This document shows positions 1-64,000 of a DNA stretch of 64,000 bases, piece by piece; positions within the stretch are counted from its first letter, which is position 1; every line of letters starts with the position of its first letter. The notes below the pieces were generated by a model, which did no database searches, was not told the origin of the DNA, and was given only the letters and a program-made list of their open reading frames with translations. The position numbers and the translations under genes were made by a program. Source of the DNA: Ignavibacteriales bacterium (lineage in GTDB: Bacteria > Bacteroidota > Ignavibacteria > UBA10030 > UBA6906); assembly GCA_037441705.1 (NCBI GenBank), contig JBBIRR010000002.1, positions 1 through 64,000 of the forward strand, in the 5' to 3' direction.

Positions 1-810
1 TCGTTGAATACCGACATCGTGCAGAAAGTTCTGGTGGAGTTTCTGCGCGACGAAATTCATAACGCCGGTTTTCGTAAAGGAGTCATCGGGCTTTCCGGAG
101 GCGTGGACTCCGCCGTCGCCGCGTATCTTGCCGTTAAGGCACTCGGCGCGGAAAACGTACTCGGCGTGCTCCTTCCGTATCGAACCAGCAGTCCCGCAAG
201 CATCGCCGATGCTGAGCTTGTTGCGCGCGAACTGGGCATGCGTACGGAACGGGTTGATATTTCACCGATGGTGGACGCGTACCTGCAGCGCGCCGATGGC
301 ATTGACCGCGTACGCGCAGGGAATGTGATGGCGCGCCAGCGCATGATTGTTCTCTACGATCTCTCCAGCCGCGAGCGAGCGCTCGTAATTGGAACGAGCA
401 ACAAGACGGAGATTTTTCTTGGATACGGGACGCTGTTCGGTGATCTGGCCTGCGCCCTCAATCCCCTCGGCGATCTGTACAAGACGCAAGTCTGGCAACT
501 GGCGCGCGCCCTCGGCGTGCCCGAACGCCTGATCGAAAAGAAACCCTCTGCAGATTTGTGGGAAGGGCAGACCGATGAAGAGGAGTTCGGGTTTACCTAC
601 GCAGAGGCCGATCATCTGCTCTACTTCATGATTGATGAACGTCGCAGCGTGTCGGAGCTGCACGCCATGGGATTCGACCCGAAGCTCGTCGAGCGCGTGC
701 GGACCTTGGTGATGAAGAATCAATTCAAACGCCGCCTGCCCCTGATCGCCAAAGTTTCGAACCGAACGGTGAACGTAGATTTTCGGTATGCGCGCGATTG
801 GGGGATTTGA
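1..810 (+). CDS. nadE: NH3-dependent NAD+ synthetase (probably 5'-truncated by the window edge)
   Basis: GLSGGVDS PP-loop, GTSNKTE and GYGTLFGD, PSADLWEGQTDE motifs; the frame is open from position 1. Confidence 0.93.
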   Translation, partial: SLNTDIVQKVLVEFLRDEIHNAGFRKGVIGLSGGVDSAVAAYLAVKALGAENVLGVLLPYRTSSPASIADAELVARELGMRTERVDISPMVDAYLQRADGIDRVRAGNVMARQRMIVLYDLSSRERALVIGTSNKTEIFLGYGTLFGDLACALNPLGDLYKTQVWQLARALGVPERLIEKKPSADLWEGQTDEEEFGFTYAEADHLLYFMIDERRSVSELHAMGFDPKLVERVRTLVMKNQFKRRLPLIAKVSNRTVNVDFRYARDWGI

Positions 811-812
811 GG

Positions 813-836
813 GGAGTGATGGAGTAGTGCAGTAGT
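813..836 (+). repeat. Short degenerate octamer tandem repeat (GGAGTGAT/GGAGTAGT/GCAGTAGT)
   Basis: Three 8-nt units directly after the nadE stop. Confidence 0.45.
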
Positions 837-889
837 AAGGGGTGGGTTGTTGGGAATACGGTAAACTCGAAACGAAAAGCGTTGCAGCA

Positions 890-1594
890 GTGAGCGAAGA
901 AATTCAACCGGGCGCGCTGTATGTTGTCAGCACGCCCATCGGCAATCTGGAGGATATTACACACCGTGCGGTCAGGATTCTTCGCGGCGTTGATCTGATT
1001 GCTGCTGAGGATACGCGCAAGACCAAGGTCCTGTTGAATCATCTTTCCATCAACACGCCGCTGGTGAGCTACTACTCTTACAACGAGGCTCGCCGCGTAC
1101 CCGAGCTGATCGAACATCTCAAGAAGGGCAAGGCCGTTGCCGTGGTGACCGACGCAGGGACGCCGGGGATTTCCGATCCGGCATTTCTGCTTGTGCGCGC
1201 AGCAGTGGAGCAGAACATTCCCGTAATTCCGATTCCCGGAGCGAGCGCGTTGCTTGCCGCGCTGGTCGTCAGCGGATTGCCGACGGACAGATTCGTGTTT
1301 GAAGGCTTCCTTCCCGTCAAGAAGGGGAGAACGACGAAACTCGAGATGCTTAAACACGAAACCCGCACGATTGTTTTGTACGAGTCTCCCTTCCGGATCG
1401 AACGGACGCTCCGCGACGTGTATGCGCACTGGGGCGAACGGCGCGTGGCCGTCGCCCGAGAATTGACCAAAAAGTTTGAGGAAGTTCAACGGGGACTTCT
1501 CTCCGAAGTTCTCGAACGTATCGGCGCGAGCACGCCTCGCGGCGAGTACGTGATTGTCATCGAAGGACAGAAGGAAAAACACGAACACGGATGA
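890..1594 (+). CDS. rsmI: 16S rRNA (cytidine1402-2'-O)-methyltransferase
   Basis: LYVVSTPIGNLEDIT, AAEDTR, DAGTPGISDP, YESPFR, ARELTKKFEE; GTG at 890 chosen as start. Confidence 0.95.
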   Translation: MSEEIQPGALYVVSTPIGNLEDITHRAVRILRGVDLIAAEDTRKTKVLLNHLSINTPLVSYYSYNEARRVPELIEHLKKGKAVAVVTDAGTPGISDPAFLLVRAAVEQNIPVIPIPGASALLAALVVSGLPTDRFVFEGFLPVKKGRTTKLEMLKHETRTIVLYESPFRIERTLRDVYAHWGERRVAVARELTKKFEEVQRGLLSEVLERIGASTPRGEYVIVIEGQKEKHEHG

Positions 1595-1600
1595 ATTCAT

Positions 1601-3133
1601 ATGGCAACGAAATCGCTTCGACTGAACACAACATCGCATGCCGTTCTGTATGAAGTCAACACACGTATCCTGGTGAATGAGCTTTCAGCCCGAGAAGGAA
1701 AGTCCGTAACGCTTTCTCGTATTCCCGATGCGCTGCTCGACGAGTGGCAGCAGCTGGGCTTCGATGCCGTATGGCTCATGGGCGTGTGGACGACGGGGAA
1801 GCTTTCACGCGAGATTGCACGCACGCACGAAGGGCTGCGTGAGGAATATCGGCGCGCCCTTCCCGACGTCACCGACGACGACATTGCCGGCTCGCCGTAC
1901 GCCGTTGCATCCTATAGTGTCGCGCGCGCTCTCGGCGGCGCACGGGCGCTTGCCTCACTCAGGAAAAAGCTGGCTGAACGCAACATGGGGCTTATACTCG
2001 ACTTCGTGTCCAATCATACCGCACGTGATCATTCCTGGGTCTCCGCTCATCCCGAGTACTACGTCAACGGCCGGGACGGAGATGAGGTGGACAAGCCCGA
2101 TGTGTTTTTCCGCGTGCGCACGAAGAAGGGCCAACGTACCCTCGCGTTCGGACGGGATCCACACTTTCCGGGCTGGACCGACACGGCGCAGCTGAATCCC
2201 TATCATCCTGCCGCACGAAAAGCGATGATCGACACGCTGCTGAAGATTGCGGACCTCTGCGATGGGGTTCGCTGCGACATGGCAATGCTGCTGCTGCGCG
2301 ACACGTTCATGCGAACGTGGGGGGATCTCTCTGTGCCGAATGGCGACCTCCTCCAGACGGAGTTCTGGGAAGAAGCCATCGAGACGGTTCATCAAACACA
2401 TCCGGAGTTTGTTTTCATCGCTGAAGCGTACTGGAACATGGAATGGCCGCTGCAGCAGCTCGGCTTCCGCTACACGTACGACAAGACACTCTATGATCGA
2501 CTGCTGCGAGAAGGGGCCGGAGCCGTGTACGATCATCTCAAAGCCGAGATGGTGTACCAACAACGCTGCGTTCGCTTCCTGGAGAATCATGATGAGCAGC
2601 GCATAGCACAGGCCATTTCGAACGAATGGTGGCACTACGCGGCCGCGACGATCGCCGCGACGGTGCCCGGCATGTTCCTCGTGCATGATGGGCAGATGGA
2701 AGGGCGGAGAGTGAAAGTCCCTGTACAGCTTACGCGGCGCCCCGCCGAAGAGCTTTCCGTCCCGACCAAAGCCTTCTACACAAAACTCCTTTCCTGTCTG
2801 CAAGCAGATGTGTTCCGCAACGGCTCGTGGCGACTGCTCGGCACGCGGCCCGCATGGCACGGCAATCATTCCTACCAGAATGTGATTCCCTATCTCTGGC
2901 GCAACGATCACGCGTGCCGTTTCATTGTCGTGAATTACGCGCCATACAACTCGCAATGCTATGTTGACCTGCACCTCGAGGGACTTGAGGGACGCACGTT
3001 CGAGTTTCGCGATCAGATGAGTCCCGCAGTGTACGTCCGCGACCGAGAGGGGCTGGAACACAAGGGGATGTATTTCGACTTACCCGGATACGGGCTGCAC
3101 ATCTTCGACGTGACGGCGGTTCAGAAATTCTGA
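1601..3133 (+). CDS. Alpha-amylase family (GH13) glycoside hydrolase
   Basis: LDFVSNH, GVRCDMAML (nucleophile Asp), FIAEAYW (acid/base Glu), FLENHDE. Confidence 0.9.
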   Translation: MATKSLRLNTTSHAVLYEVNTRILVNELSAREGKSVTLSRIPDALLDEWQQLGFDAVWLMGVWTTGKLSREIARTHEGLREEYRRALPDVTDDDIAGSPYAVASYSVARALGGARALASLRKKLAERNMGLILDFVSNHTARDHSWVSAHPEYYVNGRDGDEVDKPDVFFRVRTKKGQRTLAFGRDPHFPGWTDTAQLNPYHPAARKAMIDTLLKIADLCDGVRCDMAMLLLRDTFMRTWGDLSVPNGDLLQTEFWEEAIETVHQTHPEFVFIAEAYWNMEWPLQQLGFRYTYDKTLYDRLLREGAGAVYDHLKAEMVYQQRCVRFLENHDEQRIAQAISNEWWHYAAATIAATVPGMFLVHDGQMEGRRVKVPVQLTRRPAEELSVPTKAFYTKLLSCLQADVFRNGSWRLLGTRPAWHGNHSYQNVIPYLWRNDHACRFIVVNYAPYNSQCYVDLHLEGLEGRTFEFRDQMSPAVYVRDREGLEHKGMYFDLPGYGLHIFDVTAVQKF

Positions 3134-3318
3134 CCGCCGCCTGCCGGCCTGTATTATCACTCCTGCAAATGTCTTTCCTACGGATTGGAAATCTCGCCCT
3201 GTTCGTATCATCAGCATAGAAAAGCGGAAGAAATGTGCATGGAATTCGCACCGGTTCCATGCAACGCGTGGCACGCATGTTGACCTTCAGAAAGTGTGTT
3301 CATCTTCTGGAGGTTGTG

Positions 3319-5556
3319 ATGACTGTTCTTGGATTCTGGATTACCGTCGTTGCATTCATCGGTGCACTCGCAGCGACGATCAATTATTACCGCAACGCAC
3401 ATCATCAACGTTACATCCTGTATCCCGCCCGCGTGTGGTTGAAGATCAGTGTCGCGGGCGTGTTTGCCGCCTCGGGGATTCTTCTTCTGCTCATCCTTCA
3501 GCACGATTTCTCCAACGGATATGTGTACAGTTACAGCGACCGTTCGCTGCCGCTGCATTTTCTGGTTTCGACGTTCTATGCCGGGCAGGAGGGAAGTTTT
3601 TTGTTCTGGGCACTGTGCTCGGCTATCATCGCGCTGGTGCTGCAGCGGTACACATCGACACGCAAGAACGAGAGTTCGGTGATGGCGGTGTACATGGGGA
3701 CCTTCTCGTTCCTGTTGTTGCTGCTGCTGTCGAAGTCGCCCTTCAAGTACGTCTGGGAGATGTTTGCCGGCGCGCCCGCGCATCAAATTCCTGCAGACGG
3801 GCGCGGTCTGAATCCTCTCCTACAAAACTTCTGGATGGTGGTGCATCCGCCGGTGTTGTTTGTCGGCTTTGCGGCGATGGCGGTGCCGTTCAGTTTTGCG
3901 GTTGCTGCGCTGTGGCGCAAAGAGTTTCAACAGTGGATCACGCAGGCATTCGCCTGGGTGTTGTTTGCCGTCTGCTCTCTCGGGATGGGATTGATGCTCG
4001 GCGCGTACTGGGCGTACGGCGTGCTGGGATGGGGTGGATATTGGGGATGGGACCCGGTGGAAAACTCCTCGCTCGTTCCGTGGATCACCGCAACAGCGCT
4101 CATTCACACTATGCTCATCCAGCGCCGCACGCAGAAGTTCATGCGGACGAATTTTGCGCTGGCAATCATTTCCTTCTTCCTTGTCGTGTACAGTACGTTC
4201 CTCACGCGCAGCGGCATCCTCGGCGACGCGTCCGTTCATTCGTTCTCCGATCCCGGCACAACGGTGTATGGATTGCTCGTCCTCTTTCTCGGCGCGATTC
4301 TCCTGCTCGGCTTCGGGATGATGATGCTTCGACGCGGCGAGCTGCGTGCGCAGGCCGGCGAGGTGCATTGGGTGAGCAGGGAGACCGCACTCAGCACCGG
4401 GACAATTGTACTGCTTCTCAGCGCTGCCGTCGTACTCTTCGGCACAAGTCTTCCCATCGTTTCCAAATCAACGGTCGAGCCTGCGTTCTACGATCAGACA
4501 AATCTCCCGATTGCGATTGCGATCGGGTTGTTGATTGGGCTGAGTCTGTTCGTGCAATGGGGCGTTGATGAGGTGCGAGGAGTGATGGCACGTTCGCTGC
4601 GCTCGCTCGGTGCTGCTCTCGTCTTCACGGCGCTGCTCTGGTTCGCCGGAGTGAAGGATGGGATGATGACGCTGTTTGTCTTCTCTTCTGCCTTCGCCTT
4701 CTTTGTCAGTTTAGAAATTGCGTTGCGAACGGCAAAGGCAGATGTGAGACTGCTCGGCGGCAAGCTCGCCCATCTCGGTCTTGCCGTGATGTTTTTCGGG
4801 ATCATCGCCACGGGGAAGTACAGCAGCACGAAGCATCTCTCGCTGCCGTTGAACACGCCGCAGCAGGCGCTTGGATATACCTTCACCTACACGGGCTATC
4901 ATCCTACAGAGGATGGAAAGTACGCCTTCCACGTTGTTGCAGAAAAGGATGGAAAGAAGTTCGATCTTGCCCCCATCATGTTCGATGCGGGAGAGCAGGG
5001 CGTGATGCGCAACCCCGACATCGCTTCCTTCCTTACGAAGGACATCTATCTCTCGCCCGTCTCACTCGAGTCGGGTGATGCACATGCGTCGCACGATTAT
5101 CAAACCTATACGCTGGCAAAGGGACAGACGGTATCCATCGGAGATGTGAAAGCAAAGTTCGTGAAGTTCGATATGAACACGCATGCCAGTCAGGCGATGA
5201 TGGATGGGGCGCAGGGGATGACCATCGGGTCGGTGCTGGAGCTTTCGAACGGGTCGGCAAACGAGACGATCATCCCCGCGATGTACTACTCCCCCAGCGG
5301 GCAGCCGAAATACACGCCGTCGTCTTCGAAGTTGATTGACGGCGAAGTTCAACTGGTCTCTATGAATGTCGGCACGGCCGGCGAGCCTTCGACCGTCACC
5401 ATCAGGGTTCGTCGTGCGCATGGGATTTCGGAGTCGGTGGAATCTCTCGTGGTGGAGGCCAGCATCAAACCGTTTGTGATTCTGCTGTGGGCAGGCACAG
5501 CTATCATGACGATCGGGTTTCTCGTAGCACTGATCAAGCGCGCAAAGGAGGCGTGA
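3319..5556 (+). CDS. ccmF: Cytochrome c heme lyase, CcmF/NrfE type
   Basis: AGQEGSFLFW, GLNPLLQN, HPP, WGGYWGWDPVENSSL (WWD domain), LTRSG..SVHSF; GGAGG RBS before ATG 3319. Confidence 0.9.
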   Translation: MTVLGFWITVVAFIGALAATINYYRNAHHQRYILYPARVWLKISVAGVFAASGILLLLILQHDFSNGYVYSYSDRSLPLHFLVSTFYAGQEGSFLFWALCSAIIALVLQRYTSTRKNESSVMAVYMGTFSFLLLLLLSKSPFKYVWEMFAGAPAHQIPADGRGLNPLLQNFWMVVHPPVLFVGFAAMAVPFSFAVAALWRKEFQQWITQAFAWVLFAVCSLGMGLMLGAYWAYGVLGWGGYWGWDPVENSSLVPWITATALIHTMLIQRRTQKFMRTNFALAIISFFLVVYSTFLTRSGILGDASVHSFSDPGTTVYGLLVLFLGAILLLGFGMMMLRRGELRAQAGEVHWVSRETALSTGTIVLLLSAAVVLFGTSLPIVSKSTVEPAFYDQTNLPIAIAIGLLIGLSLFVQWGVDEVRGVMARSLRSLGAALVFTALLWFAGVKDGMMTLFVFSSAFAFFVSLEIALRTAKADVRLLGGKLAHLGLAVMFFGIIATGKYSSTKHLSLPLNTPQQALGYTFTYTGYHPTEDGKYAFHVVAEKDGKKFDLAPIMFDAGEQGVMRNPDIASFLTKDIYLSPVSLESGDAHASHDYQTYTLAKGQTVSIGDVKAKFVKFDMNTHASQAMMDGAQGMTIGSVLELSNGSANETIIPAMYYSPSGQPKYTPSSSKLIDGEVQLVSMNVGTAGEPSTVTIRVRRAHGISESVESLVVEASIKPFVILLWAGTAIMTIGFLVALIKRAKEA

Positions 5557-5561
5557 TCGCA

Positions 5562-5840
5562 ATGGACGATCAAACGAAACTGCCGAATAATGTGCCCGGA
5601 CCGTATTTCACGACGGACAGATGCGACGGCTGTGCATACTGCGCCGCTGTTGCCCCGGACAATTTCGAGTTCCATAAACCAACGAACACCTACTACGTCG
5701 GCAAGCAACCGGACAATCCGGAAGAGGAAGAACTTGTGCGAGAGGCAATGGAAGATTGCCCGGTGGATGCAATTCGTGTTCAGCACGATGAGCCCAAGGC
5801 GGAGATGATCGAGGATGATGGTGACAGCAATCGAGGTTGA
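5562..5840 (+). CDS. Single-cluster ferredoxin ([3Fe-4S]/[4Fe-4S])
   Basis: CDGCAYCAAVAP ... AMEDCPVDAI; AGGAGG RBS. Confidence 0.85.
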   Translation: MDDQTKLPNNVPGPYFTTDRCDGCAYCAAVAPDNFEFHKPTNTYYVGKQPDNPEEEELVREAMEDCPVDAIRVQHDEPKAEMIEDDGDSNRG

Positions 5841-6903
5841 CGCTTCCCAGGCCATGGCCCGAGGAGTGTACGACCCGCTGACAACACCGTATGAGATCGA
5901 TCGCGTCCCGTTTCCAGAAGCGGGAACCGTGATCGATCAGATGCTGCATCTGGTGCGGTACGCGATTCTGGCTCCATCGAGCCACAACACGCAGCCATGG
6001 AAGTTTCGGCTTACGGAAAACGGCATCGCGGTGTTTGCAGACTACGCGCGGCGCCTTCCTGTTGTCGATCCGGATAATCGCGAACTGCTGATGAGTGTCG
6101 GGGCGGCGATCATGAACCTGCGCATTGCTGCGGTGCACTTCGGGTTCGACGTCAGGGTGGAGCATAATCTGAGCGGGGATAGCGAGATGCCGGTTGCATT
6201 CGTCCATCTCGATCGTTCCGGCCTGGCGCAGTCCGGTAACCGGGAGTCGGAGAAACTCTTTCCAGTCATCACGAAGCGACACACCAACCGCCTTCCGTTT
6301 CTGATGGCGCGCGTTCCGGAAGCGGTCTTGGGACGATTGTCCGAAGGGAGTGAGGGGAAGGAGGTGGATCTGATTTTCTCGACCGAGGCAACCAAGAACG
6401 CGCAAGTGGCGCATCTCGTTGCGGAAGCGGAAAAGATTCTTCAGGCGCGTCCCGAGTATCGGAAAGAATTGGGTGAATGGATGCGGCCTAACAATACACA
6501 AAAGCCCGACGGTATGACGGGCGCTGCATTCGGCATCGGCGACCTTCCGTCGGCGCTTGCCCCGTGGGCGACGAAAACGCTCGACCTCGGCGGGCTGCGC
6601 GCCCGGCACGACGAACGCCTGTGCATGGAGGCGCCAGCGCTCGGTGTGCTATGTGCCGAAGACTCCGTCTCTGCCTGGCTCGAAGTGGGGGAGGTACTGC
6701 AGCGGGTCTTGCTCACGATCATTCGTGAGGGGCTGCAGTATAGCTTCTTCAATATGCCGATTGAGCTGCCGGAGGCCCGCGTATCGCTGCGCAAGATTCT
6801 CGGCATACGAATGTGGCCGCAACTGCTGCTGCGCATCGGGTATTCGCTGGAACAGCCCGCGCCCACGCCGCGCAGGCCCGCAGAAGAATGCATCGTTCGA
6901 TAA
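5815..6903 (+). CDS. Acg-family FMN-binding nitroreductase-like protein
   Basis: LAPSSHNTQPWKF, RRLPVVDP, KRHTNRLPF, PQLLLRIGY, TPRRP. Confidence 0.85.
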   Translation: MMVTAIEVDASQAMARGVYDPLTTPYEIDRVPFPEAGTVIDQMLHLVRYAILAPSSHNTQPWKFRLTENGIAVFADYARRLPVVDPDNRELLMSVGAAIMNLRIAAVHFGFDVRVEHNLSGDSEMPVAFVHLDRSGLAQSGNRESEKLFPVITKRHTNRLPFLMARVPEAVLGRLSEGSEGKEVDLIFSTEATKNAQVAHLVAEAEKILQARPEYRKELGEWMRPNNTQKPDGMTGAAFGIGDLPSALAPWATKTLDLGGLRARHDERLCMEAPALGVLCAEDSVSAWLEVGEVLQRVLLTIIREGLQYSFFNMPIELPEARVSLRKILGIRMWPQLLLRIGYSLEQPAPTPRRPAEECIVR

Positions 6904-6927
6904 CCATGACTTCCGAAAGGACAGAGC

Positions 6928-8244
6928 ATGAACAAGAATTCTGACAACGGGAAGAGCCGATACTCGGTCGAAGCCCATCTCATCTACGGACAGGCACAGG
7001 ACCCTCGCTGGGATTACAGTCATCACCTGCTGCCGCCGATTTCCGCATCGGCAACATTTCGTCTGGACTCTGCACAGCGTGGAGCGCAGGGCTTCGCGGA
7101 GTTTGCGCATCACAGCGACGACGTGAAAGTGAAGAGTCGCGCGCCGATTTACATCTACGATCGCTTAGGCGAGCCGAACAAGGATATGCTGGAAGAGAAT
7201 CTCGCGTACGCTGAAGGAGGCGACATCGCCGTCACCTTTGCCAGCGGAATGGCGGCCATTTCCGGCGTGCTCGGCGTGCTGACGGGATCGGGCAGCGAAA
7301 TCATTGCCCACAAAACACTCTATGGCTGCACCTACTCGCTGCTGACCAACTGGTATCCGCGTTTGAAGATCACAACCCACTTCACCGATCTGAGCAATGC
7401 CGAGAATGTTCGTCGCTTCATTACGCCGAACACACGCGTCGTGTACATGGAATCGCCCGTCAACCCTACGCTGCGTCTCATCGACCTCAAAGCGGTCGCC
7501 GACATCATTCGTGAAATCAACGCAACGCGGCCGGACGAACAGCGCATCTACACGGTGGTGGACAGTACGTTCGCGACGCCGTTCTGCCAGCGGCCCATTT
7601 CACTCGGCATCGACTTCGTTGTTCATTCGCTGACGAAAGCCATCGGCGGGTTCGGCACCGATATCGGCGGCGTGGTCATCGGGCCGGCGTGGAGCTACGA
7701 TCGCCTGATGTTGTATCGGAAGGATTTTGGCGGCGTGCTTTCTGCCAAGAGTGCGTGGCCCGTGCTGGTGCAGGGACTCCCCTCGCTTGCTCTGCGCATG
7801 CGGCAGATGCAGGCCACGGCGCAGAAGGTGGCGGAGTACCTCACCACGCGTCCGGAGATCGAGTGCGTGCACTACCCCGGCCTGCCGCAGTTTCCGCAAG
7901 CGGAGCTGGCGCGACGGCAAATGGTGGATTATGACGGCAATTTCGCGCCGGGGGCCATGCTCTACTTCGTGATGAAGGGAGACAACCCGCGTGATGCACT
8001 GGAGCGCGCCGAGCGGTTCATCAATCATATTGCCAAGAATGCCTATTGCATCACATTGGCCGTTAGTCTCGGCAACATCCGAACGCTCATCGAGCATCCC
8101 GGCTCGATGACGCACTCGGCGATTCCGCCCGAAGAACAGATGGCAACGGGCTTGAACCCCGGCGGCATCCGTCTCGCCATCGGATTGGAAAAGCCGGAGG
8201 ACATCATCCATGACCTTGCGTTTTCATTGGACGCGACGAGGTGA
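6928..8244 (+). CDS. Methionine gamma-lyase-like PLP enzyme (Cys/Met metabolism family)
   Basis: FASGMAAI, LYGCT (Cys typical of methionine gamma-lyases), ESPVNPT, VHSLTK PLP lysine, AVSLG, HPGSMTHS. Confidence 0.8.
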   Translation: MNKNSDNGKSRYSVEAHLIYGQAQDPRWDYSHHLLPPISASATFRLDSAQRGAQGFAEFAHHSDDVKVKSRAPIYIYDRLGEPNKDMLEENLAYAEGGDIAVTFASGMAAISGVLGVLTGSGSEIIAHKTLYGCTYSLLTNWYPRLKITTHFTDLSNAENVRRFITPNTRVVYMESPVNPTLRLIDLKAVADIIREINATRPDEQRIYTVVDSTFATPFCQRPISLGIDFVVHSLTKAIGGFGTDIGGVVIGPAWSYDRLMLYRKDFGGVLSAKSAWPVLVQGLPSLALRMRQMQATAQKVAEYLTTRPEIECVHYPGLPQFPQAELARRQMVDYDGNFAPGAMLYFVMKGDNPRDALERAERFINHIAKNAYCITLAVSLGNIRTLIEHPGSMTHSAIPPEEQMATGLNPGGIRLAIGLEKPEDIIHDLAFSLDATR

Positions 8245-8266
8245 GGTTGAGAAAGGAAAAAGATCG

Positions 8267-8353
8267 ATCCACGAAGAACACGAAGGTACACGAAAGTAGT
8301 TTATGCGTCGCCAAGGAAATTACTCTTCGTGTTCCTTAGTGACCTTCATGGAT
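8267..8353. repeat. Intergenic palindrome built from ~9-nt CACGAAG subrepeats
   Basis: ATCCACGAAGAACACGAAGGTACACGAA (8267-8294) matches the reverse complement of 8326-8353 at 23/28. Confidence 0.75.
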
Positions 8354-8381
8354 AGCTAAGAATGAGATAGAAGAGGAACGA

Positions 8382-9719
8382 ATGCACTACAGTTCAGTAT
8401 CACCCATTATCAAATCAAAGTACGAGAGAAAATTCGTCACGGCGGAGGAAGCGGTATCGGTTATCCGCTCCGGCGACCGTGTATACATTCACCCCGGCTG
8501 TGCCGTGCCGCAGGTGTTGGTGGACGCCATGGTGGCGCGCTATCAGGAACTGCACGACGTGGAGGTGTGCCACCTGCTTGGCGTCAGCGAGGCAGCGTAC
8601 GTGCGGCCCGAGATGGAAGGACACTTCCGGCACAACGCGTTCTTCATCGGCAAGAACGTACGCAGGGCGGTGTGTGAGGGACGGGCGGACTTCACGCCGA
8701 TTTTCCTGTCGGAGATTCCGGCCCTCATTCAGAGCAAGCACTTCCGGATTGATGTGGCGATGATTCAGGTGTCGCCGCCGGATGAGCACGGCTTCTGCAG
8801 CTTCGGCGTGGGCGTCGAGTGTACGCGCGCGGCAACGGACGTCGCGAAGATTGTCATCGCGCAAGTCAATCCCAACATGCCGCGCTCGCTCGGCGATTCG
8901 TTCATCCACATCAGCAGGATTGACTACTGCGTCGAAGCCGATGTGCCTCTGCGTGAGCTGCCGCAGTTGGAAGGAGATGAGACGCCCGAAGAGTTGGAAA
9001 ACTATCGCAGGATCGGCGAGCATGTCGCAAGCCTGATTGATGACGGCGCCACGCTCCAACTGGGCATCGGTCGCATCCCGGACGCTGTGGTGCGCTACCT
9101 CGGCGACCGGAAGCATCTCGGCATCCATTCCGAGATGGTCTCCGATGGAATTATCCCGCTGATCGAATCGGGAGTGATCACCAATCAAAAGAAAACACTC
9201 CTGCCGGGGAAGGTCGTCACCTCCTTCGTTCTCGGCTCGCATGAGTTGTTCGAGTACATCGACAACAATCCGTTCTTCGAATTCCGACCCACGCAGTTCA
9301 CGAACGATCCGTTTACGATTGCGCGCAACAGGAAGATGGTTGCCATCAACAGCGCCATCGAGATTGACCTGACGGGACAGGTGTGCGCCGATTCGATGGG
9401 CTACAAGTTCTACAGCGGGTTCGGCGGCCAGCTGGATTTCATTCGCGGCGCTGCGCGCAGCGAAGGAGGCAAGCCGGTCATTGCTCTCCCGTCAACAGCG
9501 AAGAACAACACGATCTCGCGCATCACGCCGCACCTGCGTGAAGGTGCGGGCGTTACCACCACGCGCGGCGATGTGCACTACGTGGCGACGGAGTACGGCG
9601 TGGTGAACCTGCACGGCAAAACTGTACGCGAACGAATCGAATTGCTCATCAGCATCGCGCATCCGAAGTTCCGGGCGGAGCTGGAGGCATTTGCAAAGGA
9701 GCGCTATTTCACCTGCTGA
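8382..9719 (+). CDS. Acetyl-CoA hydrolase/transferase family CoA-transferase (4-hydroxybutyrate CoA-transferase-like)
   Basis: TLQLGIGRIPDAV, LGIHSEM catalytic Glu, SGFGGQLDF, VTTTRGDVHYVATEYG. Confidence 0.92.
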   Translation: MHYSSVSPIIKSKYERKFVTAEEAVSVIRSGDRVYIHPGCAVPQVLVDAMVARYQELHDVEVCHLLGVSEAAYVRPEMEGHFRHNAFFIGKNVRRAVCEGRADFTPIFLSEIPALIQSKHFRIDVAMIQVSPPDEHGFCSFGVGVECTRAATDVAKIVIAQVNPNMPRSLGDSFIHISRIDYCVEADVPLRELPQLEGDETPEELENYRRIGEHVASLIDDGATLQLGIGRIPDAVVRYLGDRKHLGIHSEMVSDGIIPLIESGVITNQKKTLLPGKVVTSFVLGSHELFEYIDNNPFFEFRPTQFTNDPFTIARNRKMVAINSAIEIDLTGQVCADSMGYKFYSGFGGQLDFIRGAARSEGGKPVIALPSTAKNNTISRITPHLREGAGVTTTRGDVHYVATEYGVVNLHGKTVRERIELLISIAHPKFRAELEAFAKERYFTC

Positions 9720-9779
9720 AAGCTTCGTTCAGCATGAACATCGATCAAGGGAAGGGAACCTTCTAACGAGGAAACATCA

Positions 9780-10058
9780 ATGGCAAAAGGAACCGTCAAA
9801 TTCAACATCGAGATGTGCAAGGGCTGCGAGCTGTGCATCGAGGCTTGTCCGCAGGAAAGCCTTGCGCTATCACCCAAACTCAATAAACAAGGGTATCACT
9901 ACGCGGTGTTAGTGAAGGACAATTGCACGGGGTGCGTCAACTGCGCGCTCGTGTGTCCCGACGCGGTGATTACCGTGTATCGCGAAAAGAAGAAAGCGAA
10001 AGTCCCCGTCGCCACCATCACCAACGTGAAAGAAGACATCACGGTGACCGTGGCGTAG
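9780..10058 (+). CDS. 2x[4Fe-4S] delta subunit of 2-oxoacid:ferredoxin oxidoreductase
   Basis: CKGCELCIEACP and CTGCVNCALVCPD; upstream of the alpha/beta/gamma genes. Confidence 0.9.
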   Translation: MAKGTVKFNIEMCKGCELCIEACPQESLALSPKLNKQGYHYAVLVKDNCTGCVNCALVCPDAVITVYREKKKAKVPVATITNVKEDITVTVA

Positions 10059-10066
10059 GCGTTTCG

Positions 10067-10090
10067 GGCAGATGGAAGTGGAGTCCATCT
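10067..10090 (-). repeat. Internally deleted copy of the AGATGGACTCCAC palindromic element
   Basis: Minus strand reads AGATGGACTCCAC-TTCCATCTGCC, matching the arms at 13371 and 16103. Confidence 0.65.
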
Positions 10091-10112
10091 CCCCTTGAGA
10101 AAGGAGGCAACC

Positions 10113-10274
10113 ATGCAGCTCACGGACTTCATCAAGATCTTTACGCTGCTTCTCGGCTTCCTCGCGTTTGTGTACCTCCTTGCCTGGGTATTTCAAGGCG
10201 GTACGGAAGAAGACGAACGCAGGCGCAGAACGCTGTGGCCAAGGTTTGGCAGGCGGAGAGCGCGGAGGTCGTGA
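10113..10274 (+). CDS. 53-aa single-pass membrane peptide (not in the ORF track)
   Basis: AAAGGAGG RBS then MQLTDFIKIFTLLLGFLAFVYLLAWVFQGGTEEDERRRRTLWPRFGRRRARRS*. Confidence 0.6.
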   Translation: MQLTDFIKIFTLLLGFLAFVYLLAWVFQGGTEEDERRRRTLWPRFGRRRARRS

Positions 10275-10469
10275 TCTGAGGCGGCGCGATTGCGACGCCA
10301 TCGGACGTCTCGCGGGTGGAGAGTTGATTTTGCTATTTCTCATACAACGCTGAAGTGCGCGCACGAAGGTGAGCGCTGTTCAGCGTTTTGTGTCTCTGGC
10401 TTCCACCTCAAGAAGATGCTGGGATGAGAGAGAACTTGAGTAACTCGCATTAATCGAAAGGACCACGTT

Positions 10470-11558
10470 GTGTCAGAAATCCGACTCATGAAAGGGAACG
10501 AAGCGCTGGCGGAGGCGGCGATCCGCGCCGGCTGTCAGGCGTACTTCGGTTATCCCATTACGCCACAATCGGAAATTCTTGAATACCTTGCCGATCAGGG
10601 ACGCAAGCGCGGCATGATTGTGCTGCAGGCCGAAAGCGAAGTCGCGTCCATCAACATGATGTACGGCGCTGCGGGCGCAGGCGCAAGGGTGATGACCTCG
10701 TCATCAAGCCCCGGCATCAGTCTGATGCAGGAGGGGTTGTCCTATATCGCCTGCGCCGAGCTGCCGTGTTTGGTGGTGAACGTCAATCGCGGCGGGCCGG
10801 GACTCGGCACCATCCAGCCCTCGCAGGGCGATTACTTCCAGGCAACCAAAGGCGGCGGGCACGGCGACTATCGGCTGATTGTGCTGGCGCCGGCAAGCGT
10901 GCAGGAGATGGCGGACTTCGTGTTCGACGCGTTCGATCTTGCAGACAAGTATCGCAACCCGGTGATGATTCTTGCCGACGGTGCGCTGGGCCAGATGATG
11001 GAGAAGGTCGAGTTCCGCGACTACGATCCGAAGGAACACATTCCTCCAAAACCCTGGGCAACAACAGGCAAGACGAAAGATCGTGAACGGAACATCCTTA
11101 CCTCACTCCACATTCAACCGGAGAAGATGGAGCAGATCAACCTTCACCTGCAGGAGAAGTATCGGCGCATTACCGAGCAGGAGGTACGGTATGAAGTAGT
11201 GGAGACGGACGACGCGGAGTTTCTGATCGTTGCGTATGGGCTTGTCGCACGCATTGCGCATCGAGCAGTTGAAATCGCACGCGAGCAAGGAATCCGTGCG
11301 GGGTTGCTGCGACCACAGACGCTATATCCTTTCCCCTATCAGAAGGTGCGCGAGCTTGCCGAACGCGTCCACGGCATCCTGACGGTGGAAATGAACTCGG
11401 GGCAAATGGTCGAAGATGTTCGGCTTGGCGTTGAGGGACGCTGCCCCGTTGAGTTCTACGGACGGATGGGCGGCATCATTCCTTCGCCGGAAGAAATTGT
11501 GAAGGCATTGGAGAAGTTGGCCGGGAAAGATGTGCGACAGACGGTGGAGGCATATTGA
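10470..11558 (+). CDS. vorB: 2-oxoacid:ferredoxin oxidoreductase alpha-type subunit (VorB-like)
   Basis: LMKGNEA, YFGYPITPQSE, QAESE, TSSSSPGISL, RGGPGLGTIQPSQGDY, KGGGHGDY. Confidence 0.9.
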   Translation: MSEIRLMKGNEALAEAAIRAGCQAYFGYPITPQSEILEYLADQGRKRGMIVLQAESEVASINMMYGAAGAGARVMTSSSSPGISLMQEGLSYIACAELPCLVVNVNRGGPGLGTIQPSQGDYFQATKGGGHGDYRLIVLAPASVQEMADFVFDAFDLADKYRNPVMILADGALGQMMEKVEFRDYDPKEHIPPKPWATTGKTKDRERNILTSLHIQPEKMEQINLHLQEKYRRITEQEVRYEVVETDDAEFLIVAYGLVARIAHRAVEIAREQGIRAGLLRPQTLYPFPYQKVRELAERVHGILTVEMNSGQMVEDVRLGVEGRCPVEFYGRMGGIIPSPEEIVKALEKLAGKDVRQTVEAY

Positions 11559-11643
11559 AATGCGAGCAACCAGCCCGGAGCTTTAGCCCTTTCCATCAGG
11601 GCGGTCAACGAGCAAAATTCAGTCTGAACAATCGGTGAAACTC

Positions 11644-12438
<795 letters not shown>

Positions 12439-12465
12439 TTCAGCAACAGCAAGAGTGTCTCGACA

Positions 12466-13035
12466 ATGGAAGCGAAGGAATCAAACCTCATGACACATGA
12501 ACTGCTCATCGCTGGCTTCGGTGGCCAGGGCGTCCTTTCGATGGGGATGACGCTCGGCTACGCAGCCATGATCGAAAACAAAGAAATCAGCTGGATGCCG
12601 TCGTACGGACCGGAGATGCGGGGCGGCACGGCGAACTGCATCGTGATCGTTTCAAACAAGCGGATCAGCTCGCCGATCATCACCACGTTCGATACCGTCA
12701 TCGCGCTCAACCAGCCGTCGTTAGACAAGTTCGAATCTCGCGTGAAGCCGGGCGGCTTGCTGATGTACGACTCCACCAACATCATCAATCCGCCGACCCG
12801 AACGGACATCGAGATCGTCCCGATTCCCGCAAGCGAGGAAGCCTCGAACATGAAGAACATGAAGATCATGAACATGATCGTGCTCGGCGCGTTCCTTGAA
12901 CGACGGGAGATTGTGAAGATCGAATCCGTCATGGAGGCATTGAAGAAAGTTCTGCCCGAGCGCTATCATCATCTGCTGCCGCTGAACGAGCAGGCGTTGC
13001 GCCGCGGGCAAGAACTGGTCGCCATGCACATATAG
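12466..13035 (+). CDS. 2-oxoacid:ferredoxin oxidoreductase gamma subunit
   Basis: IAGFGGQGV, PSYGPEMRGGTANC. Confidence 0.92.
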   Translation: MEAKESNLMTHELLIAGFGGQGVLSMGMTLGYAAMIENKEISWMPSYGPEMRGGTANCIVIVSNKRISSPIITTFDTVIALNQPSLDKFESRVKPGGLLMYDSTNIINPPTRTDIEIVPIPASEEASNMKNMKIMNMIVLGAFLERREIVKIESVMEALKKVLPERYHHLLPLNEQALRRGQELVAMHI

Positions 13036-13036
13036 C

Positions 13037-13092
13037 AACCAGCATCGAGAATCCAGAATCCAAAATCCAGAATCCAAAATCCAGAATCCCAA
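13037..13092 (+). repeat. Heptamer tandem repeat (ATCCARA)n, about 8 units
   Basis: aaccagc atcgaga atccaga atccaaa atccaga atccaaa atccaga atcccaa. Confidence 0.85.
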
Positions 13093-13113
13093 AACCTTGA
13101 CTACGGTGCTCTC

Positions 13114-13362
13114 ATGCCCACACCCTGCGTTCACTCTTGCAAAGGTCTCTGCAACGCGCTGGAGGTAGCCGAGTTTCGCGAGACGGAAGCCATCAAGGAG
13201 TACAAACGTTTTGCCGAGAGCTGCACCTACCCGGATGTGCGTGTCCTGCTGGAAGATTTAATACGAGATCGGGAGCATTCGGTTCGGCTGCTGCGCGAAA
13301 AACGCGCAATGCTGCTGGCAAAGTTCGACACACTCGATCAGATTACGGACAGCTTCGTCTAA
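13114..13362 (+). CDS. Small half-ferritin-like protein with Cys-rich N-terminus
   Basis: CVHSCKGLC, then helix pair ALEVAEFRETEAIKEY ... PDVRVLLEDLIRDREH. Confidence 0.6.
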   Translation: MPTPCVHSCKGLCNALEVAEFRETEAIKEYKRFAESCTYPDVRVLLEDLIRDREHSVRLLREKRAMLLAKFDTLDQITDSFV

Positions 13363-13368
13363 TCTCAG

Positions 13369-13412
13369 CGAGATGGACTCCACCTCCCTTGCAAGTGGAG
13401 TCCATCTGCCGC
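13369..13412. repeat. REP-like palindromic element, intergenic copy
   Basis: 13-bp perfect arms AGATGGACTCCAC (13371-13383) / GTGGAGTCCATCT (13395-13407). Confidence 0.85.
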
Positions 13413-13429
13413 CGGGCGGGAGAAAAACC

Positions 13430-13681
13430 ATGAGCCACCTTCGCACAGAACCAATTAACTGGAACGAGATTACGCTCGAAGAGGTGTTCGAGCTTGCCAT
13501 TGCCGATGAGGAATATGCGCGTGATTACTACAAGCACGCTGCAGAGCTTGCCGGCAACCCGCATACGCGTGAGTTGTTACTCAAGCTCTCCGCCATGGAA
13601 CAGGGACACGCCGACTCGCTGCGGCAGGAGCTTGAGGAACTGCGCATCGAGCGACAGGAGGAAGCGGGGATGGCGGATTAG
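13430..13681 (+). CDS. Ferritin-like/rubrerythrin half-domain protein
   Basis: FELAIADEEYARDYY ... LLLKLSAMEQGH (E...ExxH di-iron half-site); GGGAG RBS. Confidence 0.75.
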   Translation: MSHLRTEPINWNEITLEEVFELAIADEEYARDYYKHAAELAGNPHTRELLLKLSAMEQGHADSLRQELEELRIERQEEAGMAD

Positions 13682-13684
13682 CAC

Positions 13685-13893
13685 CTTCGACTCCGAGGCT
13701 GACCAAAAAGTAGTACTACGTCATTCTGAGCCTCGTTTCTCAGAGGCGAAGAATCCAGAACCGAGCCATTTACTGGATTCTTCACTCTGCTTCGCTCCGT
13801 TCAGAATGACAATGGTTTCTTTTTGTAAAGCTTCTGCGCTCAGGGCGGTGCCTTCGTCTCCGTCCCGACGAGTCATGCTGAGCAGAGTCGAAG
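13685..13893. mobile_element. Nested non-autonomous repeat: REP-like palindrome interrupted by a MITE-like element with an inner palindrome
   Basis: Outer arm CTTCGACTCC|TGCGCTCAG pairs with CTGAGCAGAGTCGAAG; imperfect TIRs 13695-13710 / 13819-13834; inner GTCATTCTGA/TCAGAATGAC and GAAGAATCCAG/CTGGATTCTTC. Confidence 0.65.
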
Positions 13894-13950
13894 CGTGGCA
13901 GCGTGCGGGACATCGTCCTGATTTTTCTACTATCGAAGATAGGAGGTCCT

Positions 13951-14532
13951 ATGAAACTTGATATGGTACAGGTCTTCAAGCTCGCTCTTATCACTGTCGT
14001 GGGTTGGGCGGCAACGGTTGCCGTCGGACTGATCGTCTACGGCGGTAACGTCTTTCGCCCGTCGTCTGTTGCGTTCGCGTTTCTGTCGTACGGGTTGAGC
14101 GGAGCGTTCATCTTTGCCTTTTACCACGTTCGGAACGTTTCCGAAACGATCGTCGCCGCAGTGCTCGTCAGCGCGGCACAATTTATCGTGGGGATGCTGT
14201 GGTTTCCGTGGCTGAATGCGCTGGTCTGGTCGTACGGAGTGAACATGCCCGTCGTTGCTCTCGCGTTCATGTTCGAGCGGAAACTCGCGCATTTCAAGCA
14301 GGCGAAATTCACCGTCGTGGCGTTGGTGTACAGCGTCATGTTCGTTCTGCTGACGCTGTTGGTGACGGTGTTGAGCGGTGTCGAAATGATGCCGGCCTCG
14401 CTCTTTCGCGACAACTGGTTAGATGGTTTACTCATTGGATTGGGCTTAGGGCTGGGCGTTGAAGGCGCTGAGACGTTCATCCATTCGTGGGAGGAACATC
14501 GCAGCACTGCCCCTGCAGAAAAGACATCCTGA
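13951..14532 (+). CDS. Hypothetical polytopic membrane protein
   Basis: About 6 hydrophobic segments; AGGAGG RBS before ATG 13951. Confidence 0.75.
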   Translation: MKLDMVQVFKLALITVVGWAATVAVGLIVYGGNVFRPSSVAFAFLSYGLSGAFIFAFYHVRNVSETIVAAVLVSAAQFIVGMLWFPWLNALVWSYGVNMPVVALAFMFERKLAHFKQAKFTVVALVYSVMFVLLTLLVTVLSGVEMMPASLFRDNWLDGLLIGLGLGLGVEGAETFIHSWEEHRSTAPAEKTS

Positions 14533-14640
14533 TCATCAGCGGTTTCGTTCTTATCAATTCATATTCATGCCGAGGACACGCGGCGGTTAACCCGCGCGCT
14601 CGTTTCGGCACATTCATGCTTCACTATTCACGAAAATCGA

Positions 14641-15762
14641 ATGAGTACCTACAAAATAGCATGGCTCCCGGGCGACGGCATCGGGAACGATGTGATGGAG
14701 GCCGCGAAGATTGTGTTAGACGCGGCGGAGTTTGATGCGACCTACATGGTCGGCGACATCGGCTGGGAGTTTTGGCGGAAAGAAGGGGATGCTTTTCCGC
14801 AGCGTACGATCGAGCTTCTGAAAAATGTTGATGCTGCGCTGTTCGGCGCGATCACCTCCAAGCCGGTGAAGGCGGCAGAAGCGGAACTGGTACCGGAACT
14901 GCGAGGCAAAGGCCTTGTGTATCGTTCGCCGATTGTCCGCATGCGGCAGCTGTTCGATCTGTACACGTGCTTGCGTCCCTGCAAGGCCTTCGCAGGAAAT
15001 CCCCTCAACTACAAAGAAGGGATTGATCTCGTGGTTTTCCGCGAGAACACGGAGGATCTGTACGCGGGCGTCGAGTTCCACCCTGTGCCGCGGGAGCTGA
15101 GCGAGACGCTGTCGTACATCTCTCAAGCGTTTACGCCGTTCGCCAATCTTGCCCCGGACCACTATGCAATCTCCTGCAAGGTGAACACAACAAGAGGCTC
15201 GGAGCGGATCGTGCGAGCGGCGTTTGAGTTTGCCCGCAAGAACAAACGGAAGAAGGTCACGATCGTGCACAAAGCAAACGTCGTGCGCGCTACGGACGGG
15301 CTGTTCCTTGAAGAGGCGAAGAAAGTGGCGGCACAGTATCCGGACATCGCCATGGACGATGCGAACGTGGATGCCATCTGCATGTGGCTGCTGAAGAATC
15401 CGTTCAACTACGACGTGCTGGTTGCGCCGAATCTGTACGGCGACATCATTTCCGATCTCTGTGCGCAGATGGTCGGCGGATTGGGATTCGGATGCTCGGG
15501 CAACATCGGCGAAACACTCGCGGTGTTCGAGCCGACACACGGCTCGGCGCCGAAGTATGCAGGACAGTATAAAGTGAACCCGATTGCCACGATCCTTGCC
15601 GCGAAGATGATGTTAGAGTGGCTGGGTGAGAAGGAGAAGGCGCACCGCATCGAACTGGCAGTGGCTTCCGTCATCAAGGAAGGCAAGGTTCGCACGTACG
15701 ACATGGGCGGCACCAGCTCGACGATTGACATGGCGAAGGCGATAGCCCAGCAATTGAATTGA
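14641..15762 (+). CDS. Isocitrate/isopropylmalate dehydrogenase family (beta-decarboxylating dehydrogenase)
   Basis: LPGDGIG, FRENTEDLY, VHKANV, NLYGDIISD, FEPTHGSAPKYAG, NPIA. Confidence 0.92.
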   Translation: MSTYKIAWLPGDGIGNDVMEAAKIVLDAAEFDATYMVGDIGWEFWRKEGDAFPQRTIELLKNVDAALFGAITSKPVKAAEAELVPELRGKGLVYRSPIVRMRQLFDLYTCLRPCKAFAGNPLNYKEGIDLVVFRENTEDLYAGVEFHPVPRELSETLSYISQAFTPFANLAPDHYAISCKVNTTRGSERIVRAAFEFARKNKRKKVTIVHKANVVRATDGLFLEEAKKVAAQYPDIAMDDANVDAICMWLLKNPFNYDVLVAPNLYGDIISDLCAQMVGGLGFGCSGNIGETLAVFEPTHGSAPKYAGQYKVNPIATILAAKMMLEWLGEKEKAHRIELAVASVIKEGKVRTYDMGGTSSTIDMAKAIAQQLN

Positions 15763-15826
15763 CCACGGATGACACGAGGGAATAAGCCGCGGATGAAACG
15801 GAAACGACACGAATCGGTCACGGATC
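15762..15826 (+). repeat. Degenerate CACGGAT/CACGAA subrepeat cluster
   Basis: ccacggatgacacgagg..ccgcggatgaaacggaaacgacacgaatcggtcacggat; similar in style to the 8267 element. Confidence 0.45.
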
Positions 15827-15902
15827 GTTTCTTGATTGTTCATTCCAATCCAACCGAAGTATCTCTTCGGTGTAGTCGGTGGTGAACTTCAGGAATCAGG
15901 AA

Positions 15903-16847
15903 ATGAACGACATCATCATTCACGAAGTCGGCATGCGGGATGGTCTGCAGATGGAGAAGCAAATCGTCCCGCTCGAAAAGAAGATCGAGTGGATCACCCG
16001 CCTGATCGCATCGGGTGTGGACGTTGTTCAGGTCGGCTCGTTCGTCCGCGCGGACAAAGTGCCGCAGATGGCGGATACGGATCAGTTGTTCACGCGCCTC
16101 CGAGATGGACTCCACCTACCAGAGGAGCCCTCGAGAGGTGGAGTCCATCTGCCGCGGCTGAGCGCACTCGTGCTGAACGAGAAAGGCCTGGAGCGCGCAC
16201 TTGCATGCGGCGTCAAGATGATCTGCATGGGAGTCTCCGCAAGCGAAACCCACAGCAGGAAGAACGCCGGCATGTCCGTGGCCGAGGCAACCGACCGCAT
16301 TCTTGCCATGGCAAAGACTGCGCACGAAGCAGGAAGCACAGTACAAGTCTCCGTTCAATCCGCCTTCGGTTGCGGCTACGAGGGACACGTGCCGCAGGAG
16401 AACGTGATGCGCATTGTGGAGCGCTACCTCGACGCGGGCCTTCGCAACATCAGTCTCGCGGATACCGCAGGGCATGCCACACCGGATCAGGTTGAGAAGA
16501 TGTTCGGCGCCATTCTGGAGTTCGACGAAGGCGTTGAATGCGCGTGTCACTTTCACAACACGTACGGACTGGCACTCGCCAACTGCTACGCGGCGATGAA
16601 GATCGGCGTGAAGTCGTTCGAGTCATCGGTAGCAGGACTCGGCGGCTGTCCGTTTACCAAGATCGCCGGGGGCAACACGTGCACGGAGGATTTCGTCCAC
16701 ATGCTGCACCGGATGGGGTTGCGGCAGGACATCAAACTCGATATTCTCATCGCTATTGCGCAAGATGCGGCGCAGTATTTCGGACGTGAGATGGAAGGGA
16801 GGGTGTATAGGGTGGGAGAGATTGCTAAGGGATTGCAGGCTGCATAG
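15903..16847 (+). CDS. HMG-CoA lyase family (DRE-TIM) acyl-CoA lyase
   Basis: HEVGMRDGLQ, SFVRADKVPQMAD, SETHSRKN, AFGCGYEG, LADTAG, HFHNTYG, GLGGCPF, GNTCTED. Confidence 0.9.
   Translation: MNDIIIHEVGMRDGLQMEKQIVPLEKKIEWITRLIASGVDVVQVGSFVRADKVPQMADTDQLFTRLRDGLHLPEEPSRGGVHLPRLSALVLNEKGLERALACGVKMICMGVSASETHSRKNAGMSVAEATDRILAMAKTAHEAGSTVQVSVQSAFGCGYEGHVPQENVMRIVERYLDAGLRNISLADTAGHATPDQVEKMFGAILEFDEGVECACHFHNTYGLALANCYAAMKIGVKSFESSVAGLGGCPFTKIAGGNTCTEDFVHMLHRMGLRQDIKLDILIAIAQDAAQYFGREMEGRVYRVGEIAKGLQAA
16101..16155. repeat. REP-like palindromic element inserted in frame within the lyase CDS
   Basis: 15-bp perfect arms AGATGGACTCCACCT (16103-16117) / AGGTGGAGTCCATCT (16136-16150); flanks identical to the 13369 copy. 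Confidence 0.85.
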
Positions 16848-16964
16848 AGCTTCACCGACGCCGTGGGGGGTTTGCTCCAATAGAACGTTGTACGAAGGGG
16901 CGGCCCGGGAACGTATCGTTCGGGCTTGTTCAGAAGAAGGTTGGTGAACTAATGTGGAGGTGCC

Positions 16965-17909
16965 ATGAAGCGAACAGCGATGCTTCTTGCGATGGGCCTC
17001 TTGCTGGTCCTTGGGCTGCTGTCATGCGACAAGAACGAAACGATCATTGATGGCGGCGACACGAACACGAACGTCCCGAGTTACGTCAGCGCGTTGAATG
17101 CATTCAGCTACACCATCAGTGCGCGGCGGTTGACGACAAGTCATCGTATTCCGCTGAACTTCACGTTCAACCGGCTGCAGATTGCTGCCACGGTTTCCAG
17201 CGGAGCCGCAGGAAGCGCGGCGTTTACGCTGCTCGGTCCGTCACAGCAGATCATTCACGCCGATACGTTCAGATTTCCAGGTGTGCATCAGGTGGTTTCG
17301 GTTGCAGGCGTGCCTGAGTCGGTAGTGGTATCGTATGCAAACTTCACGGGGATTCTGAGCTACACGCTCCTCGGGGTTGGCAACTTTGATTCGATGACGG
17401 TGAGCGAATTCCCGACGTCCACTGGCTCGCAGTGGACCTATGCCGTGTTCGACAGTCTCGCACAGCAGCGCGACACGCTCGTCGTTACGGTGTTTGGTCA
17501 GACGATTCTTCCTGGCGGCATCCCGGCTTCGATCTGGCAGCTTGCCTATCGCTCGCGGACAGACACACAGTACGTGAACGTCTCCGGAGATACCGTGCGA
17601 TTCTACATTTATCCGAACAGTCAATGGGCCCAGCCGAACTACCTATTTCCTCTCTGGCTGAACAAGAGTTGGAGATTAGCGCCAATGGAATCAACCGCCG
17701 TTGCGCAAATCGGTTGGGTGGAAACTCCTGTCGGCAGTTTTCCTTATGCATACCTCGTCGAAAAGCTGTGGGGAGGGTTTAACGACTACGGTACATTGCG
17801 CACGTGGCTTGTTCCCAACCTCGGCATCGTGAAGCTCCACCGGCGAGGGGTGAGCTTTGGGCAGGCCAATGTCGTGTGGGAGTTGATGGGCTACAGAATC
17901 GTGCGCTGA
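16965..17909 (+). CDS. Hypothetical lipoprotein
   Basis: Signal peptide ending LLSC; beta-rich; C-terminal ETPVGSF / WLVPNLGIVK. Confidence 0.75.
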   Translation: MKRTAMLLAMGLLLVLGLLSCDKNETIIDGGDTNTNVPSYVSALNAFSYTISARRLTTSHRIPLNFTFNRLQIAATVSSGAAGSAAFTLLGPSQQIIHADTFRFPGVHQVVSVAGVPESVVVSYANFTGILSYTLLGVGNFDSMTVSEFPTSTGSQWTYAVFDSLAQQRDTLVVTVFGQTILPGGIPASIWQLAYRSRTDTQYVNVSGDTVRFYIYPNSQWAQPNYLFPLWLNKSWRLAPMESTAVAQIGWVETPVGSFPYAYLVEKLWGGFNDYGTLRTWLVPNLGIVKLHRRGVSFGQANVVWELMGYRIVR

Positions 17910-18010
17910 ACGGCGAAGAGATTTCTGTTCATTCACACAACGTGGTATCGTGAGCCTTGGGCAGTCGTCCGGGCAAAGTGCCACGTTTTCTTTTTTGATA
18001 GGAAAGAGTA

Positions 18011-19207
18011 ATGAGTCGACTTCTTGAAGGCATACGCGTTCTCGATCTTACCAACGTCCTTTCCGGACCGTTTGCAACGCTGCATCTTGCGCTGCTCGGT
18101 GCGGAGGTGATCAAGATTGAGAATCCGGTGGATGGCGATCTTGCTCGCAAGCTCGGCTGCCTGCCCGAACTGAATGACAGGCTGATGGGCACGAGTTTCC
18201 TCGCGCAGAATGCCAACAAAAAATCCCTCACACTCAATCTTAAAGAGAAAGAGGGAAAGGAGATATTTCTCAAGCTCACGGAAACGGCCGATGTGGTGGT
18301 AGAGAATTTTCGACCCGATGTGATGGATCGGCTCGGCGTCGGCTACGATGTGCTGAAGCAGGTCAATCCGCGCATCATCTACTGCGGCATCTCGGGCTTC
18401 GGCAAGACCGGACCGGATGCGATGAAGCCCGCGTACGATCAGATCATTCAGGGCTTGAGCGGCGAGATGGCCATCAACGGCGATGAGCGGCTGAATCCGC
18501 TGCGGGCAGGGTTTCCGGTCTGTGATACCGTCGGTGGATTGAACGCCGCGTTTGCCATCATGGCCGCACTGTATTACCGCGAGCGTACCGGCGAGGGCCA
18601 GTTCATTGACGTTGCCCTGCTCGATTCCATCATGCCGCTGATGGGCTGGGTGGCGGCAAACTGGCTCATCGGCAAACAGCCGCCCGTGTTGATGGGGAAC
18701 GACAACTTTACCGCTGCGCCCTCCGGCGTGTTCGTTACACAGGATGGCTACATCAACATTGCGGCAAACAAACAGGAGCAGTGGGAAGCCGTTGCCGAAG
18801 AACTCGGCGTGCCGGAACTGAAAACCGATCCCCGATTTCAGCAGCGGGATGTTCGGAAGAAGAACCGGAAAGAGCTGACGGTTCTGCTCGAGGCAAAATT
18901 GAAGGAGCGTCCGACGAGGTATTGGGTCGAGGTGCTGAACAAACGCGGCGTCCCATCGGGCGAGATTCTGAGCTTACAGGATGCGCTGGAGCAGGAACAG
19001 ATCAAGCATCGCGAAACGATTGCCTCGATCTACGCAGAAGGCATCGGCGAGCTGAAACTGTTCAATCTCACGGCGAAGTTCGAGAAGACGCCGGGTAAAG
19101 TGGAATGCCCGCCGCCGAAGCTCGGAGAACACACCGTGGAAATTCTTCGCGCCGTCGGCTATACGGACGAGAAGATTCAGGACCTGAAGCGCCGGGGGGT
19201 TGTGTGA
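18011..19207 (+). CDS. Class III (CaiB/BaiF) CoA-transferase
   Basis: GIRVLDLT, LGAEVIKIE, NKKSLTLNLK, ENFRP, ISGFG, catalytic Asp in PVCD, PPKLGEHT. Confidence 0.93.
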   Translation: MSRLLEGIRVLDLTNVLSGPFATLHLALLGAEVIKIENPVDGDLARKLGCLPELNDRLMGTSFLAQNANKKSLTLNLKEKEGKEIFLKLTETADVVVENFRPDVMDRLGVGYDVLKQVNPRIIYCGISGFGKTGPDAMKPAYDQIIQGLSGEMAINGDERLNPLRAGFPVCDTVGGLNAAFAIMAALYYRERTGEGQFIDVALLDSIMPLMGWVAANWLIGKQPPVLMGNDNFTAAPSGVFVTQDGYINIAANKQEQWEAVAEELGVPELKTDPRFQQRDVRKKNRKELTVLLEAKLKERPTRYWVEVLNKRGVPSGEILSLQDALEQEQIKHRETIASIYAEGIGELKLFNLTAKFEKTPGKVECPPPKLGEHTVEILRAVGYTDEKIQDLKRRGVV

Positions 19208-19242
19208 CCCGGGAATGATTCATTGATACGAACGAGGACTCT

Positions 19243-20535
19243 ATGGGAATGACGGTTGTAGAAAAAATTCTGGCGAAGGCGACCGGCCGATCGTCGGTGA
19301 CGGTGGGAGAGGTCGTTGAGCCGAAAGTTGATCTGGCGATGTCGCACGAGAACGCAGCGCTTGTCATCAACCAATTTCTCGAAATCTATAAGGACACAAA
19401 CCTCCAGCCGAGGCTCTGGGATCACGACCGGGTGGCCATCATCTTCGACCATCGCGTGCCTGCCGAATCACCCAAGACGGCGACGAACCAGAAGAAGATT
19501 CGCGAGTTCGTTGCCGCGTACGCCATCCGCAAGTTCCACGACATCCGCGGCGATGTCGGCGGCATCTGTCATCAAGTTCTGCCCGAGAACGGCTACGTCC
19601 GACCGGGCTACGTCGTCGTCGGGACCGACTCGCACACCACAAGCCATGGCGCGCTCGGAGCGTTTGCCTTCGGTATCGGGGCGACGGAGATGGCAAGCGT
19701 GTGGGCGCTCGGCACCGTGCTGAACGTCGAAGTGCCGGCCACGCTTCGCGTGAACGTGAGCGGACACTTTCCCGAGTTTGTTGGAGCAAAGGATTTGATT
19801 CTCTTCTTGATCGGCAAGCTCGGAGCAGAAGGAGCCAATTTCAAAGTGATCGAGTTTGGTGGGGAGACGATTACGAACATGCCGACATCAGGCAGGCTCG
19901 TTCTGTGTAACATGTCGGTGGAAGCGGGCGCGACCTCGGGCATTGTTCCTGCCGATGACGAGACGCTCCGCTACCTGCGCCACGAAGCGGGCGTTACGAA
20001 CGACATTCAGCTTGTGCAGCCCGATGCCGATGCACGCTATGAACGCATCATCACGGTTGACGTCTCGAACCTCGAGCCGCACATCGCCTGTCCTCACACG
20101 GTTGATAATGTGAAGCCCATTGATAAGATCAATCATGTGAAGGTAAACCAGATTGTCATCGGTTCGTGCACGAACGGCCGGCTGGATGACCTTGAAGTGG
20201 CGGCCCGGATTGTGCGGGGAAAGAAGATTGCGCGCACCGTCCGCATGCTTGTGTTTCCTGCTTCGGCAAAGATTTACCGACAGGCGTTGGCGAAGGGCTA
20301 CCTTGCCGATCTGGTGAACGCGGGCGCCGTGGTGATGAACCCGGGTTGTGGGCCGTGCCTCGGCGTGCACGAAGGCGCGCTCGGCGACGGCGAAGTGGCG
20401 CTTTCGACCACCAACAGAAATTTCAAAGGACGGATGGGGAATCCCAATTCGGAGGTGTATCTCTGTTCGCCCGCGGTTGCAGCCGCGTCGGCACTCGTCG
20501 GCGCGATTACAGACCCCAGAGAGTCTTCACGCTAA
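19243..20535 (+). CDS. Isopropylmalate/homoaconitate-type dehydratase large subunit (LeuC/HacA-like)
   Basis: IFDH, GICHQ, GTDSHT, LCNMSVEAGA, IGSCTNGR, PGCGPCLG, STTNRNFKGRMG. Confidence 0.93.
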   Translation: MGMTVVEKILAKATGRSSVTVGEVVEPKVDLAMSHENAALVINQFLEIYKDTNLQPRLWDHDRVAIIFDHRVPAESPKTATNQKKIREFVAAYAIRKFHDIRGDVGGICHQVLPENGYVRPGYVVVGTDSHTTSHGALGAFAFGIGATEMASVWALGTVLNVEVPATLRVNVSGHFPEFVGAKDLILFLIGKLGAEGANFKVIEFGGETITNMPTSGRLVLCNMSVEAGATSGIVPADDETLRYLRHEAGVTNDIQLVQPDADARYERIITVDVSNLEPHIACPHTVDNVKPIDKINHVKVNQIVIGSCTNGRLDDLEVAARIVRGKKIARTVRMLVFPASAKIYRQALAKGYLADLVNAGAVVMNPGCGPCLGVHEGALGDGEVALSTTNRNFKGRMGNPNSEVYLCSPAVAAASALVGAITDPRESSR

Positions 20536-20546
20536 GGAGATGCAAC

Positions 20547-21182
20547 ATGAATCTATCTTCATTGCACACATGGTCAATACGATCTGTCACCATCATTTTG
20601 TTGGTGGGACTTGTTCCGGCAATTGTCCGCTCGCACTGCGACACGATGAACGGTCCGGTTGTGCTGGCAGCCAAGAAGGCATTGGAAACAGGCGATGTCA
20701 ATCTCGTCCTGATTTGGGTGCAGAAGAAAGATGAAGCCGAAGTCAGAGACGCGTTTCAAAAAACCCTCGCGGTGCGCAAGCTCAATGCCGATGCTCGCAC
20801 GCTTGCGGACATGTATTTCTTTGAGACGCTTGTTCGCATCCACCGGGCCGGAGAGGGGGTGGCGTATACCGGACTGAAGCCGGCAGACACGGAGGTGGAT
20901 CCGGGGATCGCCGCTGCAGATAAAGCATTAGAGTCAGGGTCGGTTCGAGAGCTTCTTCATCATCTCGAGGAATCCCTGCTTCACAATCTGGATGCGAGAT
21001 TCAAGGGGGTGACAGAGAAGAAGAACTTCAAGCCAGGAGATGTGAATGCAGGCCGTGAGTACGTCAAGGCGTACGTGGAATTCATTCACTTTGTGGAGCG
21101 ACTGCACCAGGCGATAACTCAACCCGTCGAGGGTCATTCGCACGAGGCTGGAGCTGTCGGTACACACCACGGGGACCATTGA
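20547..21182 (+). CDS. Exported protein with mature N-terminal HCD motif (DUF6448-like) and His-rich tail
   Basis: Signal peptide then HCDTMNGPVV; YFFETLVRIHRAGEG; AGREYVKAYVEFIH; EGHSHEAGAVGTHHGDH. Confidence 0.75.
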   Translation: MNLSSLHTWSIRSVTIILLVGLVPAIVRSHCDTMNGPVVLAAKKALETGDVNLVLIWVQKKDEAEVRDAFQKTLAVRKLNADARTLADMYFFETLVRIHRAGEGVAYTGLKPADTEVDPGIAAADKALESGSVRELLHHLEESLLHNLDARFKGVTEKKNFKPGDVNAGREYVKAYVEFIHFVERLHQAITQPVEGHSHEAGAVGTHHGDH

Positions 21183-21223
21183 CTAGAAGAAAACATCATG
21201 CACCAATAAACAAGGAGTTTGTT

Positions 21224-21736
21224 ATGGCACGAGTCGTCCTGACGCTCGGCAACGATGTCTCCACGGATGTCATTTATCCGGGCCGCTACATGGCCACGGT
21301 GCTGCCGACGGAGACGCCGCAGTTTGCCTTTGCCGATCACACCGAGTTCAACGCGAAGCTGAAGGCGAAGCAGATTCCGCCGGGCAGCGTGATTGTCGCA
21401 GGCAAGAATTTCGGCTGCGGTTCATCACGCGAGCAGGCCGTTTCGACGCTGAAGGGACACGAGCTGGTGATTGTGGCAAAGAGCTTTGCACGCATCTTCC
21501 TGCAGAATGCCGTCAACCTTGGCCTGCGACTGGTCGAGGTGCCGGATATTGAAGCGAGCGAAGGAGACGAGCTGGAAATCGGCAGCGATACCGTTGTCAA
21601 CAAAACGACAGGCAGGATGTTCCAAGCTGTGCCGATGCCCAAGTCCCGTCAGGCCATCATTGACGCAGGCGGCTTGATTGCCTACACGAGAAAGAGACTG
21701 CTGGAGAGGGCTGCATCGGGAAGCAGTACAGATTGA
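21224..21736 (+). CDS. Isopropylmalate dehydratase small subunit (LeuD/HacB-like)
   Basis: DVSTDVIYPGRY, AGKNFGCGSSREQA, AKSFARIF..N..N.G. Confidence 0.92.
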   Translation: MARVVLTLGNDVSTDVIYPGRYMATVLPTETPQFAFADHTEFNAKLKAKQIPPGSVIVAGKNFGCGSSREQAVSTLKGHELVIVAKSFARIFLQNAVNLGLRLVEVPDIEASEGDELEIGSDTVVNKTTGRMFQAVPMPKSRQAIIDAGGLIAYTRKRLLERAASGSSTD

Positions 21737-21819
21737 TACCTGCGCCGGCACGACCTGATCGAGACGCAGCAGGCAAGGGCGCGATGACCGTTGCCGCGCC
21801 GGATTCTCCGAATTGTTCC

Positions 21820-21848
21820 TTGCATTTCATCCCTCAGTTCAATACCAT
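21820..21848 (+). promoter_or_regulatory. Putative sigma70 promoter
   Basis: TTGCAT-N17-TACCAT upstream of the lipoprotein/TonB operon. Confidence 0.45.
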
Positions 21849-21874
21849 GAAGCGTGACGAAATCACTCACGCGC

Positions 21875-22405
21875 ATGAGCGGAAGACTGCTGCCTGTTCT
21901 CGTACTGGTTACTTCGGTTCTTCTTTGCGCCGGCTGCGATAAGGGGTTGAATCCCGATCCGTCCGGGTTCAGCGGGACCATTCATCTCATCAACTGGCCT
22001 CCGCCCGACAGTGTGTGGGAGCTGCGTCTCGTCGCTTTCAAAAATCCCCCCACCGATAGCTCCAATCTCTTTCTTGAATGGACCAGAGGAAATGTGCTGG
22101 TGTACCCTCCCATCGGAACGACGGCATTCAAGAAAACCGATAGCACCGGACGCTTTGTTGATTCGATCAAATATACGGTGCTCATTCAGGGCATTGATGT
22201 TGATGAGCCGGTTCGGTACAGCTATGTCGCGCTTGCGTGGAGGTACAGTCCCAACATCTTCACAGACTGGCGTCCGGCCGGGCTGTATGCGCCGCAACCC
22301 TATTCGTTTGTCCCGAAACCTCTTGTCATTGCCAAGCATCAGTTCATTACCGGCGTTGATCTTTATTGTGATTTTCGGAATCCACCACCGCGGCCGTGGC
22401 AATGA
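21875..22405 (+). CDS. Hypothetical lipoprotein
   Basis: Hydrophobic signal ending CAGC; stop overlaps the TonB receptor ATG (ATGA). Confidence 0.75.
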   Translation: MSGRLLPVLVLVTSVLLCAGCDKGLNPDPSGFSGTIHLINWPPPDSVWELRLVAFKNPPTDSSNLFLEWTRGNVLVYPPIGTTAFKKTDSTGRFVDSIKYTVLIQGIDVDEPVRYSYVALAWRYSPNIFTDWRPAGLYAPQPYSFVPKPLVIAKHQFITGVDLYCDFRNPPPRPWQ

Positions 22406-24636
22406 AGGCTCGTTCCATTCTGATCCTTCTTCATCTCATCACGTTGCGTCTCGTTGCCGGGGGCGGGTCCCTTGCAGGTCGGGTAACGGCTGGAGGCGAG
22501 GAGCGGGGTGAGCCGCTTGTGGGTGTTGCTGTGATGGTGCAGGGAACGGTTCGCGGTACCACAACGGATGCTCAAGGTCGGTATCGGATTGCTGGGCTTA
22601 CGCCGGGACGGTACACCGTTGTCTTCTCGCTCGTCGGATATCAGCGCCACGTCCTGACGAATGTGAACGTCGAAGAGAATGATGAAACTGTGCTGGACGT
22701 GGAACTGATGGCTACACCGATTCCACAAGAACAGATTGTGGTCACCGCAAACAAACGGCCGCAGTCGCTGGAGGAAGTTCCCGTGTCGACATCGGTCCTT
22801 GAGAACGAGGAGATTGGTTTTCGGAACTCTCAAACCGTTGAGGAAGCGCTCCGCTATGTTTCCGGCGTGAATATCACCGGACGGCAGGTGAACATCCGCG
22901 GCTCCAGCGGCTATGCTATCGGGGTGGGGAGTCGTGTGATGATGCAGTTGGATGGCATTCCCTTCATCACCGGCGACACGGGCGAGTTGATTTTCGAGTC
23001 GGTTCCCGTAGGACAGATTGATCGCATCGAAGTTGTCAAAGGGGCAAGCTCGGCACTGTACGGGACGAGCGCGCTCGGCGGCGTCATCAACATCATCACG
23101 AAGCCGATCCCCGAAATTCCCGAGACCCACGTCCGCACGTACGCAGGTTTGTACAACAAGCCCTCCTTTGCCAAATGGAAGTGGACGGATCGAAACCTGT
23201 ACTTCACCGGCATGGCGTTGAGTCACGCGTTCAAGGCGGGTGACCTTGGCATCGTGTTCGCCCTCTCGCGTCAGACCGATGATGGGTACCGGAAGAACGA
23301 CCATCGCAAGCGGCACAATGTGTATCTGAAAACGGAGGAACACTTCTCCTCGGAAAATTCGCTGACACTCAACGTTGGCTTGCTGAACGAGTACGGCGGC
23401 AAATTCAATTACTGGCAGAATTTAGACTCGGCGCTGCTGCCGTTCCGCCTCCAACGCGATGACGAGATCAAATCCACACGGTACTACGTGAGCGGCATCT
23501 ATCGCGATGTCGTCACGGAGAATGTAGCGCTGACGGCGAAAGGGATCTGGAACTACAACAGCTTCGTCTCCACCACGTGGCACGATTCGGGGGCGGGACG
23601 GTGGAAGGACATCAAAGGCTCTATCGCAAACGGCTTTCGCCTGGAAGCAGGGGCAACGTGGTACGTCAACGAGGAGCATACAGTCACCGCCGGCGCCGAG
23701 GGCCAGCTCGATCTGATCACGTCGGACCTGTTCAGCGATCGGAAAGCCTACGGCGGGGCTCTCTACGCTCAGGACGAATGGAAACTGGACGATCGATTCA
23801 CCTTCACCTACGGCATGCGGCTCGACCTGCAGTCACTCTATCTTACACAATCGTCTCCGCAGTTCAACCCCAAGCTTGCGCTCACCTACACCCCATCGGA
23901 GGGAACGACGTTCCGTACATCGTTCGGGCGCGGGTTCAGGGTTCCTTCGGTTGCCGAGGCGTGGGTGTCGCTCGATCTCGGTCTCGGCTTCTTCGTCCCG
24001 AGTCCGAACCTGAAGCCCGAGCGGAGCTATTCTTTCGAGTTGGGCGTCTCCCACCAACTGGGAGAGCTTGGCGTGGTTGACGTTGCTGCGTTTTCGTCAT
24101 GGTATAACGACCTTGTGGAGCCGCGGGCCTATTCGAATCAAACGCGCGATACCTTGTTTGTTCAGTGGCAGAACGTCGCCCGCGCCCGCGTTCAGGGCTT
24201 CGAAACCTCGCTGAAATTGGGCTTTCTTGACGGGGCGCTGCAATACAGCCTCGGCTACACCTATGTCTATCCCGAGGATCAGAGTTCTTTAGACACGCTT
24301 GCCCCTCGCCGCAACAACATCCTTCCGTACCGCCCGCGGCATGTGTTGTATTCTCAGGTGTTAGGGCAGATGGGACTGTTGCGTGTTGGGGTAGATTTCC
24401 GTTACATTAGTCGTGTGGATCGGGTGTACGATCTGTTCGCGATCATTCAGGATGCCGATGAGCGCGTGGCGATTGTGGTTACGGATTTCCGCTTCGGCGC
24501 CGATTTCTCGTCGCTGGGCGTGCCTGTGACGGCAACGTTCAACATCAATAATGCGTTTCGCTACAATTATCTGGAACTCACCGCGAATGTGAGTCCGCCG
24601 CGAACATTCGTTCTTGCGCTGGAAGCAACGTTGTAA
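22402..24636 (+). CDS. TonB-dependent receptor with N-terminal CarboxypepD_reg-like domain
   Basis: GEPLVGVAV..GTTTDAQG, IVVTANK, NIRG, IDRIEVVKGASSALYG, NLKPERS. Confidence 0.93.
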   Translation: MKARSILILLHLITLRLVAGGGSLAGRVTAGGEERGEPLVGVAVMVQGTVRGTTTDAQGRYRIAGLTPGRYTVVFSLVGYQRHVLTNVNVEENDETVLDVELMATPIPQEQIVVTANKRPQSLEEVPVSTSVLENEEIGFRNSQTVEEALRYVSGVNITGRQVNIRGSSGYAIGVGSRVMMQLDGIPFITGDTGELIFESVPVGQIDRIEVVKGASSALYGTSALGGVINIITKPIPEIPETHVRTYAGLYNKPSFAKWKWTDRNLYFTGMALSHAFKAGDLGIVFALSRQTDDGYRKNDHRKRHNVYLKTEEHFSSENSLTLNVGLLNEYGGKFNYWQNLDSALLPFRLQRDDEIKSTRYYVSGIYRDVVTENVALTAKGIWNYNSFVSTTWHDSGAGRWKDIKGSIANGFRLEAGATWYVNEEHTVTAGAEGQLDLITSDLFSDRKAYGGALYAQDEWKLDDRFTFTYGMRLDLQSLYLTQSSPQFNPKLALTYTPSEGTTFRTSFGRGFRVPSVAEAWVSLDLGLGFFVPSPNLKPERSYSFELGVSHQLGELGVVDVAAFSSWYNDLVEPRAYSNQTRDTLFVQWQNVARARVQGFETSLKLGFLDGALQYSLGYTYVYPEDQSSLDTLAPRRNNILPYRPRHVLYSQVLGQMGLLRVGVDFRYISRVDRVYDLFAIIQDADERVAIVVTDFRFGADFSSLGVPVTATFNINNAFRYNYLELTANVSPPRTFVLALEATL

Positions 24637-24705
24637 GGTTCGAGAGCAACAACCGGTTTGTGGAAGTAGCAACCTGCACAAATTAATTTAATAAGGAGTT
24701 GACTC

Positions 24706-25809
24706 ATGAAAACGCGTGTCGTCAAGATGCTGCTCGTCTGTGGAAGCGTATTCCTGTGTCTTGAGGGGAAGGCACAAATTACCATCTCACAAAGCGAAAT
24801 CAATGGGATACTCACGCCCGGCAACATCCTACCCACAATTACCGATAACACAGTCACGACGCTCAATATTGGAACGGCCGGCTCGCTATCAAACAACTGG
24901 AACTTCAGCCACCTTGCGACCAACTCATTTCAAGTGTTCCGTGCGGTTTCTGCAGCGTCTTCTCCGTGGATAGCGCAACATCCTGGTGCAACACACTGTC
25001 TCCGCCTCGATACGAATTTTATCGGGATCTCCGGTTCCATCTACCAATATCTCCAGCTCACCCCGACCCAGTTGATCAACATGGGCGCTATGGGACGCCA
25101 GAGTGTCCTCATCGGAACGCTCGAGTTTCGCTTGCGCGTCATCCCCAACGAGATTGTCTATGGGTTGCCGTTAACGGTCGGCACAAGCTGGGCAACGGAG
25201 TTCACGAATTGGACACGCATCAGTTTGAACAACGATTCCATCGGCGGTTCGTTGACGACGCATCGAGCGCGCTACACAATCGATGCGGCAGGCTGGATGA
25301 CGCTGCCCAACGACTCCCGCCGCGTTGCTGCTCTTCGCATCCGCAAGGTGAATTTCTACAACAACAGTCCCGTGGGCGGCTATATCTTTCTTTCGCGGGG
25401 AGGAGCTCAGGTGTTTGTGGAAACGTATGATACCGTCACAACCAGTGGGGTTATTACGGTAACACAAGGCAAAACGCTCTGGAACAACTCCGTCGTGCCG
25501 GGGCAGGATATCACGCTCGATGTTCCGTTGAGTGATGCTGTTCCGAGGGCATTCTCTCTGAGCCAGAATTACCCCAATCCCTTCAATCCGTCCACCACCA
25601 TTCACTTCACGCTGCCGCAATCGAGCGCCGTGTCGCTGAAAGTCTTCAACACGCTCGGCCAGGAGGTTGCAGAATTGGCTTCGGGTGACTACGATGCGGG
25701 CAGTCATGCGGTCGTTTGGAACGCTGAGGGATTGGCGAGCGGCCTGTACTACTATAAGCTTGTGGCGGGGAAGTTCTCGGAAACAAAAGCCATGGTGCTC
25801 GTGCGGTAG
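24706..25809 (+). CDS. Secreted protein with T9SS type A C-terminal sorting domain
   Basis: LSQNYPNPFNPSTTI ... VFNTLGQEV ... LASGLYYYKL ... KAMVLVR; N-terminal signal peptide. Confidence 0.88.
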   Translation: MKTRVVKMLLVCGSVFLCLEGKAQITISQSEINGILTPGNILPTITDNTVTTLNIGTAGSLSNNWNFSHLATNSFQVFRAVSAASSPWIAQHPGATHCLRLDTNFIGISGSIYQYLQLTPTQLINMGAMGRQSVLIGTLEFRLRVIPNEIVYGLPLTVGTSWATEFTNWTRISLNNDSIGGSLTTHRARYTIDAAGWMTLPNDSRRVAALRIRKVNFYNNSPVGGYIFLSRGGAQVFVETYDTVTTSGVITVTQGKTLWNNSVVPGQDITLDVPLSDAVPRAFSLSQNYPNPFNPSTTIHFTLPQSSAVSLKVFNTLGQEVAELASGDYDAGSHAVVWNAEGLASGLYYYKLVAGKFSETKAMVLVR

Positions 25810-26065
25810 AACGAGTGCGGTGCTCGTCGGATGGTGAGCAAGAACTCACCTGGCGATCTGTTCGAGGGGTTGGAATTCATCCGATGTGGAAGTATATTTC
25901 TTTGGGTCTGAAGGTTCCACGCTCTTTGGAGAAAAGAAGCCCACGATTGCTCTGCTGAGGCAAGCGTGTCCCTTCTCTCATGATGCTTGGTGTGCCCTCA
26001 CGAGTTCGTTGAAGGCAGGAAGGCCCTCAGTCGTACATCTTATGCTTATCCCTGGAACCAGACAA

Positions 26066-26677
26066 ATGCCAAGGGCCACGAATCCACTGCTGTCCCGTTT
26101 GCACAACCTGTATTGGGAGCTTCGCCTCGGAATCTCCACGCATGGGATTGTGGATACGGTGATTCCAGACGCATCCCATTACGCCACGATGCGTTATGCA
26201 AGTATCATCCCCATTCTGGAACATCTCTCATTGCAACCTTCCGATGTTGTTGTTGATGTCGGCTCGGGGAAAGGAAGAGTGCTGTGTGTCGCTGCTCGGT
26301 ATGTTGTTCAGGAAGTGATCGGGATTGAAGCCGTGCCCGAACTGTGTCGGGTCGCTGAAAAGAACAGCCGCCAGCTACGTGGACGGAAATCACCGATCGT
26401 CATCTACAACTCGCTTGCTCAAGAGTTCGACTACTCGAAGGGTACGGTCTTCACCTTCTTCAACCCTTTTGGTGCCGCAACGCTTTCGACAGTTGTCGAA
26501 CGCATTCATGCCGGACTTCAACACCGACCCCGTCCGATCCGCATTGCCTACGCAAATCCCGAACATGATCACATCCTCGCGCAGTGCTCGTGGCTTGACC
26601 GTTATGATGCGTGGCGTAAGGAGGAACGAGGGATGGAACACTCCGTTACGTTCTACCGCTCGAACAACAGTCTATGA
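26066..26677 (+). CDS. Class I SAM-dependent methyltransferase
   Basis: VVVDVGSGKGRVL, IGIE, FFNPFG; start uncertain (ORF is open from 25886). Confidence 0.8.
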   Translation: MPRATNPLLSRLHNLYWELRLGISTHGIVDTVIPDASHYATMRYASIIPILEHLSLQPSDVVVDVGSGKGRVLCVAARYVVQEVIGIEAVPELCRVAEKNSRQLRGRKSPIVIYNSLAQEFDYSKGTVFTFFNPFGAATLSTVVERIHAGLQHRPRPIRIAYANPEHDHILAQCSWLDRYDAWRKEERGMEHSVTFYRSNNSL

Positions 26678-27309
26678 TCCGCTTGCTGCCGGCGGTTCTG
26701 CTGAGCTGCGGTCTACTTGCCCGGCCACCGGCCACGCCGGCACAGAACGCGACCAGCGACCTCGTTGAGGTGGTAACGCTCGATTCGACCATCAGGTTGG
26801 ACATCCGCTACGCGACATCCAACAATTTCATGAAGCGCCCGATGTACACGCAGGTCCGAGCATTTCTGCAGCGTCCGGCGGCAGAGGCGTTGGTGCGCGC
26901 GAACGCTCGGCTGAAGAAGCGTGGCTTTGGGATTCTTCTGTTTGATGCCTACAGGCCGTGGGATGTCACCAAGCAGTTCTGGGACGAGACGCCGCCTGTG
27001 CAGCGGAAGTTTGTTGCCAACCCGAAAGAAGGCTCCAAGCATAATCGGGGCTGCGCGGTGGATGTATCGCTGTACGATGTTCGGACCGGCAAGGAAGTGA
27101 CGATGCCCAGCGCCTACGATGAGTTTACCGCACGGGCCGCTGCCCGCTACAAGGGCGGTACGTTGCAGCAGCGCCGGATGCGCGACCTGCTGCGCGAAGC
27201 GATGGAAGCCGAAGGGTTCAGCGTCCATCCTGCCGAATGGTGGCACTTCGATTTCCATTCGTGGCGCGACTATCCCATTCTCAACATCCCCTTCGATAGT
27301 CTTAAGTAG
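26674..27309 (+). CDS. ddpX: D-alanyl-D-alanine dipeptidase (M15, VanX/DdpX family)
   Basis: DIRYAT.NNF, FDAYRP, SKHNRGCAVD, EWWHF. Confidence 0.9.
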   Translation: MIRLLPAVLLSCGLLARPPATPAQNATSDLVEVVTLDSTIRLDIRYATSNNFMKRPMYTQVRAFLQRPAAEALVRANARLKKRGFGILLFDAYRPWDVTKQFWDETPPVQRKFVANPKEGSKHNRGCAVDVSLYDVRTGKEVTMPSAYDEFTARAAARYKGGTLQQRRMRDLLREAMEAEGFSVHPAEWWHFDFHSWRDYPILNIPFDSLK

Positions 27310-27373
27310 AACAACGTATCCTCTTTTCGCTTCACAGAGCGTGTGCACAGCGTCATAGCCTCCGGCACGTTCG

Positions 27374-27402
27374 TTGACATTCTACTATGCAATGGATATA
27401 TT
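27374..27402 (+). promoter_or_regulatory. Sigma70-type promoter
   Basis: TTGACA-N17-TATATT, 59 nt before ATG 27462. Confidence 0.7.
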
Positions 27403-27461
27403 TTTTCACGTTTGAAGCGTTCATCGGGCGTTTCGTTTAGACAAATGATTCTATTCCCCCC

Positions 27462-30400
27462 ATGGCCGAGTACGACGACGCGCAGGAGCGACGAAGGAAG
27501 AGTGGCGAGTTTTTGAGACAGGCGGACAAGCTCTACAAGCTTGCCGACTATGAAGGGGCGCGTGAACTCGTCTCCAAAGCCATGGCCGCCGATCCTCAGA
27601 ATCCGTACGCGCTGGCATACCGCGAGCGCGTTGAGTATGCCCTGCAACAACGGAAGGCGTCGCCTTCAGCACCGAGCACCCAGCCGCAAGATGTGCCATC
27701 CAAACCCACCCTGACATTCCAGCAACCGCTCCGCCCCGGTAGTGCTGAAAGTGATCTGCTGCCTTCGGAGAGTGGCCGGCGGGAGGCAGCATCTCGATCC
27801 TTCGACGTTGACGTGCTTTCCCCGGAAGTGCGCTTTGAACGAGAAGCGATACGAAAGGCGGAAGAAGAGCAACGCCGTCTTGCCGATGAATCCCGACAGA
27901 AAATCGAAGCCGAGTTGACGCGTCAGCGGGCATTAGTGGAAGCGGCGCTGAAGGTGGAAGAGGCGCGCAAGAAGTCCGATGCCGAAAGTGCCCGTCAGCG
28001 TGCGGAGCTGGAAGCCAAACTCCGGCGGATTGAAGCGGAGAGCGCACGTCTGGCCGCCGAGGCAGAACGAAAGGCCGCCGAGATCGAGATGCGACGGCGC
28101 GCCGAAGAAGAGCGGCGGAGGGTTGAGGAACAGCAGCGACGTCGTGCCGAAGAGGCACGCCGGAAGGCCGAAGAGGAATTGGAACGCCAGCGTCTGGAGC
28201 TGGAAGCGATTATCAAGGCGGGAGAGGAAGAGAAGCGCAAGATCGCCGAGGAAGCACTGCGGAAAGCCGAAGAAGCGCAACGACGTGCAGAAGAGGAGAT
28301 TGCGCGCCAGCGCATGGAGATGGAACGCAGGCTGCGGGAAGAGGAAGAGGAACGCAAGCGTGTTGCTGCCGAAGCGCAACGGAAGGCGGAAGAAGAAATC
28401 CGACGCGTGACCGAAGAAACCCGCCGCATGGCCGAAGCAGAGCTTGCGCGTCAACGGGCGGAACTCGAGGCGATCATCAAGGCAGGAGAGCTGGAGCGCA
28501 GAAAAATTGCGGAGGAAGCCATCCGCCAGGCCGAGGAGGTGAAACGACGCGCAGAGGAAGAAGCGCGGCGCATTGCGGACGAAGCGCGACGCAGGGCAGA
28601 AGAAGAAGAACTGCTGCGCATTGCCGAGGAGACGCGGCGCAAGGAAGAAGAGGAGCAGCGCCGGTTGGCCGAAGAAGCCCGGCGGCGCGCCGAAGAGGAG
28701 TGGAAGAAGGCAGAAGCAGAGCTGGCGCGTCAACGCGAGATCATCGAAGCAGCCCTGAGAGCCGAAGAGCTACGGCGGCAACGCGAGGAAGAGGAGGCGC
28801 GAAGACGAGCGGAAGAGGAAGCGCGTCGGCGCGCAGAAGAAGAGGCACGCCAGCGTGAGATCGAAGAGGCGCATCGCCGGGCGGAAGAGGAAATCCGCCG
28901 CAAGTTGGAGGAGGCGACGCTCAAGCTGGAAGAGGAGCGTCGGCGTTACGAGGAGGAGAAGCAGGCGCGCATTCGAGCCGAACAGTTGATGAAACGCGAA
29001 GAAGAGGAACGGCGTCTGCAGGCCGAGCGTCAGCTCCGTCAGGAAGAGGAAGCGGCGCGCAAACGCATTGCCGAAGAGGCGCGCCGCAAGCTGGAGGAAG
29101 AACGCAAACGGATTGAAGCGGAGGCGCAGGCCCAACTCGAAGCGGAGCGCAAACGCCTGGAGGATGAGCTGCGGGCGCGCCTTGAAGAACAACATCGCAA
29201 GCTGGAAGAAGAACGGCGGCGGATTCAGCAGGAACTTGAGGCGAAACGACGAGCGGAGGAGGCCGAGCGGAAACGTTTGGAGGAGGAACTCCGTCGCCTC
29301 ATGCAACAGGTCCCTCGCACGCCCGAAGCGGCCGACGGCACGGGGCAAGCCGGTGAAGAACAGCGCAAAACCATTCCGGTGCAACAGAAGCCGTCGGCAG
29401 GTATTGATTTGCAGGCCGAACACACGCGGATGGCGGAGGAACTGCAGGCAAAGCTGGAAGAGGAGCGTCGCCGACGGGAACAGGAGGAAGAGGAACAGCG
29501 GCAGGCGCTCGAGGAGAAGCGGCGCGCTGAGGAAGAAGAACAGCGCCGCATCGAGCTTGACTATCAGCGTCAGATCGAGGAAGAGCGTCGTCGCCTCGAG
29601 GAAGAACAACGCAAGCGTTTGGCTGCCGAACAGCTCCGCATAGAACTTGAAGCAAAACGCAAGGCGGAAGAAGAAGTCCGACGCCGTGAGGAGGAGGCAC
29701 AGCGTCTCCTGCAGGAAAAGAAGCGGAAGGAAGAGGAAGCGGAGCGACTGCGCCAGGCAGAGTTGGAGCGGCTCAAGCGCGAGGAGGAAGAACACACGCG
29801 CAACCACCAGGAAGCGGTGCGCGCAGCGATCGCCGAAGGCAGGCGCCTTGCCCAGCAGAAGAAAATGCGGATGTACTTCGAAGCGGCGCGCAGATTTCTC
29901 GCCGAGCAGCGCTTCGAAGAAGCGGTAAAAGAAGTGACGAAGGTGTATCTCATCTCGCCCGACAACGAGGAGGCGAAACGGCTTGAAACGGAAATTTACA
30001 ATGCCCGTCAGGCCCAGGCCAAACGGAGAGAGGGGGCGCGGCGCTGGCGCGAGGAGCATCTCCGCAAAGTTGAATCGCTTCAGAAAGAGCTTGCAGAGTT
30101 CGCCGTGAAGGAACGCGAGGAACAGGAGAAGCGCGCGATCCGCAAAGCAAAAATCGACGCATGCCTCAAACGCGTGGAGGAGTTCTACCGTCACCGCCAG
30201 TACGACAAAGCCCGAGCGGAAATCGAGACGGTGTATGCTATCGATCCGGCCAATACGCGGGCGCAAGACCTTGAGATGGATATCCTGAACGAGACGCACC
30301 GGAAAGAGGAGGCGCGTCGCGTGTTCGAGCAGCGCTCGCAGCGCGGTCTGCTCTGGAAACGCGAGGAAGAAGCGCGTGAGCGCACCATGAACGAACGCCG

Positions 30401-30728
30401 CGCCGCTCTCCGAAAAGAATCGGTTACCCTCTACCGCAGCTTCCTCAAGCACTCCTGGTCGGAGGGGATTCCCGGTGAAGAGGAGACGGCGCTGCTCAAA
30501 GCCGTCCGTGCGTCGCTTGGGATAAGCGAGAACGACCACGATATTATGGAACGTTCGATCCGGCGCGAGGCATACGCAGAGGCACTTCGTCGTGCAGCAG
30601 CGGAGGGAGGGATTTCCCTCAGCGATCCCAAGGCGACCGATCGCCTGCGCGAAGATTTCGGCATCTCACTCGATCAGCACGCAGCGATCGTCGAGAACCT
30701 CAGGCGCGGTGGCGAGGTACGCGACTAA
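27462..30728 (+). CDS. Large E/R/A-rich coiled-coil/single-alpha-helix protein with TPR-like hairpins and a duplicated C-terminal helical motif
   Basis: Several hundred residues of EEE/RRR alternation; TPR-like A..DP.N turns; twin LGIS/FGIS..H motifs. Confidence 0.8.
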   Translation: MAEYDDAQERRRKSGEFLRQADKLYKLADYEGARELVSKAMAADPQNPYALAYRERVEYALQQRKASPSAPSTQPQDVPSKPTLTFQQPLRPGSAESDLLPSESGRREAASRSFDVDVLSPEVRFEREAIRKAEEEQRRLADESRQKIEAELTRQRALVEAALKVEEARKKSDAESARQRAELEAKLRRIEAESARLAAEAERKAAEIEMRRRAEEERRRVEEQQRRRAEEARRKAEEELERQRLELEAIIKAGEEEKRKIAEEALRKAEEAQRRAEEEIARQRMEMERRLREEEEERKRVAAEAQRKAEEEIRRVTEETRRMAEAELARQRAELEAIIKAGELERRKIAEEAIRQAEEVKRRAEEEARRIADEARRRAEEEELLRIAEETRRKEEEEQRRLAEEARRRAEEEWKKAEAELARQREIIEAALRAEELRRQREEEEARRRAEEEARRRAEEEARQREIEEAHRRAEEEIRRKLEEATLKLEEERRRYEEEKQARIRAEQLMKREEEERRLQAERQLRQEEEAARKRIAEEARRKLEEERKRIEAEAQAQLEAERKRLEDELRARLEEQHRKLEEERRRIQQELEAKRRAEEAERKRLEEELRRLMQQVPRTPEAADGTGQAGEEQRKTIPVQQKPSAGIDLQAEHTRMAEELQAKLEEERRRREQEEEEQRQALEEKRRAEEEEQRRIELDYQRQIEEERRRLEEEQRKRLAAEQLRIELEAKRKAEEEVRRREEEAQRLLQEKKRKEEEAERLRQAELERLKREEEEHTRNHQEAVRAAIAEGRRLAQQKKMRMYFEAARRFLAEQRFEEAVKEVTKVYLISPDNEEAKRLETEIYNARQAQAKRREGARRWREEHLRKVESLQKELAEFAVKEREEQEKRAIRKAKIDACLKRVEEFYRHRQYDKARAEIETVYAIDPANTRAQDLEMDILNETHRKEEARRVFEQRSQRGLLWKREEEARERTMNERRAALRKESVTLYRSFLKHSWSEGIPGEEETALLKAVRASLGISENDHDIMERSIRREAYAEALRRAAAEGGISLSDPKATDRLREDFGISLDQHAAIVENLRRGGEVRD

Positions 30729-31581
30729 GGCGCCGGCAGAGGATGAGACGACGGTAGGCGACCGAAGCCAACGCGACGGCATTCCCGACGATGACGTTCA
30801 AAACGAGGTACAGCTCCAGACGGTTGAGCAGCGAGAAAAGCGTCAGCACGCCAAGTTCGGTTCCCATCCCCATCATTCCGGAGAGACGCAGACCAACTAC
30901 ATCGCCGTACCACAGCGCGTCAGTCCTTTCATCTCCCTTCAATTCCCTGCGGCACCATAAGTCGAGCCGAGCAACAATCCTATCCTGCCAACCATATACC
31001 ACCTGAAAGAGCCGCTGCAGCGTCAGTGTCGTACCACCCGCGTTGAGATCCTCTTCTTGAATTTCTTCCGTCAACCGGTTCGTGGTGTAACGGTTCTGAA
31101 GATGGAGGAACGCGGTGTGGTAGAATACGTGATACGACACGCGAAACGTTGTTCCAAGAAATGCAAGTGCAGCGAGAATGATGAGATGCAGCGAGCCGGT
31201 GTCGGCAAACAGCCTGTAACCGATGGCGGCAAAAACCGCAAGATTCACGGTGACATCAACGAGTGAGTCGAGGAAGCGACCGCTGCGGCTCGTTTGCTGC
31301 TTCGCGCGCGCAAGTTGTCCATCGGCGGAGTCGAGAACGTCCTTGAGCGTAACGAGAAGTCCGGCCGCAATCACATCCGAAGACGACCCTTGAGCGTAGA
31401 AGTATGCAGCGATGATACCTGCAGCCAGAGAGGCGAGTGTCAGATGTTGTGGTGTGACGGCGGTGTAATACAGCGGCCACACAATCAAGCCGGCAAGCGG
31501 CCGGATGAGGTACGTGTTGATCGGTTCATCGGAAAGATCCGATTTAACCGATGCGCTGTAGGAATAGCGTCCCGTTCTCAC
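30700..31581 (-). CDS. CDP-alcohol phosphatidyltransferase family protein
   Basis: VTPQHLT, DVLDSADGQLARAKQQTSRSGRFLDSLVD; GTG start overlaps the upstream stop (GTGA). Confidence 0.88.
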   Translation of the reverse strand: MRTGRYSYSASVKSDLSDEPINTYLIRPLAGLIVWPLYYTAVTPQHLTLASLAAGIIAAYFYAQGSSSDVIAAGLLVTLKDVLDSADGQLARAKQQTSRSGRFLDSLVDVTVNLAVFAAIGYRLFADTGSLHLIILAALAFLGTTFRVSYHVFYHTAFLHLQNRYTTNRLTEEIQEEDLNAGGTTLTLQRLFQVVYGWQDRIVARLDLWCRRELKGDERTDALWYGDVVGLRLSGMMGMGTELGVLTLFSLLNRLELYLVLNVIVGNAVALASVAYRRLILCRRLSRVPRHRA

Positions 31582-32297
31582 GGCAACTGTCGCACAAGGT
31601 GTTCGGCTGCAGCCAAATCCTCCGGCGTGTCGATCTCGACACAAGGAAGACCGCCGCTGTCCACAGCGTGGATACGCACGCCGCCGTCAATGAGTTCCTG
31701 AAACGACGCTTCGTAAAACTCGTCGTACACATGACGGCGGGCAAGCACATCGAAGAGTCGGGCGGCAACCGGCGCCGAGAATCTCTCGATGCCTAATGAC
31801 TCGCCTGCGGCTTTGGCGGGATCCAGCTGCTTGCCGATGCGGGTGACCGCTCCGCTGCCATCGAGCTCGCATTTGATTTCTTCATGCCCGAGTGTGTTGG
31901 TTGTTCGGAGAATGAGGGCATCGGAGTGTTGGGATGCGAGCAGCCGCGTCAGAATGTGGGGATGGAAGAGAATGTCGGCATCCAACAAAACAATCTCCTC
32001 GCCGCTTACCGCCGGACGCGCCAGCCAGAGCGAGTAGTTGTTGTTCGTTTCTGCAAATGCAGGATTGTGGATGAACTCGACGGCAAGCGGCGGATGAAGT
32101 CTTCTGACAAACTCCTCGATCTTTTCCTGCAAATAGCCGGTGACGATCACGCACCGGCCGAGTCCGGCAGAGGTGAGCGCTTCGAGGCTGCGCTGCAGCA
32201 GGGGCTTGCCGCCGACCGGAAGAAGAGCCTTCGGCAGGGTCTCGGTCAGAGGGCGAAGACGCAGACCGATTCCTGCGGCAAGAATTATTCCCGTCAT
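31578..32297 (-). CDS. NTP transferase, phosphocholine/inositol-phosphate cytidylyltransferase-like (LicC/IPCT-like)
   Basis: ILAAGIGLRLRPLT..LPKALL, NP.FAETNN.YSLWLA, DADI, GESLGI, EIDTPED. Confidence 0.88.
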   Translation of the reverse strand: MTGIILAAGIGLRLRPLTETLPKALLPVGGKPLLQRSLEALTSAGLGRCVIVTGYLQEKIEEFVRRLHPPLAVEFIHNPAFAETNNNYSLWLARPAVSGEEIVLLDADILFHPHILTRLLASQHSDALILRTTNTLGHEEIKCELDGSGAVTRIGKQLDPAKAAGESLGIERFSAPVAARLFDVLARRHVYDEFYEASFQELIDGGVRIHAVDSGGLPCVEIDTPEDLAAAEHLVRQLP

Positions 32298-33355
32298 TCT
32301 GCTTCGGTCTCCACACGCGCGGCGAGTGCTTCGGCAACCTCCTGAAACGCGGCGATGACCCGTCGGTTCTGATCCCGCGTGCCGATGGTGATGCGCATGC
32401 AGTCGGTGACGCCCGGATCATCCAAAAATTTTACAATGATACCGCGTTGCTTCAGGCCTTCTTGCAGTTCTCTTTTGTGTTCCGATGGATAACGTACGAG
32501 CATGAAGTTGGCGTCCGACGCGAACGCTTTGAAGCCTTCCAGCTTGTTCAGCTCTTCGAAATACATGGCTTTGTCTTCGCGCATATACTGCGTGATACGC
32601 TCATAGTACGGCTTGTCCGAGAGTGCTGCAAGGGCGATCTGCTCCGTGAGCTGGTTGTAGCCGAGATAGCGGGCGCTGAATTCGATCAGGTGCGTCAGGT
32701 CGGAACCGACACACGCATAGCCGATACGCAGACCCGCCAGCGCGTAGTACTTCGAAAACGTTCGCAGGACCACCAACCGGCTGTGTGCATCAAGGAGTTT
32801 CTTGAGAGGATCGTCGGCCGAGTTTTCAAAACCAAAATATGCCTCATCGAGAACAATGTAGGACGAAGAGCAGCGATCAATCAGGCGTGTGAGATCGTCG
32901 CGCTTCATCGTGCTTCCGGTGGGATTGTTCGGCGAGGCAACGAGGATGAGATGGGGCCGATGCCGATGATAGAGGGTGATAATTTCATCCACATCAAACT
33001 CAAACCGATAGCCGCGTTCGTACAGCGGATATTCGACATGATCACCGTGGACCTCCTGTGCGATCCTCTTGTAATACCACCACGATTGCTGCGGCAGCAG
33101 AAGGCGCTCGCCCTGATGCAGATAACAGTGTACCACCTGTTTCAGCATGTCCTCGCTGCCGTAGCTGAGCAGGACCCGCTCCTCGGGGATGCCGATCTCG
33201 TCGGCGAGGCGCTGCGATAGCTGGCTCTTGCGACCTTTGGCAAAGTCCCGCGAGTACAGGCTGAGCTGTTCGAGATTTGCCTCCTGCAGCACGCGATAGC
33301 ATGCAGGCGCGGGGCCGTATTGGTTTTCGTTGCGATCCAGAATGATCTGACCCAT
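32294..33355 (-). CDS. PLP-dependent class I/II enzyme (HisC/CobD-like aminotransferase or decarboxylase)
   Basis: LDRNENQYG, SPNNPTG, LDEAY, LRTFSKYYALAGLRIGY, SDANF, RITIG. Confidence 0.88.
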   Translation of the reverse strand: MGQIILDRNENQYGPAPACYRVLQEANLEQLSLYSRDFAKGRKSQLSQRLADEIGIPEERVLLSYGSEDMLKQVVHCYLHQGERLLLPQQSWWYYKRIAQEVHGDHVEYPLYERGYRFEFDVDEIITLYHRHRPHLILVASPNNPTGSTMKRDDLTRLIDRCSSSYIVLDEAYFGFENSADDPLKKLLDAHSRLVVLRTFSKYYALAGLRIGYACVGSDLTHLIEFSARYLGYNQLTEQIALAALSDKPYYERITQYMREDKAMYFEELNKLEGFKAFASDANFMLVRYPSEHKRELQEGLKQRGIIVKFLDDPGVTDCMRITIGTRDQNRRVIAAFQEVAEALAARVETEAE

Positions 33356-33427
33356 AGTATGCCTTTCAGCGGAGATGATAGGTGGTTCGTGATGCTTGTG
33401 GTATGAAGGCACTGCCATCGTACGAGT

Positions 33428-34318
33428 TTAGGCTGCCATCGGGGTTGTTCCAAGTTTGGCGGCGTCCGATGCCTGGTGCAGACGCCTGTCCACTTTACGT
33501 TGCCAGACAACCAATGTCGCGAGATAAAGATTCGCCGGGATGACGACGAGCCAGCAAAACCAGTCGGGGTGCGCGACGATTCCTGCAATCATCAGCAGCG
33601 TGCGATTCGTGGTCGGTCCCATCCAGGTCCACCAGCGCATGATGCGTTTGGAATGCGCGCGATACCTTGCGGGCGTGGACTCGCCGGCGGGCATGCTGCT
33701 GACGGGTGCTCCTTCCTGTGCTTTCATGTACCATAGGTATGTGGACAGGACAAGTCGCCGCAGCGGCGAACGTGTCCGACCCATCTCGTGTGCAACCTTA
33801 TCGAGTTCGCGTTCGAGAAAATTGCGTTCGCCGCGAACCGTCGTAATGTACTCCTGCTGTCGCCTGTCGAACAGCATCGCATGATATCCCGAGAGCACAC
33901 CCGCGGCAATCGCCAGCAGCCAGTACAGCGGACTTCCGAAATAAGCCGACATGCCCATGCCCAGTCCGAAAAAGATCGCAACACTCGAGAGCCAATCTAC
34001 AACGCCATCAACGAGTCGTCCCAGGGGGGTTCCGCTTCGTTGGAGTCGCGCCAACATACCGTCGCCGCAATCCAGCACGTTGGCGATTGCATACCAGAAT
34101 GCGCCCCACAGGAATCCTGTCTCCGTTCCCTGCGCAAACTCTATGGCGGAAACAATGCCCGCAACAAGAGCCGCATACGTCATCTCATTGGGAGTAACGG
34201 GGAGACGATAGATGAGCTTGACGAGAACGAAAGCGATGGGTCGGTAGATAACGAGGTCGAGAATCTCTTCGACTTCGGCCATCTTGAGAGATTTTTTATA
34301 TTCTGCAGCGAGTGTCAT
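33428..34318 (-). CDS. CDP-alcohol phosphatidyltransferase family protein (second paralog)
   Basis: VTPNEMT, NVLDCGDGMLARLQRSGTPLGRLVDGVVD. Confidence 0.88.
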   Translation of the reverse strand: MTLAAEYKKSLKMAEVEEILDLVIYRPIAFVLVKLIYRLPVTPNEMTYAALVAGIVSAIEFAQGTETGFLWGAFWYAIANVLDCGDGMLARLQRSGTPLGRLVDGVVDWLSSVAIFFGLGMGMSAYFGSPLYWLLAIAAGVLSGYHAMLFDRRQQEYITTVRGERNFLERELDKVAHEMGRTRSPLRRLVLSTYLWYMKAQEGAPVSSMPAGESTPARYRAHSKRIMRWWTWMGPTTNRTLLMIAGIVAHPDWFCWLVVIPANLYLATLVVWQRKVDRRLHQASDAAKLGTTPMAA

Positions 34319-34689
34319 GAATGATCCCCCGGATCAGATACTGAACTATGGAAGGGAAGCGCGCACGGTGAAGCACACTCCCCTCGTTCAGGCGAATCCT
34401 CGTCGGTCGCGCTGCGCCAAGTATATGCGTGTTGCCTACGAGAACGAAGATGGTGACGGCATACGGAACGACGGGCGTTCAACGCGCGATGGTCGTGAGG
34501 ATGATCGAAGAACGATAGTGTTTTGACGGGACGCCTGAAATGTCGACATCAATCTAACAAACGTTCGGGAGAGTTGAAAGTGCCGGTCGTTCTGCAACAA
34601 CGCACTCCTGCAACTTTCCCTTGAATCGGGAGCGTAAGTTCCTGATATTAAGGCGTATTGGAGTTTCCAGAAAACCGTGGAGGAATGGC

Positions 34690-36915
34690 ATGAACCGACT
34701 CGCTGCACTGTTCTTGATTGTTCTTGTACTCTCGGGGTGCGCCGCATACAAGGAGCTTTCCCCGTCGCCCGAACTCTCTCCTGCCGAGCGCGGGTACATC
34801 GAGTTGAAGGATGATGACGAGAACTTTAGGTTGGAGAAGGACAAGAAGTACTTCATAAAATTCCCGCGACCGGAGCGCAATCAGTTCTATCTTGTGTTGA
34901 AGCTCTCCGCCAAACGCACGCTGGAGTACTACCTGACATCGCAGTTCGAGAACGGCGAGGGTCCACGACAGGAAATACGAGACGAAGCCGCGGCGAACGA
35001 TTCCCTCAGCGTCTATGCGATCGACACATCGGTGCCGACATACTACTGGGTGGTCGAACAGGTGCGCAGCGATGTCGAGCTGGTGATGAAGTACAGGTAT
35101 GTTCCTCAATGGCGTTTCACGTTCGAAAACAAATACACCGAGTACAAAGGCGTTCTGACGAACAACCTCGTGGATCGTTCCACCTACAACTCCATCGACC
35201 GCACATTTGACTTTTCGAGCTTTCCGTTCGCCGAGCGCATAGCGCTGCTGCGTGCCACGAGCAAGAACGTGCGCTCCGTACAGGAGGAATTGGAACGCCT
35301 GCAGAGCGTGTTTCCCCCGAATATCGCCGCGACGCGGGACACCGCGTATGAACAGTACGTTGAGTTGAAGAATCAGACCGACAATGAATATCAATTCCAG
35401 CAGAACTATCTGAACGTCCTGACGGTCTTCAGCAAAGAGCGAGAGACGCAAGGCAACGTCGGGAGGTTTCTGCAATCCGCACCGACATTTGCTGAGTTCC
35501 TCGGTGAAGGCTCGCGCTATCCTGCGCCGATTCTGGAAAAGGCCCGCGATGTTTTCTCGCGGCGTTTGAATGATGCCCCAGGCTACTTTGACGACCAATT
35601 GCGCGCAAAGCGTGATACGAGGAAGATCGTCTTCGACCCGCCCCTCGCGAATGCGAAGCGATTGTACGACGCCCTTGGCAGCACGCCGCCGTCGGAATTT
35701 CGCAGCGTGATGGATTTTGTGGAACGCTACAACGTCGAAGCAGAGGCCATGCAATCGGTGCAGGAGAAGTTCCGTCAGATTGATAATGCCTTTGCCGTGA
35801 ATCCGCCCTGGAGTTCGGAGGCGTTCTATGTCGATTTGATCGGCAAGGTGGCGGATATTCGCGCACGGATTCCCGAATCGCGTGCGGTGACGTTCGATCG
35901 GTACGGACGGTACAGCTGCGCAATGCTGCTCGATGCGGACATCAGAAACGCAGCGGCGCGCGCCGAGCTTTCGGATCGGGTGTTCTCGCTCGGACAACAA
36001 TTCGTGCAGCGCCTGAACGCCAACGCGTGGGCAAGCGCGGAAGGGACGATGAAAGAGATTCACTTTACCTCTGTGCCTACCGGCATCACAGCTGTTGCCG
36101 ATCAGAAAGCGAAACTCGTGCGGGCGTTCGAGTCTGAACTCTTCAATCGGGTCAAAGTTGTCTCGCAGCAGCGCGTGGACGCGTTCGTGAAGGCGCACGA
36201 AGCCGCCATTGATAATGTGCCGGCGCTGTATAAGGATTCCGCCTTTGTTCCCGCGTATACGATCACCTTCAGCACGATGGGCGATGCGGAAGTTCAGCGC
36301 AAGCGCAAGGAGGTGCAGGATTATATCGACCGGCTGAAGTACAACGATTTTCCCGCGGCGTCCATTCGCGCTATCTACCGCGATTTCTCGCGCAACATCA
36401 ACGATCGAGGGGTTGACCGCGCACGCGCCATCGTGGAACACGGGCGGTTCTACAAAGGCGAGGACAAGCAGTTGCGTTCCATCGTGAACGAGTGCGACCC
36501 TACAGTGGCAAAATGGATCGTGAAACCGAAAGAATACCGCAAGCTGTACGCGCTTCCGGTAACGACCAATCGCGCAGGAGTCAATGAGTATCTCTTTCGC
36601 GTCCAGTTGCAAATTCCGTCGGAGGCACAATTTCCGGTGTTCGAGATCAATGTAAAACTGCCGCAGGAGATCGCCGCGAAGGCAGGCACGGAGCAGTGGT
36701 ACGAATCCATCACGATCAACAACACGCCGATCAAGAACGAAGGTCGGTTCACGATCACGGCACCGACTGCCGCGAACGACTACGAGTCGCAAATCTCGCC
36801 GGTACAGATGGATAAGGAGGGGCGCAACATCCTGGAGATTCGCTTCAAATACCCCGGCTTCAAGGTCTTTGAAATCAGCACCATGGCGCAGGTGCCCATC
36901 ATCCGAAAGAACTGA
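34690..36915 (+). CDS. Large hypothetical lipoprotein
   Basis: MNRLAALFLIVLVLSGC lipobox; GGAGG RBS; first gene of the ABC-like operon. Confidence 0.8.
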   Translation: MNRLAALFLIVLVLSGCAAYKELSPSPELSPAERGYIELKDDDENFRLEKDKKYFIKFPRPERNQFYLVLKLSAKRTLEYYLTSQFENGEGPRQEIRDEAAANDSLSVYAIDTSVPTYYWVVEQVRSDVELVMKYRYVPQWRFTFENKYTEYKGVLTNNLVDRSTYNSIDRTFDFSSFPFAERIALLRATSKNVRSVQEELERLQSVFPPNIAATRDTAYEQYVELKNQTDNEYQFQQNYLNVLTVFSKERETQGNVGRFLQSAPTFAEFLGEGSRYPAPILEKARDVFSRRLNDAPGYFDDQLRAKRDTRKIVFDPPLANAKRLYDALGSTPPSEFRSVMDFVERYNVEAEAMQSVQEKFRQIDNAFAVNPPWSSEAFYVDLIGKVADIRARIPESRAVTFDRYGRYSCAMLLDADIRNAAARAELSDRVFSLGQQFVQRLNANAWASAEGTMKEIHFTSVPTGITAVADQKAKLVRAFESELFNRVKVVSQQRVDAFVKAHEAAIDNVPALYKDSAFVPAYTITFSTMGDAEVQRKRKEVQDYIDRLKYNDFPAASIRAIYRDFSRNINDRGVDRARAIVEHGRFYKGEDKQLRSIVNECDPTVAKWIVKPKEYRKLYALPVTTNRAGVNEYLFRVQLQIPSEAQFPVFEINVKLPQEIAAKAGTEQWYESITINNTPIKNEGRFTITAPTAANDYESQISPVQMDKEGRNILEIRFKYPGFKVFEISTMAQVPIIRKN

Positions 36916-36933
36916 TCAATCCGGAGCAAGAGT

Positions 36934-38727
36934 ATGACGACCGATCAAACGACAACCCCTGTGTGGCAACCGGCAGCCCCGGCCAAAGCACCGACGAACA
37001 AGAAGCGGCTGTTCATCATTGGCGGGATCGTGTTGGTGGTGGCGGCCGCGGCGATCTATTTTCTTACACGCACAAGCTTGCGCGGTTCCATCGTGATCCC
37101 GTACATCGCACATCAGAAGCCGACCATTGACCCGCATCTGCCGAGTTCCAATGCGCTGTCGGATAAACTCGAAGAGATCCAGTTCGATGGGCTGTTCAAC
37201 ATTGCTGCCAACCCGAGCGGGATTGTGTACGAAGACGGGCTGGGGGAGTTCCTCGGCATTGACCAAAACAACATCGTCTCCGTTCGACTGAAGACCAACA
37301 AGCGCTGGCACGACAGCTATACGGTGCAGATGGAAGATGATGAGGTGAAGTCCGTCGAGAAGACACGTGAGCATCTTTTCTCGGCGGCGGACCTGCGCTT
37401 TACCTTGCGGCGCATTCAGGCGCTCGGCAGTCTCTCGCCCGATTACATTCTTGTCTCGCAGGCGATTGACCCGCTCGACTTCGAAGGTCCCGACGCGAAC
37501 AACGTCATCCGCATGAAGTTCAAAGGAGACCGCATCTGGAAGGATACGGATATCAAGGAAGTGCTGTCGTTCAAGATTCTGCCGGACGGTTCGGACATGA
37601 ATGCGTTGAACTACACGGTCGGAACGGCTGAGTATTTCGCGCTGCCGCCGAAGGAAGGAGTCTCGAACTACCGCAAGAGTCCGGACGGCGTAGCAAACAT
37701 TGCCAACGTTCAGCTCGCTCCCTTCATTGATAACAGCACGTTCACGACGGAGCTGCGGAACAACCGCATCAACGTCCTGCTGGACACGCCGTTCGGTTCG
37801 CTCTCGCCCGTGCTCAACGACACGACGGAGTTCTTTACCAAATCCAATGTAAGCACGACATTCTTTGCGCTCGTGTTCAACACGCAGCGTTTGAATCGTG
37901 AACAGCGGCGCGAGCTGCGTAAAGCCATCGACGTGCGACGCATCGTCGAGCGTTTCTACAAGATCGGCTCCGAGCAGCAGCGCAACATCGTTGATTACAA
38001 AGGCAATCGAAACAATTACTACGACTACATCAACACGAGCGTCTTTCCGTCATCGTCGTATTACATTGAAGAGAAAGTCGTCGAACCGGCGGTGGATGAT
38101 ACGCCGCCGAACCTTGCCATACTGCCCGATACGGTGCGCATCAAAGCGTGCGTGAATTTCGGTTTCCGTGAAGAGTACACGGAGCTGATTGACATTCTCA
38201 ACTCACCCGACATCAGTGGGGCCCGCTTGAAGGTGACGGCGATTCAAAATGAGGAGATTCCCGCCGGCGAGTACGACGCCTTTCTCGTCGCGTTTCCCGG
38301 TTATCGCAGCAACTTCTTGTTCGATCTGTACAATGTATTTTTGCGTGAGCCGGATCTGCAGACGTATAAGATTCATCTCATCACCCAAACAGATGCTGCG
38401 GGAAGCATCACGGTCAGTCCGCGATCGTTTACGGCGGACAAGAATTTTTTCCGGCTCGATGCCGAGTTGAACGCGGCAGAACGGAACGATCTTCTCCAAT
38501 TCCTGAACTACCTGTACGGTTTCATGTCGACGCGGCAGATCGGCGACAAGCAGGAATATGCGCGCAGGATTGATATGCTGGAGAACCAGCTTGCGCTGGC
38601 GAAATGGATGTTCTCGCTGCCGTCGCTCGCCTACTTCACCACCCAGTTCGATCCGACGAGCATTGATCTGTACGGCGTCGCTTCCCAACTCTCGACGATC
38701 GAGAAGTGGAGAGAATCGGAGAAATAG
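36934..38727 (+). CDS. Divergent Opp/Dpp-type substrate-binding-like protein with N-terminal membrane anchor
   Basis: IDPH..QFDGLF, RWHD..FSAADLRFTL, LVFNT..RRELRKAID resemble family 5 SBPs. Confidence 0.6.
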   Translation: MTTDQTTTPVWQPAAPAKAPTNKKRLFIIGGIVLVVAAAAIYFLTRTSLRGSIVIPYIAHQKPTIDPHLPSSNALSDKLEEIQFDGLFNIAANPSGIVYEDGLGEFLGIDQNNIVSVRLKTNKRWHDSYTVQMEDDEVKSVEKTREHLFSAADLRFTLRRIQALGSLSPDYILVSQAIDPLDFEGPDANNVIRMKFKGDRIWKDTDIKEVLSFKILPDGSDMNALNYTVGTAEYFALPPKEGVSNYRKSPDGVANIANVQLAPFIDNSTFTTELRNNRINVLLDTPFGSLSPVLNDTTEFFTKSNVSTTFFALVFNTQRLNREQRRELRKAIDVRRIVERFYKIGSEQQRNIVDYKGNRNNYYDYINTSVFPSSSYYIEEKVVEPAVDDTPPNLAILPDTVRIKACVNFGFREEYTELIDILNSPDISGARLKVTAIQNEEIPAGEYDAFLVAFPGYRSNFLFDLYNVFLREPDLQTYKIHLITQTDAAGSITVSPRSFTADKNFFRLDAELNAAERNDLLQFLNYLYGFMSTRQIGDKQEYARRIDMLENQLALAKWMFSLPSLAYFTTQFDPTSIDLYGVASQLSTIEKWRESEK

Positions 38728-38735
38728 CGGATGCT

Positions 38736-39599
38736 GTGAGAGCCGCGCGCGCGTTCTTGTGCGCGGCGTTCGTGTTCCTGTCTCTTGCTGCCGGACGCCA
38801 CACCGCACAGGCGGAGGACTTCCTCATTGTCGAGCGTCCGCAGCGACTGCTCGTCTTCAACCGCTATCAGCAACAACTGAAGGACCGGGAACGCAAGGCG
38901 CTTCTTGCCTTCACCCCGTTTCGCATTCTTGCCGAGGACGATGTGTTAGGCGATGGCTTCACCCCGTGTATGAAAGTGGAGGCTAACGGCTCGCTGTATT
39001 ACTTGCTCAAGGACGACGGCGGAGAGCTGGTGGGCGTTCACGATGCGGGTGTCGTCAAGACCGTCCGGAACGCGACGCCGCTGCGCGATTCGATAGAGAT
39101 CGTGTCGGTGAAAGGCATCGTTCGGTGGGATGCGCGAGAACAGACGAAGCGCACGCTTCCTCGCGGCGCCATCCTTGTGCGTCAGTTTGCGGTGAACGGC
39201 ATGACGTACGTGCAGGTCCTGCTATCAAAGCAGTACGGTTGGGTCCGGCTGGACGCTTCGCAGGGGCAACGGCACTGGCGCGTTGTGCCGCGGGGAGTGT
39301 CGCGACCGGCGGAGGAACTCGCGCGTGTTCTGCCCGCAATCGTTCAACGGGTCGAGGAAGTCAATGCCAAGCTGCGTCGGCTGTTCGATCACCTCAACGC
39401 GAAAACCTCCCGTCATCTTCCTGCGCCGTCGTGGCACGTTCAGAGTTCGAACGAGAGCATCGAGTGTCGCCTTGAGACGTCGCTGCCTGCGGACCATTTT
39501 CGCGAGAGCAGCGCGCTGCTTGCCAAAAGAATCGAAAGCACGGTGTTGGGGACGACCCTGCGCGTGCATGCGGCGCCCGGCAGCATTCAGGTGCGCTGA
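38736..39599 (+). CDS. Hypothetical exported protein
   Basis: Signal-like N-terminus ending AQA; lies within the operon; start uncertain. Confidence 0.65.
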   Translation: MRAARAFLCAAFVFLSLAAGRHTAQAEDFLIVERPQRLLVFNRYQQQLKDRERKALLAFTPFRILAEDDVLGDGFTPCMKVEANGSLYYLLKDDGGELVGVHDAGVVKTVRNATPLRDSIEIVSVKGIVRWDAREQTKRTLPRGAILVRQFAVNGMTYVQVLLSKQYGWVRLDASQGQRHWRVVPRGVSRPAEELARVLPAIVQRVEEVNAKLRRLFDHLNAKTSRHLPAPSWHVQSSNESIECRLETSLPADHFRESSALLAKRIESTVLGTTLRVHAAPGSIQVR

Positions 39600-39611
39600 G
39601 AGTGTGCCGGT

Positions 39612-40727
39612 ATGAAACGCAAGGTGCTTGAACATCTCCTCAGCGTCATGCTTGTCGGCGCAGTGTTTGGCTTCATCATGCTCAGGTTGCATCAGCAGGA
39701 GGCGGATCAGGTTGCTGTGCCGGACCCGGCGGTGGCGGAGGCGCTGGGCCTTCGGTTCCTCGACTTCGGCGACCCTCTCGACCGTGCGCTTTACAAAGAA
39801 TCGCTTGATGCATTCATCCCCCAGCAGCGCGAACGTCATGAGGCTCTGCTCGAAGCAATCCTCGATGCGCGTCGGCAGCAATTCACCGATGAACTCTACA
39901 AGACGGGAGCGGAGCAGAGGGGCATCACGGGGGAAAAACTCCAGCGCGTGCTCGGGATGTATGTTCAATTTATCCTTGTGTACGTTGTGGTCATGGCGAT
40001 CAGCGTCTATGCCGCCGAAACATTCGGTACGCTGCGCTTTGTCCGAAGCAAACAGGGCACATCATCATCCCTCGCGCAGATGATGATCGTCCTAACGAAC
40101 GACACCATCCCTGCCCCGCAGCGGTATCTCCGTGCGCTTGGCCTTCTGATCGCCGCGTGTGCGAAAGGCGCGGGATTGATGATCCTCTTTGCGCCGGCGT
40201 ACGTCATCGCCTATTCATTCAAGACGCGGTTCGACACGGATTCCGTAGTCTTCATGATTGTGTTGGGAATTGTTTCGAACGGTGTGCTTGTACACTACGT
40301 GAACAAATTCTACACATTTCTCGTGGCAGAGAGTCGGAAGGGGTATGTGGAGACAGCGCTCGTCAAGAATCTGAACCATTCCTACTCGACCCACGATCCG
40401 GACGGGATTCATCGCGGAGATATCTTCCGGATTCGAAAAAGATTTCCGAAGCATGTCTTCCAGCATATCTACCTGAATGCCCACCATCAGTATCTGCCGG
40501 CGCTGAAAGAACACGCAGCGTTCGTCATCTCCGGTCTTGTGATCATTGAGATGGCGTTGAACATTCAGGGACACCTGAACTACGAAATGCTGAAGTACAT
40601 CCTGTACAAGCAATACGATATGGTGCTTGTGATTGTTTTTGCCATCTACCTGTTAGTGAAAGGTACGGAAGTACTTGTTGATGTTATCGTGGAACGGGAG
40701 GCGCGGCGGCTTGAGAATAGAACGTAA
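39612..40727 (+). CDS. Divergent ABC permease (OppB-like)
   Basis: TM segments; GYVETALVKNL resembles the OppB YVRTARAKGL loop; GLVIIE. Confidence 0.65.
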   Translation: MKRKVLEHLLSVMLVGAVFGFIMLRLHQQEADQVAVPDPAVAEALGLRFLDFGDPLDRALYKESLDAFIPQQRERHEALLEAILDARRQQFTDELYKTGAEQRGITGEKLQRVLGMYVQFILVYVVVMAISVYAAETFGTLRFVRSKQGTSSSLAQMMIVLTNDTIPAPQRYLRALGLLIAACAKGAGLMILFAPAYVIAYSFKTRFDTDSVVFMIVLGIVSNGVLVHYVNKFYTFLVAESRKGYVETALVKNLNHSYSTHDPDGIHRGDIFRIRKRFPKHVFQHIYLNAHHQYLPALKEHAAFVISGLVIIEMALNIQGHLNYEMLKYILYKQYDMVLVIVFAIYLLVKGTEVLVDVIVEREARRLENRT

Positions 40728-40731
40728 GCAC

Positions 40732-41613
40732 ATGCATCGTGAACGCGCGCGGGGTGGATTGCATAGCCTTCTTCAGTACAAGGACACGTTGTGGCTGGCG
40801 ATCTGGCTTGCCGGTCTTGCTGCATTGGGCGTGTGGGACGTGCTCTTCCTGAATCGGCCGGCGCTGACGCGTCTCGCTGCGGCCTCGGTCAACACCGCCC
40901 TGGTGGCGAGCGGGGTTGTTGTTTGTGCATCGTTGATGGGATGGGTGAGTGCCCTGGCCCTCCACTTTTTCGACCACGGGCGTCACGGATGGGCCTATCT
41001 TCTCACAACGTTTCTGCTCAATCTCATCCGCTCGGTTCCGCAGATTGTCGGCATTCTGCTGGGGTACGTTATTCTGACGCTGCTGATTCGCGGCGACGTG
41101 CTGCGCCAACAGGCGAGTCAGCTCGTCGTCATGGCGCTTATCATCAGCGTGTTTGTGTTTCTCGAGGTGACGGATCTGATCCGTGAACGCATTCGTCACT
41201 ATCGCAAGCTGGATTTCTTCGACGCGATGCTCTGCAGCGGCGTGCGGGAGGCCCGGATCATCAACCTCGAAATCCTGTGGAAAAACAGTCGCGCGCATCT
41301 GCTGCATAAAGCCATTCACATCTTCGGCGCGACGGTGTTCCTGCTGTGCAGCGTGGACTTTATCATCTCCGTCGGGCTTTCAACGGATGTCAGTCTCAGC
41401 AACTTCCCGCCGACGCTCGGAGGACTTCTGGCAACGATGGACAGCAAGCAGGACATTCTCGCCATCAGCACGGTATTGACGGACCCGCTCGCCCTGCCTG
41501 ACCTGTTCTTCGAACATCTGCAGGGCATCAGCACGGCGTTCACGATCGTGTTCACGCTTCTCTGCATGTACCGTATCTCATCGCACTTCGTGGCGCGGAG
41601 AAGGTTGGAATGA
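40732..41613 (+). CDS. Divergent ABC permease (OppC-like)
   Basis: TM segments; FFDAMLCSGVREARII EAA-like loop; PPTLGGLL. Confidence 0.65.
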   Translation: MHRERARGGLHSLLQYKDTLWLAIWLAGLAALGVWDVLFLNRPALTRLAAASVNTALVASGVVVCASLMGWVSALALHFFDHGRHGWAYLLTTFLLNLIRSVPQIVGILLGYVILTLLIRGDVLRQQASQLVVMALIISVFVFLEVTDLIRERIRHYRKLDFFDAMLCSGVREARIINLEILWKNSRAHLLHKAIHIFGATVFLLCSVDFIISVGLSTDVSLSNFPPTLGGLLATMDSKQDILAISTVLTDPLALPDLFFEHLQGISTAFTIVFTLLCMYRISSHFVARRRLE

Positions 41614-43127
41614 GCGGACGGCACAGCATCCGTATTGCAACGGCGGATCGGACACTGGTTGCGGTTGACGACTTCGACATTGCTCCGAACACCATCACCA
41701 TTCTGCTGGGCGAATCCGGGATCGGGAAGACGCTCATCGCGAAGGCGTTGTACGGACTTCTTGATCCCGATGATCTTACCGTCATGATAGACGGCATGCC
41801 GTACGTACATTATCTGCAGCGGCCTGAGACTCAGGCTTTGCAGGCGGAGAGCTTTTTCGTCTTTCAGGAGCCGTCAACGCATCTGAATCCGATGATGACG
41901 CTGCGAGAGCAGCTCAACGAAGGGAGCCTTGCCTCGGCAGAACAGCAGGAGGAGATTCTGCGGCGATTGTGGAGTGCTTCGGCTGAACGCGATGCGTCGT
42001 CGCTCCTTCCCGTCTATCCCAAACCGCATCGTCCCAGCGGCGGCGAGAAGCAAAGGATGTTGTTGGCGATGGCATTCAAGAAAATGGATCTTGTGCTCAC
42101 GGGCAAACGCTTCACTCATCCGCTGTTTGTGTTTGATGAACCCTCCGGCAGTCTCGACAACCGCTACCGTGACATCTTTCTCGAAATGTTGTTCGAGCGG
42201 TTTCGCAAGCTGCCGTTCACCGTTCTTCTCATCACACACGACTATTCGATGATCGGAACGATTCACGAGCGATTCGCCGACGTGCTGCCAGGGATAGCAT
42301 TCAAAGAATTGGCAAGCAGCCGGGATGGCGTACGCCTCCGTGACTTTGAGCCGAAGGAGTATCTTCACTGGCTCAGCGGATTGCGTCCTGCCGCTGCTGC
42401 CGTTGGAGAGCCCGTCCTGACGATTGAGAGTGAGAGCGAAGTTCATGGGCGTACGCTGACAATCACGCGCGACCAGGAGACACCGTGCCCGCTGACATTA
42501 AGTCGCGGTGCGTTGGTGTACCTGAAAGCGCCCAGTGGAGTGGGAAAGACAACGCTTGTGAAGGCGGTGATGGGACTTGTCCGTGCGCAGCGCCTGTCAT
42601 GCTCATTGAACGGCATGGTGCTGACCGAGCGTACACCGGTGCGTGTGTGGCGCCGCCACATCTGGGGAAAGAAGATGACACTCGTCTTTCAGCATGCCGA
42701 CGAAGCGTTGAATCTTGAGTCGAATGTGCGATCGGTTTTTGCAGGGCTTCCTTCCCTCAAGGGCGCGTCGCCCGCGGCGGTTGGTGACATCCTCAGAGGG
42801 TTGTTTGATGCGGAGGACATTTCTGCTCTCGTCACAAAGAAAGTGAAACACCTCAGCGGCGGACAGAAACAACGGCTGAACCTCCTGCGCGGCTTGTCGC
42901 TGAATACCGACGTGCTTATTCTCGATGAGCCGCTCAACGGGCTTGACTTCGAAAGCGCAGGCAGGGTAATCGCCAAACTCCAACAGCAACAGCAGGCGGG
43001 CAAGGCAATTCTTCTCGTCTCTCATAACGAAGAGATTTTCGATCGGCTTGTACCCACTGAACAGGTGTACTATCTGCACGCACGAGAATCCGCTAACCTA
43101 CGGTACCAACGAGACTTAGAAGACTGA
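41610..43127 (+). CDS. ABC ATPase with two nucleotide-binding domains (OppD/F fusion-like)
   Basis: GESGIGKT, PSGGEKQR, FDEPSGSLD, ITHD; second domain APSGVGKT, LSGGQKQR, LDEPLNGLD, VSHN. Confidence 0.9.
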   Translation: MSGRHSIRIATADRTLVAVDDFDIAPNTITILLGESGIGKTLIAKALYGLLDPDDLTVMIDGMPYVHYLQRPETQALQAESFFVFQEPSTHLNPMMTLREQLNEGSLASAEQQEEILRRLWSASAERDASSLLPVYPKPHRPSGGEKQRMLLAMAFKKMDLVLTGKRFTHPLFVFDEPSGSLDNRYRDIFLEMLFERFRKLPFTVLLITHDYSMIGTIHERFADVLPGIAFKELASSRDGVRLRDFEPKEYLHWLSGLRPAAAAVGEPVLTIESESEVHGRTLTITRDQETPCPLTLSRGALVYLKAPSGVGKTTLVKAVMGLVRAQRLSCSLNGMVLTERTPVRVWRRHIWGKKMTLVFQHADEALNLESNVRSVFAGLPSLKGASPAAVGDILRGLFDAEDISALVTKKVKHLSGGQKQRLNLLRGLSLNTDVLILDEPLNGLDFESAGRVIAKLQQQQQAGKAILLVSHNEEIFDRLVPTEQVYYLHARESANLRYQRDLED

Positions 43128-43170
43128 GGGAAGCAAAACCCCGCCCACCCGGTCCCTTTTCGGCAATAAA

Positions 43171-43233
43171 TCAGATAAAAAAGTCCTTGACATTCCTCGT
43201 CGGCCGTCGTATATTTAAGACGAAATAGTCTGA
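43171..43233 (+). promoter_or_regulatory. Sigma70 promoter of the Rrf2-nos cluster flanked by two candidate Rrf2 operators
   Basis: TTGACA(43187)-N17-TATATT(43210); TCAGAT-N6-GTCCTT (43171-43188) and TAAGAC-N6-GTCTGA (43216-43233). Confidence 0.7.
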
Positions 43234-43238
43234 TTACG

Positions 43239-43721
43239 ATGAGCCTGATTTTCAGTCGCGAGTGCGAGTATGCAATCCAGAGTGTGTTGTATCTCGCGCT
43301 TAAGCGTCGGGATGAGCGGACTTCGATCCGCGAGCTGGCAGGACGCTTGAGCATCCCGTACCACTTTCTCGGGAAGATCCTGCAGCGCCTGACGCGCAAA
43401 GGTCTCCTGGTGTCGTACAAAGGGCCGTTGGGAGGATTTGCTTTGAGCATGCCCCCTGAGGAGATCACGCTCTTTCATATCGTCGAGGCTATTGACGGAA
43501 CGGCGTTCACCAGAATGTGTGTGCTCGGGTTCTCGGAGTGTACGCCGGAACGGCCCTGCTCTGTTCACGAGCACTGGTCGACGTTGCGGGACAACATCTA
43601 TCATATGCTGATCAGAAAGAACATTGCAGACATGGGTCGCGATATGAGAAAGCCCGAGTACCAGCGACTGCCGGCGGTCAAAGCAATTCTTTCCCATCCA
43701 TCACCAACACGAACCACTTGA
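43239..43721 (+). CDS. Rrf2-family Fe-S transcriptional regulator
   Basis: CEYAI, FLGKILQRL, SYKGPLGGFAL, ITLFHIVEAIDG, C-x6-C-x5-C-x2-H. Confidence 0.92.
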   Translation: MSLIFSRECEYAIQSVLYLALKRRDERTSIRELAGRLSIPYHFLGKILQRLTRKGLLVSYKGPLGGFALSMPPEEITLFHIVEAIDGTAFTRMCVLGFSECTPERPCSVHEHWSTLRDNIYHMLIRKNIADMGRDMRKPEYQRLPAVKAILSHPSPTRTT

Positions 43722-43747
43722 ATGTCTTACTACATGGAGATGCACGA

Positions 43748-44326
43748 ATGAAACCAACCGAAGAACTGATCCGTGAACATGACGCCATCCAAACGATGCT
43801 GCGCATTCTGGAGAGCGCGAGCACACGTCTGCTTGCCGGTGAAACGGTAAGCGCCGACGACCTCGGCAACATGATCGAGTTCCTTCGCGTGTTTGCCGAC
43901 CGATGCCATCATGCGAAAGAAGAGACGGTACTCTTTCCTGCCATGGAGGCGGTGGGGATACCGCGCGAACGAGGACCCATTGGGGTGATGTTGTCCGAAC
44001 ATGACGCGGGCCGCAAGCATATTCGCGGGATGGCGGACGCGCTCGACAGCTATAGAAAGGGTGTCGATGGCGCCGCGCGTGAGTTTGTAACGCATGCACG
44101 TCTCTACAGCAATCTTCTCTTCCAGCACATTCAGAAAGAAAATCAGATTCTCTTTCCGATGGCCGATGCGCACATAGCGGAGACGGAACAGGAGCGCATA
44201 GCCCGGGAATTTGCGCGGCTGGAAGCTGAGCAGATCGGCGAAGGAACGCATGAACGCTTTCATGCGCTTCTCGGAGAATTGAAGCAAGCATACCTCTCGA
44301 CTGAACTATCACCCGCGAAGGCGTAG
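43748..44326 (+). CDS. Hemerythrin-like (HHE) domain protein
   Basis: LIREHD, DRCHHAKEE.VLFP, GPIGVMLSEHDAGR, HIQKENQILFPMA. Confidence 0.9.
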   Translation: MKPTEELIREHDAIQTMLRILESASTRLLAGETVSADDLGNMIEFLRVFADRCHHAKEETVLFPAMEAVGIPRERGPIGVMLSEHDAGRKHIRGMADALDSYRKGVDGAAREFVTHARLYSNLLFQHIQKENQILFPMADAHIAETEQERIAREFARLEAEQIGEGTHERFHALLGELKQAYLSTELSPAKA

Positions 44327-44328
44327 CC

Positions 44329-45114
44329 GTGCACGCTGTCGCTGACTTCTACGATGCACTTGCATCCGACTATGATCTGATGACGGGCTTCGAGCAGCGC
44401 GTGGTTACTGATCGGCCGTTCTTCCGGTTGCTTGTGGAACGTTACGGCATCAAGCGCGCGGTGGATGCCGGCTGCGGTACGGGGTTTCACAGTTTTTTGC
44501 TCACCCAGCTCGGCGTGGATGTTACGGCGGTGGATGTCTCCGAAGCAATGCTTCGGAAACTCTCTGAACGGGCTGCCGCGCTGAACGTGCAAGTTCATAT
44601 CGTACGAACGGATTTCCGATCGCTTGCTTCTGCACTTCAGCAAAAGTACGATGCAGTCTTCTGTCTCGGGAACACGTTGGCTCACCTCCAATCAGAGGAA
44701 GAACTGCGCGCAGCGTTGACAAATTTCTCCTCTGTAATTGTCCCGGGTGGCTGTTTGTTTCTGCAAGTCGTGAATTTTGAACGCATTCTCGCATCGCGGC
44801 AGCGCATCCAAAGCGTACGGGAGCGCGACGACAAAGTGTTTGTCCGCTTCTATGATTTTGAGCCGACCAAGATTCGCTTCAACATCTTGACCCTGGAACG
44901 GCATGAAGGCTCGCTCAGTCACCGCTTGCAATCCGTTTGCCTCCGTCCCATCCGTTCGAGCGAGCTTGTTGATGTAGTCCAGCGCTGTGGCTTCGAACAG
45001 CCGGCGGTGTTCGGCGGGATCTCGCTGGAGGAGTTTCTTCCCGAGCGTTCTCCCGACATCGTGCTGGTTGCCCGAAAGATGGGGAAAGGTTCCGACACTT
45101 CCACAACAGTGTGA
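44329..45114 (+). CDS. Class I SAM-dependent methyltransferase
   Basis: VDAGCGTG, VDVSEAML, YDAVFCLGNTLAHL. Confidence 0.88.
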   Translation: MHAVADFYDALASDYDLMTGFEQRVVTDRPFFRLLVERYGIKRAVDAGCGTGFHSFLLTQLGVDVTAVDVSEAMLRKLSERAAALNVQVHIVRTDFRSLASALQQKYDAVFCLGNTLAHLQSEEELRAALTNFSSVIVPGGCLFLQVVNFERILASRQRIQSVRERDDKVFVRFYDFEPTKIRFNILTLERHEGSLSHRLQSVCLRPIRSSELVDVVQRCGFEQPAVFGGISLEEFLPERSPDIVLVARKMGKGSDTSTTV

Positions 45115-45119
45115 GGATC

Positions 45120-47021
45120 ATGGCACAGTATTACAAGCCGGTTATTCCCGACATCGAATTCTGGAAGAATCTCGTCCCGTGCCAGATCGGATGCCCGATC
45201 CACACCGATGCGGGGCGATACGTCCAGCTCATTGCCGAGCAGAAGTACAAAGAGGCATACCTCACTGCGCGTTCACCCAATCCCTTTGCAAGTGTCTGCG
45301 GGCGTGTGTGTGCTGCGCCGTGTGAAGATTGGTGCCGCCGGGGGAAGATTGATACGCCGGTCAGCATTCGCGCGCTGAAGCGCTTCGTCACGGAAAAATA
45401 CGGCGTCGAGTCCGTTGTGCCCGATACCCAGGACGAGTTGTTCGAGGGCGGAAACGATCCCGGCAACAAGTGGCTCTGGCACCTGCCTGCACAAGTCGAA
45501 GCGCGCAAGAACGTCGTCAAGAACAAGAAAGTTGCCGTCATCGGGTCGGGGCCTGCGGGCCTTTCGTGCGCGCATGATCTTGCGCTGATGGGCTATCAGG
45601 TGACGGTGTTCGAGGCGACGAACGTTGCCGGCGGTATGCTGCGTCACGGGATTCCCGAGTACCGTCTCTCCCGCAGCCTGATCGATAAGGAAATTGAGAA
45701 GATCAAGTTTTTGGGCGTCGACATCCGGTACAACACGCCGCTGACGCAGTCGTTCGGTCTGAAGGAATTGAAGCGCGAGGGTTTTGAGGCGGTGTTTCTT
45801 TCCGTCGGAACACAAAAGGGCCGCGACCTCAACATCGAGGGAAACTCTCTCGATGGCATCATCAAAGCCATTGATTATCTCCTCAACGTCAACAACGGCT
45901 ATCGCGTCAATCTTGGTAAGAAGGTGTTGGTGATCGGCGGCGGTTTCGTTGCCTTCGATGCCGCCCGTATGGCATTACGCGGCGCGCCGGACGGAGAAGG
46001 CGGGGATATTCACGCGGCGGTGGACGCTGCCCGAACGGCCATTCGAGCAGGCGCGCAGGAAGTGCATATCGCCAGCCTCGAATCGTTCGCCGAAATGCCC
46101 GTGTTACGGACCGCGCAGGGACATGAAGAGTTCGAGGAAGCAAAGCGTGAAGGGATTATCTTCCATCCGCAGCGTGGCCCCCGCCGATTCATCGGCGAGC
46201 AGGGAAGGGTGAAGGCGGTGGAGTTCATCGGCGTGAAGCGGACCTACGATGACGCCGGTCGGTTCAATCCAGAATATGATCCAAGTTACTCCGAGACGTT
46301 CGAGACGGATTCGGTGATTCTCGCGATCGGGCAACAAACGGATCTGTCGTTTCTCAGGCCCGAAGACAACATCGAACTCACGCCCGGCAAGCTCATCAAG
46401 ATTGATCCCGAAACCCTTGCCACGACGGCGCCGGGCGTGTTCGCCGGCGGCGACGTTGCGTTTGGACCGCGCAATATCATCGACGCTGTAGCAAACGGCA
46501 AACGAGCGGCCCTCTCCATTGATGAGTACCTTCGAGGCATCAAGCCGGAGACGTTCTACAATCTCTTGATCGAGAAAATTCCGACACGCCGTTTCACCCG
46601 ACCAGAAGACTACGAGCAGCATGCAAGAGAGGCGCCACCCTCCATTGACCTGAACCGCCGCACAGGAATCTCCGAAGTCGAAATCGGCTACACAGATCAG
46701 CAGGCACGCACGCAGGCCGAACGGTGCCTCGCCTGCCACATTCAAACGATCTACGACGCGGACAAATGTGTGATGTGCAACCGCTGCGTGGACATCTGCC
46801 CGGAGTACTGCCTGAAGCTGGTTCCGCTTGCCGAGCTGGAGCTTGACGAGCAAACGAAGACACAACTCCTGAACCACTACAACCTCGATCCGTTCCAGCA
46901 TGCTTCGGCGATGCTCAAGGACGACGAAACGTGCATTCGGTGTGGCCTCTGTGCACTGCGTTGCCCGACCGACGCGATGACAATGGAAGTCTTTTATTAC
47001 GAACAGAAAGAAGTAGCGTGA
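45120..47021 (+). CDS. FAD/NAD(P)H oxidoreductase, GltD/NfnB/DsrL-like, with C-terminal 2x[4Fe-4S] domain
   Basis: PCQIGCP, CGRVCAAPCEDWC, VIGSGPAGL, GIPEYRL, VIGGGFVAFDAAR, FAGGD, CVMCNRCVDICP, CIRCGLCALRCP. Confidence 0.9.
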   Translation: MAQYYKPVIPDIEFWKNLVPCQIGCPIHTDAGRYVQLIAEQKYKEAYLTARSPNPFASVCGRVCAAPCEDWCRRGKIDTPVSIRALKRFVTEKYGVESVVPDTQDELFEGGNDPGNKWLWHLPAQVEARKNVVKNKKVAVIGSGPAGLSCAHDLALMGYQVTVFEATNVAGGMLRHGIPEYRLSRSLIDKEIEKIKFLGVDIRYNTPLTQSFGLKELKREGFEAVFLSVGTQKGRDLNIEGNSLDGIIKAIDYLLNVNNGYRVNLGKKVLVIGGGFVAFDAARMALRGAPDGEGGDIHAAVDAARTAIRAGAQEVHIASLESFAEMPVLRTAQGHEEFEEAKREGIIFHPQRGPRRFIGEQGRVKAVEFIGVKRTYDDAGRFNPEYDPSYSETFETDSVILAIGQQTDLSFLRPEDNIELTPGKLIKIDPETLATTAPGVFAGGDVAFGPRNIIDAVANGKRAALSIDEYLRGIKPETFYNLLIEKIPTRRFTRPEDYEQHAREAPPSIDLNRRTGISEVEIGYTDQQARTQAERCLACHIQTIYDADKCVMCNRCVDICPEYCLKLVPLAELELDEQTKTQLLNHYNLDPFQHASAMLKDDETCIRCGLCALRCPTDAMTMEVFYYEQKEVA

Positions 47022-47058
47022 TGGTATCTCATGGAAACAGAACACACGGAGTCTGTTT

Positions 47059-47607
47059 ATGAAATTCTTCAAGAAGTCGAACGGAAAAGCTGAACCGGAA
47101 GCGCGTCCGGCAGATACAGGCCGTCGGTCGTTTCTTGAAAAGCTCGGCTTTGGAAGTTTGATCGCCGGGCTGGCGGGATTTGGCCTGCAGTCGTTCCGGT
47201 CGCTTATTCCCAACGTGTTGTATGAGCCGCCGATGAAATTCAAGGTTGGTCATCCGTCAACGCTGGCAGACGGCGTGACGTTTCTGGAAGACAAGCGGCT
47301 GTATCTTTTCAAAGAAGGAAAGTCGTTCTACGCGATCTCGGCAGCGTGCACACATCTCGGCTGTACCGTCAAGTACACCAAACTCAATCAGCCGAAACAA
47401 GTTGAGATAGATGGAGAAAAGAAAACCGTCCCGTTCGAATTTCACTGCCCGTGCCACGGCTCGAAGTTCTATTCGGACGGAACGAACTACGCGGGGCCTG
47501 CACCGAAACCGTTGCACTGGTACCGACTGGAAGTCGCTCCCGATGATGGCCAGTTGGTCGTGAACATGAGCGATGAAGTGGAGAGAAGTTTCCGATTGAC
47601 CGTTTGA
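47059..47607 (+). CDS. Rieske [2Fe-2S] subunit of a Rieske/cytochrome b complex
   Basis: Tat-like GRRSFL plus TM helix; CTHLGC and CPCHGS boxes; GPAPKPL. Confidence 0.93.
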   Translation: MKFFKKSNGKAEPEARPADTGRRSFLEKLGFGSLIAGLAGFGLQSFRSLIPNVLYEPPMKFKVGHPSTLADGVTFLEDKRLYLFKEGKSFYAISAACTHLGCTVKYTKLNQPKQVEIDGEKKTVPFEFHCPCHGSKFYSDGTNYAGPAPKPLHWYRLEVAPDDGQLVVNMSDEVERSFRLTV

Positions 47608-47637
47608 TGTGCAGTTACTTAAACGAAGGAACACACA

Positions 47638-48963
47638 ATGCAAATTGCTGAAGCGACAAAGCGAGTCTCCAACAAGCTTCTCTGGCCGTGGAAACCTTCC
47701 AGCGACAAAGAAGCCGGCGACGCGATCGTTAAGAACTTGCTCCTGCACTGGTTCCCGAACAAGGTGACGAAAGGAAGCCTGTCGTGGACCTATTCCTTCT
47801 ACCTTGGAACGATCTCGTTTGTTCTGTTCGTGATTCTCTCGCTCACGGGCGTCGTGCTCATGTTTCTTTACGTGCCGTCGGTGGAGCGCGCATACAGTTC
47901 GGTAAAGGACATCGAGTACGTGGTGTCCTTTGGCTGGTTGTTGCGGGGTATGCACCGCATCGCGGCACATCTGATGGTGGCGGTGGTTTTCCTGCACATG
48001 GTGCGTGTGTTTCTGACCGGCGCCTACAAGAACGGAAGCGCCGTCGGCGCGAACAGACCGCTCAACTGGATCATCGGCCTTGTGCTGCTCCTGGCGACGC
48101 TCCTTCTGTCCTTCACCGGCTACTTGCTGCCGTGGGATCAGTTAGCGTACTGGGCAATCACCGTCGGGACGAACATTGCCAGCGCCGCTCCGATCGTTGG
48201 CGAGTGGATTCGCTTCCTCCTACTCGGCGGCAATACCATTGATCAGGGAGCGCTGATTCGCTTTTATGTGCTGCACGTGTTCTTTCTTCCTGTGCTGGTT
48301 GTGTTTCTCTTCTCGTGGCACATGTGGCGTGTGAGGAAGGACGGTGGGCTCGCCATTGTTGATCACGAAGTCCTGACGCAGAAAGCGGAGAAGGCAGCCC
48401 CGGTGAAGTCGAAAACCTATTCACTTCTCGGCATCACCAACGGTACGACGGTGCATGTACAAAACACGATGGTGGACGAGGAAAAGAACTCCGTGCCCTC
48501 GACGCCCCATCTTACGCGACGCATCGGGCTTGTGAGTGCTGCAACGCTGGTTGTCGTTGTGCTGCTCACGCTCGTCTTTCGCGCGCCGCTCGAAGCTCCG
48601 GCAAACCCGGCGGTGACACCCAATCCGGCGAAAGCGCCGTGGTACTTCCTCTGGCTTCAGGAGATCGTCACGATTACGACGGTGAAGATCGGTTCGTTCA
48701 CCATCAACGGCGCGTTGATTGGCGGCATTCTTCTGCCGGGCGTGCTGTTCGTGCTTGCCGCATGGTGGCCGTATCGCGACAGGTCGAGCGTCAACAACGT
48801 CGGCGTGTGGTTTGCTGCTGAGCGCAAGCGACAGAATATGGTGTTCCTCGCTATCTGTCTGTTCGTCATTCTCTTCACCATCATCGGGACGTATTTGCGA
48901 GGGCCGTATTGGAACTTCTACTGGCCATGGGAAACGTGGCCCGAGATGCCGGTAAAATTCTGA
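47638..48963 (+). CDS. Cytochrome b (fused b6 + subunit IV type)
   Basis: TG..L..LYVPS, GWLLRGMH...LHMVRVF, FTGYLLPWDQ..YWA, RFYVLH...WH, Qo-like APWYF. Confidence 0.93.
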   Translation: MQIAEATKRVSNKLLWPWKPSSDKEAGDAIVKNLLLHWFPNKVTKGSLSWTYSFYLGTISFVLFVILSLTGVVLMFLYVPSVERAYSSVKDIEYVVSFGWLLRGMHRIAAHLMVAVVFLHMVRVFLTGAYKNGSAVGANRPLNWIIGLVLLLATLLLSFTGYLLPWDQLAYWAITVGTNIASAAPIVGEWIRFLLLGGNTIDQGALIRFYVLHVFFLPVLVVFLFSWHMWRVRKDGGLAIVDHEVLTQKAEKAAPVKSKTYSLLGITNGTTVHVQNTMVDEEKNSVPSTPHLTRRIGLVSAATLVVVVLLTLVFRAPLEAPANPAVTPNPAKAPWYFLWLQEIVTITTVKIGSFTINGALIGGILLPGVLFVLAAWWPYRDRSSVNNVGVWFAAERKRQNMVFLAICLFVILFTIIGTYLRGPYWNFYWPWETWPEMPVKF

Positions 48964-48983
48964 GAGGAGGAATGATGGAAGCG

Positions 48984-49546
48984 TTAGTGGACAACGAGTT
49001 GCTTCCTGGGGCCGTCGAGTGTGAACTTCAACCGATTGAGAATATCCAGACCGAGGTAGGCTGTGTCAGTCTCCGGGGCAACGCCTTCGATGTTTTCGAA
49101 GATCCACCCGTTGAGCTTGAGGTGAACAACATGGGCTTTGTAAAGCATTGTACGACCATCATCATCTGCGACGAGGACCTCGCTGAAAGCTCTCGTGCCC
49201 AGGTGTGGGATAAGAGTGCCGGAACGATCGACATATCGGCGCCAGTATCCACTCTGAATTTCACGCGGCGCTTGCGCCCGTGTATTGGAGAAATGATGTC
49301 GATAGGAAGAATTGGAGCCGGGCGGGTCGTGCGGGAGTAACCGTATTCTCGAAACATGCGATTCAGCAGTCCCGAACGGGTAGCGTCAACGCCGATTACC
49401 TGCTCGTTGTGGATCGCAATGTATTTGTCCCTGTACTTCCGTAGGAACTCTGCCTTATGCTGATGATAGTACCGACGGTTCCGTTCGGCAAGACGTTGAG
49501 CAGCTCGGTCCTGCATGCGGCGATTCCGTTTCGTTGTGGTCGGCAT
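48984..49546 (-). pseudogene. Frameshifted DUF5678-like + retropepsin-type aspartyl protease gene, antisense in the nos operon
   Basis: KYRDKYIAIHNEQVIG; VDTGAD; after a 1-nt shift near 49215 the frame continues ...AYLGLDILNRLKFTLDGPRKQLVVH* (TAA at 48984). Confidence 0.72.
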
Positions 49547-49610
49547 TGGTTCCTCGTCCTGTCCGCTTGAGAAAAACTATGTAATCTGAATCCAACTTGC
49601 AAGGATAGCC

Positions 49611-50840
49611 ATGGATCACAAATCAGTCAACGACAAACTCACGTTCGTGAAGCAGGACAGACTGCTGCTCAGCCTCGTGGGCATCGCCGTGTTTGTGCTG
49701 ATGGGCTTCGTCACCTACAACTACCTTACGCCGGCATGGCAAGATTATCAGGCGGAGTTCCGGGATTTGGTGGAGGAAAAGTTCGGGCCTGATCGTGCAG
49801 CGACTGTGCCGCGAGGGTTGCAGCAAGTGTATGTGAAGGAGTTGAACAGGATTGATCGCTGCGTCACCTGCCATCAGGGCGTGGAGTGGAAAGGGTTGGA
49901 GAATGCCCCTGAGCCGTTTCGCACTCATCGCAAAGAAATTCTGGAAAAGCATCCCATTGAAAAATTTGGATGCACGACGTGTCACGGCGGCCAGGGGTAT
50001 GCAACGGAGAGGCGTGATGCACACGGGTTGATCAAGGATTGGGAGGAGCCGCTGTTAGGTCGGGAGTTGGGGGAGTTTTATGTTATGAGCAACAAAAAGG
50101 CCCTCATGCAGATGAACTGCAACACCTGCCATCGGTACGACAAGTACACGAAAGGCGCGGAGTATATCAATCGCGCGAAGGAGTTGGTAACGCAGAAGGG
50201 ATGCCGCGCCTGCCATGTTATCAACGGACGTGGCGGCACGGTTGGGCCGGACCTGACATACGAAGGAATGAAGGCGCCCGAACAATTCAATTACGAGCGC
50301 ATCAAAGGCTTCCTTTCGGAATTCAGCTGGCAGGTGGCCCATCTGAAAAACCCGAAGGAACTTGTCCCGGAAACCGTCATGCCCAACTTCAATTTCTCCA
50401 GCGCGGATGCGCAGGCGCTCGCGATGTTGGTCATGAGCTGGAAGAAGGAACACATCCCCGTCGAGTACATCCCCGGCCACAACTTCCGGGACATCCCAAC
50501 GCCGGAGGAGAAGGAGAAAGAAGAACGGATGCTGAAGGGGCCGGGAGCCTTCTTCGTGAAAAAGAATTGCTTCGTGTGCCATTCCGTTTCGACTCTGGGC
50601 ATTGATGCCGCTGCGCAGATTGGCCCGGACCTCGCGCTCGCCGTCGAGGATGTGCAGTCGCGCTTCGGTCGTACACTCGACGATTTCCTGGCGAAGCCCA
50701 CGGGGACGATGGAGGTGGTCCTCTCGACGATGATTACCCTCACCCCCGAAGAACGCGCGGAAGCGATCAGCAAACTGCGGCATGCCTATGAGTTGTATCA
50801 GACACAGAAGAAAGAGCAACAGGTGGCCAAAGGGAAGTGA
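49611..50840 (+). CDS. Membrane-anchored pentaheme c-type cytochrome
   Basis: N-terminal TM helix; CVTCH, CTTCH, CNTCH, CRACH, CFVCH; GPDL and MPNF motifs. Confidence 0.9.
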   Translation: MDHKSVNDKLTFVKQDRLLLSLVGIAVFVLMGFVTYNYLTPAWQDYQAEFRDLVEEKFGPDRAATVPRGLQQVYVKELNRIDRCVTCHQGVEWKGLENAPEPFRTHRKEILEKHPIEKFGCTTCHGGQGYATERRDAHGLIKDWEEPLLGRELGEFYVMSNKKALMQMNCNTCHRYDKYTKGAEYINRAKELVTQKGCRACHVINGRGGTVGPDLTYEGMKAPEQFNYERIKGFLSEFSWQVAHLKNPKELVPETVMPNFNFSSADAQALAMLVMSWKKEHIPVEYIPGHNFRDIPTPEEKEKEERMLKGPGAFFVKKNCFVCHSVSTLGIDAAAQIGPDLALAVEDVQSRFGRTLDDFLAKPTGTMEVVLSTMITLTPEERAEAISKLRHAYELYQTQKKEQQVAKGK

Positions 50841-50928
50841 CATTCATAGATCACTATAACACCTACAATAAACCCCGGAGACACACAGACCGGGATCAAC
50901 CAACATAACACAGAAGGAGTCAACAACA

Positions 50929-52827
50929 ATGAAACGCACAGCTCTGGCGCTCGGAGTCGTTGCCGTGATCGCGGCAATGCTCATCGGATGCGGCGAAGAG
51001 AAGAAAGGCCGGGGGAACGGCGCTCGGTCGGATGTGCAGGAGGCCGCATTGAAGACCTACGTGGCGCCCGGCGATTTGGACAAGTACTATCTGTTCAAGT
51101 CGGGCGGGCACTCGGGTCAGGTGTATATTTATGGCGTCCCGTCTATGCGCCATATTGCGACCATTCCGGTTTTCACCCCGTACCCCGCGACGGGATATGG
51201 TTTCGATAAGGAGTCGAAGGAGATGTTGGGCGGCTACACGTGGGGCGACGCGCACCATCCGTCGCTGAGCGAAACCGACGGCAACTACGACGGCCGCTGG
51301 TTGTTCATCTCCGACAATGCCAACAACCGCATGGCACGCATTGACCTGCGCGAGTTCAAGACCAAGCAAATTCTTGGTCCTATCCCGAACGTGTCGGGCA
51401 ACCACTGCTCGTCCTTCGTGACGGAAAATACCGAGTACGTGCTTGCAGGTTCACGCTTCTCGATCCCTCTGCCGAAAGGAACGTATGCGAGCATACAGGA
51501 CTATGCGACGAAGTACAAGGGCGTCGTTGCCGGGATCGCTGTTGATCCGAAAACGGGCACGATGTCCTTAGGGTGGCAGGTGTTGATGCCGCCGTTCAAT
51601 TACGACCTGGGCGATGCCGGAAAGGGTCCCAGCAAGGAGTGGGGATTCTGGACATGCTACAACAGCGAGCGCGCCACGGGCAAGTTGGAAGTGACGTCGG
51701 CGCAGAAAGATCGTGACTATGTTGCCGCAGTCAATTGGGTTGCTGCCGAACGCGCCATCAAGGAAGGGAAGTTCAAGATGATCGGCGGCGTGAAGGTGAT
51801 TGATCCGAAAGATGTCGAGGGAGTCGTCTACCTTCTTCCTGCAGCCAAATCCCCGCACGGTGTTGATGTCAGTCCCGATGGCAAGTACATCGTTGCCAGC
51901 GGCAAGCTGCAGAGCATCACGACCGTCTTCAACATCGAGAAGATGTTGACGGCGATCCAGAAGAAAGACTTCGAGGGCAATGAAGACGGCATCCCGGTGC
52001 TCCGTTACGATGCCGTCAAAGATGCTGAAGTGAACGTCGGTCTCGGGCCGCTGCATACGCAGTTCGACGACAAGGGGAACGCGTACACCTCGTTGTTTGT
52101 CGAGAGTGCCGTTGCCAAGTGGAAGCTCGGCACATGGGAAGTGGTGGACAAGGTTCCCGTTTCCTACAATATCGGCCACCTGACGGCCTCCGAAGGCGAC
52201 ACGAAGAACCCCACGGGCGAGTATCTGGTTGCTCTCAACAAACTTTCGCACGGGCGTCATCTCAGCGTCGGGCCGTCGCAGCCGGAATCGTCGCAACTGA
52301 TTGACATCAGCGGTGAGAAGATGAACCTGCTGTACGATGCGTTCACCGAACCCGAACCTCACTACGCGCAGATGATCAAAGCCGACAAGCTGAAGCCGAT
52401 TGAAGTGTATCCCAAAGAAGAGAACAAGCATCCCAAAGCCATCTGGGATGTGAAGGACGCGAAGGTCACGCGCAGCGGAAAGAATGTCGAAGTGCTGATG
52501 GTCGCAGTCCGTTCAACACTTGAACCGACCGCGATCGAGGTGAACAAAGGCGACAAGGTGACCATCTATCTTACCAACATCGAACAGACAACGGACGAGC
52601 TGCACGGCTTCGGTCTCAACGAGTACAACATCAATGTCGTCGTTGACCCGGGCGAGACGAAGACGATCGAGTTCGTTGCCGACAAGGCTGGTGTGTTCCC
52701 GTACTATTGCACGAACTTCTGCTCGGCGCTGCATCAAGAAATGCAGGGCTATCTGTTGGTCAAGGGAGGTTCCGGTGTTGCATCAGCGAGCAAAACGCAA
52801 CATGGAAAGGCGTTAGCCAGAAACTGA
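50929..52827 (+). CDS. nosZ: Clade II (Sec-dependent) nitrous oxide reductase, lipoprotein-type signal, no C-terminal cytochrome c domain
   Basis: SGGHSGQ, DAHH, GNH, KSPHG, GPLH, IGH, EPH (CuZ ligands); HGF..CTNFCSALHQEM (CuA); signal LIGC, no twin-Arg. Confidence 0.97.
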   Translation: MKRTALALGVVAVIAAMLIGCGEEKKGRGNGARSDVQEAALKTYVAPGDLDKYYLFKSGGHSGQVYIYGVPSMRHIATIPVFTPYPATGYGFDKESKEMLGGYTWGDAHHPSLSETDGNYDGRWLFISDNANNRMARIDLREFKTKQILGPIPNVSGNHCSSFVTENTEYVLAGSRFSIPLPKGTYASIQDYATKYKGVVAGIAVDPKTGTMSLGWQVLMPPFNYDLGDAGKGPSKEWGFWTCYNSERATGKLEVTSAQKDRDYVAAVNWVAAERAIKEGKFKMIGGVKVIDPKDVEGVVYLLPAAKSPHGVDVSPDGKYIVASGKLQSITTVFNIEKMLTAIQKKDFEGNEDGIPVLRYDAVKDAEVNVGLGPLHTQFDDKGNAYTSLFVESAVAKWKLGTWEVVDKVPVSYNIGHLTASEGDTKNPTGEYLVALNKLSHGRHLSVGPSQPESSQLIDISGEKMNLLYDAFTEPEPHYAQMIKADKLKPIEVYPKEENKHPKAIWDVKDAKVTRSGKNVEVLMVAVRSTLEPTAIEVNKGDKVTIYLTNIEQTTDELHGFGLNEYNINVVVDPGETKTIEFVADKAGVFPYYCTNFCSALHQEMQGYLLVKGGSGVASASKTQHGKALARN

Positions 52828-52869
52828 CGTCGTGCGTGTTACCCTGTGTTTGTTGAATCATACCCTCAC

Positions 52870-52899
52870 CCGAATCCCTCCGGCAGCGGAGGGATTCGG
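52870..52899 (+). terminator. GC-rich stem-loop after nosZ (attenuator or mRNA-stabilising stem)
   Basis: CCGAATCCCTCCG-GCAG-CGGAGGGATTCGG, 13-bp perfect stem, no U-tract. Confidence 0.6.
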
Positions 52900-52926
52900 T
52901 GCGGGCGGTGAAAGGAAGGAAGCGTA

Positions 52927-53565
52927 ATGCAAAATCTCATAACGAAAGCAACGGCGTTCTTCGATACGCCGATTGATTTGCGCAGCCGCGTGCTGGTGCT
53001 GGTGGGTGCGTTGATTCTGTTGCCGACATTCTTCTACCCGCTCTGGACCATGACGCTCTACTCCAATCAGTTTCCGGACGGATTGGTGCTGAAGATTTAT
53101 TCGCACAAGCTGGAAGGCGGCAAGACGCCAAACCGCGATGACCTGAAAGAAATCAACGCGCTCAACCACTACATCGGCATGAAGCCGCTGAAGGAGGAAG
53201 ACTTCACCGAGTTCAAGTGGATTCCGTTCGTGATTGGGGGCGTGATGCTTCTCGCGCTGCGCGTGGTGGTGATGGGAAAGATGTCGTACCTGGTGGATCT
53301 GTTCGTCCTCTTCACGTACTTTGGACTGTTTTCGCTCTGGAGTTTCTATCACAAGCTGTACCTGTACGGCCACGACCTTGACCCGACTGCGGCGGTACGA
53401 GTGCCGCCCTTCACGCCTCCGATGTTCGGCCATTCCACGATGGCAAACTTCGAAGTGTACAGCTTTCCAGCGGCCGGTTCTTACTGTATGGCTTTGATGC
53501 CGTTGTTCCTGCTTGCTGCGATGTGGCTGTCGCGTCAGACGTGGCTGAAACAGAAGCGTTATTGA
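52927..53565 (+). CDS. nosB: Clade II nos membrane protein NosB
   Basis: PLW..L...QFPDGL, INALNHYIGMK, YGHDLDPTA, PPMFG...ANF; directly after nosZ. Confidence 0.85.
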   Translation: MQNLITKATAFFDTPIDLRSRVLVLVGALILLPTFFYPLWTMTLYSNQFPDGLVLKIYSHKLEGGKTPNRDDLKEINALNHYIGMKPLKEEDFTEFKWIPFVIGGVMLLALRVVVMGKMSYLVDLFVLFTYFGLFSLWSFYHKLYLYGHDLDPTAAVRVPPFTPPMFGHSTMANFEVYSFPAAGSYCMALMPLFLLAAMWLSRQTWLKQKRY

Positions 53566-53590
53566 ACAAGTCCTGCGTAATGTGGTGGTG

Positions 53591-54394
53591 ATGAGCATGA
53601 AACCGATCATACCTAAAGAGCATGGCGGTTGGGCTGTATTGTATGTGCCGATGCTTGTCGGTGCGGCAATTGCCGGCGAGGTAACGCTCGACGTGTTGTT
53701 GCTTGCCCTGTCCGGGTTGGGGATGTTTTTGAGCTACGCGCCCGTGCACATGATTCTCCGGCACCGGTATGTGCTGCCGCTTCCGAAGGATAAACTCAAG
53801 CAGGCGGTGCTCTGGAGTATTGTGTATCTGGGTTTCGGCATTGCGTTCATGGTTCCGCTGCTTCTGCGCGGGTACTGGCTCCTTCCCGTCATCGGCATTC
53901 CCGGGCTTGGAGCATTTTTCGGCAACTTCTTACTGACGCGGCGCGTGTCGAAAACCATTCCGAGCGACCTCGTTGCGGTGTTTGGTCTCTCGCTCGGTGC
54001 AGTATGTTCCCACTACGTCGTGACGGGTCGCATCACCGAGGAAGCGGTTATCGTCTGGTTGCTGAACCTGCTCTTCTTCTGGTGCAGCGTGTTCTACGTT
54101 CACATGAAGATTCGTGCGGCCTCCCACAAGGAGCCGGTCATTGCAATGTCGGAGCGCCTGTCGCTGGGGTCGCTGAACATTCTCTATCACATTGTGGTGG
54201 TAGCAATTGTCGTGGGATTGGCATTCTATCGCATGACGAGGTTGTACGTTGTGCTTGCGTTTGTGCCCATGCTGCTGCACGCACTGTATGGAACGTACAA
54301 GCTCTCACACAGGGTGAAATTTCAGCGGCTGGGACTTCTGCTGTTAGCGCAGTCTGTGCTGTTCGGTCTTGTGCTCTGGAGGGTGTGGGAATGA
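53591..54394 (+). CDS. YwiC-like membrane protein
   Basis: IPKEHGGWAVL N-terminal motif; multiple TM helices. Confidence 0.75.
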   Translation: MSMKPIIPKEHGGWAVLYVPMLVGAAIAGEVTLDVLLLALSGLGMFLSYAPVHMILRHRYVLPLPKDKLKQAVLWSIVYLGFGIAFMVPLLLRGYWLLPVIGIPGLGAFFGNFLLTRRVSKTIPSDLVAVFGLSLGAVCSHYVVTGRITEEAVIVWLLNLLFFWCSVFYVHMKIRAASHKEPVIAMSERLSLGSLNILYHIVVVAIVVGLAFYRMTRLYVVLAFVPMLLHALYGTYKLSHRVKFQRLGLLLLAQSVLFGLVLWRVWE

Positions 54395-55788
54395 ACGCAA
54401 AGACAACACTCTTGCTTGTCGTGTTTTGGTGCGGAATCGGTTCTCATGCCAGTCCGGCCTCTGAGAAGACCGGAGGGCGCGTCGAACCATCTGCATCTCT
54501 GCAAACGGCGGTTGATGCAGCGGCGCCGGGCGACACGCTGGTGATACAGCCGGGGACGTATGAGGGCAACATCATTCTGCGCAAGCGCCTGGTGCTGATC
54601 GGAACGCAGGCTCCAATTCTTCGAGGCGAGGGGAAAGGGAGCGTCGTTACGATCGAGGCCGACTCCTGCGTCGTGCGTGGATTCGTGGTGGAACGCTCAG
54701 GCTCCATGTTGGTGAATGAAGATGCTGGCATTCTCATCAAATCTTCTCATAATCTGATTGAGAGGAATTCGCTCCGCGATGTGTTGTTTGGCGTCTATCT
54801 GCTTCACGCTCACCACAACACTATTCGAGATAATGACATTGCCGGCAGGCGTCAACTTGATGTCGGCCAGCGCGGCGCCGGAATCCACGTCTGGAATTCT
54901 CTGCACAATCGGTTTGTCGGAAATGTCGTTACGGACACGCGGGACGGCTTCTACATCCAGAACGCCAACCACTCCCGCATCGAGCGCAACCGATGCTACA
55001 ACGTGCGCTACGGGCTGCACTACATGTATGCCGACTCGAATGTGTTCCTGCACAACACGTTCCACGATAATGTTGCCGGCGCGGCGATCATGTACTCCCG
55101 CGGCATTGTCATGCGCCACAACGTCTTCTCGCACAACCGGGGTTTCTCGTCGTTCGGCATTCTCTTTCAGGATTGTCATGATCTGATTGCTGACTCGAAC
55201 GTCATTACCGACAACGTCGTTGGGATGTTCTTTGAAGCATCAACGGACAACGTGTTCCGTCACAACGTGATTGCTCAGAACGATCTCGCGCTGCAGATGT
55301 TCCAGAACTCGATCAACAACATCTTCAGCGAGAATGTTCTTGTCGATAATCTCAGTCCGCTCGCCATTGTCGGGAAGCGAACCGAATCCCGCTGGAGCGT
55401 TGACGGCCGCGGCAACTACTGGAGTTCGTACGACGGGTACGATCTCGATGGCGACGGCATCGGCGATGTGCCGATGAGAATTCAGAATGTGTTTCATTAC
55501 CTCGAAGGGCAGAACGCCAACGTGCGTCTGTATTTGTACAGTCCCGCCTCGCAGGCCCTTGCTGCAGCGGCAAAAGCATTCCCCATCCTCATGATCAATG
55601 AAGAGGCGGACGAGCATCCGTTGATGCAGCCGTTTGACGCAGGAGCGCTTCCGGCCGTTCAGATGCTGCGCGCGATGCATTCGTCGAGGGACAGCGGAGA
55701 GCTCAGCAAGGGGTGGGTGGCATGGCCGCTCATGGGCCTGCTGGTCCTGGGGTTTCTCTATCATCGCATTGGAAGGAGATCCGCATGA
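54391..55788 (+). CDS. nosD: Nitrous oxide reductase maturation protein NosD
   Basis: LQTAVDAAAPGDTL, beta-helix repeats, RDGFY, RYGLHYMY, GNYWSSYDGYDLDGDGIGDVP; ATGA overlap with upstream gene. Confidence 0.95.
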   Translation: MNAKTTLLLVVFWCGIGSHASPASEKTGGRVEPSASLQTAVDAAAPGDTLVIQPGTYEGNIILRKRLVLIGTQAPILRGEGKGSVVTIEADSCVVRGFVVERSGSMLVNEDAGILIKSSHNLIERNSLRDVLFGVYLLHAHHNTIRDNDIAGRRQLDVGQRGAGIHVWNSLHNRFVGNVVTDTRDGFYIQNANHSRIERNRCYNVRYGLHYMYADSNVFLHNTFHDNVAGAAIMYSRGIVMRHNVFSHNRGFSSFGILFQDCHDLIADSNVITDNVVGMFFEASTDNVFRHNVIAQNDLALQMFQNSINNIFSENVLVDNLSPLAIVGKRTESRWSVDGRGNYWSSYDGYDLDGDGIGDVPMRIQNVFHYLEGQNANVRLYLYSPASQALAAAAKAFPILMINEEADEHPLMQPFDAGALPAVQMLRAMHSSRDSGELSKGWVAWPLMGLLVLGFLYHRIGRRSA

Positions 55789-56507
55789 TACAGGTGGAAC
55801 ATCTTATCAAGAAGTTTGGCAAATTCACGGCCGTGAATGACGTTTCATTCATCGTCAAGGAAGGAGAGGTGTTTGCCTTTTTGGGCCCGAACGGAAGCGG
55901 CAAGACGACGACGATGAAATCTCTCGTGGGGCTGAACGTGCCGACTTCAGGACGGATATTGATCAACAATGTCGATGTGCAGCGCTATCCGAAACAGACG
56001 AGGCAGTTCATGAGCTACCTTCCGCAGCGCGTGGTGTTTCCGGAGAACCAATCGGCGCGGGAGGTGATGCGCTTCTACTGTCGGTTACGCAAGCTGCCGC
56101 TCGCGCGGGCCGATGAGGCCCTCGAGCGTGCGGGCTTCAACGGCTTCGCCGACAAACCCGTCAGCGAGTTTTCGGGCGGGATGATTCAGCGTCTCGGTCT
56201 CGCCGTCGTCGCCCTGCCCGATGCGCCGATCCTGCTGCTCGACGAGCCGACCGCCAACCTCGACCCGCAAGGCGTGAAGCGCTTCCGGGAATTCATTCTT
56301 CACCAAAAAGAAAACGGCAAGACCATCATCTTCTCGACCCATCTGCTGCAAGAAGCCGAGCAGCTCGCCGACCGTGTCGGGATCTTTGTCGGCGGAAGAA
56401 TGGTCGCGGAAGAATCCATTGAGACCCTTCACAGGACGTATCTCGCAAGCAGAACAATGGAAGACATGTATTTACACTACGTGGGAGAACACACCGATGA
56501 ACGCTAA
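55785..56507 (+). CDS. nosF: ABC ATPase NosF
   Basis: GPNGSGKTT, FSGGMIQR, LLDEPTANLD, STH; between nosD and nosL. Confidence 0.88.
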   Translation: MIQVEHLIKKFGKFTAVNDVSFIVKEGEVFAFLGPNGSGKTTTMKSLVGLNVPTSGRILINNVDVQRYPKQTRQFMSYLPQRVVFPENQSAREVMRFYCRLRKLPLARADEALERAGFNGFADKPVSEFSGGMIQRLGLAVVALPDAPILLLDEPTANLDPQGVKRFREFILHQKENGKTIIFSTHLLQEAEQLADRVGIFVGGRMVAEESIETLHRTYLASRTMEDMYLHYVGEHTDER

Positions 56508-56952
56508 CACTGTATCACGCCGTCCTCACCTTCTCGGGCCGACACTCCTCGCCTTTATGCTTCTCGGATGCGGCGCGTCGAAGATCGAACCGGTTGAAAT
56601 TTTCCCCGAGGATAATTGTGCCCAATGCCGCATGGCGGTGTCGGAGGTGCAGTTCGCATCGGAGATCATTGACATGCACGGGGAGGTGTACAAGTTCGAC
56701 GACCTTGGATGCATGCTGAAGTTCCGGAACAAGCGCAGCGATCTCAAGATCAACGCGACATTCTTGAAAGACTATGAGACAAAGGAATGGATTCCGTACG
56801 AGCGGGCTGTGATCGTAAAGACAAGCATCGAGACACCCATGGGTTCCGGCAAGGTGGCCTTCGCCGACCAAGCACGAGCAAAAGCTATCCAAAGCCGTCA
56901 CCCGGCTTCCGAGCAACATGCCGATGGGTGTTCGCACGCATGCTGTCAGTAA
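56497..56952 (+). CDS. nosL: Copper chaperone lipoprotein NosL
   Basis: LLGC lipobox, CAQCRM, KFDDLGCM, TPMGSG. Confidence 0.9.
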   Translation: MNANTVSRRPHLLGPTLLAFMLLGCGASKIEPVEIFPEDNCAQCRMAVSEVQFASEIIDMHGEVYKFDDLGCMLKFRNKRSDLKINATFLKDYETKEWIPYERAVIVKTSIETPMGSGKVAFADQARAKAIQSRHPASEQHADGCSHACCQ

Positions 56953-57012
56953 CGTTCGGCGACGCCTCGCTGCAGTATTTACTCGACAATTAAGGTTGGA
57001 AGGAGTTGAACT

Positions 57013-57843
57013 GTGGACTTCAAAGCGATCTTCGACATAGCACGACAGGAGCTGGTCATCAACATCCGCAACAAATGGACGATGATCTTTGCGGTGGTGT
57101 TTGGCGTGTTGGTCGTGAGCATCTCGTACTTTGGCATCATGGCCGAGGGCTTTTCCGGGATGCAAAACTTCACCCGAACCTCGGCGAGCTTGCTGAATCT
57201 GGTGTTGTACATCGTGCCGCTGGTTGCGCTTACCATGGGGACTCTGAGCTTTACCGGCGACAAAGGATCCACGGAACTTCTGTTTTCTCAGCCTCTGTTC
57301 CGCAGTGAGATTCTTCTTGGAAAACTTGTCGGCGTGTTCTTCTCCATTGCGCTTTCGACGCTTATCGGCTTCACGCTGGCGGGAGGTGTGGTGATTGCCG
57401 CCAACGGCGGGGAAGGCCTCTCGCGCTATGTGGCGTTCGTGGTTCTGTCGCTGGCACTCTCGTTCGTCTTTCTGAGCATTGCCGTCCTGTCCTCCACACT
57501 CAGCCGACGGAAGTCCAAAGCCTTCGGCCTTGCGTTGTTTCTCTGGTTCTTTTTTGTCCTTTTCTACGATCTGCTTGCGCTGGGCGGCGTGCTGATGTTG
57601 AAGGGGAAGGCGGCGAACACGTTCCTCTTTCTCTCTCTCTTCGGCAATCCGGTGGATATGGTACGAGTGGCAACGCTGATCATTCTGGACAACGTAACAA
57701 TTTTTGGTGCCGCAGGCGCGGCGATGCTGAGATTCCTCGGCGGTCAGACGGCGAGCCTGCTTCTCTTAGTGGTCGGACTCGCTGTTTGGGGAAGCATCCC
57801 GCTTCTGATCGCCGTGCGGTTGATGCGGCGACAGGATATTTGA
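57013..57843 (+). CDS. nosY: ABC permease NosY
   Basis: IARQEL..IRNKW, SLLNLVLYIVPL, ELLFSQP..RSEILLGK, GNPVD..R. Confidence 0.9.
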   Translation: MDFKAIFDIARQELVINIRNKWTMIFAVVFGVLVVSISYFGIMAEGFSGMQNFTRTSASLLNLVLYIVPLVALTMGTLSFTGDKGSTELLFSQPLFRSEILLGKLVGVFFSIALSTLIGFTLAGGVVIAANGGEGLSRYVAFVVLSLALSFVFLSIAVLSSTLSRRKSKAFGLALFLWFFFVLFYDLLALGGVLMLKGKAANTFLFLSLFGNPVDMVRVATLIILDNVTIFGAAGAAMLRFLGGQTASLLLLVVGLAVWGSIPLLIAVRLMRRQDI

Positions 57844-57859
57844 GACCAAGGCACCATGA

Positions 57860-58991
57860 ATGAAACGCGTTCTCCTCTTTCTTGCAGCATTTGCCGGTGT
57901 GGTGGGTGCATTCTATTGGTTTCTCACGCATGACGATCGGGCTGAACAACGCCGATACGAGCGCCAGGAGACGGAACTTGTTGTCGCCAACCTTGCCCGT
58001 TCTACTCTCACTCTCTTCAAAGCGGGTCGAACGCTCGACGACACGATAAGGCTTGATGCATTCGATGGGCAACGCATCTGGCTGCCGCGCGGCAACTATT
58101 TTCTTCGAAGCGAAGAAAACGGCCGCGTTCAATACTATCCCATTCCGTTAACCGGCTACCGGTGCGGACCGGACAAAGATGGCTCATATCTGGTCACGCT
58201 TCGTCCGGCACCGAAGGAATTCCCGCCGCAACTTTTCAGCACGCTGCCGGAGTTCGTGTTCATTCCCAGCGGAACCTTCTTGATGGGCGATCGGCAGAAC
58301 CCGCGCGAGCCGCATTACGTTTGGGTGACGGGGTATTTCATAGCACCGTTTGAGGTGACCAATGAGGAGTTCCGCGCATTTCTCAGCGCCGAAGATGGCT
58401 ACAACAACGACGCGGTCGCATGCAAGCGCCCTTCTCACACCGTCGGATGCCGACTACAGGCGCTTTGGCGAGCCTGACCTGCCCGTGACATGGGTGACGT
58501 GGTTCGAGGCGAACGCGTTCTGCAAATGGCTGACGCGCCGCTATCCGGGGTGGTTGTTCACGCTGCCGAATGATGCGGAGTGGGAGAAAGCAGCTCGCGG
58601 TCCGGATAATTTCGAATATGCCTTGAGCATGTTTATCAGTGATGCCGAGGAACCGCTATACAACTGGCGGAAGAATCCCGACGCATCGGTTCCGCTTTAT
58701 GGTGTTGTATCGACGAAGAAGGTCTTCCGTCCCAATCGCTACGGGTTGTACCACATGACCGGGAACGTTGTCGAGTGGACGCAATCCACCGACAGGCCGT
58801 TCAACCGAGAGCATCCTTTCGTTGAAGATGAACGCAACCGCGATGATGCCACAGGCAAGCGCACCGCTCGCGGCGGTTCATGGTACAGTGCGGCGACCTC
58901 CTATCTTTACATTCCTTATCGGGATAGCTTCCAGCCCGAACACAGCACGCAGGATATTGGATTTCGGATTGTGGCGAAGGCGTTGCCCTGA
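57860..58991 (+). pseudogene. FGE-sulfatase (SUMF1/PvdO-like) domain protein split by a frameshift near 58405-58420
   Basis: Frame 1: FIPSGTFLMG, FEVTNEEF; frame 2: PVTWVTWFEANAFCKW, LPNDAEWEKAARG, PNRYGLYHMTGNVVEW, RGGSW, IGFR. Confidence 0.8.
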
Positions 58992-59041
58992 TGTGATGCT
59001 TTGCGGTGTGTCGATCGTCGGCAAGCGATCAATAATGAGCG

Positions 59042-59070
59042 TTGATACTCGGCGCCGATTTTCCTATATT
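59042..59070 (+). promoter_or_regulatory. Sigma70 promoter of tRNA-Arg
   Basis: TTGATA-N17-TATATT, 17 nt before the tRNA. Confidence 0.7.
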
Positions 59071-59087
59071 GGTGTGCGATTTTGAAC

Positions 59088-59161
59088 GCGGCCGTAGCTC
59101 AACTGGATAGAGCATCAGCCTACGAAGCTGAGGGTTAGGGGTTCGACTCCCTTCGGCCGCA
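59088..59161 (+). tRNA. tRNA-Arg (anticodon ACG), CCA not encoded
   Basis: Acceptor GCGGCCG/CGGCCGC, D-arm GCTCAACTGGATAGAGC, anticodon arm TCAGC-CTACGAA-GCTGA, GTTCGAC T-loop. Confidence 0.97.
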
Positions 59162-59168
59162 CACACAA

Positions 59169-59210
59169 CACAGCGTCCCGCCTGCTACCAGGAGCAGACG
59201 GGACGCTGTG
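59169..59210. terminator. Hairpin between the convergent tRNA-Arg and OmpA-family genes
   Basis: CACAGCGTCCCGcCTGCT-accagg-AGCAGaCGGGACGCTGTG. Confidence 0.65.
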
Positions 59211-59231
59211 CGTTACTGCACGTCGGCGTCA

Positions 59232-60791
59232 TCACCGCAGAACATGAAACTCGACGCGGCGGTTGTTTGCACGGCCTTCAGGAGTGGCGTTCGTGTCCAC
59301 CGGGTCACTGCTGCCATAGCCGGCCACGACCAGGCGCGAGGGGTCGATGCCGCGCAGCACCAACCAGTCCTTCACCGCCTGGGCTCGCCGCAGCGAGAGC
59401 GCCCTGTTGATTGCCGGGTTGCCGAGGTTGTCTGTGTAGCCTGCGATTTCTACGCGGAGCGACGGATCGGCTGCAAGAGCAGCATATGCGCGCTCCAGCA
59501 CGGCTTCTGCAACGCGAAGAAGTCTGGCGCTTCCCGAGATGAACGTCACGCCATCGAGGGTAACGGGCCTTCCGCCCCCCTGCAACATTTCATGTGAACG
59601 CGGCGTCGTGCCGCGGTCGTCGGCCGGGTTGCGCGGATCGGTCTTGCGCAAAATCTCGGCGCCGTCATTCACACCGCCGCCGTCGGTGTCGGCCTTGAGT
59701 GGGTCGGTCCTGTATGTCCGAATCTCCTCGAAGTCCGTCAATCCGTCGCCATCGGTATCGGGGTTCGCAGGATCGGTACGGTACGAACGAACCTCGTCCC
59801 AATCGGTCAAGCCATCGCCGTCGGTGTCCGCCTTCAGTGGATCAGTGTTGTACTTCAGCACTTCGTCGCCGTCGGTAAGCGTGTCACTATCCGTGTCGAT
59901 GCGCAGCGGGTCGGTTCCGTATTTCAATACCTCGTCGCCGTCGGTGAGACCATCGCCATCGGTGTCGGCTTGCGAGGCATCAGTTCGATGTTTGAATACC
60001 TCATCGCCGTCACTGAGGCCGTCGCCGTCGCTATCGGTGACGGTGGGACTTGTTTTGTAGCGTCGGATTTCTTCGCCGTCCTTCAGCCCATCGGCATCGG
60101 TGTCGGGGTTGTTAGGATCGGAGCCGAGTTGCTCTTCCTGCGCATTGGTCAGTCCGTCGTTATCATCGTCGTCGCTCGCTCCTGAACCGAGGTAGAAGTT
60201 CAGTCCTGCCTTGACGCTTCCGTACCAATCCACCGCCTTGAACGCGTAGTTCTCGGTCTTGTCGTCCAGAGCGCGAGCGCTTGCTTCCATCGTGAACGAG
60301 AGACTGTTGTTGATGTAGGACTCAAACCCGACACCAAGCGGAAGATGGATGGACGTGTAGTACTTGTTCGCCGGGAAGTGCACCACGGTTGTGCTTCGCT
60401 TGTAGGCCATGGCGCCTGCGCCCGCGTAGATGTACGGTGCGACACTCCGACCGGGGGCGAGATGAATCCAGACGACAAAATTGAGATTCGTCGCGCGCAG
60501 CTTCAGATAGTTTTCCGGGAGTTCGGGAAAATACGTCGGGTTCTGGTATGCCTTGAGATCTTCGTATCCCCCCAGCACCCCCAGCGAAAGGAAGGGCGAG
60601 ACGCCGTAACGGATGAACCCCTCGCCTCCTATTCCCACTTTTCTCTGGTTCATATCGTTGACCCAGAGATTCGCTCCGCCTTGTACTCCGATCGACCAGC
60701 GTCCGACGGTGCTCTGCGCAAGACTGCGCGGAAACGGTAGAGCGATCATGAACACGATCAGAGTGAAGAGGAAACTGCGTCTCCGCATCAC
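59232..60791 (-). CDS. OmpA-family protein: N-terminal beta-barrel, Ca-binding TSP3-like repeats, C-terminal OmpA peptidoglycan-binding domain
   Basis: Signal peptide; 8x DTDGDGLxDxxE; [27 protein letters not shown]. Confidence 0.92.
59616..60173 (-). repeat. Eight ~69-nt coding repeats ([13 protein letters not shown]..Y.TDP)
   Basis: ~23-aa periodicity visible in the translation. Confidence 0.85.
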
Positions 60792-60876
60792 GGGATTCTC
60801 CTTCGGTAGTGTGTCGTGAGTTGAGTCATAGAGATGAAATGAGTAACAACAGGGGAGGCACGCGCATCATCAAAAC

Positions 60877-60912
60877 TGCTCGCAAGATATTGTATTTGCG
60901 AGCAAATGTCAA
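60877..60912 (-). promoter_or_regulatory. Sigma70 promoter with overlapping inverted-repeat operator
   Basis: Minus strand TTGACA(60912)-N17-TATCTT(60889); TGCTCGCAA-N10-TTGCGAGCA at 60877-60904. Confidence 0.65.
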
Positions 60913-61024
60913 CGGAAGTACGTCACAATCCCGGAGGACGAGAATAATTCTTCTCGTGTGACTTCAGAATACACAAGATTGGCGAAAAAACAGCAGGACA
61001 AAAGCCGAAAACGACACCTGCGCA

Positions 61025-62389
61025 TTAGTAGTTTATTCTTACGACAAAGGACGGAACGAAATACTTCTCATATTGCCACGGGGGGAGATGTGATGAACGG
61101 TAGGACCGAAAATAGCGAAGATCGAGGCCGAGCATGTTGCTTAAGATCAGTTTCGACTTCACACCGAAATACCCATATCCATCGTCGAGGCTGTAATTGA
61201 CGGAAGTCATGATCTCAAACTGAAGCAAGCCGCCGTCGTGGGCTATGCCCAGTTCGACAAATGGGAGGAGATGCGTTTCGGTCGGCGCAACACGGGCCGG
61301 CAACTGTGTAACGGGATTGAAGCGTGCAAAGCGATGCAGGTCGTGCCACGCCAATCCTCCTCCGAGTCGGAACAGGCCAACGTTCTGCAACGAAGCCTTT
61401 GCGATGATGCTGTTGCGAACTGAATAAAAGGTGTCAGGCACGTTGCTGGCATACGCTGTCTTTTCATGAAATCCAAATGAGCCTTCAAACGTGAAGTCAA
61501 TCCGTTCGTCGGGTTGGTCGGTCAAGACATTGAGCCTCTTTTCCGGTGTCCAGGTGGCCTTCAAGAAGAAGCTTTCTCCAGATCCTTGAAGGATACGCTT
61601 CTTGAAGACGGAACTCGGGGAGAAGTCATCTTGGCGAAGGACGGAAAAGTTGTTCACGACTTCGAGCCCGGCGGTAATGCTGAACTTGTGATAGGATTGA
61701 TCAGTAACTGTGACATCATCGATATACAGTAATTCGAGGGCGGCAATGATACTTGACTTGAACCAGAAGGGTAGATTCAAATAATCGTTCCCGAGTCTCC
61801 CAACTGCAGAGATTCGCCACCATTCAAACGTGGGAGACGTTGACCATAGCATGATGCGCGGTTCTATGGGGCTCAGGAAGATATCGTAGCGCTTTCCATG
61901 AGTTGTCTCGAAACGATCTTTATATCTGCGTGACTTCAGCAAATCGTATGCTTCTTGTCCAAGTGCATCAAGAATGAGGACATAATCACGAAGTGTTCCC
62001 AGCGTGCTCACAGTACCGGGCGACTCCAGTGTAAACTCTACCAACTCAATCTCGTCGTCGTAATAACGCTTCCTGCACATGATGTGCAGATCGCCTGCTG
62101 ACGAACTCATGAGAAGGCCCTCGGTGTTGGCAATCAGCACGCGCAGGGAGTCGGCCGCCAGAGCGGTTGACGCCCGACGCTTCAGTTGTGTGAAGACTTC
62201 ACGTACAATCGCCGGGTCGGTAATGAGCCATCGTTCCTTCATGCTGTCGAAGGCGCGTGTATCAACGAGGATGCTGTCGTATAAAGAGCGCAGCTGTTCT
62301 TTTGTCTGTGCCTGCAGGGTCGATGAACTGAAGCACAGATAAACGATCAGCAAAAGCAACACAGGGGCTATCACGACGACGTGTTTCAT
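61025..62389 (-). CDS. Hypothetical exported/outer-membrane protein
   Basis: Signal peptide (LQA|Q), amphipathic beta strands, C-terminal aromatic (VRINY). Confidence 0.72.
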   Translation of the reverse strand: MKHVVVIAPVLLLLIVYLCFSSSTLQAQTKEQLRSLYDSILVDTRAFDSMKERWLITDPAIVREVFTQLKRRASTALAADSLRVLIANTEGLLMSSSAGDLHIMCRKRYYDDEIELVEFTLESPGTVSTLGTLRDYVLILDALGQEAYDLLKSRRYKDRFETTHGKRYDIFLSPIEPRIMLWSTSPTFEWWRISAVGRLGNDYLNLPFWFKSSIIAALELLYIDDVTVTDQSYHKFSITAGLEVVNNFSVLRQDDFSPSSVFKKRILQGSGESFFLKATWTPEKRLNVLTDQPDERIDFTFEGSFGFHEKTAYASNVPDTFYSVRNSIIAKASLQNVGLFRLGGGLAWHDLHRFARFNPVTQLPARVAPTETHLLPFVELGIAHDGGLLQFEIMTSVNYSLDDGYGYFGVKSKLILSNMLGLDLRYFRSYRSSHLPPWQYEKYFVPSFVVRINY

Positions 62390-62391
62390 CC

Positions 62392-63912
62392 TTACAATCC
62401 AAAACGATATCGGAGCTGTAGCATCGAACCCTGTTCAACTTCCCACGGAAGAGGCGAGCGCCCAAAGACCCTTGTGAGCCAGACAAACTCCAGGCGAAGT
62501 TCGTGCGGGTCGTCGCGAAAAATCTTCAGCCAGGGATGGAGCGTCAGTCGGTTGTCGAACAGTCGCACGTTGGCTCCGAACCGGGCGACGCGCGAGTCGT
62601 GCCAGTAGCTCAACGCGATCAAGGGTTTCACTTGCGTCAGCGGCAGAATGCTGCTATACGAACGCGCACGGCCCGAGCTGTCAAGTTCCACCTCAAACAC
62701 ATTGAACGATCCGGCTCCCAAATCCAACTTCATCGTGTTGCGTTTTTCCCGCTCGAGATTCCAGTAGAAGCTGAGGTACGTCTCCCATTGAATGGTAGAA
62801 AAGTAGGCGATGTCGCGGCCTTCTGTCTTGTGCTTGATGAACGGATCGTCAAATGTCGCAGGCCCCCCTGCGTAATAGAGCGTGAGATGTGGAAGGCGTT
62901 CACTAAATGGCCTCCCCGTTCGCAATTCGATCGCTATCCCGGACGTTACATTGAGCATGCCCGGCTGAAGAGATGCAACAGGTGATGCCCGGTTCAATTT
63001 CCATCGCTCAATCCATCGGCGGGTATTTATGGGCGAGCGACCGAGAAGCCGAACATCGAAAAAGAAACTGGTATCGAGGCTTGCCCGTTCTCCTTGAAAG
63101 AATACCAGCAGGCGCCCACCCCATGCAAGGTAGGGTGACTGGTAGGCAAGGAGGCTAAGAACTCTGTCCCCGAACCCGAACTCGAGACCGAAACTCTGCA
63201 CACCGAGCCATTGCGGTTGCGATGCAAAGTCGAGCGAAAGCTTGATGGCAGACCACGTGGCGTCGATGGCGTAGGGTTCATTTCCGTGCGGGTTGCCTGC
63301 GTAGCCTGCGACGAGTCTGAGATGACGAAAGTAATTTCTGTTTCCATCGTCCACAAAAATATCCTCCTCATCCCGCCGTCGTTTCACCGTGCCTCCCAGT
63401 GGCTGGCCCTTCCCCTTCATATGATGGCGGTAGATGTCATCTACCAGTGCTGTGAATTCGGCAGGGAAATCGTTTTTCATTGCCATAAGATCACGGAGAT
63501 CGAAGATGGATCTTATGGAACTCGTGCCACTGCTTAGGCCTTGCGGTGTCCGCTCTCCGGTTCTCACAATCTCCTCAATCTCTAAAGGAACTACCGACAG
63601 CCGCAGATCGGAGAAAGAGAACTGCATCGGAAGATAAATGAAGCGGTATGTGCGTTTGATGTCAGGGCCGGTTTCGAAGAGCGAACTGTTCTCATCCCTA
63701 AAGCGCCGTTCCAGGCTGCGGTGTCGGACTGCCTTGACCGTCAACTCTTCGCCCTGCAGATCCATGAAGTAGAGTCGCGAGTAACCGGAGTCTTTCGCGA
63801 CGGTGCTCAAGATTCTCTTGTATTCCACATCCAGGGAATCCGCGAAACTTTCAGCGAGCGTCAAGCACGCAGCGAAGCAGAGCAGTATGCACCTTCGGGG
63901 AGCCATGTCCAC
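62392..63912 (-). CDS. Hypothetical exported/outer-membrane protein
   Basis: Signal peptide (SFA|D), beta-strand-rich C-half ending QLRYRFGL. Confidence 0.72.
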   Translation of the reverse strand: MDMAPRRCILLCFAACLTLAESFADSLDVEYKRILSTVAKDSGYSRLYFMDLQGEELTVKAVRHRSLERRFRDENSSLFETGPDIKRTYRFIYLPMQFSFSDLRLSVVPLEIEEIVRTGERTPQGLSSGTSSIRSIFDLRDLMAMKNDFPAEFTALVDDIYRHHMKGKGQPLGGTVKRRRDEEDIFVDDGNRNYFRHLRLVAGYAGNPHGNEPYAIDATWSAIKLSLDFASQPQWLGVQSFGLEFGFGDRVLSLLAYQSPYLAWGGRLLVFFQGERASLDTSFFFDVRLLGRSPINTRRWIERWKLNRASPVASLQPGMLNVTSGIAIELRTGRPFSERLPHLTLYYAGGPATFDDPFIKHKTEGRDIAYFSTIQWETYLSFYWNLEREKRNTMKLDLGAGSFNVFEVELDSSGRARSYSSILPLTQVKPLIALSYWHDSRVARFGANVRLFDNRLTLHPWLKIFRDDPHELRLEFVWLTRVFGRSPLPWEVEQGSMLQLRYRFGL

Positions 63913-64000
63913 TCAATCGGATTACTGATGTGCGTAAACTCGCGCTTTGTATGTGCGACGGAATGACGTCCCAAACTGATCCCGAAACCGTATGGTCAGG

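What the first reader, a model, noticed from the sequence alone, without database searches (positions are those of the whole stretch)
14641..21736. LeuB/LeuC/LeuD-like enzymes with an HMG-CoA-lyase-family enzyme and class III CoA-transferase instead of a synthase: candidate reverse citramalate-type pathway
Seen: dehydrogenase, acyl-CoA lyase, CaiB/BaiF transferase and large/small isomerase subunits are co-oriented, with no LeuA/CimA synthase or other leu/ilv gene in the window. Known: 2-oxoacid elongation uses synthase + LeuCD + LeuB; in Chloroflexus, (R)-citramalate is activated by a class III CoA-transferase and cleaved by an HMG-CoA-lyase-family (R)-citramalyl-CoA lyase. Inference: a CoA-conserving, reversible route 2-oxobutyrate + CO2 <-> 3-methylmalate <-> citraconate <-> (R)-citramalate <-> citramalyl-CoA <-> pyruvate + acetyl-CoA, or an alkylmalate analogue. 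The nearby MGL/Vor/CoA-transferase block makes or uses 2-oxobutyrate and propionyl-CoA, so together they could form an undescribed propionate/methionine assimilation route or an alternative isoleucine-precursor route.
Basis: partly seen in the sequence, partly recalled or inferred. Interest (0 to 1): 0.72.

Follow-up and report, generated by a model that had tools for sequence, protein, structure and literature searches.

The report
Synthase-free alkylmalate pathway operon
Five enzyme genes that travel together in many uncultured soil and sediment bacteria look like the leucine/isoleucine chain-lengthening pathway rebuilt so that it can run backwards, turning a 2-oxoacid plus CO2 into a shorter 2-oxoacid and acetyl-CoA; no such pathway turned up in the papers searched.

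Summary
At 14641-21736 (+) lie an isocitrate/isopropylmalate-type dehydrogenase, an HMG-CoA-lyase-family lyase, a class III CoA-transferase and LeuC/LeuD-like subunits. The set is not a chance neighbourhood: 56 of 80 related loci from at least five phyla keep the same five genes in the same order. In 121 genomes of the same class, lyase and transferase orthologs occur in the same 12 genomes.

It is a second set. The genome has canonical leuB/leuC/leuD and a leuA-like gene on another contig.

Best reading: 2-oxoacid elongation with the irreversible synthase replaced by a reversible CoA-transferase plus lyase. The likely route is 2-oxobutyrate + CO2 + NAD(P)H <-> 3-methylmalate <-> citraconate <-> (R)-citramalate <-> citramalyl-CoA <-> pyruvate + acetyl-CoA. 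Substrate-pocket residues point to an alkyl side chain, not a carboxylate. Methyl versus isopropyl, and the direction in vivo, remain inferences.

The "isoleucine precursor" alternative is not supported. This genome lacks IlvA, IlvC and IlvD, and 7 of 9 full-module genomes lack IlvD. The MGL/Vor/CoA-transferase block is common in the class and only loosely linked.

No paper found describes this operon. It is a new variant of a known kind; interest 0.7.

The parts
14641..15762 (+). Beta-decarboxylating dehydrogenase (Iso_dh family). Proposed 3-alkylmalate dehydrogenase / reductive carboxylase, with an NADP-type cofactor signature.
   Evidence: PF00180, 310 bits. No NCBIfam equivalog is reached: best is AksF2 at 348 bits against a cut-off of 540; leuB scores 211 against 353. 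S96/I98/V99 align with E. coli Icd S113/N115/V116. K305/Y306/V312/Y353 align with Icd K344/Y345/V351/Y391 and are kept in 51-52 of 52 orthologs. The motif YRSPIVRMRQ is invariant in 52 of 52.
15903..16847 (+). HMG-CoA-lyase-family (DRE-TIM) lyase. Proposed 2-alkylmalyl-CoA, most likely (R)-citramalyl-CoA, lyase.
   Evidence: PF00682, 149 bits. NF004283 gives 280.9 bits against a cut-off of 246. R-D-G, H-x-H, G-G-C-P and G-N line up with human HMGCL 2cw6. The ORF opens at GTG 15879; orthologs start at the ATG at 15903. No other gene of the lyase (HMG-CoA-lyase) type was found in the genome; the only other PF00682 match is the LeuA-like synthase on C9.
16965..17909 (+). 314-aa protein with a lipoprotein-like signal. 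A lineage-specific insertion, not part of the conserved module.
   Evidence: No Pfam or NCBIfam hit. The N-terminus ends in a Cys after a hydrophobic stretch. Homologs at 37-48% identity occur in 3 of 80 loci.
18011..19207 (+). Class III (CaiB/BaiF) CoA-transferase. Proposed succinyl-CoA:2-alkylmalate CoA-transferase.
   Evidence: PF02515, 399 bits. The best solved relative is succinate-hydroxymethylglutarate CoA-transferase 9br6, 269 bits. It is the only such gene found in the genome by tblastn. Orthologs occur in exactly the 12 genomes of 121 that carry the lyase.
19243..20535 (+). LeuC-like large subunit of an Fe-S (de)hydratase. Proposed 2-alkylmalate/3-alkylmalate isomerase.
   Evidence: PF00330, 340 bits. 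NF001614 gives 553 bits against 385. The LEU2 equivalog gives 457 bits, below its cut-off of 611. It is 45% identical to the canonical LeuC on C9.
20547..21182 (+). Secreted DUF6448 protein with a His-rich C-terminus. An insertion between LeuC and LeuD, not part of the conserved module.
   Evidence: PF20046, 200 bits. Found inside the module in 0 of 80 loci. One homolog lies beside Fd/VorA in L044.
21224..21736 (+). LeuD-like small subunit.
   Evidence: TIGR02087 gives 121.5 bits against 108.95. The best solved relative is the isopropylmalate/citramalate isomerase small subunit 3vba at 120 bits; homoaconitase 2pkp gives 97 bits. The specificity loop reads Y-M-A-T; M-A-T is invariant and the first residue is Y or F in 28 of 29 orthologs.
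9780..13035 (+). Ferredoxin plus three subunits of a Vor-type 2-oxoacid:ferredoxin oxidoreductase. A frequent but not obligatory neighbour of the module.
   Evidence: Pfam POR_N/PFOR_II, TPP_enzyme_C, POR and Fer4. VorB subfamily, 563 bits. Adjacent in 31 of 80 loci: 25 upstream on the same strand and 6 downstream on the opposite strand. Present in 70 of 121 genomes of the class.
13114..14532 (+). Two small helical proteins (13114-13362, about 13415-13681) and a 193-209-aa membrane protein (13903/13951-14532) between Vor and the module. Function unknown.
   Evidence: Conserved in 17, 9 and 13 loci by ORF clustering. No Pfam hit for the first small protein (via its L009 homolog) or for the membrane protein; the second small protein (about 13415-13681) was not scanned. 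The atlas search of the membrane protein returned only hypothetical proteins.
6928..9719 (+). Cys/Met-metabolism PLP enzyme (methionine-gamma-lyase-like) and an acetyl-CoA hydrolase/transferase-family CoA-transferase. Neighbours in one lineage only.
   Evidence: Adjacent in 18 and 10 of 80 loci. Present in 61 and 95 of 121 genomes of the class, so not specific to module carriers.

Best explanation
The dehydrogenase, lyase, CoA-transferase and two-subunit isomerase form one pathway module. It links a 2-oxoacid with the next shorter 2-oxoacid plus acetyl-CoA, through free alkylmalates and an alkylmalyl-CoA. It is the LeuA/CimA-LeuCD-LeuB elongation chemistry with the irreversible synthase replaced by a reversible pair: a class III CoA-transferase and an HMG-CoA-lyase-family lyase.

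Most likely series (inferred): 2-oxobutyrate + CO2 + NAD(P)H <-> (2R,3S)-3-methylmalate (dehydrogenase) <-> citraconate <-> (R)-citramalate (LeuCD-like). Then (R)-citramalate + succinyl-CoA <-> (R)-citramalyl-CoA + succinate (transferase). Then (R)-citramalyl-CoA <-> pyruvate + acetyl-CoA (lyase).

Most likely use (inferred): degradative. It would let amino-acid-fermenting or respiring bacteria turn 2-oxobutyrate from threonine or methionine into pyruvate and acetyl-CoA, consuming rather than producing reducing equivalents.

Shown here: the gene families, conserved gene order, co-occurrence, paralogy to the canonical leu genes, and an alkyl-type pocket. Inferred: the methyl substituent, the CoA donor and the direction.
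For: (1) One unit.
- All five genes lie in the order IsoDH-lyase-transferase-LeuC-LeuD in 56 of 80 loci. These were fetched by the lyase alone, from MAGs labelled Ignavibacteriota/Bacteroidota, Gemmatimonadota, Acidobacteriota, Verrucomicrobiota and Myxococcales.
- 14 more loci are cut by contig ends.
- In 121 genomes of the class: lyase orthologs in 12, transferase orthologs in the same 12, dehydrogenase orthologs in 12 (11 shared), LeuC-type orthologs in 9 (all within the 12).
- Where lyase and transferase stand alone, the dehydrogenase lies elsewhere in 4 of 5 genomes, next to LeuC in 3.

(2) A second, distinct set. Canonical LeuC (TIGR02083, 649 bits against 611), LeuB (NF002898, 423 against 393), LeuD and a LeuA-like gene are on C9. 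Identity to the module's proteins is only 36-45%.

(3) Alkyl, not carboxylate.
- The LeuD loop is Y-M-A-T. Solved IPM/citramalate isomerase has Y-L-V-Y and homoaconitase has Y-L-R-T. M-A-T is invariant in 29 of 29; the first residue is Y or F in 28 of 29.
- The dehydrogenase has Ile at E. coli Icd N115 and Val at T. thermophilus HICDH R85.
- The roles of these residues are recalled from the literature, not read here.

(4) The lyase keeps the HMGL catalytic residues. The transferase's nearest solved relative is a succinyl-CoA:C5/C6-dicarboxylate transferase.

(5) Stereochemistry fits.
- Shown in print: TIM-barrel HMGL enzymes take (S)-HMG-CoA, while CitE-type lyases take (R)-HMG-CoA and (S)-citramalyl-CoA (preprint 10.1101/322404, passages).
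- Inferred by the same geometry: an HMGL-type lyase should take (R)-citramalyl-CoA, the enantiomer that LeuCD-type enzymes handle.

(6) Precedent. EC 4.1.3.46 and EC 2.8.3.20 are listed as a possible indirect route between pyruvate + acetyl-CoA and (R)-citramalate (PMC8307300, passages).

(7) Degradative use fits three findings.
- Carriers can hold synthases as well.
- Most carriers cannot use 2-oxobutyrate for isoleucine, because they have no IlvD.
- The dehydrogenase has K, Y, V, Y at the four NADP-determinant positions of E. coli Icd.
Against: - No enzyme was assayed, and no residue distinguishes methyl from isopropyl or other alkyl groups.
- I could not obtain the Chloroflexus Ccl/Sct sequences. 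Closeness of this lyase and transferase to the only characterised (R)-citramalate pair is therefore untested.
- The lyase passes NCBI's HMG-CoA-lyase subfamily cut-off and has no other homolog of the lyase type in the genome, so a true HMG-CoA-lyase role is not excluded.
- The methionine-gamma-lyase-like neighbour that suggests 2-oxobutyrate is common in the class (61 of 121). It is present in only 7 of the 12 lyase carriers.
- The Vor neighbour is annotated for branched-chain 2-oxoacids, which fits isopropylmalate as well.
- The genome has two methylmalonyl-CoA-mutase-family genes, so a B12 route for propionyl-CoA exists.
- The canonical LeuB of this genome also has K-Y at two of the cofactor positions. 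This weakens the NADP argument.
- One carrier (G073) has lyase and transferase without the dehydrogenase or LeuC type. The pair can therefore work alone.
Confidence: 0.45

Rival explanations
1. Same chemistry on the isopropyl series. 2-oxoisocaproate + CO2 + NAD(P)H -> 3-isopropylmalate -> 2-isopropylmalate -> 2-isopropylmalyl-CoA -> 2-oxoisovalerate + acetyl-CoA. This would be leucine breakdown, or leucine-to-valine conversion, by reversed leucine biosynthesis. The neighbouring Vor would then oxidise 2-oxoisovalerate.
For: - The alkyl-type pocket fits isopropyl as well as methyl.
- The best solved relative of the small subunit acts on both isopropylmalate and citramalate.
- The neighbouring OFOR matches the VorB (3-methyl-2-oxobutanoate) subfamily at 563 bits, and the CoA-transferase is nearest to butyryl-CoA:acetate transferases.
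- Vor is adjacent in 31 of 80 loci, in two arrangements.
- Most carriers lack IlvD, so they must take up branched-chain amino acids.
Against: - No 2-isopropylmalyl-CoA lyase or transferase is known. The terms isopropylmalyl-CoA, alkylmalyl-CoA and ethylmalyl-CoA occur in 0 papers of the library from 2015 on.
- The nearest solved relatives of the lyase and transferase act on methyl-branched or unbranched short dicarboxylyl-CoA esters (C2-C6).
- No branched-chain aminotransferase or leucine dehydrogenase is conserved beside the module.
- Vor is common in the class whether or not the module is present: 59 of 109 non-carriers have it.
Confidence: 0.2
2. The module runs forward as a thioester-conserving substitute for citramalate or isopropylmalate synthase. 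It would make 2-oxobutyrate (for isoleucine or propionyl-CoA) or 2-oxoisocaproate, passing CoA to succinate or acetate instead of hydrolysing it.
For: - All steps are reversible in principle, and the decarboxylating dehydrogenase would pull the sequence forward.
- This genome has only one LeuA-family synthase (417 aa, 208 bits against a cut-off of 517) and no IlvA.
- A review lists lyase plus transferase as a possible indirect citramalate route (PMC8307300, passages).
Against: - This genome has no IlvC or IlvD. tblastn with the E. coli proteins finds nothing at 1e-6. PF00920 gives 0 matches here, but matches 3 of 3 other family members and 14 of 14 controls. 2-oxobutyrate therefore cannot become isoleucine here.
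- IlvD is present in only 2 of the 9 full-module genomes.
- Relatives G054 and G063 carry the module together with 2 and 4 LeuA-family genes.
- The same-genus genome G001 lacks the module.
- From general knowledge: lyases of this family and acid-activating CoA-transferases usually work in the cleavage direction.
Confidence: 0.12
3. The lyase is an ordinary HMG-CoA lyase and the transferase a succinyl-CoA:hydroxymethylglutarate transferase (leucine or HMG breakdown). The LeuCD-like and dehydrogenase genes would do something unrelated and merely share an operon.
For: - The lyase exceeds the NCBIfam HMG-CoA-lyase subfamily cut-off and keeps all catalytic residues.
- The transferase's best solved relative is the human succinate-hydroxymethylglutarate CoA-transferase.
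- Lyase and transferase occur without the other genes in some genomes.
Against: - The five genes keep one order in 56 of 80 loci across phyla. They co-occur genome-wide even when split into two operons.
- Established aconitase-family chemistry needs a carboxylate on the hydroxyl-bearing carbon, which HMG lacks. HMG therefore cannot be a substrate of LeuCD-type enzymes, which leaves the conserved link unexplained.
Confidence: 0.08
4. The substrates carry a distal carboxylate: citrate/isocitrate or homocitrate/homoisocitrate. The module would then be an ATP-independent citrate or homocitrate cleavage (2-oxoglutarate or 2-oxoadipate chain shortening).
For: - The dehydrogenase is closer to solved isocitrate and homoisocitrate dehydrogenases (254 and 240 bits) than to isopropylmalate dehydrogenases (175 bits or less).
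- It keeps the Arg-Ser pair of E. coli Icd R112-S113.
- Its best NCBIfam hit is a methanogen homoisocitrate dehydrogenase.
Against: - Ile replaces Icd N115 and Val replaces HICDH R85.
- The LeuD loop lacks the Arg of homoaconitase.
- The genome has its own aconitase and a 417-aa NADP-type isocitrate dehydrogenase elsewhere.
Confidence: 0.05

Closest known systems
Succinyl-CoA:(R)-citramalate CoA-transferase (EC 2.8.3.20) plus (R)-citramalyl-CoA lyase (EC 4.1.3.46) of Chloroflexus aurantiacus
   Same: A class III CoA-transferase paired with a lyase that interconverts (R)-citramalate, its CoA ester and pyruvate + acetyl-CoA. The EC entries and the idea of an indirect citramalate route are in PMC8307300 (passages). 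That the lyase belongs to the HMG-CoA-lyase family and that the two genes are neighbours is recalled (Friedmann et al., J Bacteriol 2006/2007) and was not seen here.
   Different: Here the pair is fused into one operon with a LeuCD-like isomerase and a LeuB-like dehydrogenase. I know of no report of this for Chloroflexus. Sequence relatedness to the Chloroflexus proteins could not be tested because no named sequence was obtainable.
Citramalate (pyruvate) pathway to 2-oxobutyrate and the isopropylmalate pathway to leucine (CimA or LeuA, LeuCD, LeuB)
   Same: The isomerase and the oxidative-decarboxylation chemistry are the same, and the protein families are the same. The small subunit is nearest to the M. 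jannaschii isopropylmalate/citramalate isomerase subunit.
   Different: There is no synthase; a CoA-transferase and a lyase stand in its place. The proteins are only 36-45% identical to this genome's own LeuB/LeuC/LeuD. They miss the curated LeuB, LEU2 and leuD equivalog cut-offs. The dehydrogenase carries an NADP-type signature.
Citryl-CoA synthetase / citryl-CoA lyase and ATP-citrate lyase of the reductive TCA cycle
   Same: The logic matches: an irreversible synthase step is bypassed by activating the acid to its CoA ester and cleaving it. The rest of the pathway (aconitase-type isomerase, reductive carboxylation by an isocitrate-dehydrogenase-type enzyme) can then run backwards. This is general knowledge.
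   Different: The protein families differ for activation and cleavage (class III transferase and DRE-TIM lyase). No ATP is used. The substrate is alkyl-substituted rather than carboxymethyl-substituted.
Human SUGCT plus HMG-CoA lyase (HMGCL)
   Same: These are the nearest solved relatives of the transferase (9br6, 269 bits) and close relatives of the lyase (2cw6, 175 bits; B. subtilis 1ydo, 194 bits).
   Different: Those enzymes are not linked to LeuCD- or LeuB-type enzymes. HMG cannot be a substrate of an aconitase-family isomerase.
[quoted passage not shown]
   Same: This designed route carboxylates 2-oxobutyrate and ends in citramalate -> citramalyl-CoA -> pyruvate + acetyl-CoA (preprint 10.1101/2025.11.21.689712, passages).
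   Different: It is a paper design. It uses an engineered biotin carboxylase, methylaspartate, mesaconate and a citramalyl-CoA lyase. The module here would reach citramalate by reductive carboxylation and a LeuCD-type isomerase.

Membership tests
Isocitrate/isopropylmalate dehydrogenase family (PF00180) | Full-length match to the family profile and the catalytic/substrate-core residues (E. coli Icd R119, R129, R153, Y160, K230, D283, D307, D311) | tested here: met
   PF00180 at 310 bits over 1-348 of 348 positions. In the MAFFT alignment with E. coli Icd, the blocks holding these residues align with identical residues. The Icd numbering was checked.
3-isopropylmalate dehydrogenase LeuB (NCBIfam equivalogs TIGR00169, NF002898) | Score above the curated equivalog cut-off | tested here: not met
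   210.7 bits against a cut-off of 353.2, and 278.8 against 393. The C9 paralog passes NF002898 at 423 bits.
Isocitrate dehydrogenase / homoisocitrate dehydrogenase | Residues that bind the distal carboxylate: Icd S113 and N115; T. thermophilus HICDH R85 (roles recalled) | tested here: not met
   Ser is kept, but Ile stands at N115 and Val at R85. This is invariant in 52 of 52 orthologs. No equivalog cut-off is reached.
HMG-CoA lyase subfamily of DRE-TIM metallolyases (NF004283, PF00682) | Score above the subfamily cut-off and the catalytic residues of human HMGCL (R41, D42, H233, H235, C266, N275; numbering recalled) | tested here: met
   280.9 bits against a cut-off of 246. RDG, HFH, GGCP and GN align with 2cw6.
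HMG-CoA lyase in the strict sense (EC 4.1.3.4) versus (R)-citramalyl-CoA lyase (EC 4.1.3.46) | Substrate preference; closeness to the characterised Chloroflexus enzyme | not testable with these tools
   No named Ccl sequence could be fetched. No curated model for EC 4.1.3.46 appeared in the NCBIfam scan.
Class III CoA-transferases (PF02515) | Full-length match to the family profile | tested here: met
   399 bits over 1-366 of 366 positions. No NCBIfam equivalog is reached: best is succinate-glutarate CoA-transferase at 290 bits against 750. The catalytic Asp was not checked.
Aconitase-family large subunit, archaeal-type LeuC/HacA (NF001614, TIGR01343, TIGR02086) | Score above the subfamily cut-offs | tested here: met
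   553 against 385, 518 against 386 and 515 against 410. Equivalogs are not met: LEU2 at 457 against 611 and HacA_Meth at 486 against 550. Cys-containing motifs GSCTNG and GCGPC are visible in the translation; their role as cluster ligands is recalled.
LeuD/HacB small subunit (TIGR02087) | Subfamily cut-off, and the substrate loop: Y-L-V-Y in IPM/citramalate isomerase, Y-L-R-T in homoaconitase | tested here: inconclusive
   Subfamily met: 121.5 against 108.95. The leuD equivalog gives 119 against 246 and HacB 117 against 230, so neither is met. The loop reads Y-M-A-T, which is neither known type but has no Arg.
2-oxoacid elongation pathway (synthase + LeuCD + LeuB) | A LeuA/CimA/homocitrate-synthase-type condensing enzyme acting with the isomerase and dehydrogenase | tested here: not met
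   There is no synthase in the module in the window or in the 56 complete loci. The only other PF00682 gene lies on C9 beside the canonical leuD.

The most novel reading that the evidence does not exclude
The module, together with the Vor-type oxidoreductase beside it in many genomes, is a natural CO2-incorporating assimilation route. Propionyl-CoA + CO2 + reduced ferredoxin -> 2-oxobutyrate. Then 2-oxobutyrate + CO2 + NADPH -> 3-methylmalate -> (R)-citramalate -> (R)-citramalyl-CoA -> pyruvate + acetyl-CoA. This would be a 'reverse citramalate pathway' needing neither B12 nor biotin. It would be widespread in uncultured Ignavibacteriota, Gemmatimonadota, Acidobacteriota and Verrucomicrobiota, and close to reaction sequences now being designed for synthetic carbon fixation.
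Probability: 0.15. Interest if true: 0.85.

Novelty: new variant of a known kind. Interest (0 to 1): 0.7.

Why it matters
If the reading is right, a textbook biosynthetic pathway (2-oxoacid elongation, so far known only with an irreversible synthase) also exists in a reversible, CoA-ester-dependent form. That form would be carried as a mobile five-gene unit by many uncultured soil, sediment and subsurface bacteria.

- It would add a route between C4 and C3 + C2 central metabolites that uses CO2 and NAD(P)H instead of B12 or biotin enzymes.
- It would change how threonine, methionine, leucine or propionate turnover is modelled from metagenomes. These genes are now annotated as 'HMG-CoA lyase', 'CoA transferase' and 'isopropylmalate dehydratase'.
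- It would give ready-made enzymes for engineered reverse citramalate or carbon-fixation designs.
- The hypothesis can be tested directly with five recombinant proteins.

Tried and rejected
Chance adjacency: rejected on synteny and co-occurrence.

Isoleucine-precursor role: rejected for this genome and most carriers.

'Module replaces CimA': rejected, because G054 and G063 carry the module plus several LeuA-family genes.

Tight functional coupling to the MGL-like gene and the acetyl-CoA-family transferase: not supported. Vor coupling is only partial. It is adjacent in 31 of 80 loci and present in 11 of 12 carriers against 59 of 109 non-carriers. In four genomes of other phyla the best Vor match is only 44-57% identical, and a fifth gave only a marginal match.

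Searches for further conserved neighbours gave nothing consistent. They returned radical SAM, OsmC, Usp, TetR, efflux and acyl-CoA dehydrogenase genes, each in few loci.

Rfam scan of the window: one tRNA only. The promoter/terminator scan was no better than shuffles. Sequencing runs: no RNA holder listed, and read laying was not used. The atlas search of the membrane protein returned only hypothetical proteins.

A quick tree of 58 of the 80 lyases plus the window's was built. The other 22 loci were left out because my ORF caller gave no clean lyase ORF. Gemmatimonadota (4 rows) and Verrucomicrobiota (2 rows) form single groups nested among Ignavibacteriota/Bacteroidota rows. The careful search did not finish and the labels are the submitters', so I draw no transfer claim from it.

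Methylmalonyl-CoA mutase family: two genes in the genome. PrpD family: none in the own genome or in 5 family members, four of which are under 90% complete. Neither result decides the substrate.

Literature: seven searches found no paper describing this gene set. PMC13491972 and PMC12290011 held nothing relevant in the passages searched. PMC2795484 is not held. The Friedmann et al. papers on the Chloroflexus enzymes were not found and are cited from memory. Supplementary files were not consulted.

Not done: structure prediction, fold search, complex prediction, the representative-protein search and the metagenome scan. None would have told methyl from isopropyl.

Full report
WHAT IS THERE

The window is the first 64 kb of contig C2 of a 3.83-Mb, 92-contig genome rated 100% complete. 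The stretch 14641-21736 holds seven co-oriented ORFs.

- An Iso_dh-family dehydrogenase at 14641-15762 (PF00180, 310 bits).
- An HMGL-like lyase at 15903-16847 (PF00682, 149 bits; NCBIfam HMG-CoA-lyase subfamily 280.9 bits against a cut-off of 246).
- A class III CoA-transferase at 18011-19207 (PF02515, 399 bits).
- An archaeal-type LeuC-like large subunit at 19243-20535 (NF001614, 553 bits against 385).
- A LeuD-like small subunit at 21224-21736 (TIGR02087, 121.5 against 108.95).

None reaches a curated equivalog cut-off for LeuB, LeuC, LeuD, homoaconitase, or isocitrate or homoisocitrate dehydrogenase.

One encodes a 314-aa protein with a lipoprotein-like signal and no family hit (16965-17909). 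The other encodes a secreted DUF6448 protein (about 20547-21182). Neither belongs to the conserved unit. The first has homologs in 3 of 80 related loci. The second has none inside the module in any of the 80.

Upstream lie a methionine-gamma-lyase-like PLP enzyme, an acetyl-CoA hydrolase/transferase-family protein, a ferredoxin, three Vor-type OFOR subunits, two small helical proteins and a membrane protein. Downstream come a TonB-dependent receptor and a protein with a type IX secretion sorting domain. The window also holds a nitrous-oxide-reductase cluster. Related records are labelled Ignavibacteriota/Bacteroidota.

IS IT MORE THAN CHANCE?

I searched one genome per species with an alignment of the lyase and kept the best 80 loci.
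- By tblastn, all five genes lie in the order dehydrogenase-lyase-transferase-LeuC-LeuD, within 9 kb, in 56 of the 80.
- In 14 more, the missing genes are explained by a contig end.
- Four (L003, L010, L028, L047) have insertions or short flanks.
- Six have lyase plus transferase only.
- In 4 of 5 genomes of that last kind, the dehydrogenase ortholog (64-77% identity) lies on another contig. In 3 of those 4 it sits next to the LeuC ortholog. The module can thus split into two halves that still co-occur.

The 80 records carry labels of Ignavibacteriota/Bacteroidota/Chlorobi (54) and of Gemmatimonadota, Acidobacteriota, Verrucomicrobiota, Myxococcales and others (26). Protein identities to the window are 57-91% (one LeuC match at 57%, the rest 61% or more).

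I also took a sample not chosen by the lyase: 121 genomes of the window's class (120 drawn plus the window's own). Orthologs were counted there:
- Lyase: 12 genomes, at 56% identity or more. The next best hits are 31% or less.
- Transferase: exactly the same 12.
- Dehydrogenase: 12, of which 11 are shared.
- LeuC type: 9, all within the 12.

The only other genome of the same genus lacks all of them. The module is therefore an accessory, patchily distributed unit.

A SECOND SET, NOT THE LEUCINE GENES

Contig C9 carries a LeuC that passes the LEU2 equivalog (649 bits against 611) and a LeuB that passes NF002898 (423 against 393). It also carries a LeuD and, next to it, a 417-aa LeuA-family gene that scores far below the synthase cut-offs. 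The module's proteins are 36-45% identical to these.

WHAT SUBSTRATE?

The small subunit is closest to the solved isopropylmalate/citramalate isomerase subunit (3vba, 120 bits). Homoaconitase (2pkp) scores 97 bits. At the loop that reads Y-L-V-Y in the former and Y-L-R-T in the latter, the module has Y-M-A-T. M-A-T is invariant in 29 of 29 orthologs; the first residue is Y or F in 28 of 29.

The dehydrogenase is closer to solved isocitrate and homoisocitrate dehydrogenases than to isopropylmalate dehydrogenases. Even so, it has Ile where E. coli Icd has N115, and Val where the Thermus homoisocitrate dehydrogenase has R85. This block is invariant in 52 of 52 orthologs. I recall that N115 and R85 bind the distal carboxylate, and that R85V gives the Thermus enzyme isopropylmalate activity. 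I did not read those papers here. Both enzymes therefore point to an uncharged alkyl substituent.

The dehydrogenase also has K, Y, V and Y at the Icd positions 344, 345, 351 and 391. I recall these as NADP determinants, and the numbering was verified on the E. coli sequence. They are kept in 51-52 of 52 orthologs. E. coli LeuB has D, I, A and G there. This genome's own LeuB has K, Y and A, which tempers the inference.

The lyase keeps the catalytic residues of human HMG-CoA lyase. The transferase's nearest solved relative is the human succinate-hydroxymethylglutarate CoA-transferase.

Nothing I could compute separates methyl from isopropyl. I favour methyl for three reasons.
- The only described transferase/lyase pair for a 2-alkylmalate acts on (R)-citramalate (EC 2.8.3.20 and EC 4.1.3.46; PMC8307300, passages).
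- The nearest relatives of both enzymes act on methyl-branched or unbranched short (C2-C6) dicarboxylates.
- The stereochemistry fits. CitE-type lyases take (S)-citramalyl-CoA and (R)-HMG-CoA, while TIM-barrel HMGL enzymes take (S)-HMG-CoA (preprint 10.1101/322404, passages). By the same geometry, an HMGL-type enzyme should take (R)-citramalyl-CoA, the enantiomer made and used by LeuCD-type enzymes.

WHICH DIRECTION, AND WHAT FOR?

The only linear path that uses all five enzymes connects a 2-oxoacid (via the dehydrogenase and the isomerase) with a 2-alkylmalate. The transferase and lyase then connect that with acetyl-CoA plus the shorter 2-oxoacid.

A biosynthetic role as an isoleucine-precursor route does not fit the evidence.
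- The genome has no IlvA: PF00585 gives no match, and TIGR01127 gives at best 86 bits against a cut-off of 379.
- It has no IlvC or IlvD. tblastn with the E. coli proteins finds nothing. PF00920 gives 0 matches here, against 3 of 3 other family members and 14 of 14 controls.
- In the class sample IlvD is present in 29 of 121 genomes, in 4 of the 12 lyase carriers and in 2 of the 9 full-module genomes.
- Two relatives with the module also hold two and four LeuA-family genes.

A separate, synthase-free set beside or without the biosynthetic one is what a reverse (degradative) pathway would need. The reductive TCA cycle similarly needs citrate cleavage in place of citrate synthase. For 2-oxobutyrate, the reverse route would give pyruvate and acetyl-CoA while consuming NAD(P)H. 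The overall conversion of 2-oxobutyrate to two acetates is then redox-neutral by my arithmetic. This rationale is an inference.

THE NEIGHBOURING BLOCK

Vor is adjacent to the module in 31 of 80 loci, in two different arrangements. That suggests some functional tie. However, Vor, the MGL-like gene and the acetyl-CoA-family transferase occur in 70, 61 and 95 of the 121 class genomes. Among the 12 carriers they occur in 11, 7 and 12. In four carriers from other phyla the best Vor match is only 44-57% identical; a fifth gave only a marginal match. The block is thus common equipment of the class, next to which the module sits in some lineages. It is not part of the conserved unit.

COMPARISON WITH WHAT IS KNOWN, AND NOVELTY

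Each enzyme family and each reaction type is known, and the transferase/lyase pair has a precedent. The combination into one conserved, widely distributed operon that replaces the synthase is what is new. Seven full-text searches found no paper describing it. The terms isopropylmalyl-CoA, alkylmalyl-CoA and ethylmalyl-CoA occur in no paper of the library from 2015 on. A review mentions lyase plus transferase as a possible indirect citramalate route. A recent preprint designs a synthetic cycle that ends in citramalyl-CoA cleavage after carboxylating 2-oxobutyrate. I rate it a new variant of a known kind.

LIMITS

- There are no assays and no expression data; no RNA run holds the stretch.
- No named Chloroflexus sequences could be obtained.
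- Taxon labels are the submitters'.
- Related genomes are not independent samples.

VERDICT

| Claim | Confidence |
|---|---|
| The five genes are one functional module for a synthase-free alkylmalate / alkylmalyl-CoA pathway | about 0.8 |
| The series is citramalate / 2-oxobutyrate | about 0.5 |
| It runs mainly in the degradative direction | about 0.6 |
| The full statement taken together | 0.45 |

Interest: 0.7.

Noticed in passing
window 45111-57843: A respiratory cluster. It holds a Fe-S flavoprotein, Rieske protein, cytochrome b and multihaem cytochrome c, then a nitrous-oxide reductase (nos_propeller + cupredoxin, 50929-52827). NosD, an ABC ATPase and an ABC-2 permease follow.
   Followed up: no
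own genome, contig C9:36192-46021 (locus L081): The canonical leuB and leuC are separated from leuD and a short (417 aa) LeuA-family gene by a thiolase, a MarR-type regulator and a 779-aa ORF. Next to the LeuA-like gene lies a 6-oxocyclohex-1-ene-1-carbonyl-CoA hydratase equivalog (574 bits against a cut-off of 464). The genome keeps these leu genes although it has no IlvC, IlvD or IlvA. What they make is unclear.
   Followed up: partly
window 20547-21182; locus L044 about 5230: A secreted DUF6448 protein has His-Cys-Asp just after the predicted signal peptide and a His-rich C-terminus. It is inserted between LeuC and LeuD. A 55% identical homolog sits between the ferredoxin and VorA in another genome. 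It may be a metal-binding protein.
   Followed up: no
window 13114-13362 and about 13415-13681: Two small helical proteins are conserved between VorG and the membrane protein. By ORF clustering they occur in 17 and 9 loci. The first stays beside VorG in the inverted arrangement as well. The first gave no Pfam hit (via its L009 homolog); the second was not scanned. By eye, the second resembles ferritin/rubrerythrin-like helices.
   Followed up: partly
window 13903-14532; own genome C2:110771-111322: A conserved membrane protein of unknown family lies between Vor and the module. It has a 63% identical paralog further along the same contig.
   Followed up: partly
window 27462-30728: A 1088-aa ORF lies in a stretch of unusual composition. 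At 28001-30000, GC is 0.62, GC skew 0.215 and AT skew 0.52. Only a weak TPR hit was found.
   Followed up: no
genomes G001 and G118 (genome search handles): The only other genome of the same genus (G001) gave no match to the module, to this Vor, to the acetyl-CoA-family transferase or to any PF00682 gene. It matches only the first 204 residues of the MGL-like gene. In G118 the lyase ortholog has an in-frame TAA.
   Followed up: no
class sample of 121 genomes: Dihydroxy-acid dehydratase (PF00920) was found in only 29 of 121 genomes of the class. Inability to make branched-chain amino acids de novo seems to be the rule in this group.
   Followed up: partly

Follow-up and report, generated by a model that had tools for sequence, protein, structure and literature searches.

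A clade II N2O-reductase operon of an Ignavibacteriales bacterium and its probable link to a Rieske/cytochrome b complex of the anammox type

Introduction

Clade II nos clusters have been drawn with Fe-S, Rieske, cytochrome b and cytochrome c genes (PMC11096178, legend to Fig. 5), and nosB is defined in such papers by its position after nosZ (PMC11409646, PMC11096178). Cytochrome b genes adjoining genes for NAD(P)-binding Fe-S oxidoreductases are a topic in Dibrova et al. 2017 (PMC5600118), where de Almeida et al. 2016 are cited for the detection of anammox complexes with both the flavoprotein and cytochrome b. A proposal for quinol/NAD(P) coupling in anammox bacteria is already in print (PMC12954380); the bifurcation mechanism is put forward there as a proposal and is not demonstrated even in anammox bacteria. 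In the same paper, AlphaFold3 models place an extra heme b between the anammox cytochrome b and flavoprotein, and the measured Rieske potentials are +303 mV for Kuste4569 (box II Ser/Tyr) and +335 mV for Kustd1480 (Ser/Phe).

An earlier note on the DNA analysed here, a stretch of 64,000 nucleotides from an Ignavibacteriales bacterium (hereafter the window), had read its nos locus as the strongest candidate there for an undescribed system. The partnership of genes, the homology to anammox complexes and an S-L-E motif, all part of that interpretation, stood, but "undescribed system" was an overstatement, as the gene order has been drawn in papers and the type of complex is known from anammox bacteria.

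Results and discussion

Gene content of the nos operon

All genes named in the earlier note were found on the + strand in the order given there (flavoprotein, Rieske, cytochrome b, pentaheme, nosZ, nosB, ywiC, nosD, nosF, nosL, nosY), between positions 45111 and 57843 of the window (Table 1). On the sequence evidence, it is somewhat probable that they form a clade II N2O-reductase operon supplied with electrons by a dedicated four-subunit Rieske/cytochrome b complex.

Table 1 Features of the nos locus (positions in the window)
Feature	Coordinates	Strand	Evidence and remarks
Rrf2-family regulator, three clustered Cys (NsrR/IscR-like)	43239..43721	+	PF02082 2.8e-28; TIGR00738 102 bits, above cut-off
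Hemerythrin-domain protein, RIC/YtfE-like (weak match)	43748..44326	+	PF01814 4.9e-24
SAM-dependent methyltransferase	44329..45114	+	PF13649 5.1e-19
Cytoplasmic FAD/NAD(H) Fe-S flavoprotein, GltD/NfnA-like core and C-terminal 2x[4Fe-4S] ferredoxin domain (predicted)	45111..47021	+	636 aa
Rieske [2Fe-2S] subunit	47059..47607	+	PF00355 7.6e-11; twin-arginine N-terminus GRRSFLEKL; CTHLGC and CPCHGS boxes
Cytochrome b, b6 and subunit IV in one chain	47638..48963	+	PF00033 7.4e-43; PF00032 residues 321-418
Opposite-strand ORF between cytochrome b and pentaheme genes	49028..49546	-	DUF5678 9.8e-5, below its cut-off
Membrane-anchored pentaheme cytochrome c	49611..50840	+	Exactly five CXXCH motifs; N-terminal hydrophobic span
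NosZ, clade II, Sec-dependent lipoprotein	50929..52827	+	TIGR04246 918.3 bits vs cut-off 625
NosB-type membrane protein	52927..53565	+	Position and hydrophobic spans
YwiC-like membrane protein	53582..54394	+	PF14256 1.5e-15
NosD	54388..55788	+	TIGR04247 409 bits vs cut-off 300; start taken at MNAKTT
NosF, ABC ATPase	55785..56507	+	PF00005 9.6e-31; start taken at MIQVEH
NosL lipoprotein	56497..56952	+	PF05573 1.5e-9; start MNANTV; lipobox LLGC
NosY, ABC-2 permease	57013..57843	+	PF12679 1.7e-22

NosZ carries the CuA motif and the lipobox LIGC and scored 494 bits against the Tat-type model, below that model's cut-off. No CXXCH was found in NosZ, which thus has no cytochrome c domain, as had been claimed. 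Likewise, no NapG/NapH-like, NosR or cytochrome-domain gene was found in the window, in agreement with the reported absence of nosG/nosH-type and nosR genes; a NapH-like gene elsewhere in the genome (contig C23; score 85 bits, cut-off 213) lies beside an Rrf2 paralogue and not in a nos cluster. The link from Rieske to NosZ is presumed to be the pentaheme cytochrome c. Family-model searches with NosB gave no match; its orthologue lies immediately 3′ of nosZ in related loci, and the ywiC-like gene sits between nosB and nosD in only some Ignavibacteria-type loci.

The flavoprotein and its nucleotide site

The flavoprotein, previously described as GltD/NfnB-like with a 2x[4Fe-4S] tail, showed the corresponding Pfam matches, namely Fer4_20 (residues 23-96, 2.5e-18), Pyr_redox_2 (139-463, 3.4e-28) and Fer4/Fer4_7 (552-623), and its best NCBIfam model, NF009410, reached 420.6 bits, below the cut-off of 516. 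The invariant Cys residues in its sequence (24, 28, 63, 67, 71, 75, 539, 542, 553, 556, 559, 563, 567, 608, 611, 614 and 618) are sufficient for four Fe-S clusters. The closest solved structures are those of NfnA, 9n5u (3.7e-81) and 9bov (1.1e-78), and the best Foldseek match is 9bov_A (4.2e-37).

S322-L323-E324 of the flavoprotein occupies the position of Y-R-R in NfnA. The substitution, pointed out earlier, is real: S-L-E was found in 78/78 complete nos-linked flavoprotein ORFs, and the single oxidase-type paralogue aligned has C-L-E. An acidic residue at that Rossmann position favours NAD(H) over NADP(H), and the residues aligned here suggest that the nucleotide pocket is NAD(H)-like.

Conservation of the module

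Relatives of the flavoprotein numbered 241, of which the best 80 were kept for locus analysis, and only loci with enough downstream DNA entered the neighbour counts. The results showed that, among these best 80 of 241, a Rieske gene follows the flavoprotein gene in 74/75 loci, cytochrome b comes next in 68/68, the pentaheme gene follows cytochrome b in 58/59, and nosZ follows the pentaheme gene in 48/48. The gap between flavoprotein and Rieske genes has a median of 21 bases, with overlapping genes in 29/75 loci, and flavoprotein identity tracks cytochrome b identity (percentages; rho 0.95, n=72). By their labels, the loci come from Bacteroidota/Ignavibacteria, Acidobacteriota, Anaeromyxobacter and KSB1. 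Judged by this tightly packed synteny in several phyla, the flavoprotein gene and the Rieske/cytochrome b genes form a fixed partnership, and the survey bears out the earlier claim that they belong together.

The module was also found beside other terminal enzymes. For paralogues of the flavoprotein (45-50% identity), the downstream genes are those for Rieske, b6, subunit IV and a multiheme cytochrome c in 4/4 genome loci with enough DNA; a second scan gave the same order in 10/10 loci, and in all 6 that reach far enough the module adjoins a ccoN-like (cbb3-like) oxidase gene. At a further locus (L068), the gene for an 83%-identical flavoprotein, with Rieske and cytochrome b genes, precedes genes for a cytochrome c/EB_dh protein and a molybdopterin oxidoreductase. 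By gene order, the four-gene module is independent of nos.

These neighbourhoods bear on the possibility that the flavoprotein is detached from cytochrome b and acts in the cytoplasm as a soluble, NADH-dependent Fe-S enzyme whose gene is expressed together with respiratory modules, for example a ferredoxin/NAD(H) oxidoreductase or an enzyme of redox balancing, or of repair or sensing with the upstream Rrf2 and hemerythrin genes. Neither a signal peptide nor a membrane span was found in its sequence, its nearest solved relatives are subunits of the soluble NfnABC, StnABC and NfnI, and Rrf2, hemerythrin and methyltransferase genes lie 5′ of it in Ignavibacteria-type loci. At the one exceptional locus, L024, an amylase-type gene instead of a Rieske gene follows. 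However, the Acidobacteriota and Anaeromyxobacter loci drop the three upstream genes and keep Rieske/cytochrome b, whose adjacency also persists in anammox genomes and in the paralogous modules that adjoin other terminal enzymes, and anammox complexes with both proteins are on record (de Almeida et al. 2016, as cited in PMC5600118). A free soluble enzyme is therefore improbable, and we consider it likely, from synteny and analogy, that the flavoprotein works with the nos-linked Rieske/cytochrome b complex.

It is also conceivable that the cell uses the Rieske/cytochrome b module as a general respiratory complex III that happens to adjoin nos, with NosZ fed by another route. Rieske/cytochrome b genes occur at three other loci of the genome, which also has the NapH-like gene mentioned above. 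In a phylum sample of 103 nosZ genomes, 91 were without the flavoprotein, and Rieske, cytochrome b and pentaheme genes, sought within ~9 kb of nosZ in 10 of the flavoprotein-less genomes, were found in 0/10, suggesting that clade II NosZ genomes in the phylum mostly manage without the module. Against this, nosZ is present in each of the 12 sample genomes that have a flavoprotein orthologue and shares its contig in 11 of them, the pentaheme gene is followed by nosZ in every countable locus, and a different Rieske/cytochrome b locus of this genome sits beside heme-copper oxidase genes. Taken together, these results make a general complex III highly improbable.

Comparison with the anammox complexes

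Each of the four subunits has homologues in the Kuste4569-74 and Kustd1480-85 types of Kuenenia complex, a likeness that had been recognized in the earlier note. Flavoprotein homologues in a Kuenenia genome show 34-35% identity over the full length (E 1e-92 to 3e-110) and lie beside Rieske and cytochrome b6 genes, and the pentaheme cytochrome shares 30% identity with the multiheme subunit of a Kuenenia-type locus. In paralogous or anammox loci, the flavoprotein gene sometimes sits between the cytochrome b6 and subunit IV genes. The two best solved relatives of the Rieske subunit are 9rk4 (Kuste4569, 1e-20) and 9rk3 (Kustd1480, 2.4e-19). Both of its boxes are kept in 74/74 orthologues, where box II has Ser throughout, followed by Tyr in 42 and Phe in 32. 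The Fe-S cysteine pattern of the flavoprotein is common to the anammox homologues. These sequence comparisons place the nos-linked complex as a widespread relative of the anammox Rieske/cytochrome b complexes with an NAD(P) oxidoreductase subunit.

Cytochrome b has seven hydrophobic spans and the heme ligands His106/120 and His213/228, and scored 248.7 bits against the ExtP model, below the cut-off of 290. The extra-heme site proposed in the anammox models is matched in this protein by the conserved His37, Arg233 and Lys234, which align with the residues named for Kuste4571 (His43/Arg247) and Kustd1481 (His62/Arg266/Lys267), and Arg511 of Kuste4570, at the modelled site, aligns with the conserved Arg558 of the flavoprotein. 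His37 with its motif was likewise found in this genome's oxidase-linked cytochrome b (contig C29), near which no flavoprotein gene lies, indicating that the motif is not specific to flavoprotein-bearing complexes.

Three differences were found. The electron sink here is NosZ, unlike in the Kuenenia complexes. The anammox flavoproteins, in all three Kuenenia- and Scalindua-type homologues aligned, retain Y-R-R (NADP(H)-type), whereas the nos-linked ones have the NAD(H)-like S-L-E. Finally, the CxGG (heme cn) motif of the anammox cytochrome b is absent from the nos-linked cytochrome b, so that electrons may take a different path on the cytoplasmic side.

Proposed electron flow

The complex would consist of a Tat-type Rieske protein, a fused b6/subunit-IV cytochrome b, an anchored pentaheme cytochrome c and a soluble flavoprotein on the cytoplasmic face; for the binding of the flavoprotein to cytochrome b, the physical basis is an analogy with the Kuenenia complexome data cited in PMC5600118. 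The Qo site would oxidise menaquinol, and one electron would reach the periplasmic CuA site of NosZ by way of Rieske and the pentaheme cytochrome. The b-heme chain would be wired through the His37/Arg233/Lys234 face of cytochrome b to the C-terminal ferredoxin domain and from there to the N-terminal clusters, FAD and finally the NAD(H) pool. Since the hosts are heterotrophs, the forward direction, in which NADH would feed electrons into the b-heme/Qi side, is tentatively favoured, at slightly less than even chances. NADH entry at this side would make the complex a built-in NADH dehydrogenase and the unit an NADH-to-N2O chain with a Q-loop. However, complex I with NuoF is encoded in the genome, so that the cell has no obvious need of another point of entry for NADH.

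In the reverse direction, which the earlier note had put first, an anammox-style bifurcation would oxidise quinol at Qo, sending one electron to Rieske, the pentaheme cytochrome and NosZ and the other through the b hemes and Fe-S clusters to NAD+; the NADH made could re-enter through complex I, which is available to close the loop. The host lineages are menaquinone organisms, which is consistent with this direction, and every identified sink beside the module (NosZ, cbb3-like oxidase, molybdoenzyme) is periplasmic or oxidase-type. The subunit set, the proposed interface residues and the Ser and Tyr/Phe of Rieske box II also match Kuste4569, Kustd1480 and their complexes, for which the mechanism has been proposed (PMC12954380). 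On the other hand, that mechanism is itself undemonstrated in its source, and by our own estimate the reaction would be approximately thermoneutral against the full membrane potential, the high branch gaining ~0.37 V per electron and the low branch costing ~0.25 V plus the membrane crossing. In addition, making NADH from quinol is not obviously needed by heterotrophs, and the change from the Y-R-R of autotrophic anammox proteins to S-L-E would suit catabolic NADH. Reverse bifurcation is thus regarded as rather unlikely.

Operon layout and regulation

The gap between the cytochrome b and pentaheme genes is 650 bases here and holds the opposite-strand ORF, compared with 28 bases and no ORF in the closest relative (L001); the ORF is an insertion and lies outside the system. 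As it splits cytochrome b from the pentaheme gene, co-transcription of both halves is not assured here. At the 5′ end, ATG 43748 was picked as the start of the hemerythrin-domain gene, whose product scored far below the cut-offs of the NCBIfam RIC models, and the stop codon of the methyltransferase gene overlaps the start of the flavoprotein gene. Both the methyltransferase and rrf2 genes lie upstream of the flavoprotein gene in many Ignavibacteria-type loci. The Rrf2 gene is probably the first gene of the operon and its regulator, and the best promoter-like site upstream of it, with 11/12 matches, was found at 43187-43215.

Genes of the nos operon

Four genes, encoding a GltD/NfnA-like FAD/Fe-S flavoprotein, a Rieske protein, a cytochrome b and a pentaheme cytochrome c, precede nosZ on the plus strand of the window, and the open reading frame (ORF) listing and family scans agreed with the gene list that the earlier note had drawn up for this strand (see table). 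The cytochrome b carries its histidine pairs at the expected positions (106/120 and 213/228). NosZ scored 918.3 bits with the Sec-type model TIGR04246 (cut-off 625) and 493.6 bits with the Tat-type model, which is under the cut-off of that model (625). The cluster is of the clade II kind, with a Sec-type NosZ, nosB right after nosZ, the genes nosD, F, Y and L, and no nosR; nosB was called by position and conservation only, the libraries used holding no family model for it. Pfam scans of the window's ORFs found no NapG/NapH-like, NosC, NosR or ApbE-like gene, so the absence of nosGH, nosC and nosR from the cluster holds, as does the description of NosZ as lacking a cytochrome c domain (no CXXCH motif).

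Genes for an Rrf2 regulator, a hemerythrin-domain protein and a methyltransferase lie 5′ of the flavoprotein gene, and the stop codon of the methyltransferase gene overlaps the flavoprotein start. A promoter and terminator scan placed the best promoter-like site directly before rrf2, with site counts about those of shuffled sequence. The earlier note had overlooked a gap of 650 bases between the cytochrome b and pentaheme genes, which contains an ORF on the opposite strand with a weak match to DUF5678 (9.8e-5, under cut-off). At the nearest related locus (L001) this ORF is absent and the gap measures 28 bases; the ORF may be a recent insertion splitting the operon. An FGE-sulfatase/SUMF1-like gene 3′ of nosY is split into two frames, possibly by a frameshift or a sequencing error, and homologues of its first part come after nosY at four related loci (L002, L005, L038 and L056). 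Domains of this type accompany copper nitrite reductase as NirV.

Locations of features (plain positions are those of the window; L-, G- and C-numbers denote loci of flavoprotein relatives, genomes of the phylum sample and contigs)
Feature	Location	Strand	Description
Flavoprotein	45111-47021	+	636 aa; Fer4_20 (residues 23-96), FAD/NAD(P) oxidoreductase core (139-463), two-cluster ferredoxin (552-623)
Rieske protein	47059-47607	+	Twin-arginine N-terminus; boxes CTHLGC and CPCHGS
Cytochrome b	47638-48963	+	Single chain of b6 and subunit IV; seven hydrophobic spans
Opposite-strand ORF	49028-49546	-	172 aa; fills the cytochrome b-pentaheme gap; DTGA-like motif
Cytochrome c, membrane-anchored	49611-50840	+	Exactly five CXXCH motifs
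NosZ	50929-52827	+	Sec-type model TIGR04246; lipobox present; no CXXCH
NosB-type membrane protein, YwiC-like protein, NosD, F, L, Y		+	After NosZ
SUMF1-like gene	57860-58477 and 58362-58991		Two overlapping frames
ORF without Pfam match	27462-30725		1088 aa
Base composition	28001-30000		GC content 0.62; GC skew 0.22; AT skew 0.52
Further Rieske/cytochrome b loci, own genome	C29:44800-52600; C34:29400-33100; C17:62700-64300		Outside the window
Multidomain protein, own genome	C84:237-2615		792 aa; 3-kb contig
KSB1-labelled locus	L068:6675-16685		Molybdoenzyme in place of NosZ
Partial cluster, same genus	G009:C52:17982-21311		Fragments of flavoprotein and NosZ genes

The flavoprotein is an NfnA relative with a putative NAD(H)-type pocket

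The flavoprotein has neither a signal peptide nor a hydrophobic span. It met no curated equivalog, scoring 420.6 bits with NF009410 against a cut-off of 516. A true GltD was ruled out because the scores fall under the family cut-offs (TIGR01317, 208 against 447.7; TIGR01318, 191 against 483), and the neighbours, Rieske and cytochrome b genes with no gltB, also oppose this identity. The predicted fold (mean pLDDT 73.7, pTM 0.72; low-confidence stretches at residues 292-312, 494-524 and 545-563) had NfnABC entry 9bov as its best structural match, followed by 9n5u and StnABC entry 8oh5. A protein atlas returned only generic FAD-dependent oxidoreductase clusters, mostly from Acidobacteriota and Pseudomonadota.

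Alignment of seven sequences showed that C24, C28, C67, C71, C75, the segment R538-C539-L540-x-C542, and C553, C556, C559, C563, C608, C611, C614 and C618 are among the invariant residues. By number, the 17 invariant cysteines would be enough for four clusters, an assignment that reflects a count and not a structure.

Where NfnA carries Y-R-R, the window's protein has S322-L323-E324, a replacement that the earlier note had pointed out and that proved constant, S-L-E being found in 78 of 78 complete nos-linked orthologues; one oxidase-linked paralogue that was aligned has C-L-E. Y-R-R follows the second Rossmann strand in NfnA and in three of the four anammox homologues aligned. An acidic residue at this Rossmann position favours NAD(H) over NADP(H). 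The motif points to a nucleotide pocket of the NAD(H) rather than the NADP(H) type in the nos-linked flavoproteins. A further trait is an insertion of about 20 residues that repeats the first helix of the nucleotide-binding (Rossmann) fold; the nos- and oxidase-linked flavoproteins have it, the anammox ones do not.

Gene order is conserved around the flavoprotein orthologue

The scan for relatives of the flavoprotein, with one genome per species, found 241, of which the best 80, at 58-92% identity, were retained. By label these belong to Bacteroidota, Ignavibacteria, Chlorobi, Acidobacteriota (Blastocatellia, Pyrinomonadaceae, Vicinamibacteria, Thermoanaerobaculia and Terriglobales), Anaeromyxobacter and KSB1. 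Downstream genes were counted only at loci with sufficient DNA. Among these best 80 of 241 relatives, the Rieske gene lay 3′ of the flavoprotein gene at 74 of 75 loci, followed by the cytochrome b gene (68/68), the pentaheme cytochrome c gene (58/59) and nosZ (48/48). The order flavoprotein-Rieske-cytochrome b-multiheme cytochrome-nosZ is thus a recurrent one in this set, and it shows that the flavoprotein orthologue goes with Rieske/cytochrome b and nos; picked by flavoprotein similarity, the sample speaks for the partners of the orthologue and not for a dependence of nos on the flavoprotein. The median gap between the flavoprotein and Rieske genes was 21 bases, with overlap at 29 of 75 loci, start-codon calls being approximate. 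Flavoprotein and cytochrome b diverge in step (rho 0.95, n = 72), a correlation inflated by the relatedness of the loci.

Two loci deviated. An amylase-type gene comes after the flavoprotein gene in L024, and the KSB1-labelled locus L068 encodes an 83%-identical flavoprotein, a Rieske protein and a cytochrome b, with the pentaheme cytochrome and NosZ replaced by a cytochrome c/EB_dh-domain protein and a 1156-aa molybdopterin oxidoreductase.

Related clusters also contain, at varying sites, a gene for a secreted DUF6448 protein of about 200 aa (3.8e-59). It lies between the pentaheme gene and nosZ in L003, L004, L023, L025 and L070, and between the Rieske and cytochrome b genes in L037, L041, L048 and L053; the window's cluster is without it. 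The mature N-terminus of this protein begins His-Cys-Asp, and it may be a metal-binding accessory protein.

nosZ occurs with and without the module in the phylum

For the reverse view, 301 genomes sampled evenly from the window's phylum were searched. Sec-type nosZ was found in 103 of them and the flavoprotein orthologue in 12, in 11 at an identity of at least 69% and in genome G009 as an 81% fragment. All 12 carry nosZ, on the same contig in 11 cases, and the two genomes that have only a paralogue are without nosZ. At nosZ loci fetched from 10 of the 91 flavoprotein-less genomes, no Rieske, cytochrome b or pentaheme gene was found within about 9 kb of nosZ, indicating that the four module genes occur together or not at all in this sample. 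The majority of the phylum's clade II NosZ systems rely on a different electron route. G009, a genome of the same genus as the window's, yielded only the final third of the flavoprotein gene and, about 2 kb away, the second half of nosZ; the cluster may be decayed or misassembled.

Could NosGH encoded elsewhere in the window's own genome carry the flux? This was rejected as unlikely on sequence grounds: the sole NapH-like gene is weak, falling under its family cut-off, and lies away from nos on contig C23, where it adjoins TonB-receptor genes and no NapG partner was identified.

Paralogous modules front other terminal enzymes

Paralogous flavoproteins, 45-50% identical to that of the window (tblastn) and with the cysteine pattern in common, were found in five phylum-sample genomes and at ten loci of a second scan. 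Downstream of the paralogue, at all loci with adequate DNA (4/4 and 10/10, respectively), lie genes for a Rieske protein, for a short b6 and a subunit IV, and for a multiheme cytochrome c. Where the sequence extends farther, at six loci, it continues with a DsbD-like gene, a diheme cytochrome c gene and a ccoN-like heme-copper oxidase gene (374 bits with the ccoN model, under the cut-off of 583), and FixG comes next in five of the six. The gene neighbourhoods show flavoprotein-Rieske-cytochrome b as a portable unit fronting different terminal enzymes. Its placement before NosZ, cbb3-like oxidases and the L068 molybdoenzyme argues for the Rieske/cytochrome b complex, and not a Nos protein, as the partner with which the flavoprotein functions.

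The paralogue clusters (L087/L092, L089, L096 and L098-L101) have an optional leading Rrf2 gene, their pentaheme cytochrome c bears a FixO-like part, and their hosts are Ignavibacteria, Bacteroidota and one Gemmatimonadales genome.

Three more Rieske/cytochrome b loci, making four together with that of the window, were found elsewhere in its genome, all without a flavoprotein gene. One of these lies beside genes for an octaheme cytochrome c and COX1 (heme-copper oxidase), one follows an NrfD-like gene and precedes multiheme cytochrome genes, and another stands alone.

The complex resembles those of anammox bacteria

The best solved relatives of the Rieske protein were entries 9rk4 (1e-20) and 9rk3 (2.4e-19), the next of 38 being at 9.1e-13. 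According to the available text of PMC12954380, these are Kuste4569 and Kustd1480, the Rieske proteins of Kuenenia complexes with a putative NAD(P) oxidoreductase. Anammox genomes were picked with a published 16S probe and five were searched. The result showed that the same four subunit families occur together in the window and in anammox genomes, which bears out the likeness proposed earlier; the set was found in Kuenenia-, Scalindua- and Brocadiia-labelled genomes. A Kuenenia-labelled genome has two such strings, one of Rieske, flavoprotein (581 aa), b6, subunit IV, hexaheme and octaheme genes, and one of Rieske, b6, flavoprotein (567 aa), subunit IV and octaheme genes. Identity to the Kuenenia proteins was 34-35% over the full length of the flavoprotein (residues 8-634; E 1e-92 to 3e-110), 48-49% over residues 30-239 of cytochrome b, 34-38% for the Rieske protein and about 30%, at one of the two loci, for the multiheme cytochrome c.

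Like the window's set, the anammox complexes (Kuste4569-4574 and Kustd1480-1485) thus unite a ferredoxin-tailed GltD/NfnA-like flavoprotein with a Rieske protein, b6 and subunit IV, and a multiheme cytochrome c; both flavoproteins have the C-terminal 2x[4Fe-4S] domain and a common Fe-S cysteine pattern. NfnABC is the top structural relative of both, as entry 9bov for the window's flavoprotein and, in the part of PMC12954380 available, as entry 9bp5 for Kuste4570. The same text reports AlphaFold3 models with an additional heme b that sits between the flavoprotein and the pair of cytochrome b monomers. The residues concerned, His43/Arg247 of Kuste4571 and His62/Arg266/Lys267 of Kustd1481, align with His37, Arg233 and Lys234 of the window's cytochrome b, and Arg511 of Kuste4570 aligns with Arg558 of its flavoprotein. 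Across the nos-linked family these positions vary little or not at all, the site itself being a model and not a structure; cytochrome b orthologues have LH[WIL][FH]P in 66 of 68 and W[RK]xRKDGG in 67 of 68 cases. The His37 motif also occurs in a flavoprotein-less, oxidase-linked cytochrome b of the window's own genome and is therefore a family trait rather than a marker of flavoprotein binding. Prediction of a complex of two cytochrome b chains (residues 8-441) with the ferredoxin tail only (residues 505-636), without hemes and with an alignment of 33 rows per chain, scored 0.02 and 0.09 (mark 0.32), values that weigh neither for nor against binding.

The two kinds of complex differ in several respects. 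The sink is NosZ in the window, whereas it is an HAO-like octaheme protein in anammox; the nucleotide pocket has S-L-E instead of the anammox Y-R-R; and the Rossmann-helix duplication is confined to the window's side of the comparison. In the window, cytochrome b and subunit IV form a single fused chain, in which YLGT takes the place of the anammox CMGG (CxGG, heme cn), implying that this cytochrome b should be without heme cn. The hosts are heterotrophic N2O reducers in one case and autotrophs in the other. Judged from sequence comparison, the window's complex would be a flavoprotein-bearing Rieske/cytochrome b complex of the anammox kind that is specific for NAD(H) by type, has no heme cn and delivers its electrons to NosZ; sister modules appear to serve cbb3-like oxidases.

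Direction of electron flow

The interpretation in the earlier note is supported in part: the components, their conserved association and the anammox homology are shown, and the electron path drawn from them here is inferred. Along this path, menaquinol would be oxidised at Qo and one electron would pass via the Rieske protein and the pentaheme cytochrome to NosZ. The b-heme chain would be joined at the cytoplasmic face by the ferredoxin tail and N-terminal clusters of the flavoprotein, leading to FAD and NAD(H). We lean towards NADH as the donor, the flavoprotein acting as a built-in NADH dehydrogenase that feeds the Qi/low-potential side, because the carriers are heterotrophic, because the pocket seems to be of the NAD(H) type in place of the NADP(H) type found in anammox bacteria, which are autotrophs, and because the step would be strongly downhill.

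Flow in the opposite direction, with bifurcation of quinol electrons and reduction of NAD+, is a less likely alternative. Box II of the Rieske protein has a Ser/Tyr or Ser/Phe pattern as in the anammox proteins, for which potentials of +303 and +335 mV are reported in the available text of PMC12954380, and complex I is present to re-oxidise NADH; against this, the reaction would be near thermoneutral against the full membrane potential by our own estimate. We consider it unlikely that the complex is a quinol-driven, N2O-pulled NAD+ reductase whose NADH is re-oxidised by complex I. Such a super Q-cycle would use the high-potential pull of Rieske protein, pentaheme cytochrome and NosZ to drive the other electron of the quinol through the membrane to NAD+. 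If true, the protons moved per electron passing from menaquinol to the terminal enzyme would be roughly doubled (own arithmetic), and culturable hosts such as Anaeromyxobacter would become available for the long-debated anammox mechanism. Higher growth yields have been reported for some clade II N2O reducers, and the cycle would give a mechanistic reason for them.

Relation to known systems and novelty

To our knowledge, NosZ is the sole biological sink of N2O, and we know of no settled electron path to clade II NosZ beyond Campylobacterota. Anaeromyxobacter, which we take to be the classic example of this nos cluster, is represented by two loci (L078 and L079; flavoprotein identity 59%) that resemble the window in having flavoprotein, Rieske, cytochrome b, pentaheme, nosZ, nosB and nosD, F and L genes, L079 also having nosY. 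Clade II clusters of the Anaeromyxobacter type were reportedly treated by Sanford et al. in 2012. According to its legend, Fig. 5 of PMC11096178 shows clade II nos clusters in which genes for Fe-S and Rieske proteins and for cytochromes b and c are drawn, and within the portion of that article available the first gene is labelled merely as an iron-sulfur protein.

The Wolinella-type cluster, reportedly described by Hein et al. (2017), is like that of the window in its Sec-type NosZ, in nosB coming next, in nosD, F, Y and L, and in the involvement of menaquinol as ultimate electron source and of a Rieske/cytochrome bc complex, as proposed here. It has NosG, NosH, NosC1 and NosC2, whereas the window's cluster has no NapGH-like or NosC genes; unlike the Wolinella-type cluster, the window has a NosZ without a cytochrome c domain and Rieske/cytochrome b inside the operon together with a flavoprotein gene.

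Subfamily G cytochromes b co-occur with large, cysteine-rich, NAD(P)-binding Fe-S oxidoreductases, and clade G′ gathers long cytochromes b whose large, conserved operons have no known function (Dibrova et al., 2017; available text of PMC5600118). The window's locus matches subfamily G/G′ by this verbal description only, and nos goes unmentioned for G/G′ in that text; Fig. S1 of the same paper may already list these cytochromes b. A further comparison is the cytochrome b6f of chloroplasts and cyanobacteria, to which ferredoxin:NADP+ reductase is bound (Zhang et al., 2001, as cited in PMC5600118). Like the window, it pairs an NAD(P)-linked flavoenzyme, located on the electronegative side, with a b6-type complex, and this flavoenzyme has been proposed there to feed the quinone-reducing side. 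It is unlike the window in that its flavoenzyme belongs to an unrelated family and lacks an Fe-S chain, and in that heme cn is present.

The claim of an undescribed system needs narrowing: the gene order and the anammox kind of complex are in print, as is, in the available text of PMC12954380, the anammox quinol/NAD(P) proposal itself, and what was not found is the NAD(H)-type kinship with anammox. A literature search that took in few subscription journals and no supplements, and whose negative result is therefore provisional, found no paper on nos clusters that contain a flavoprotein linked to NAD(P), on the first nos-cluster gene as an NAD(H)-type homologue of an anammox subunit, or on the implications for N2O respiration. 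The Ignavibacterium and Melioribacter genome papers make no mention of the nature of the nos-cluster flavoprotein.

Module carriers include, by record label, Acidobacteriota, Ignavibacteria/Bacteroidota and Anaeromyxobacter. If N2O respiration in these organisms is wired directly to the NAD(H) pool, the energy gained from it and the redox control over N2O consumption would not be those of the textbook quinol-to-cytochrome c route. Flavoprotein-bearing Rieske/cytochrome b complexes, so far discussed for anammox, form a broader family attached to N2O reductase, cbb3-like oxidases and, at one locus, a molybdoenzyme. Some carriers can be grown, so that the proposed quinol/NAD(P) coupling becomes testable.

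Two further observations were made in the window's genome. A short contig encodes a protein combining pyridine-nucleotide oxidoreductase, NapH-type Fer4_5 and dicluster domains (C84 in the table), and the long ORF without a Pfam match in the window lies within a stretch of unusual composition.
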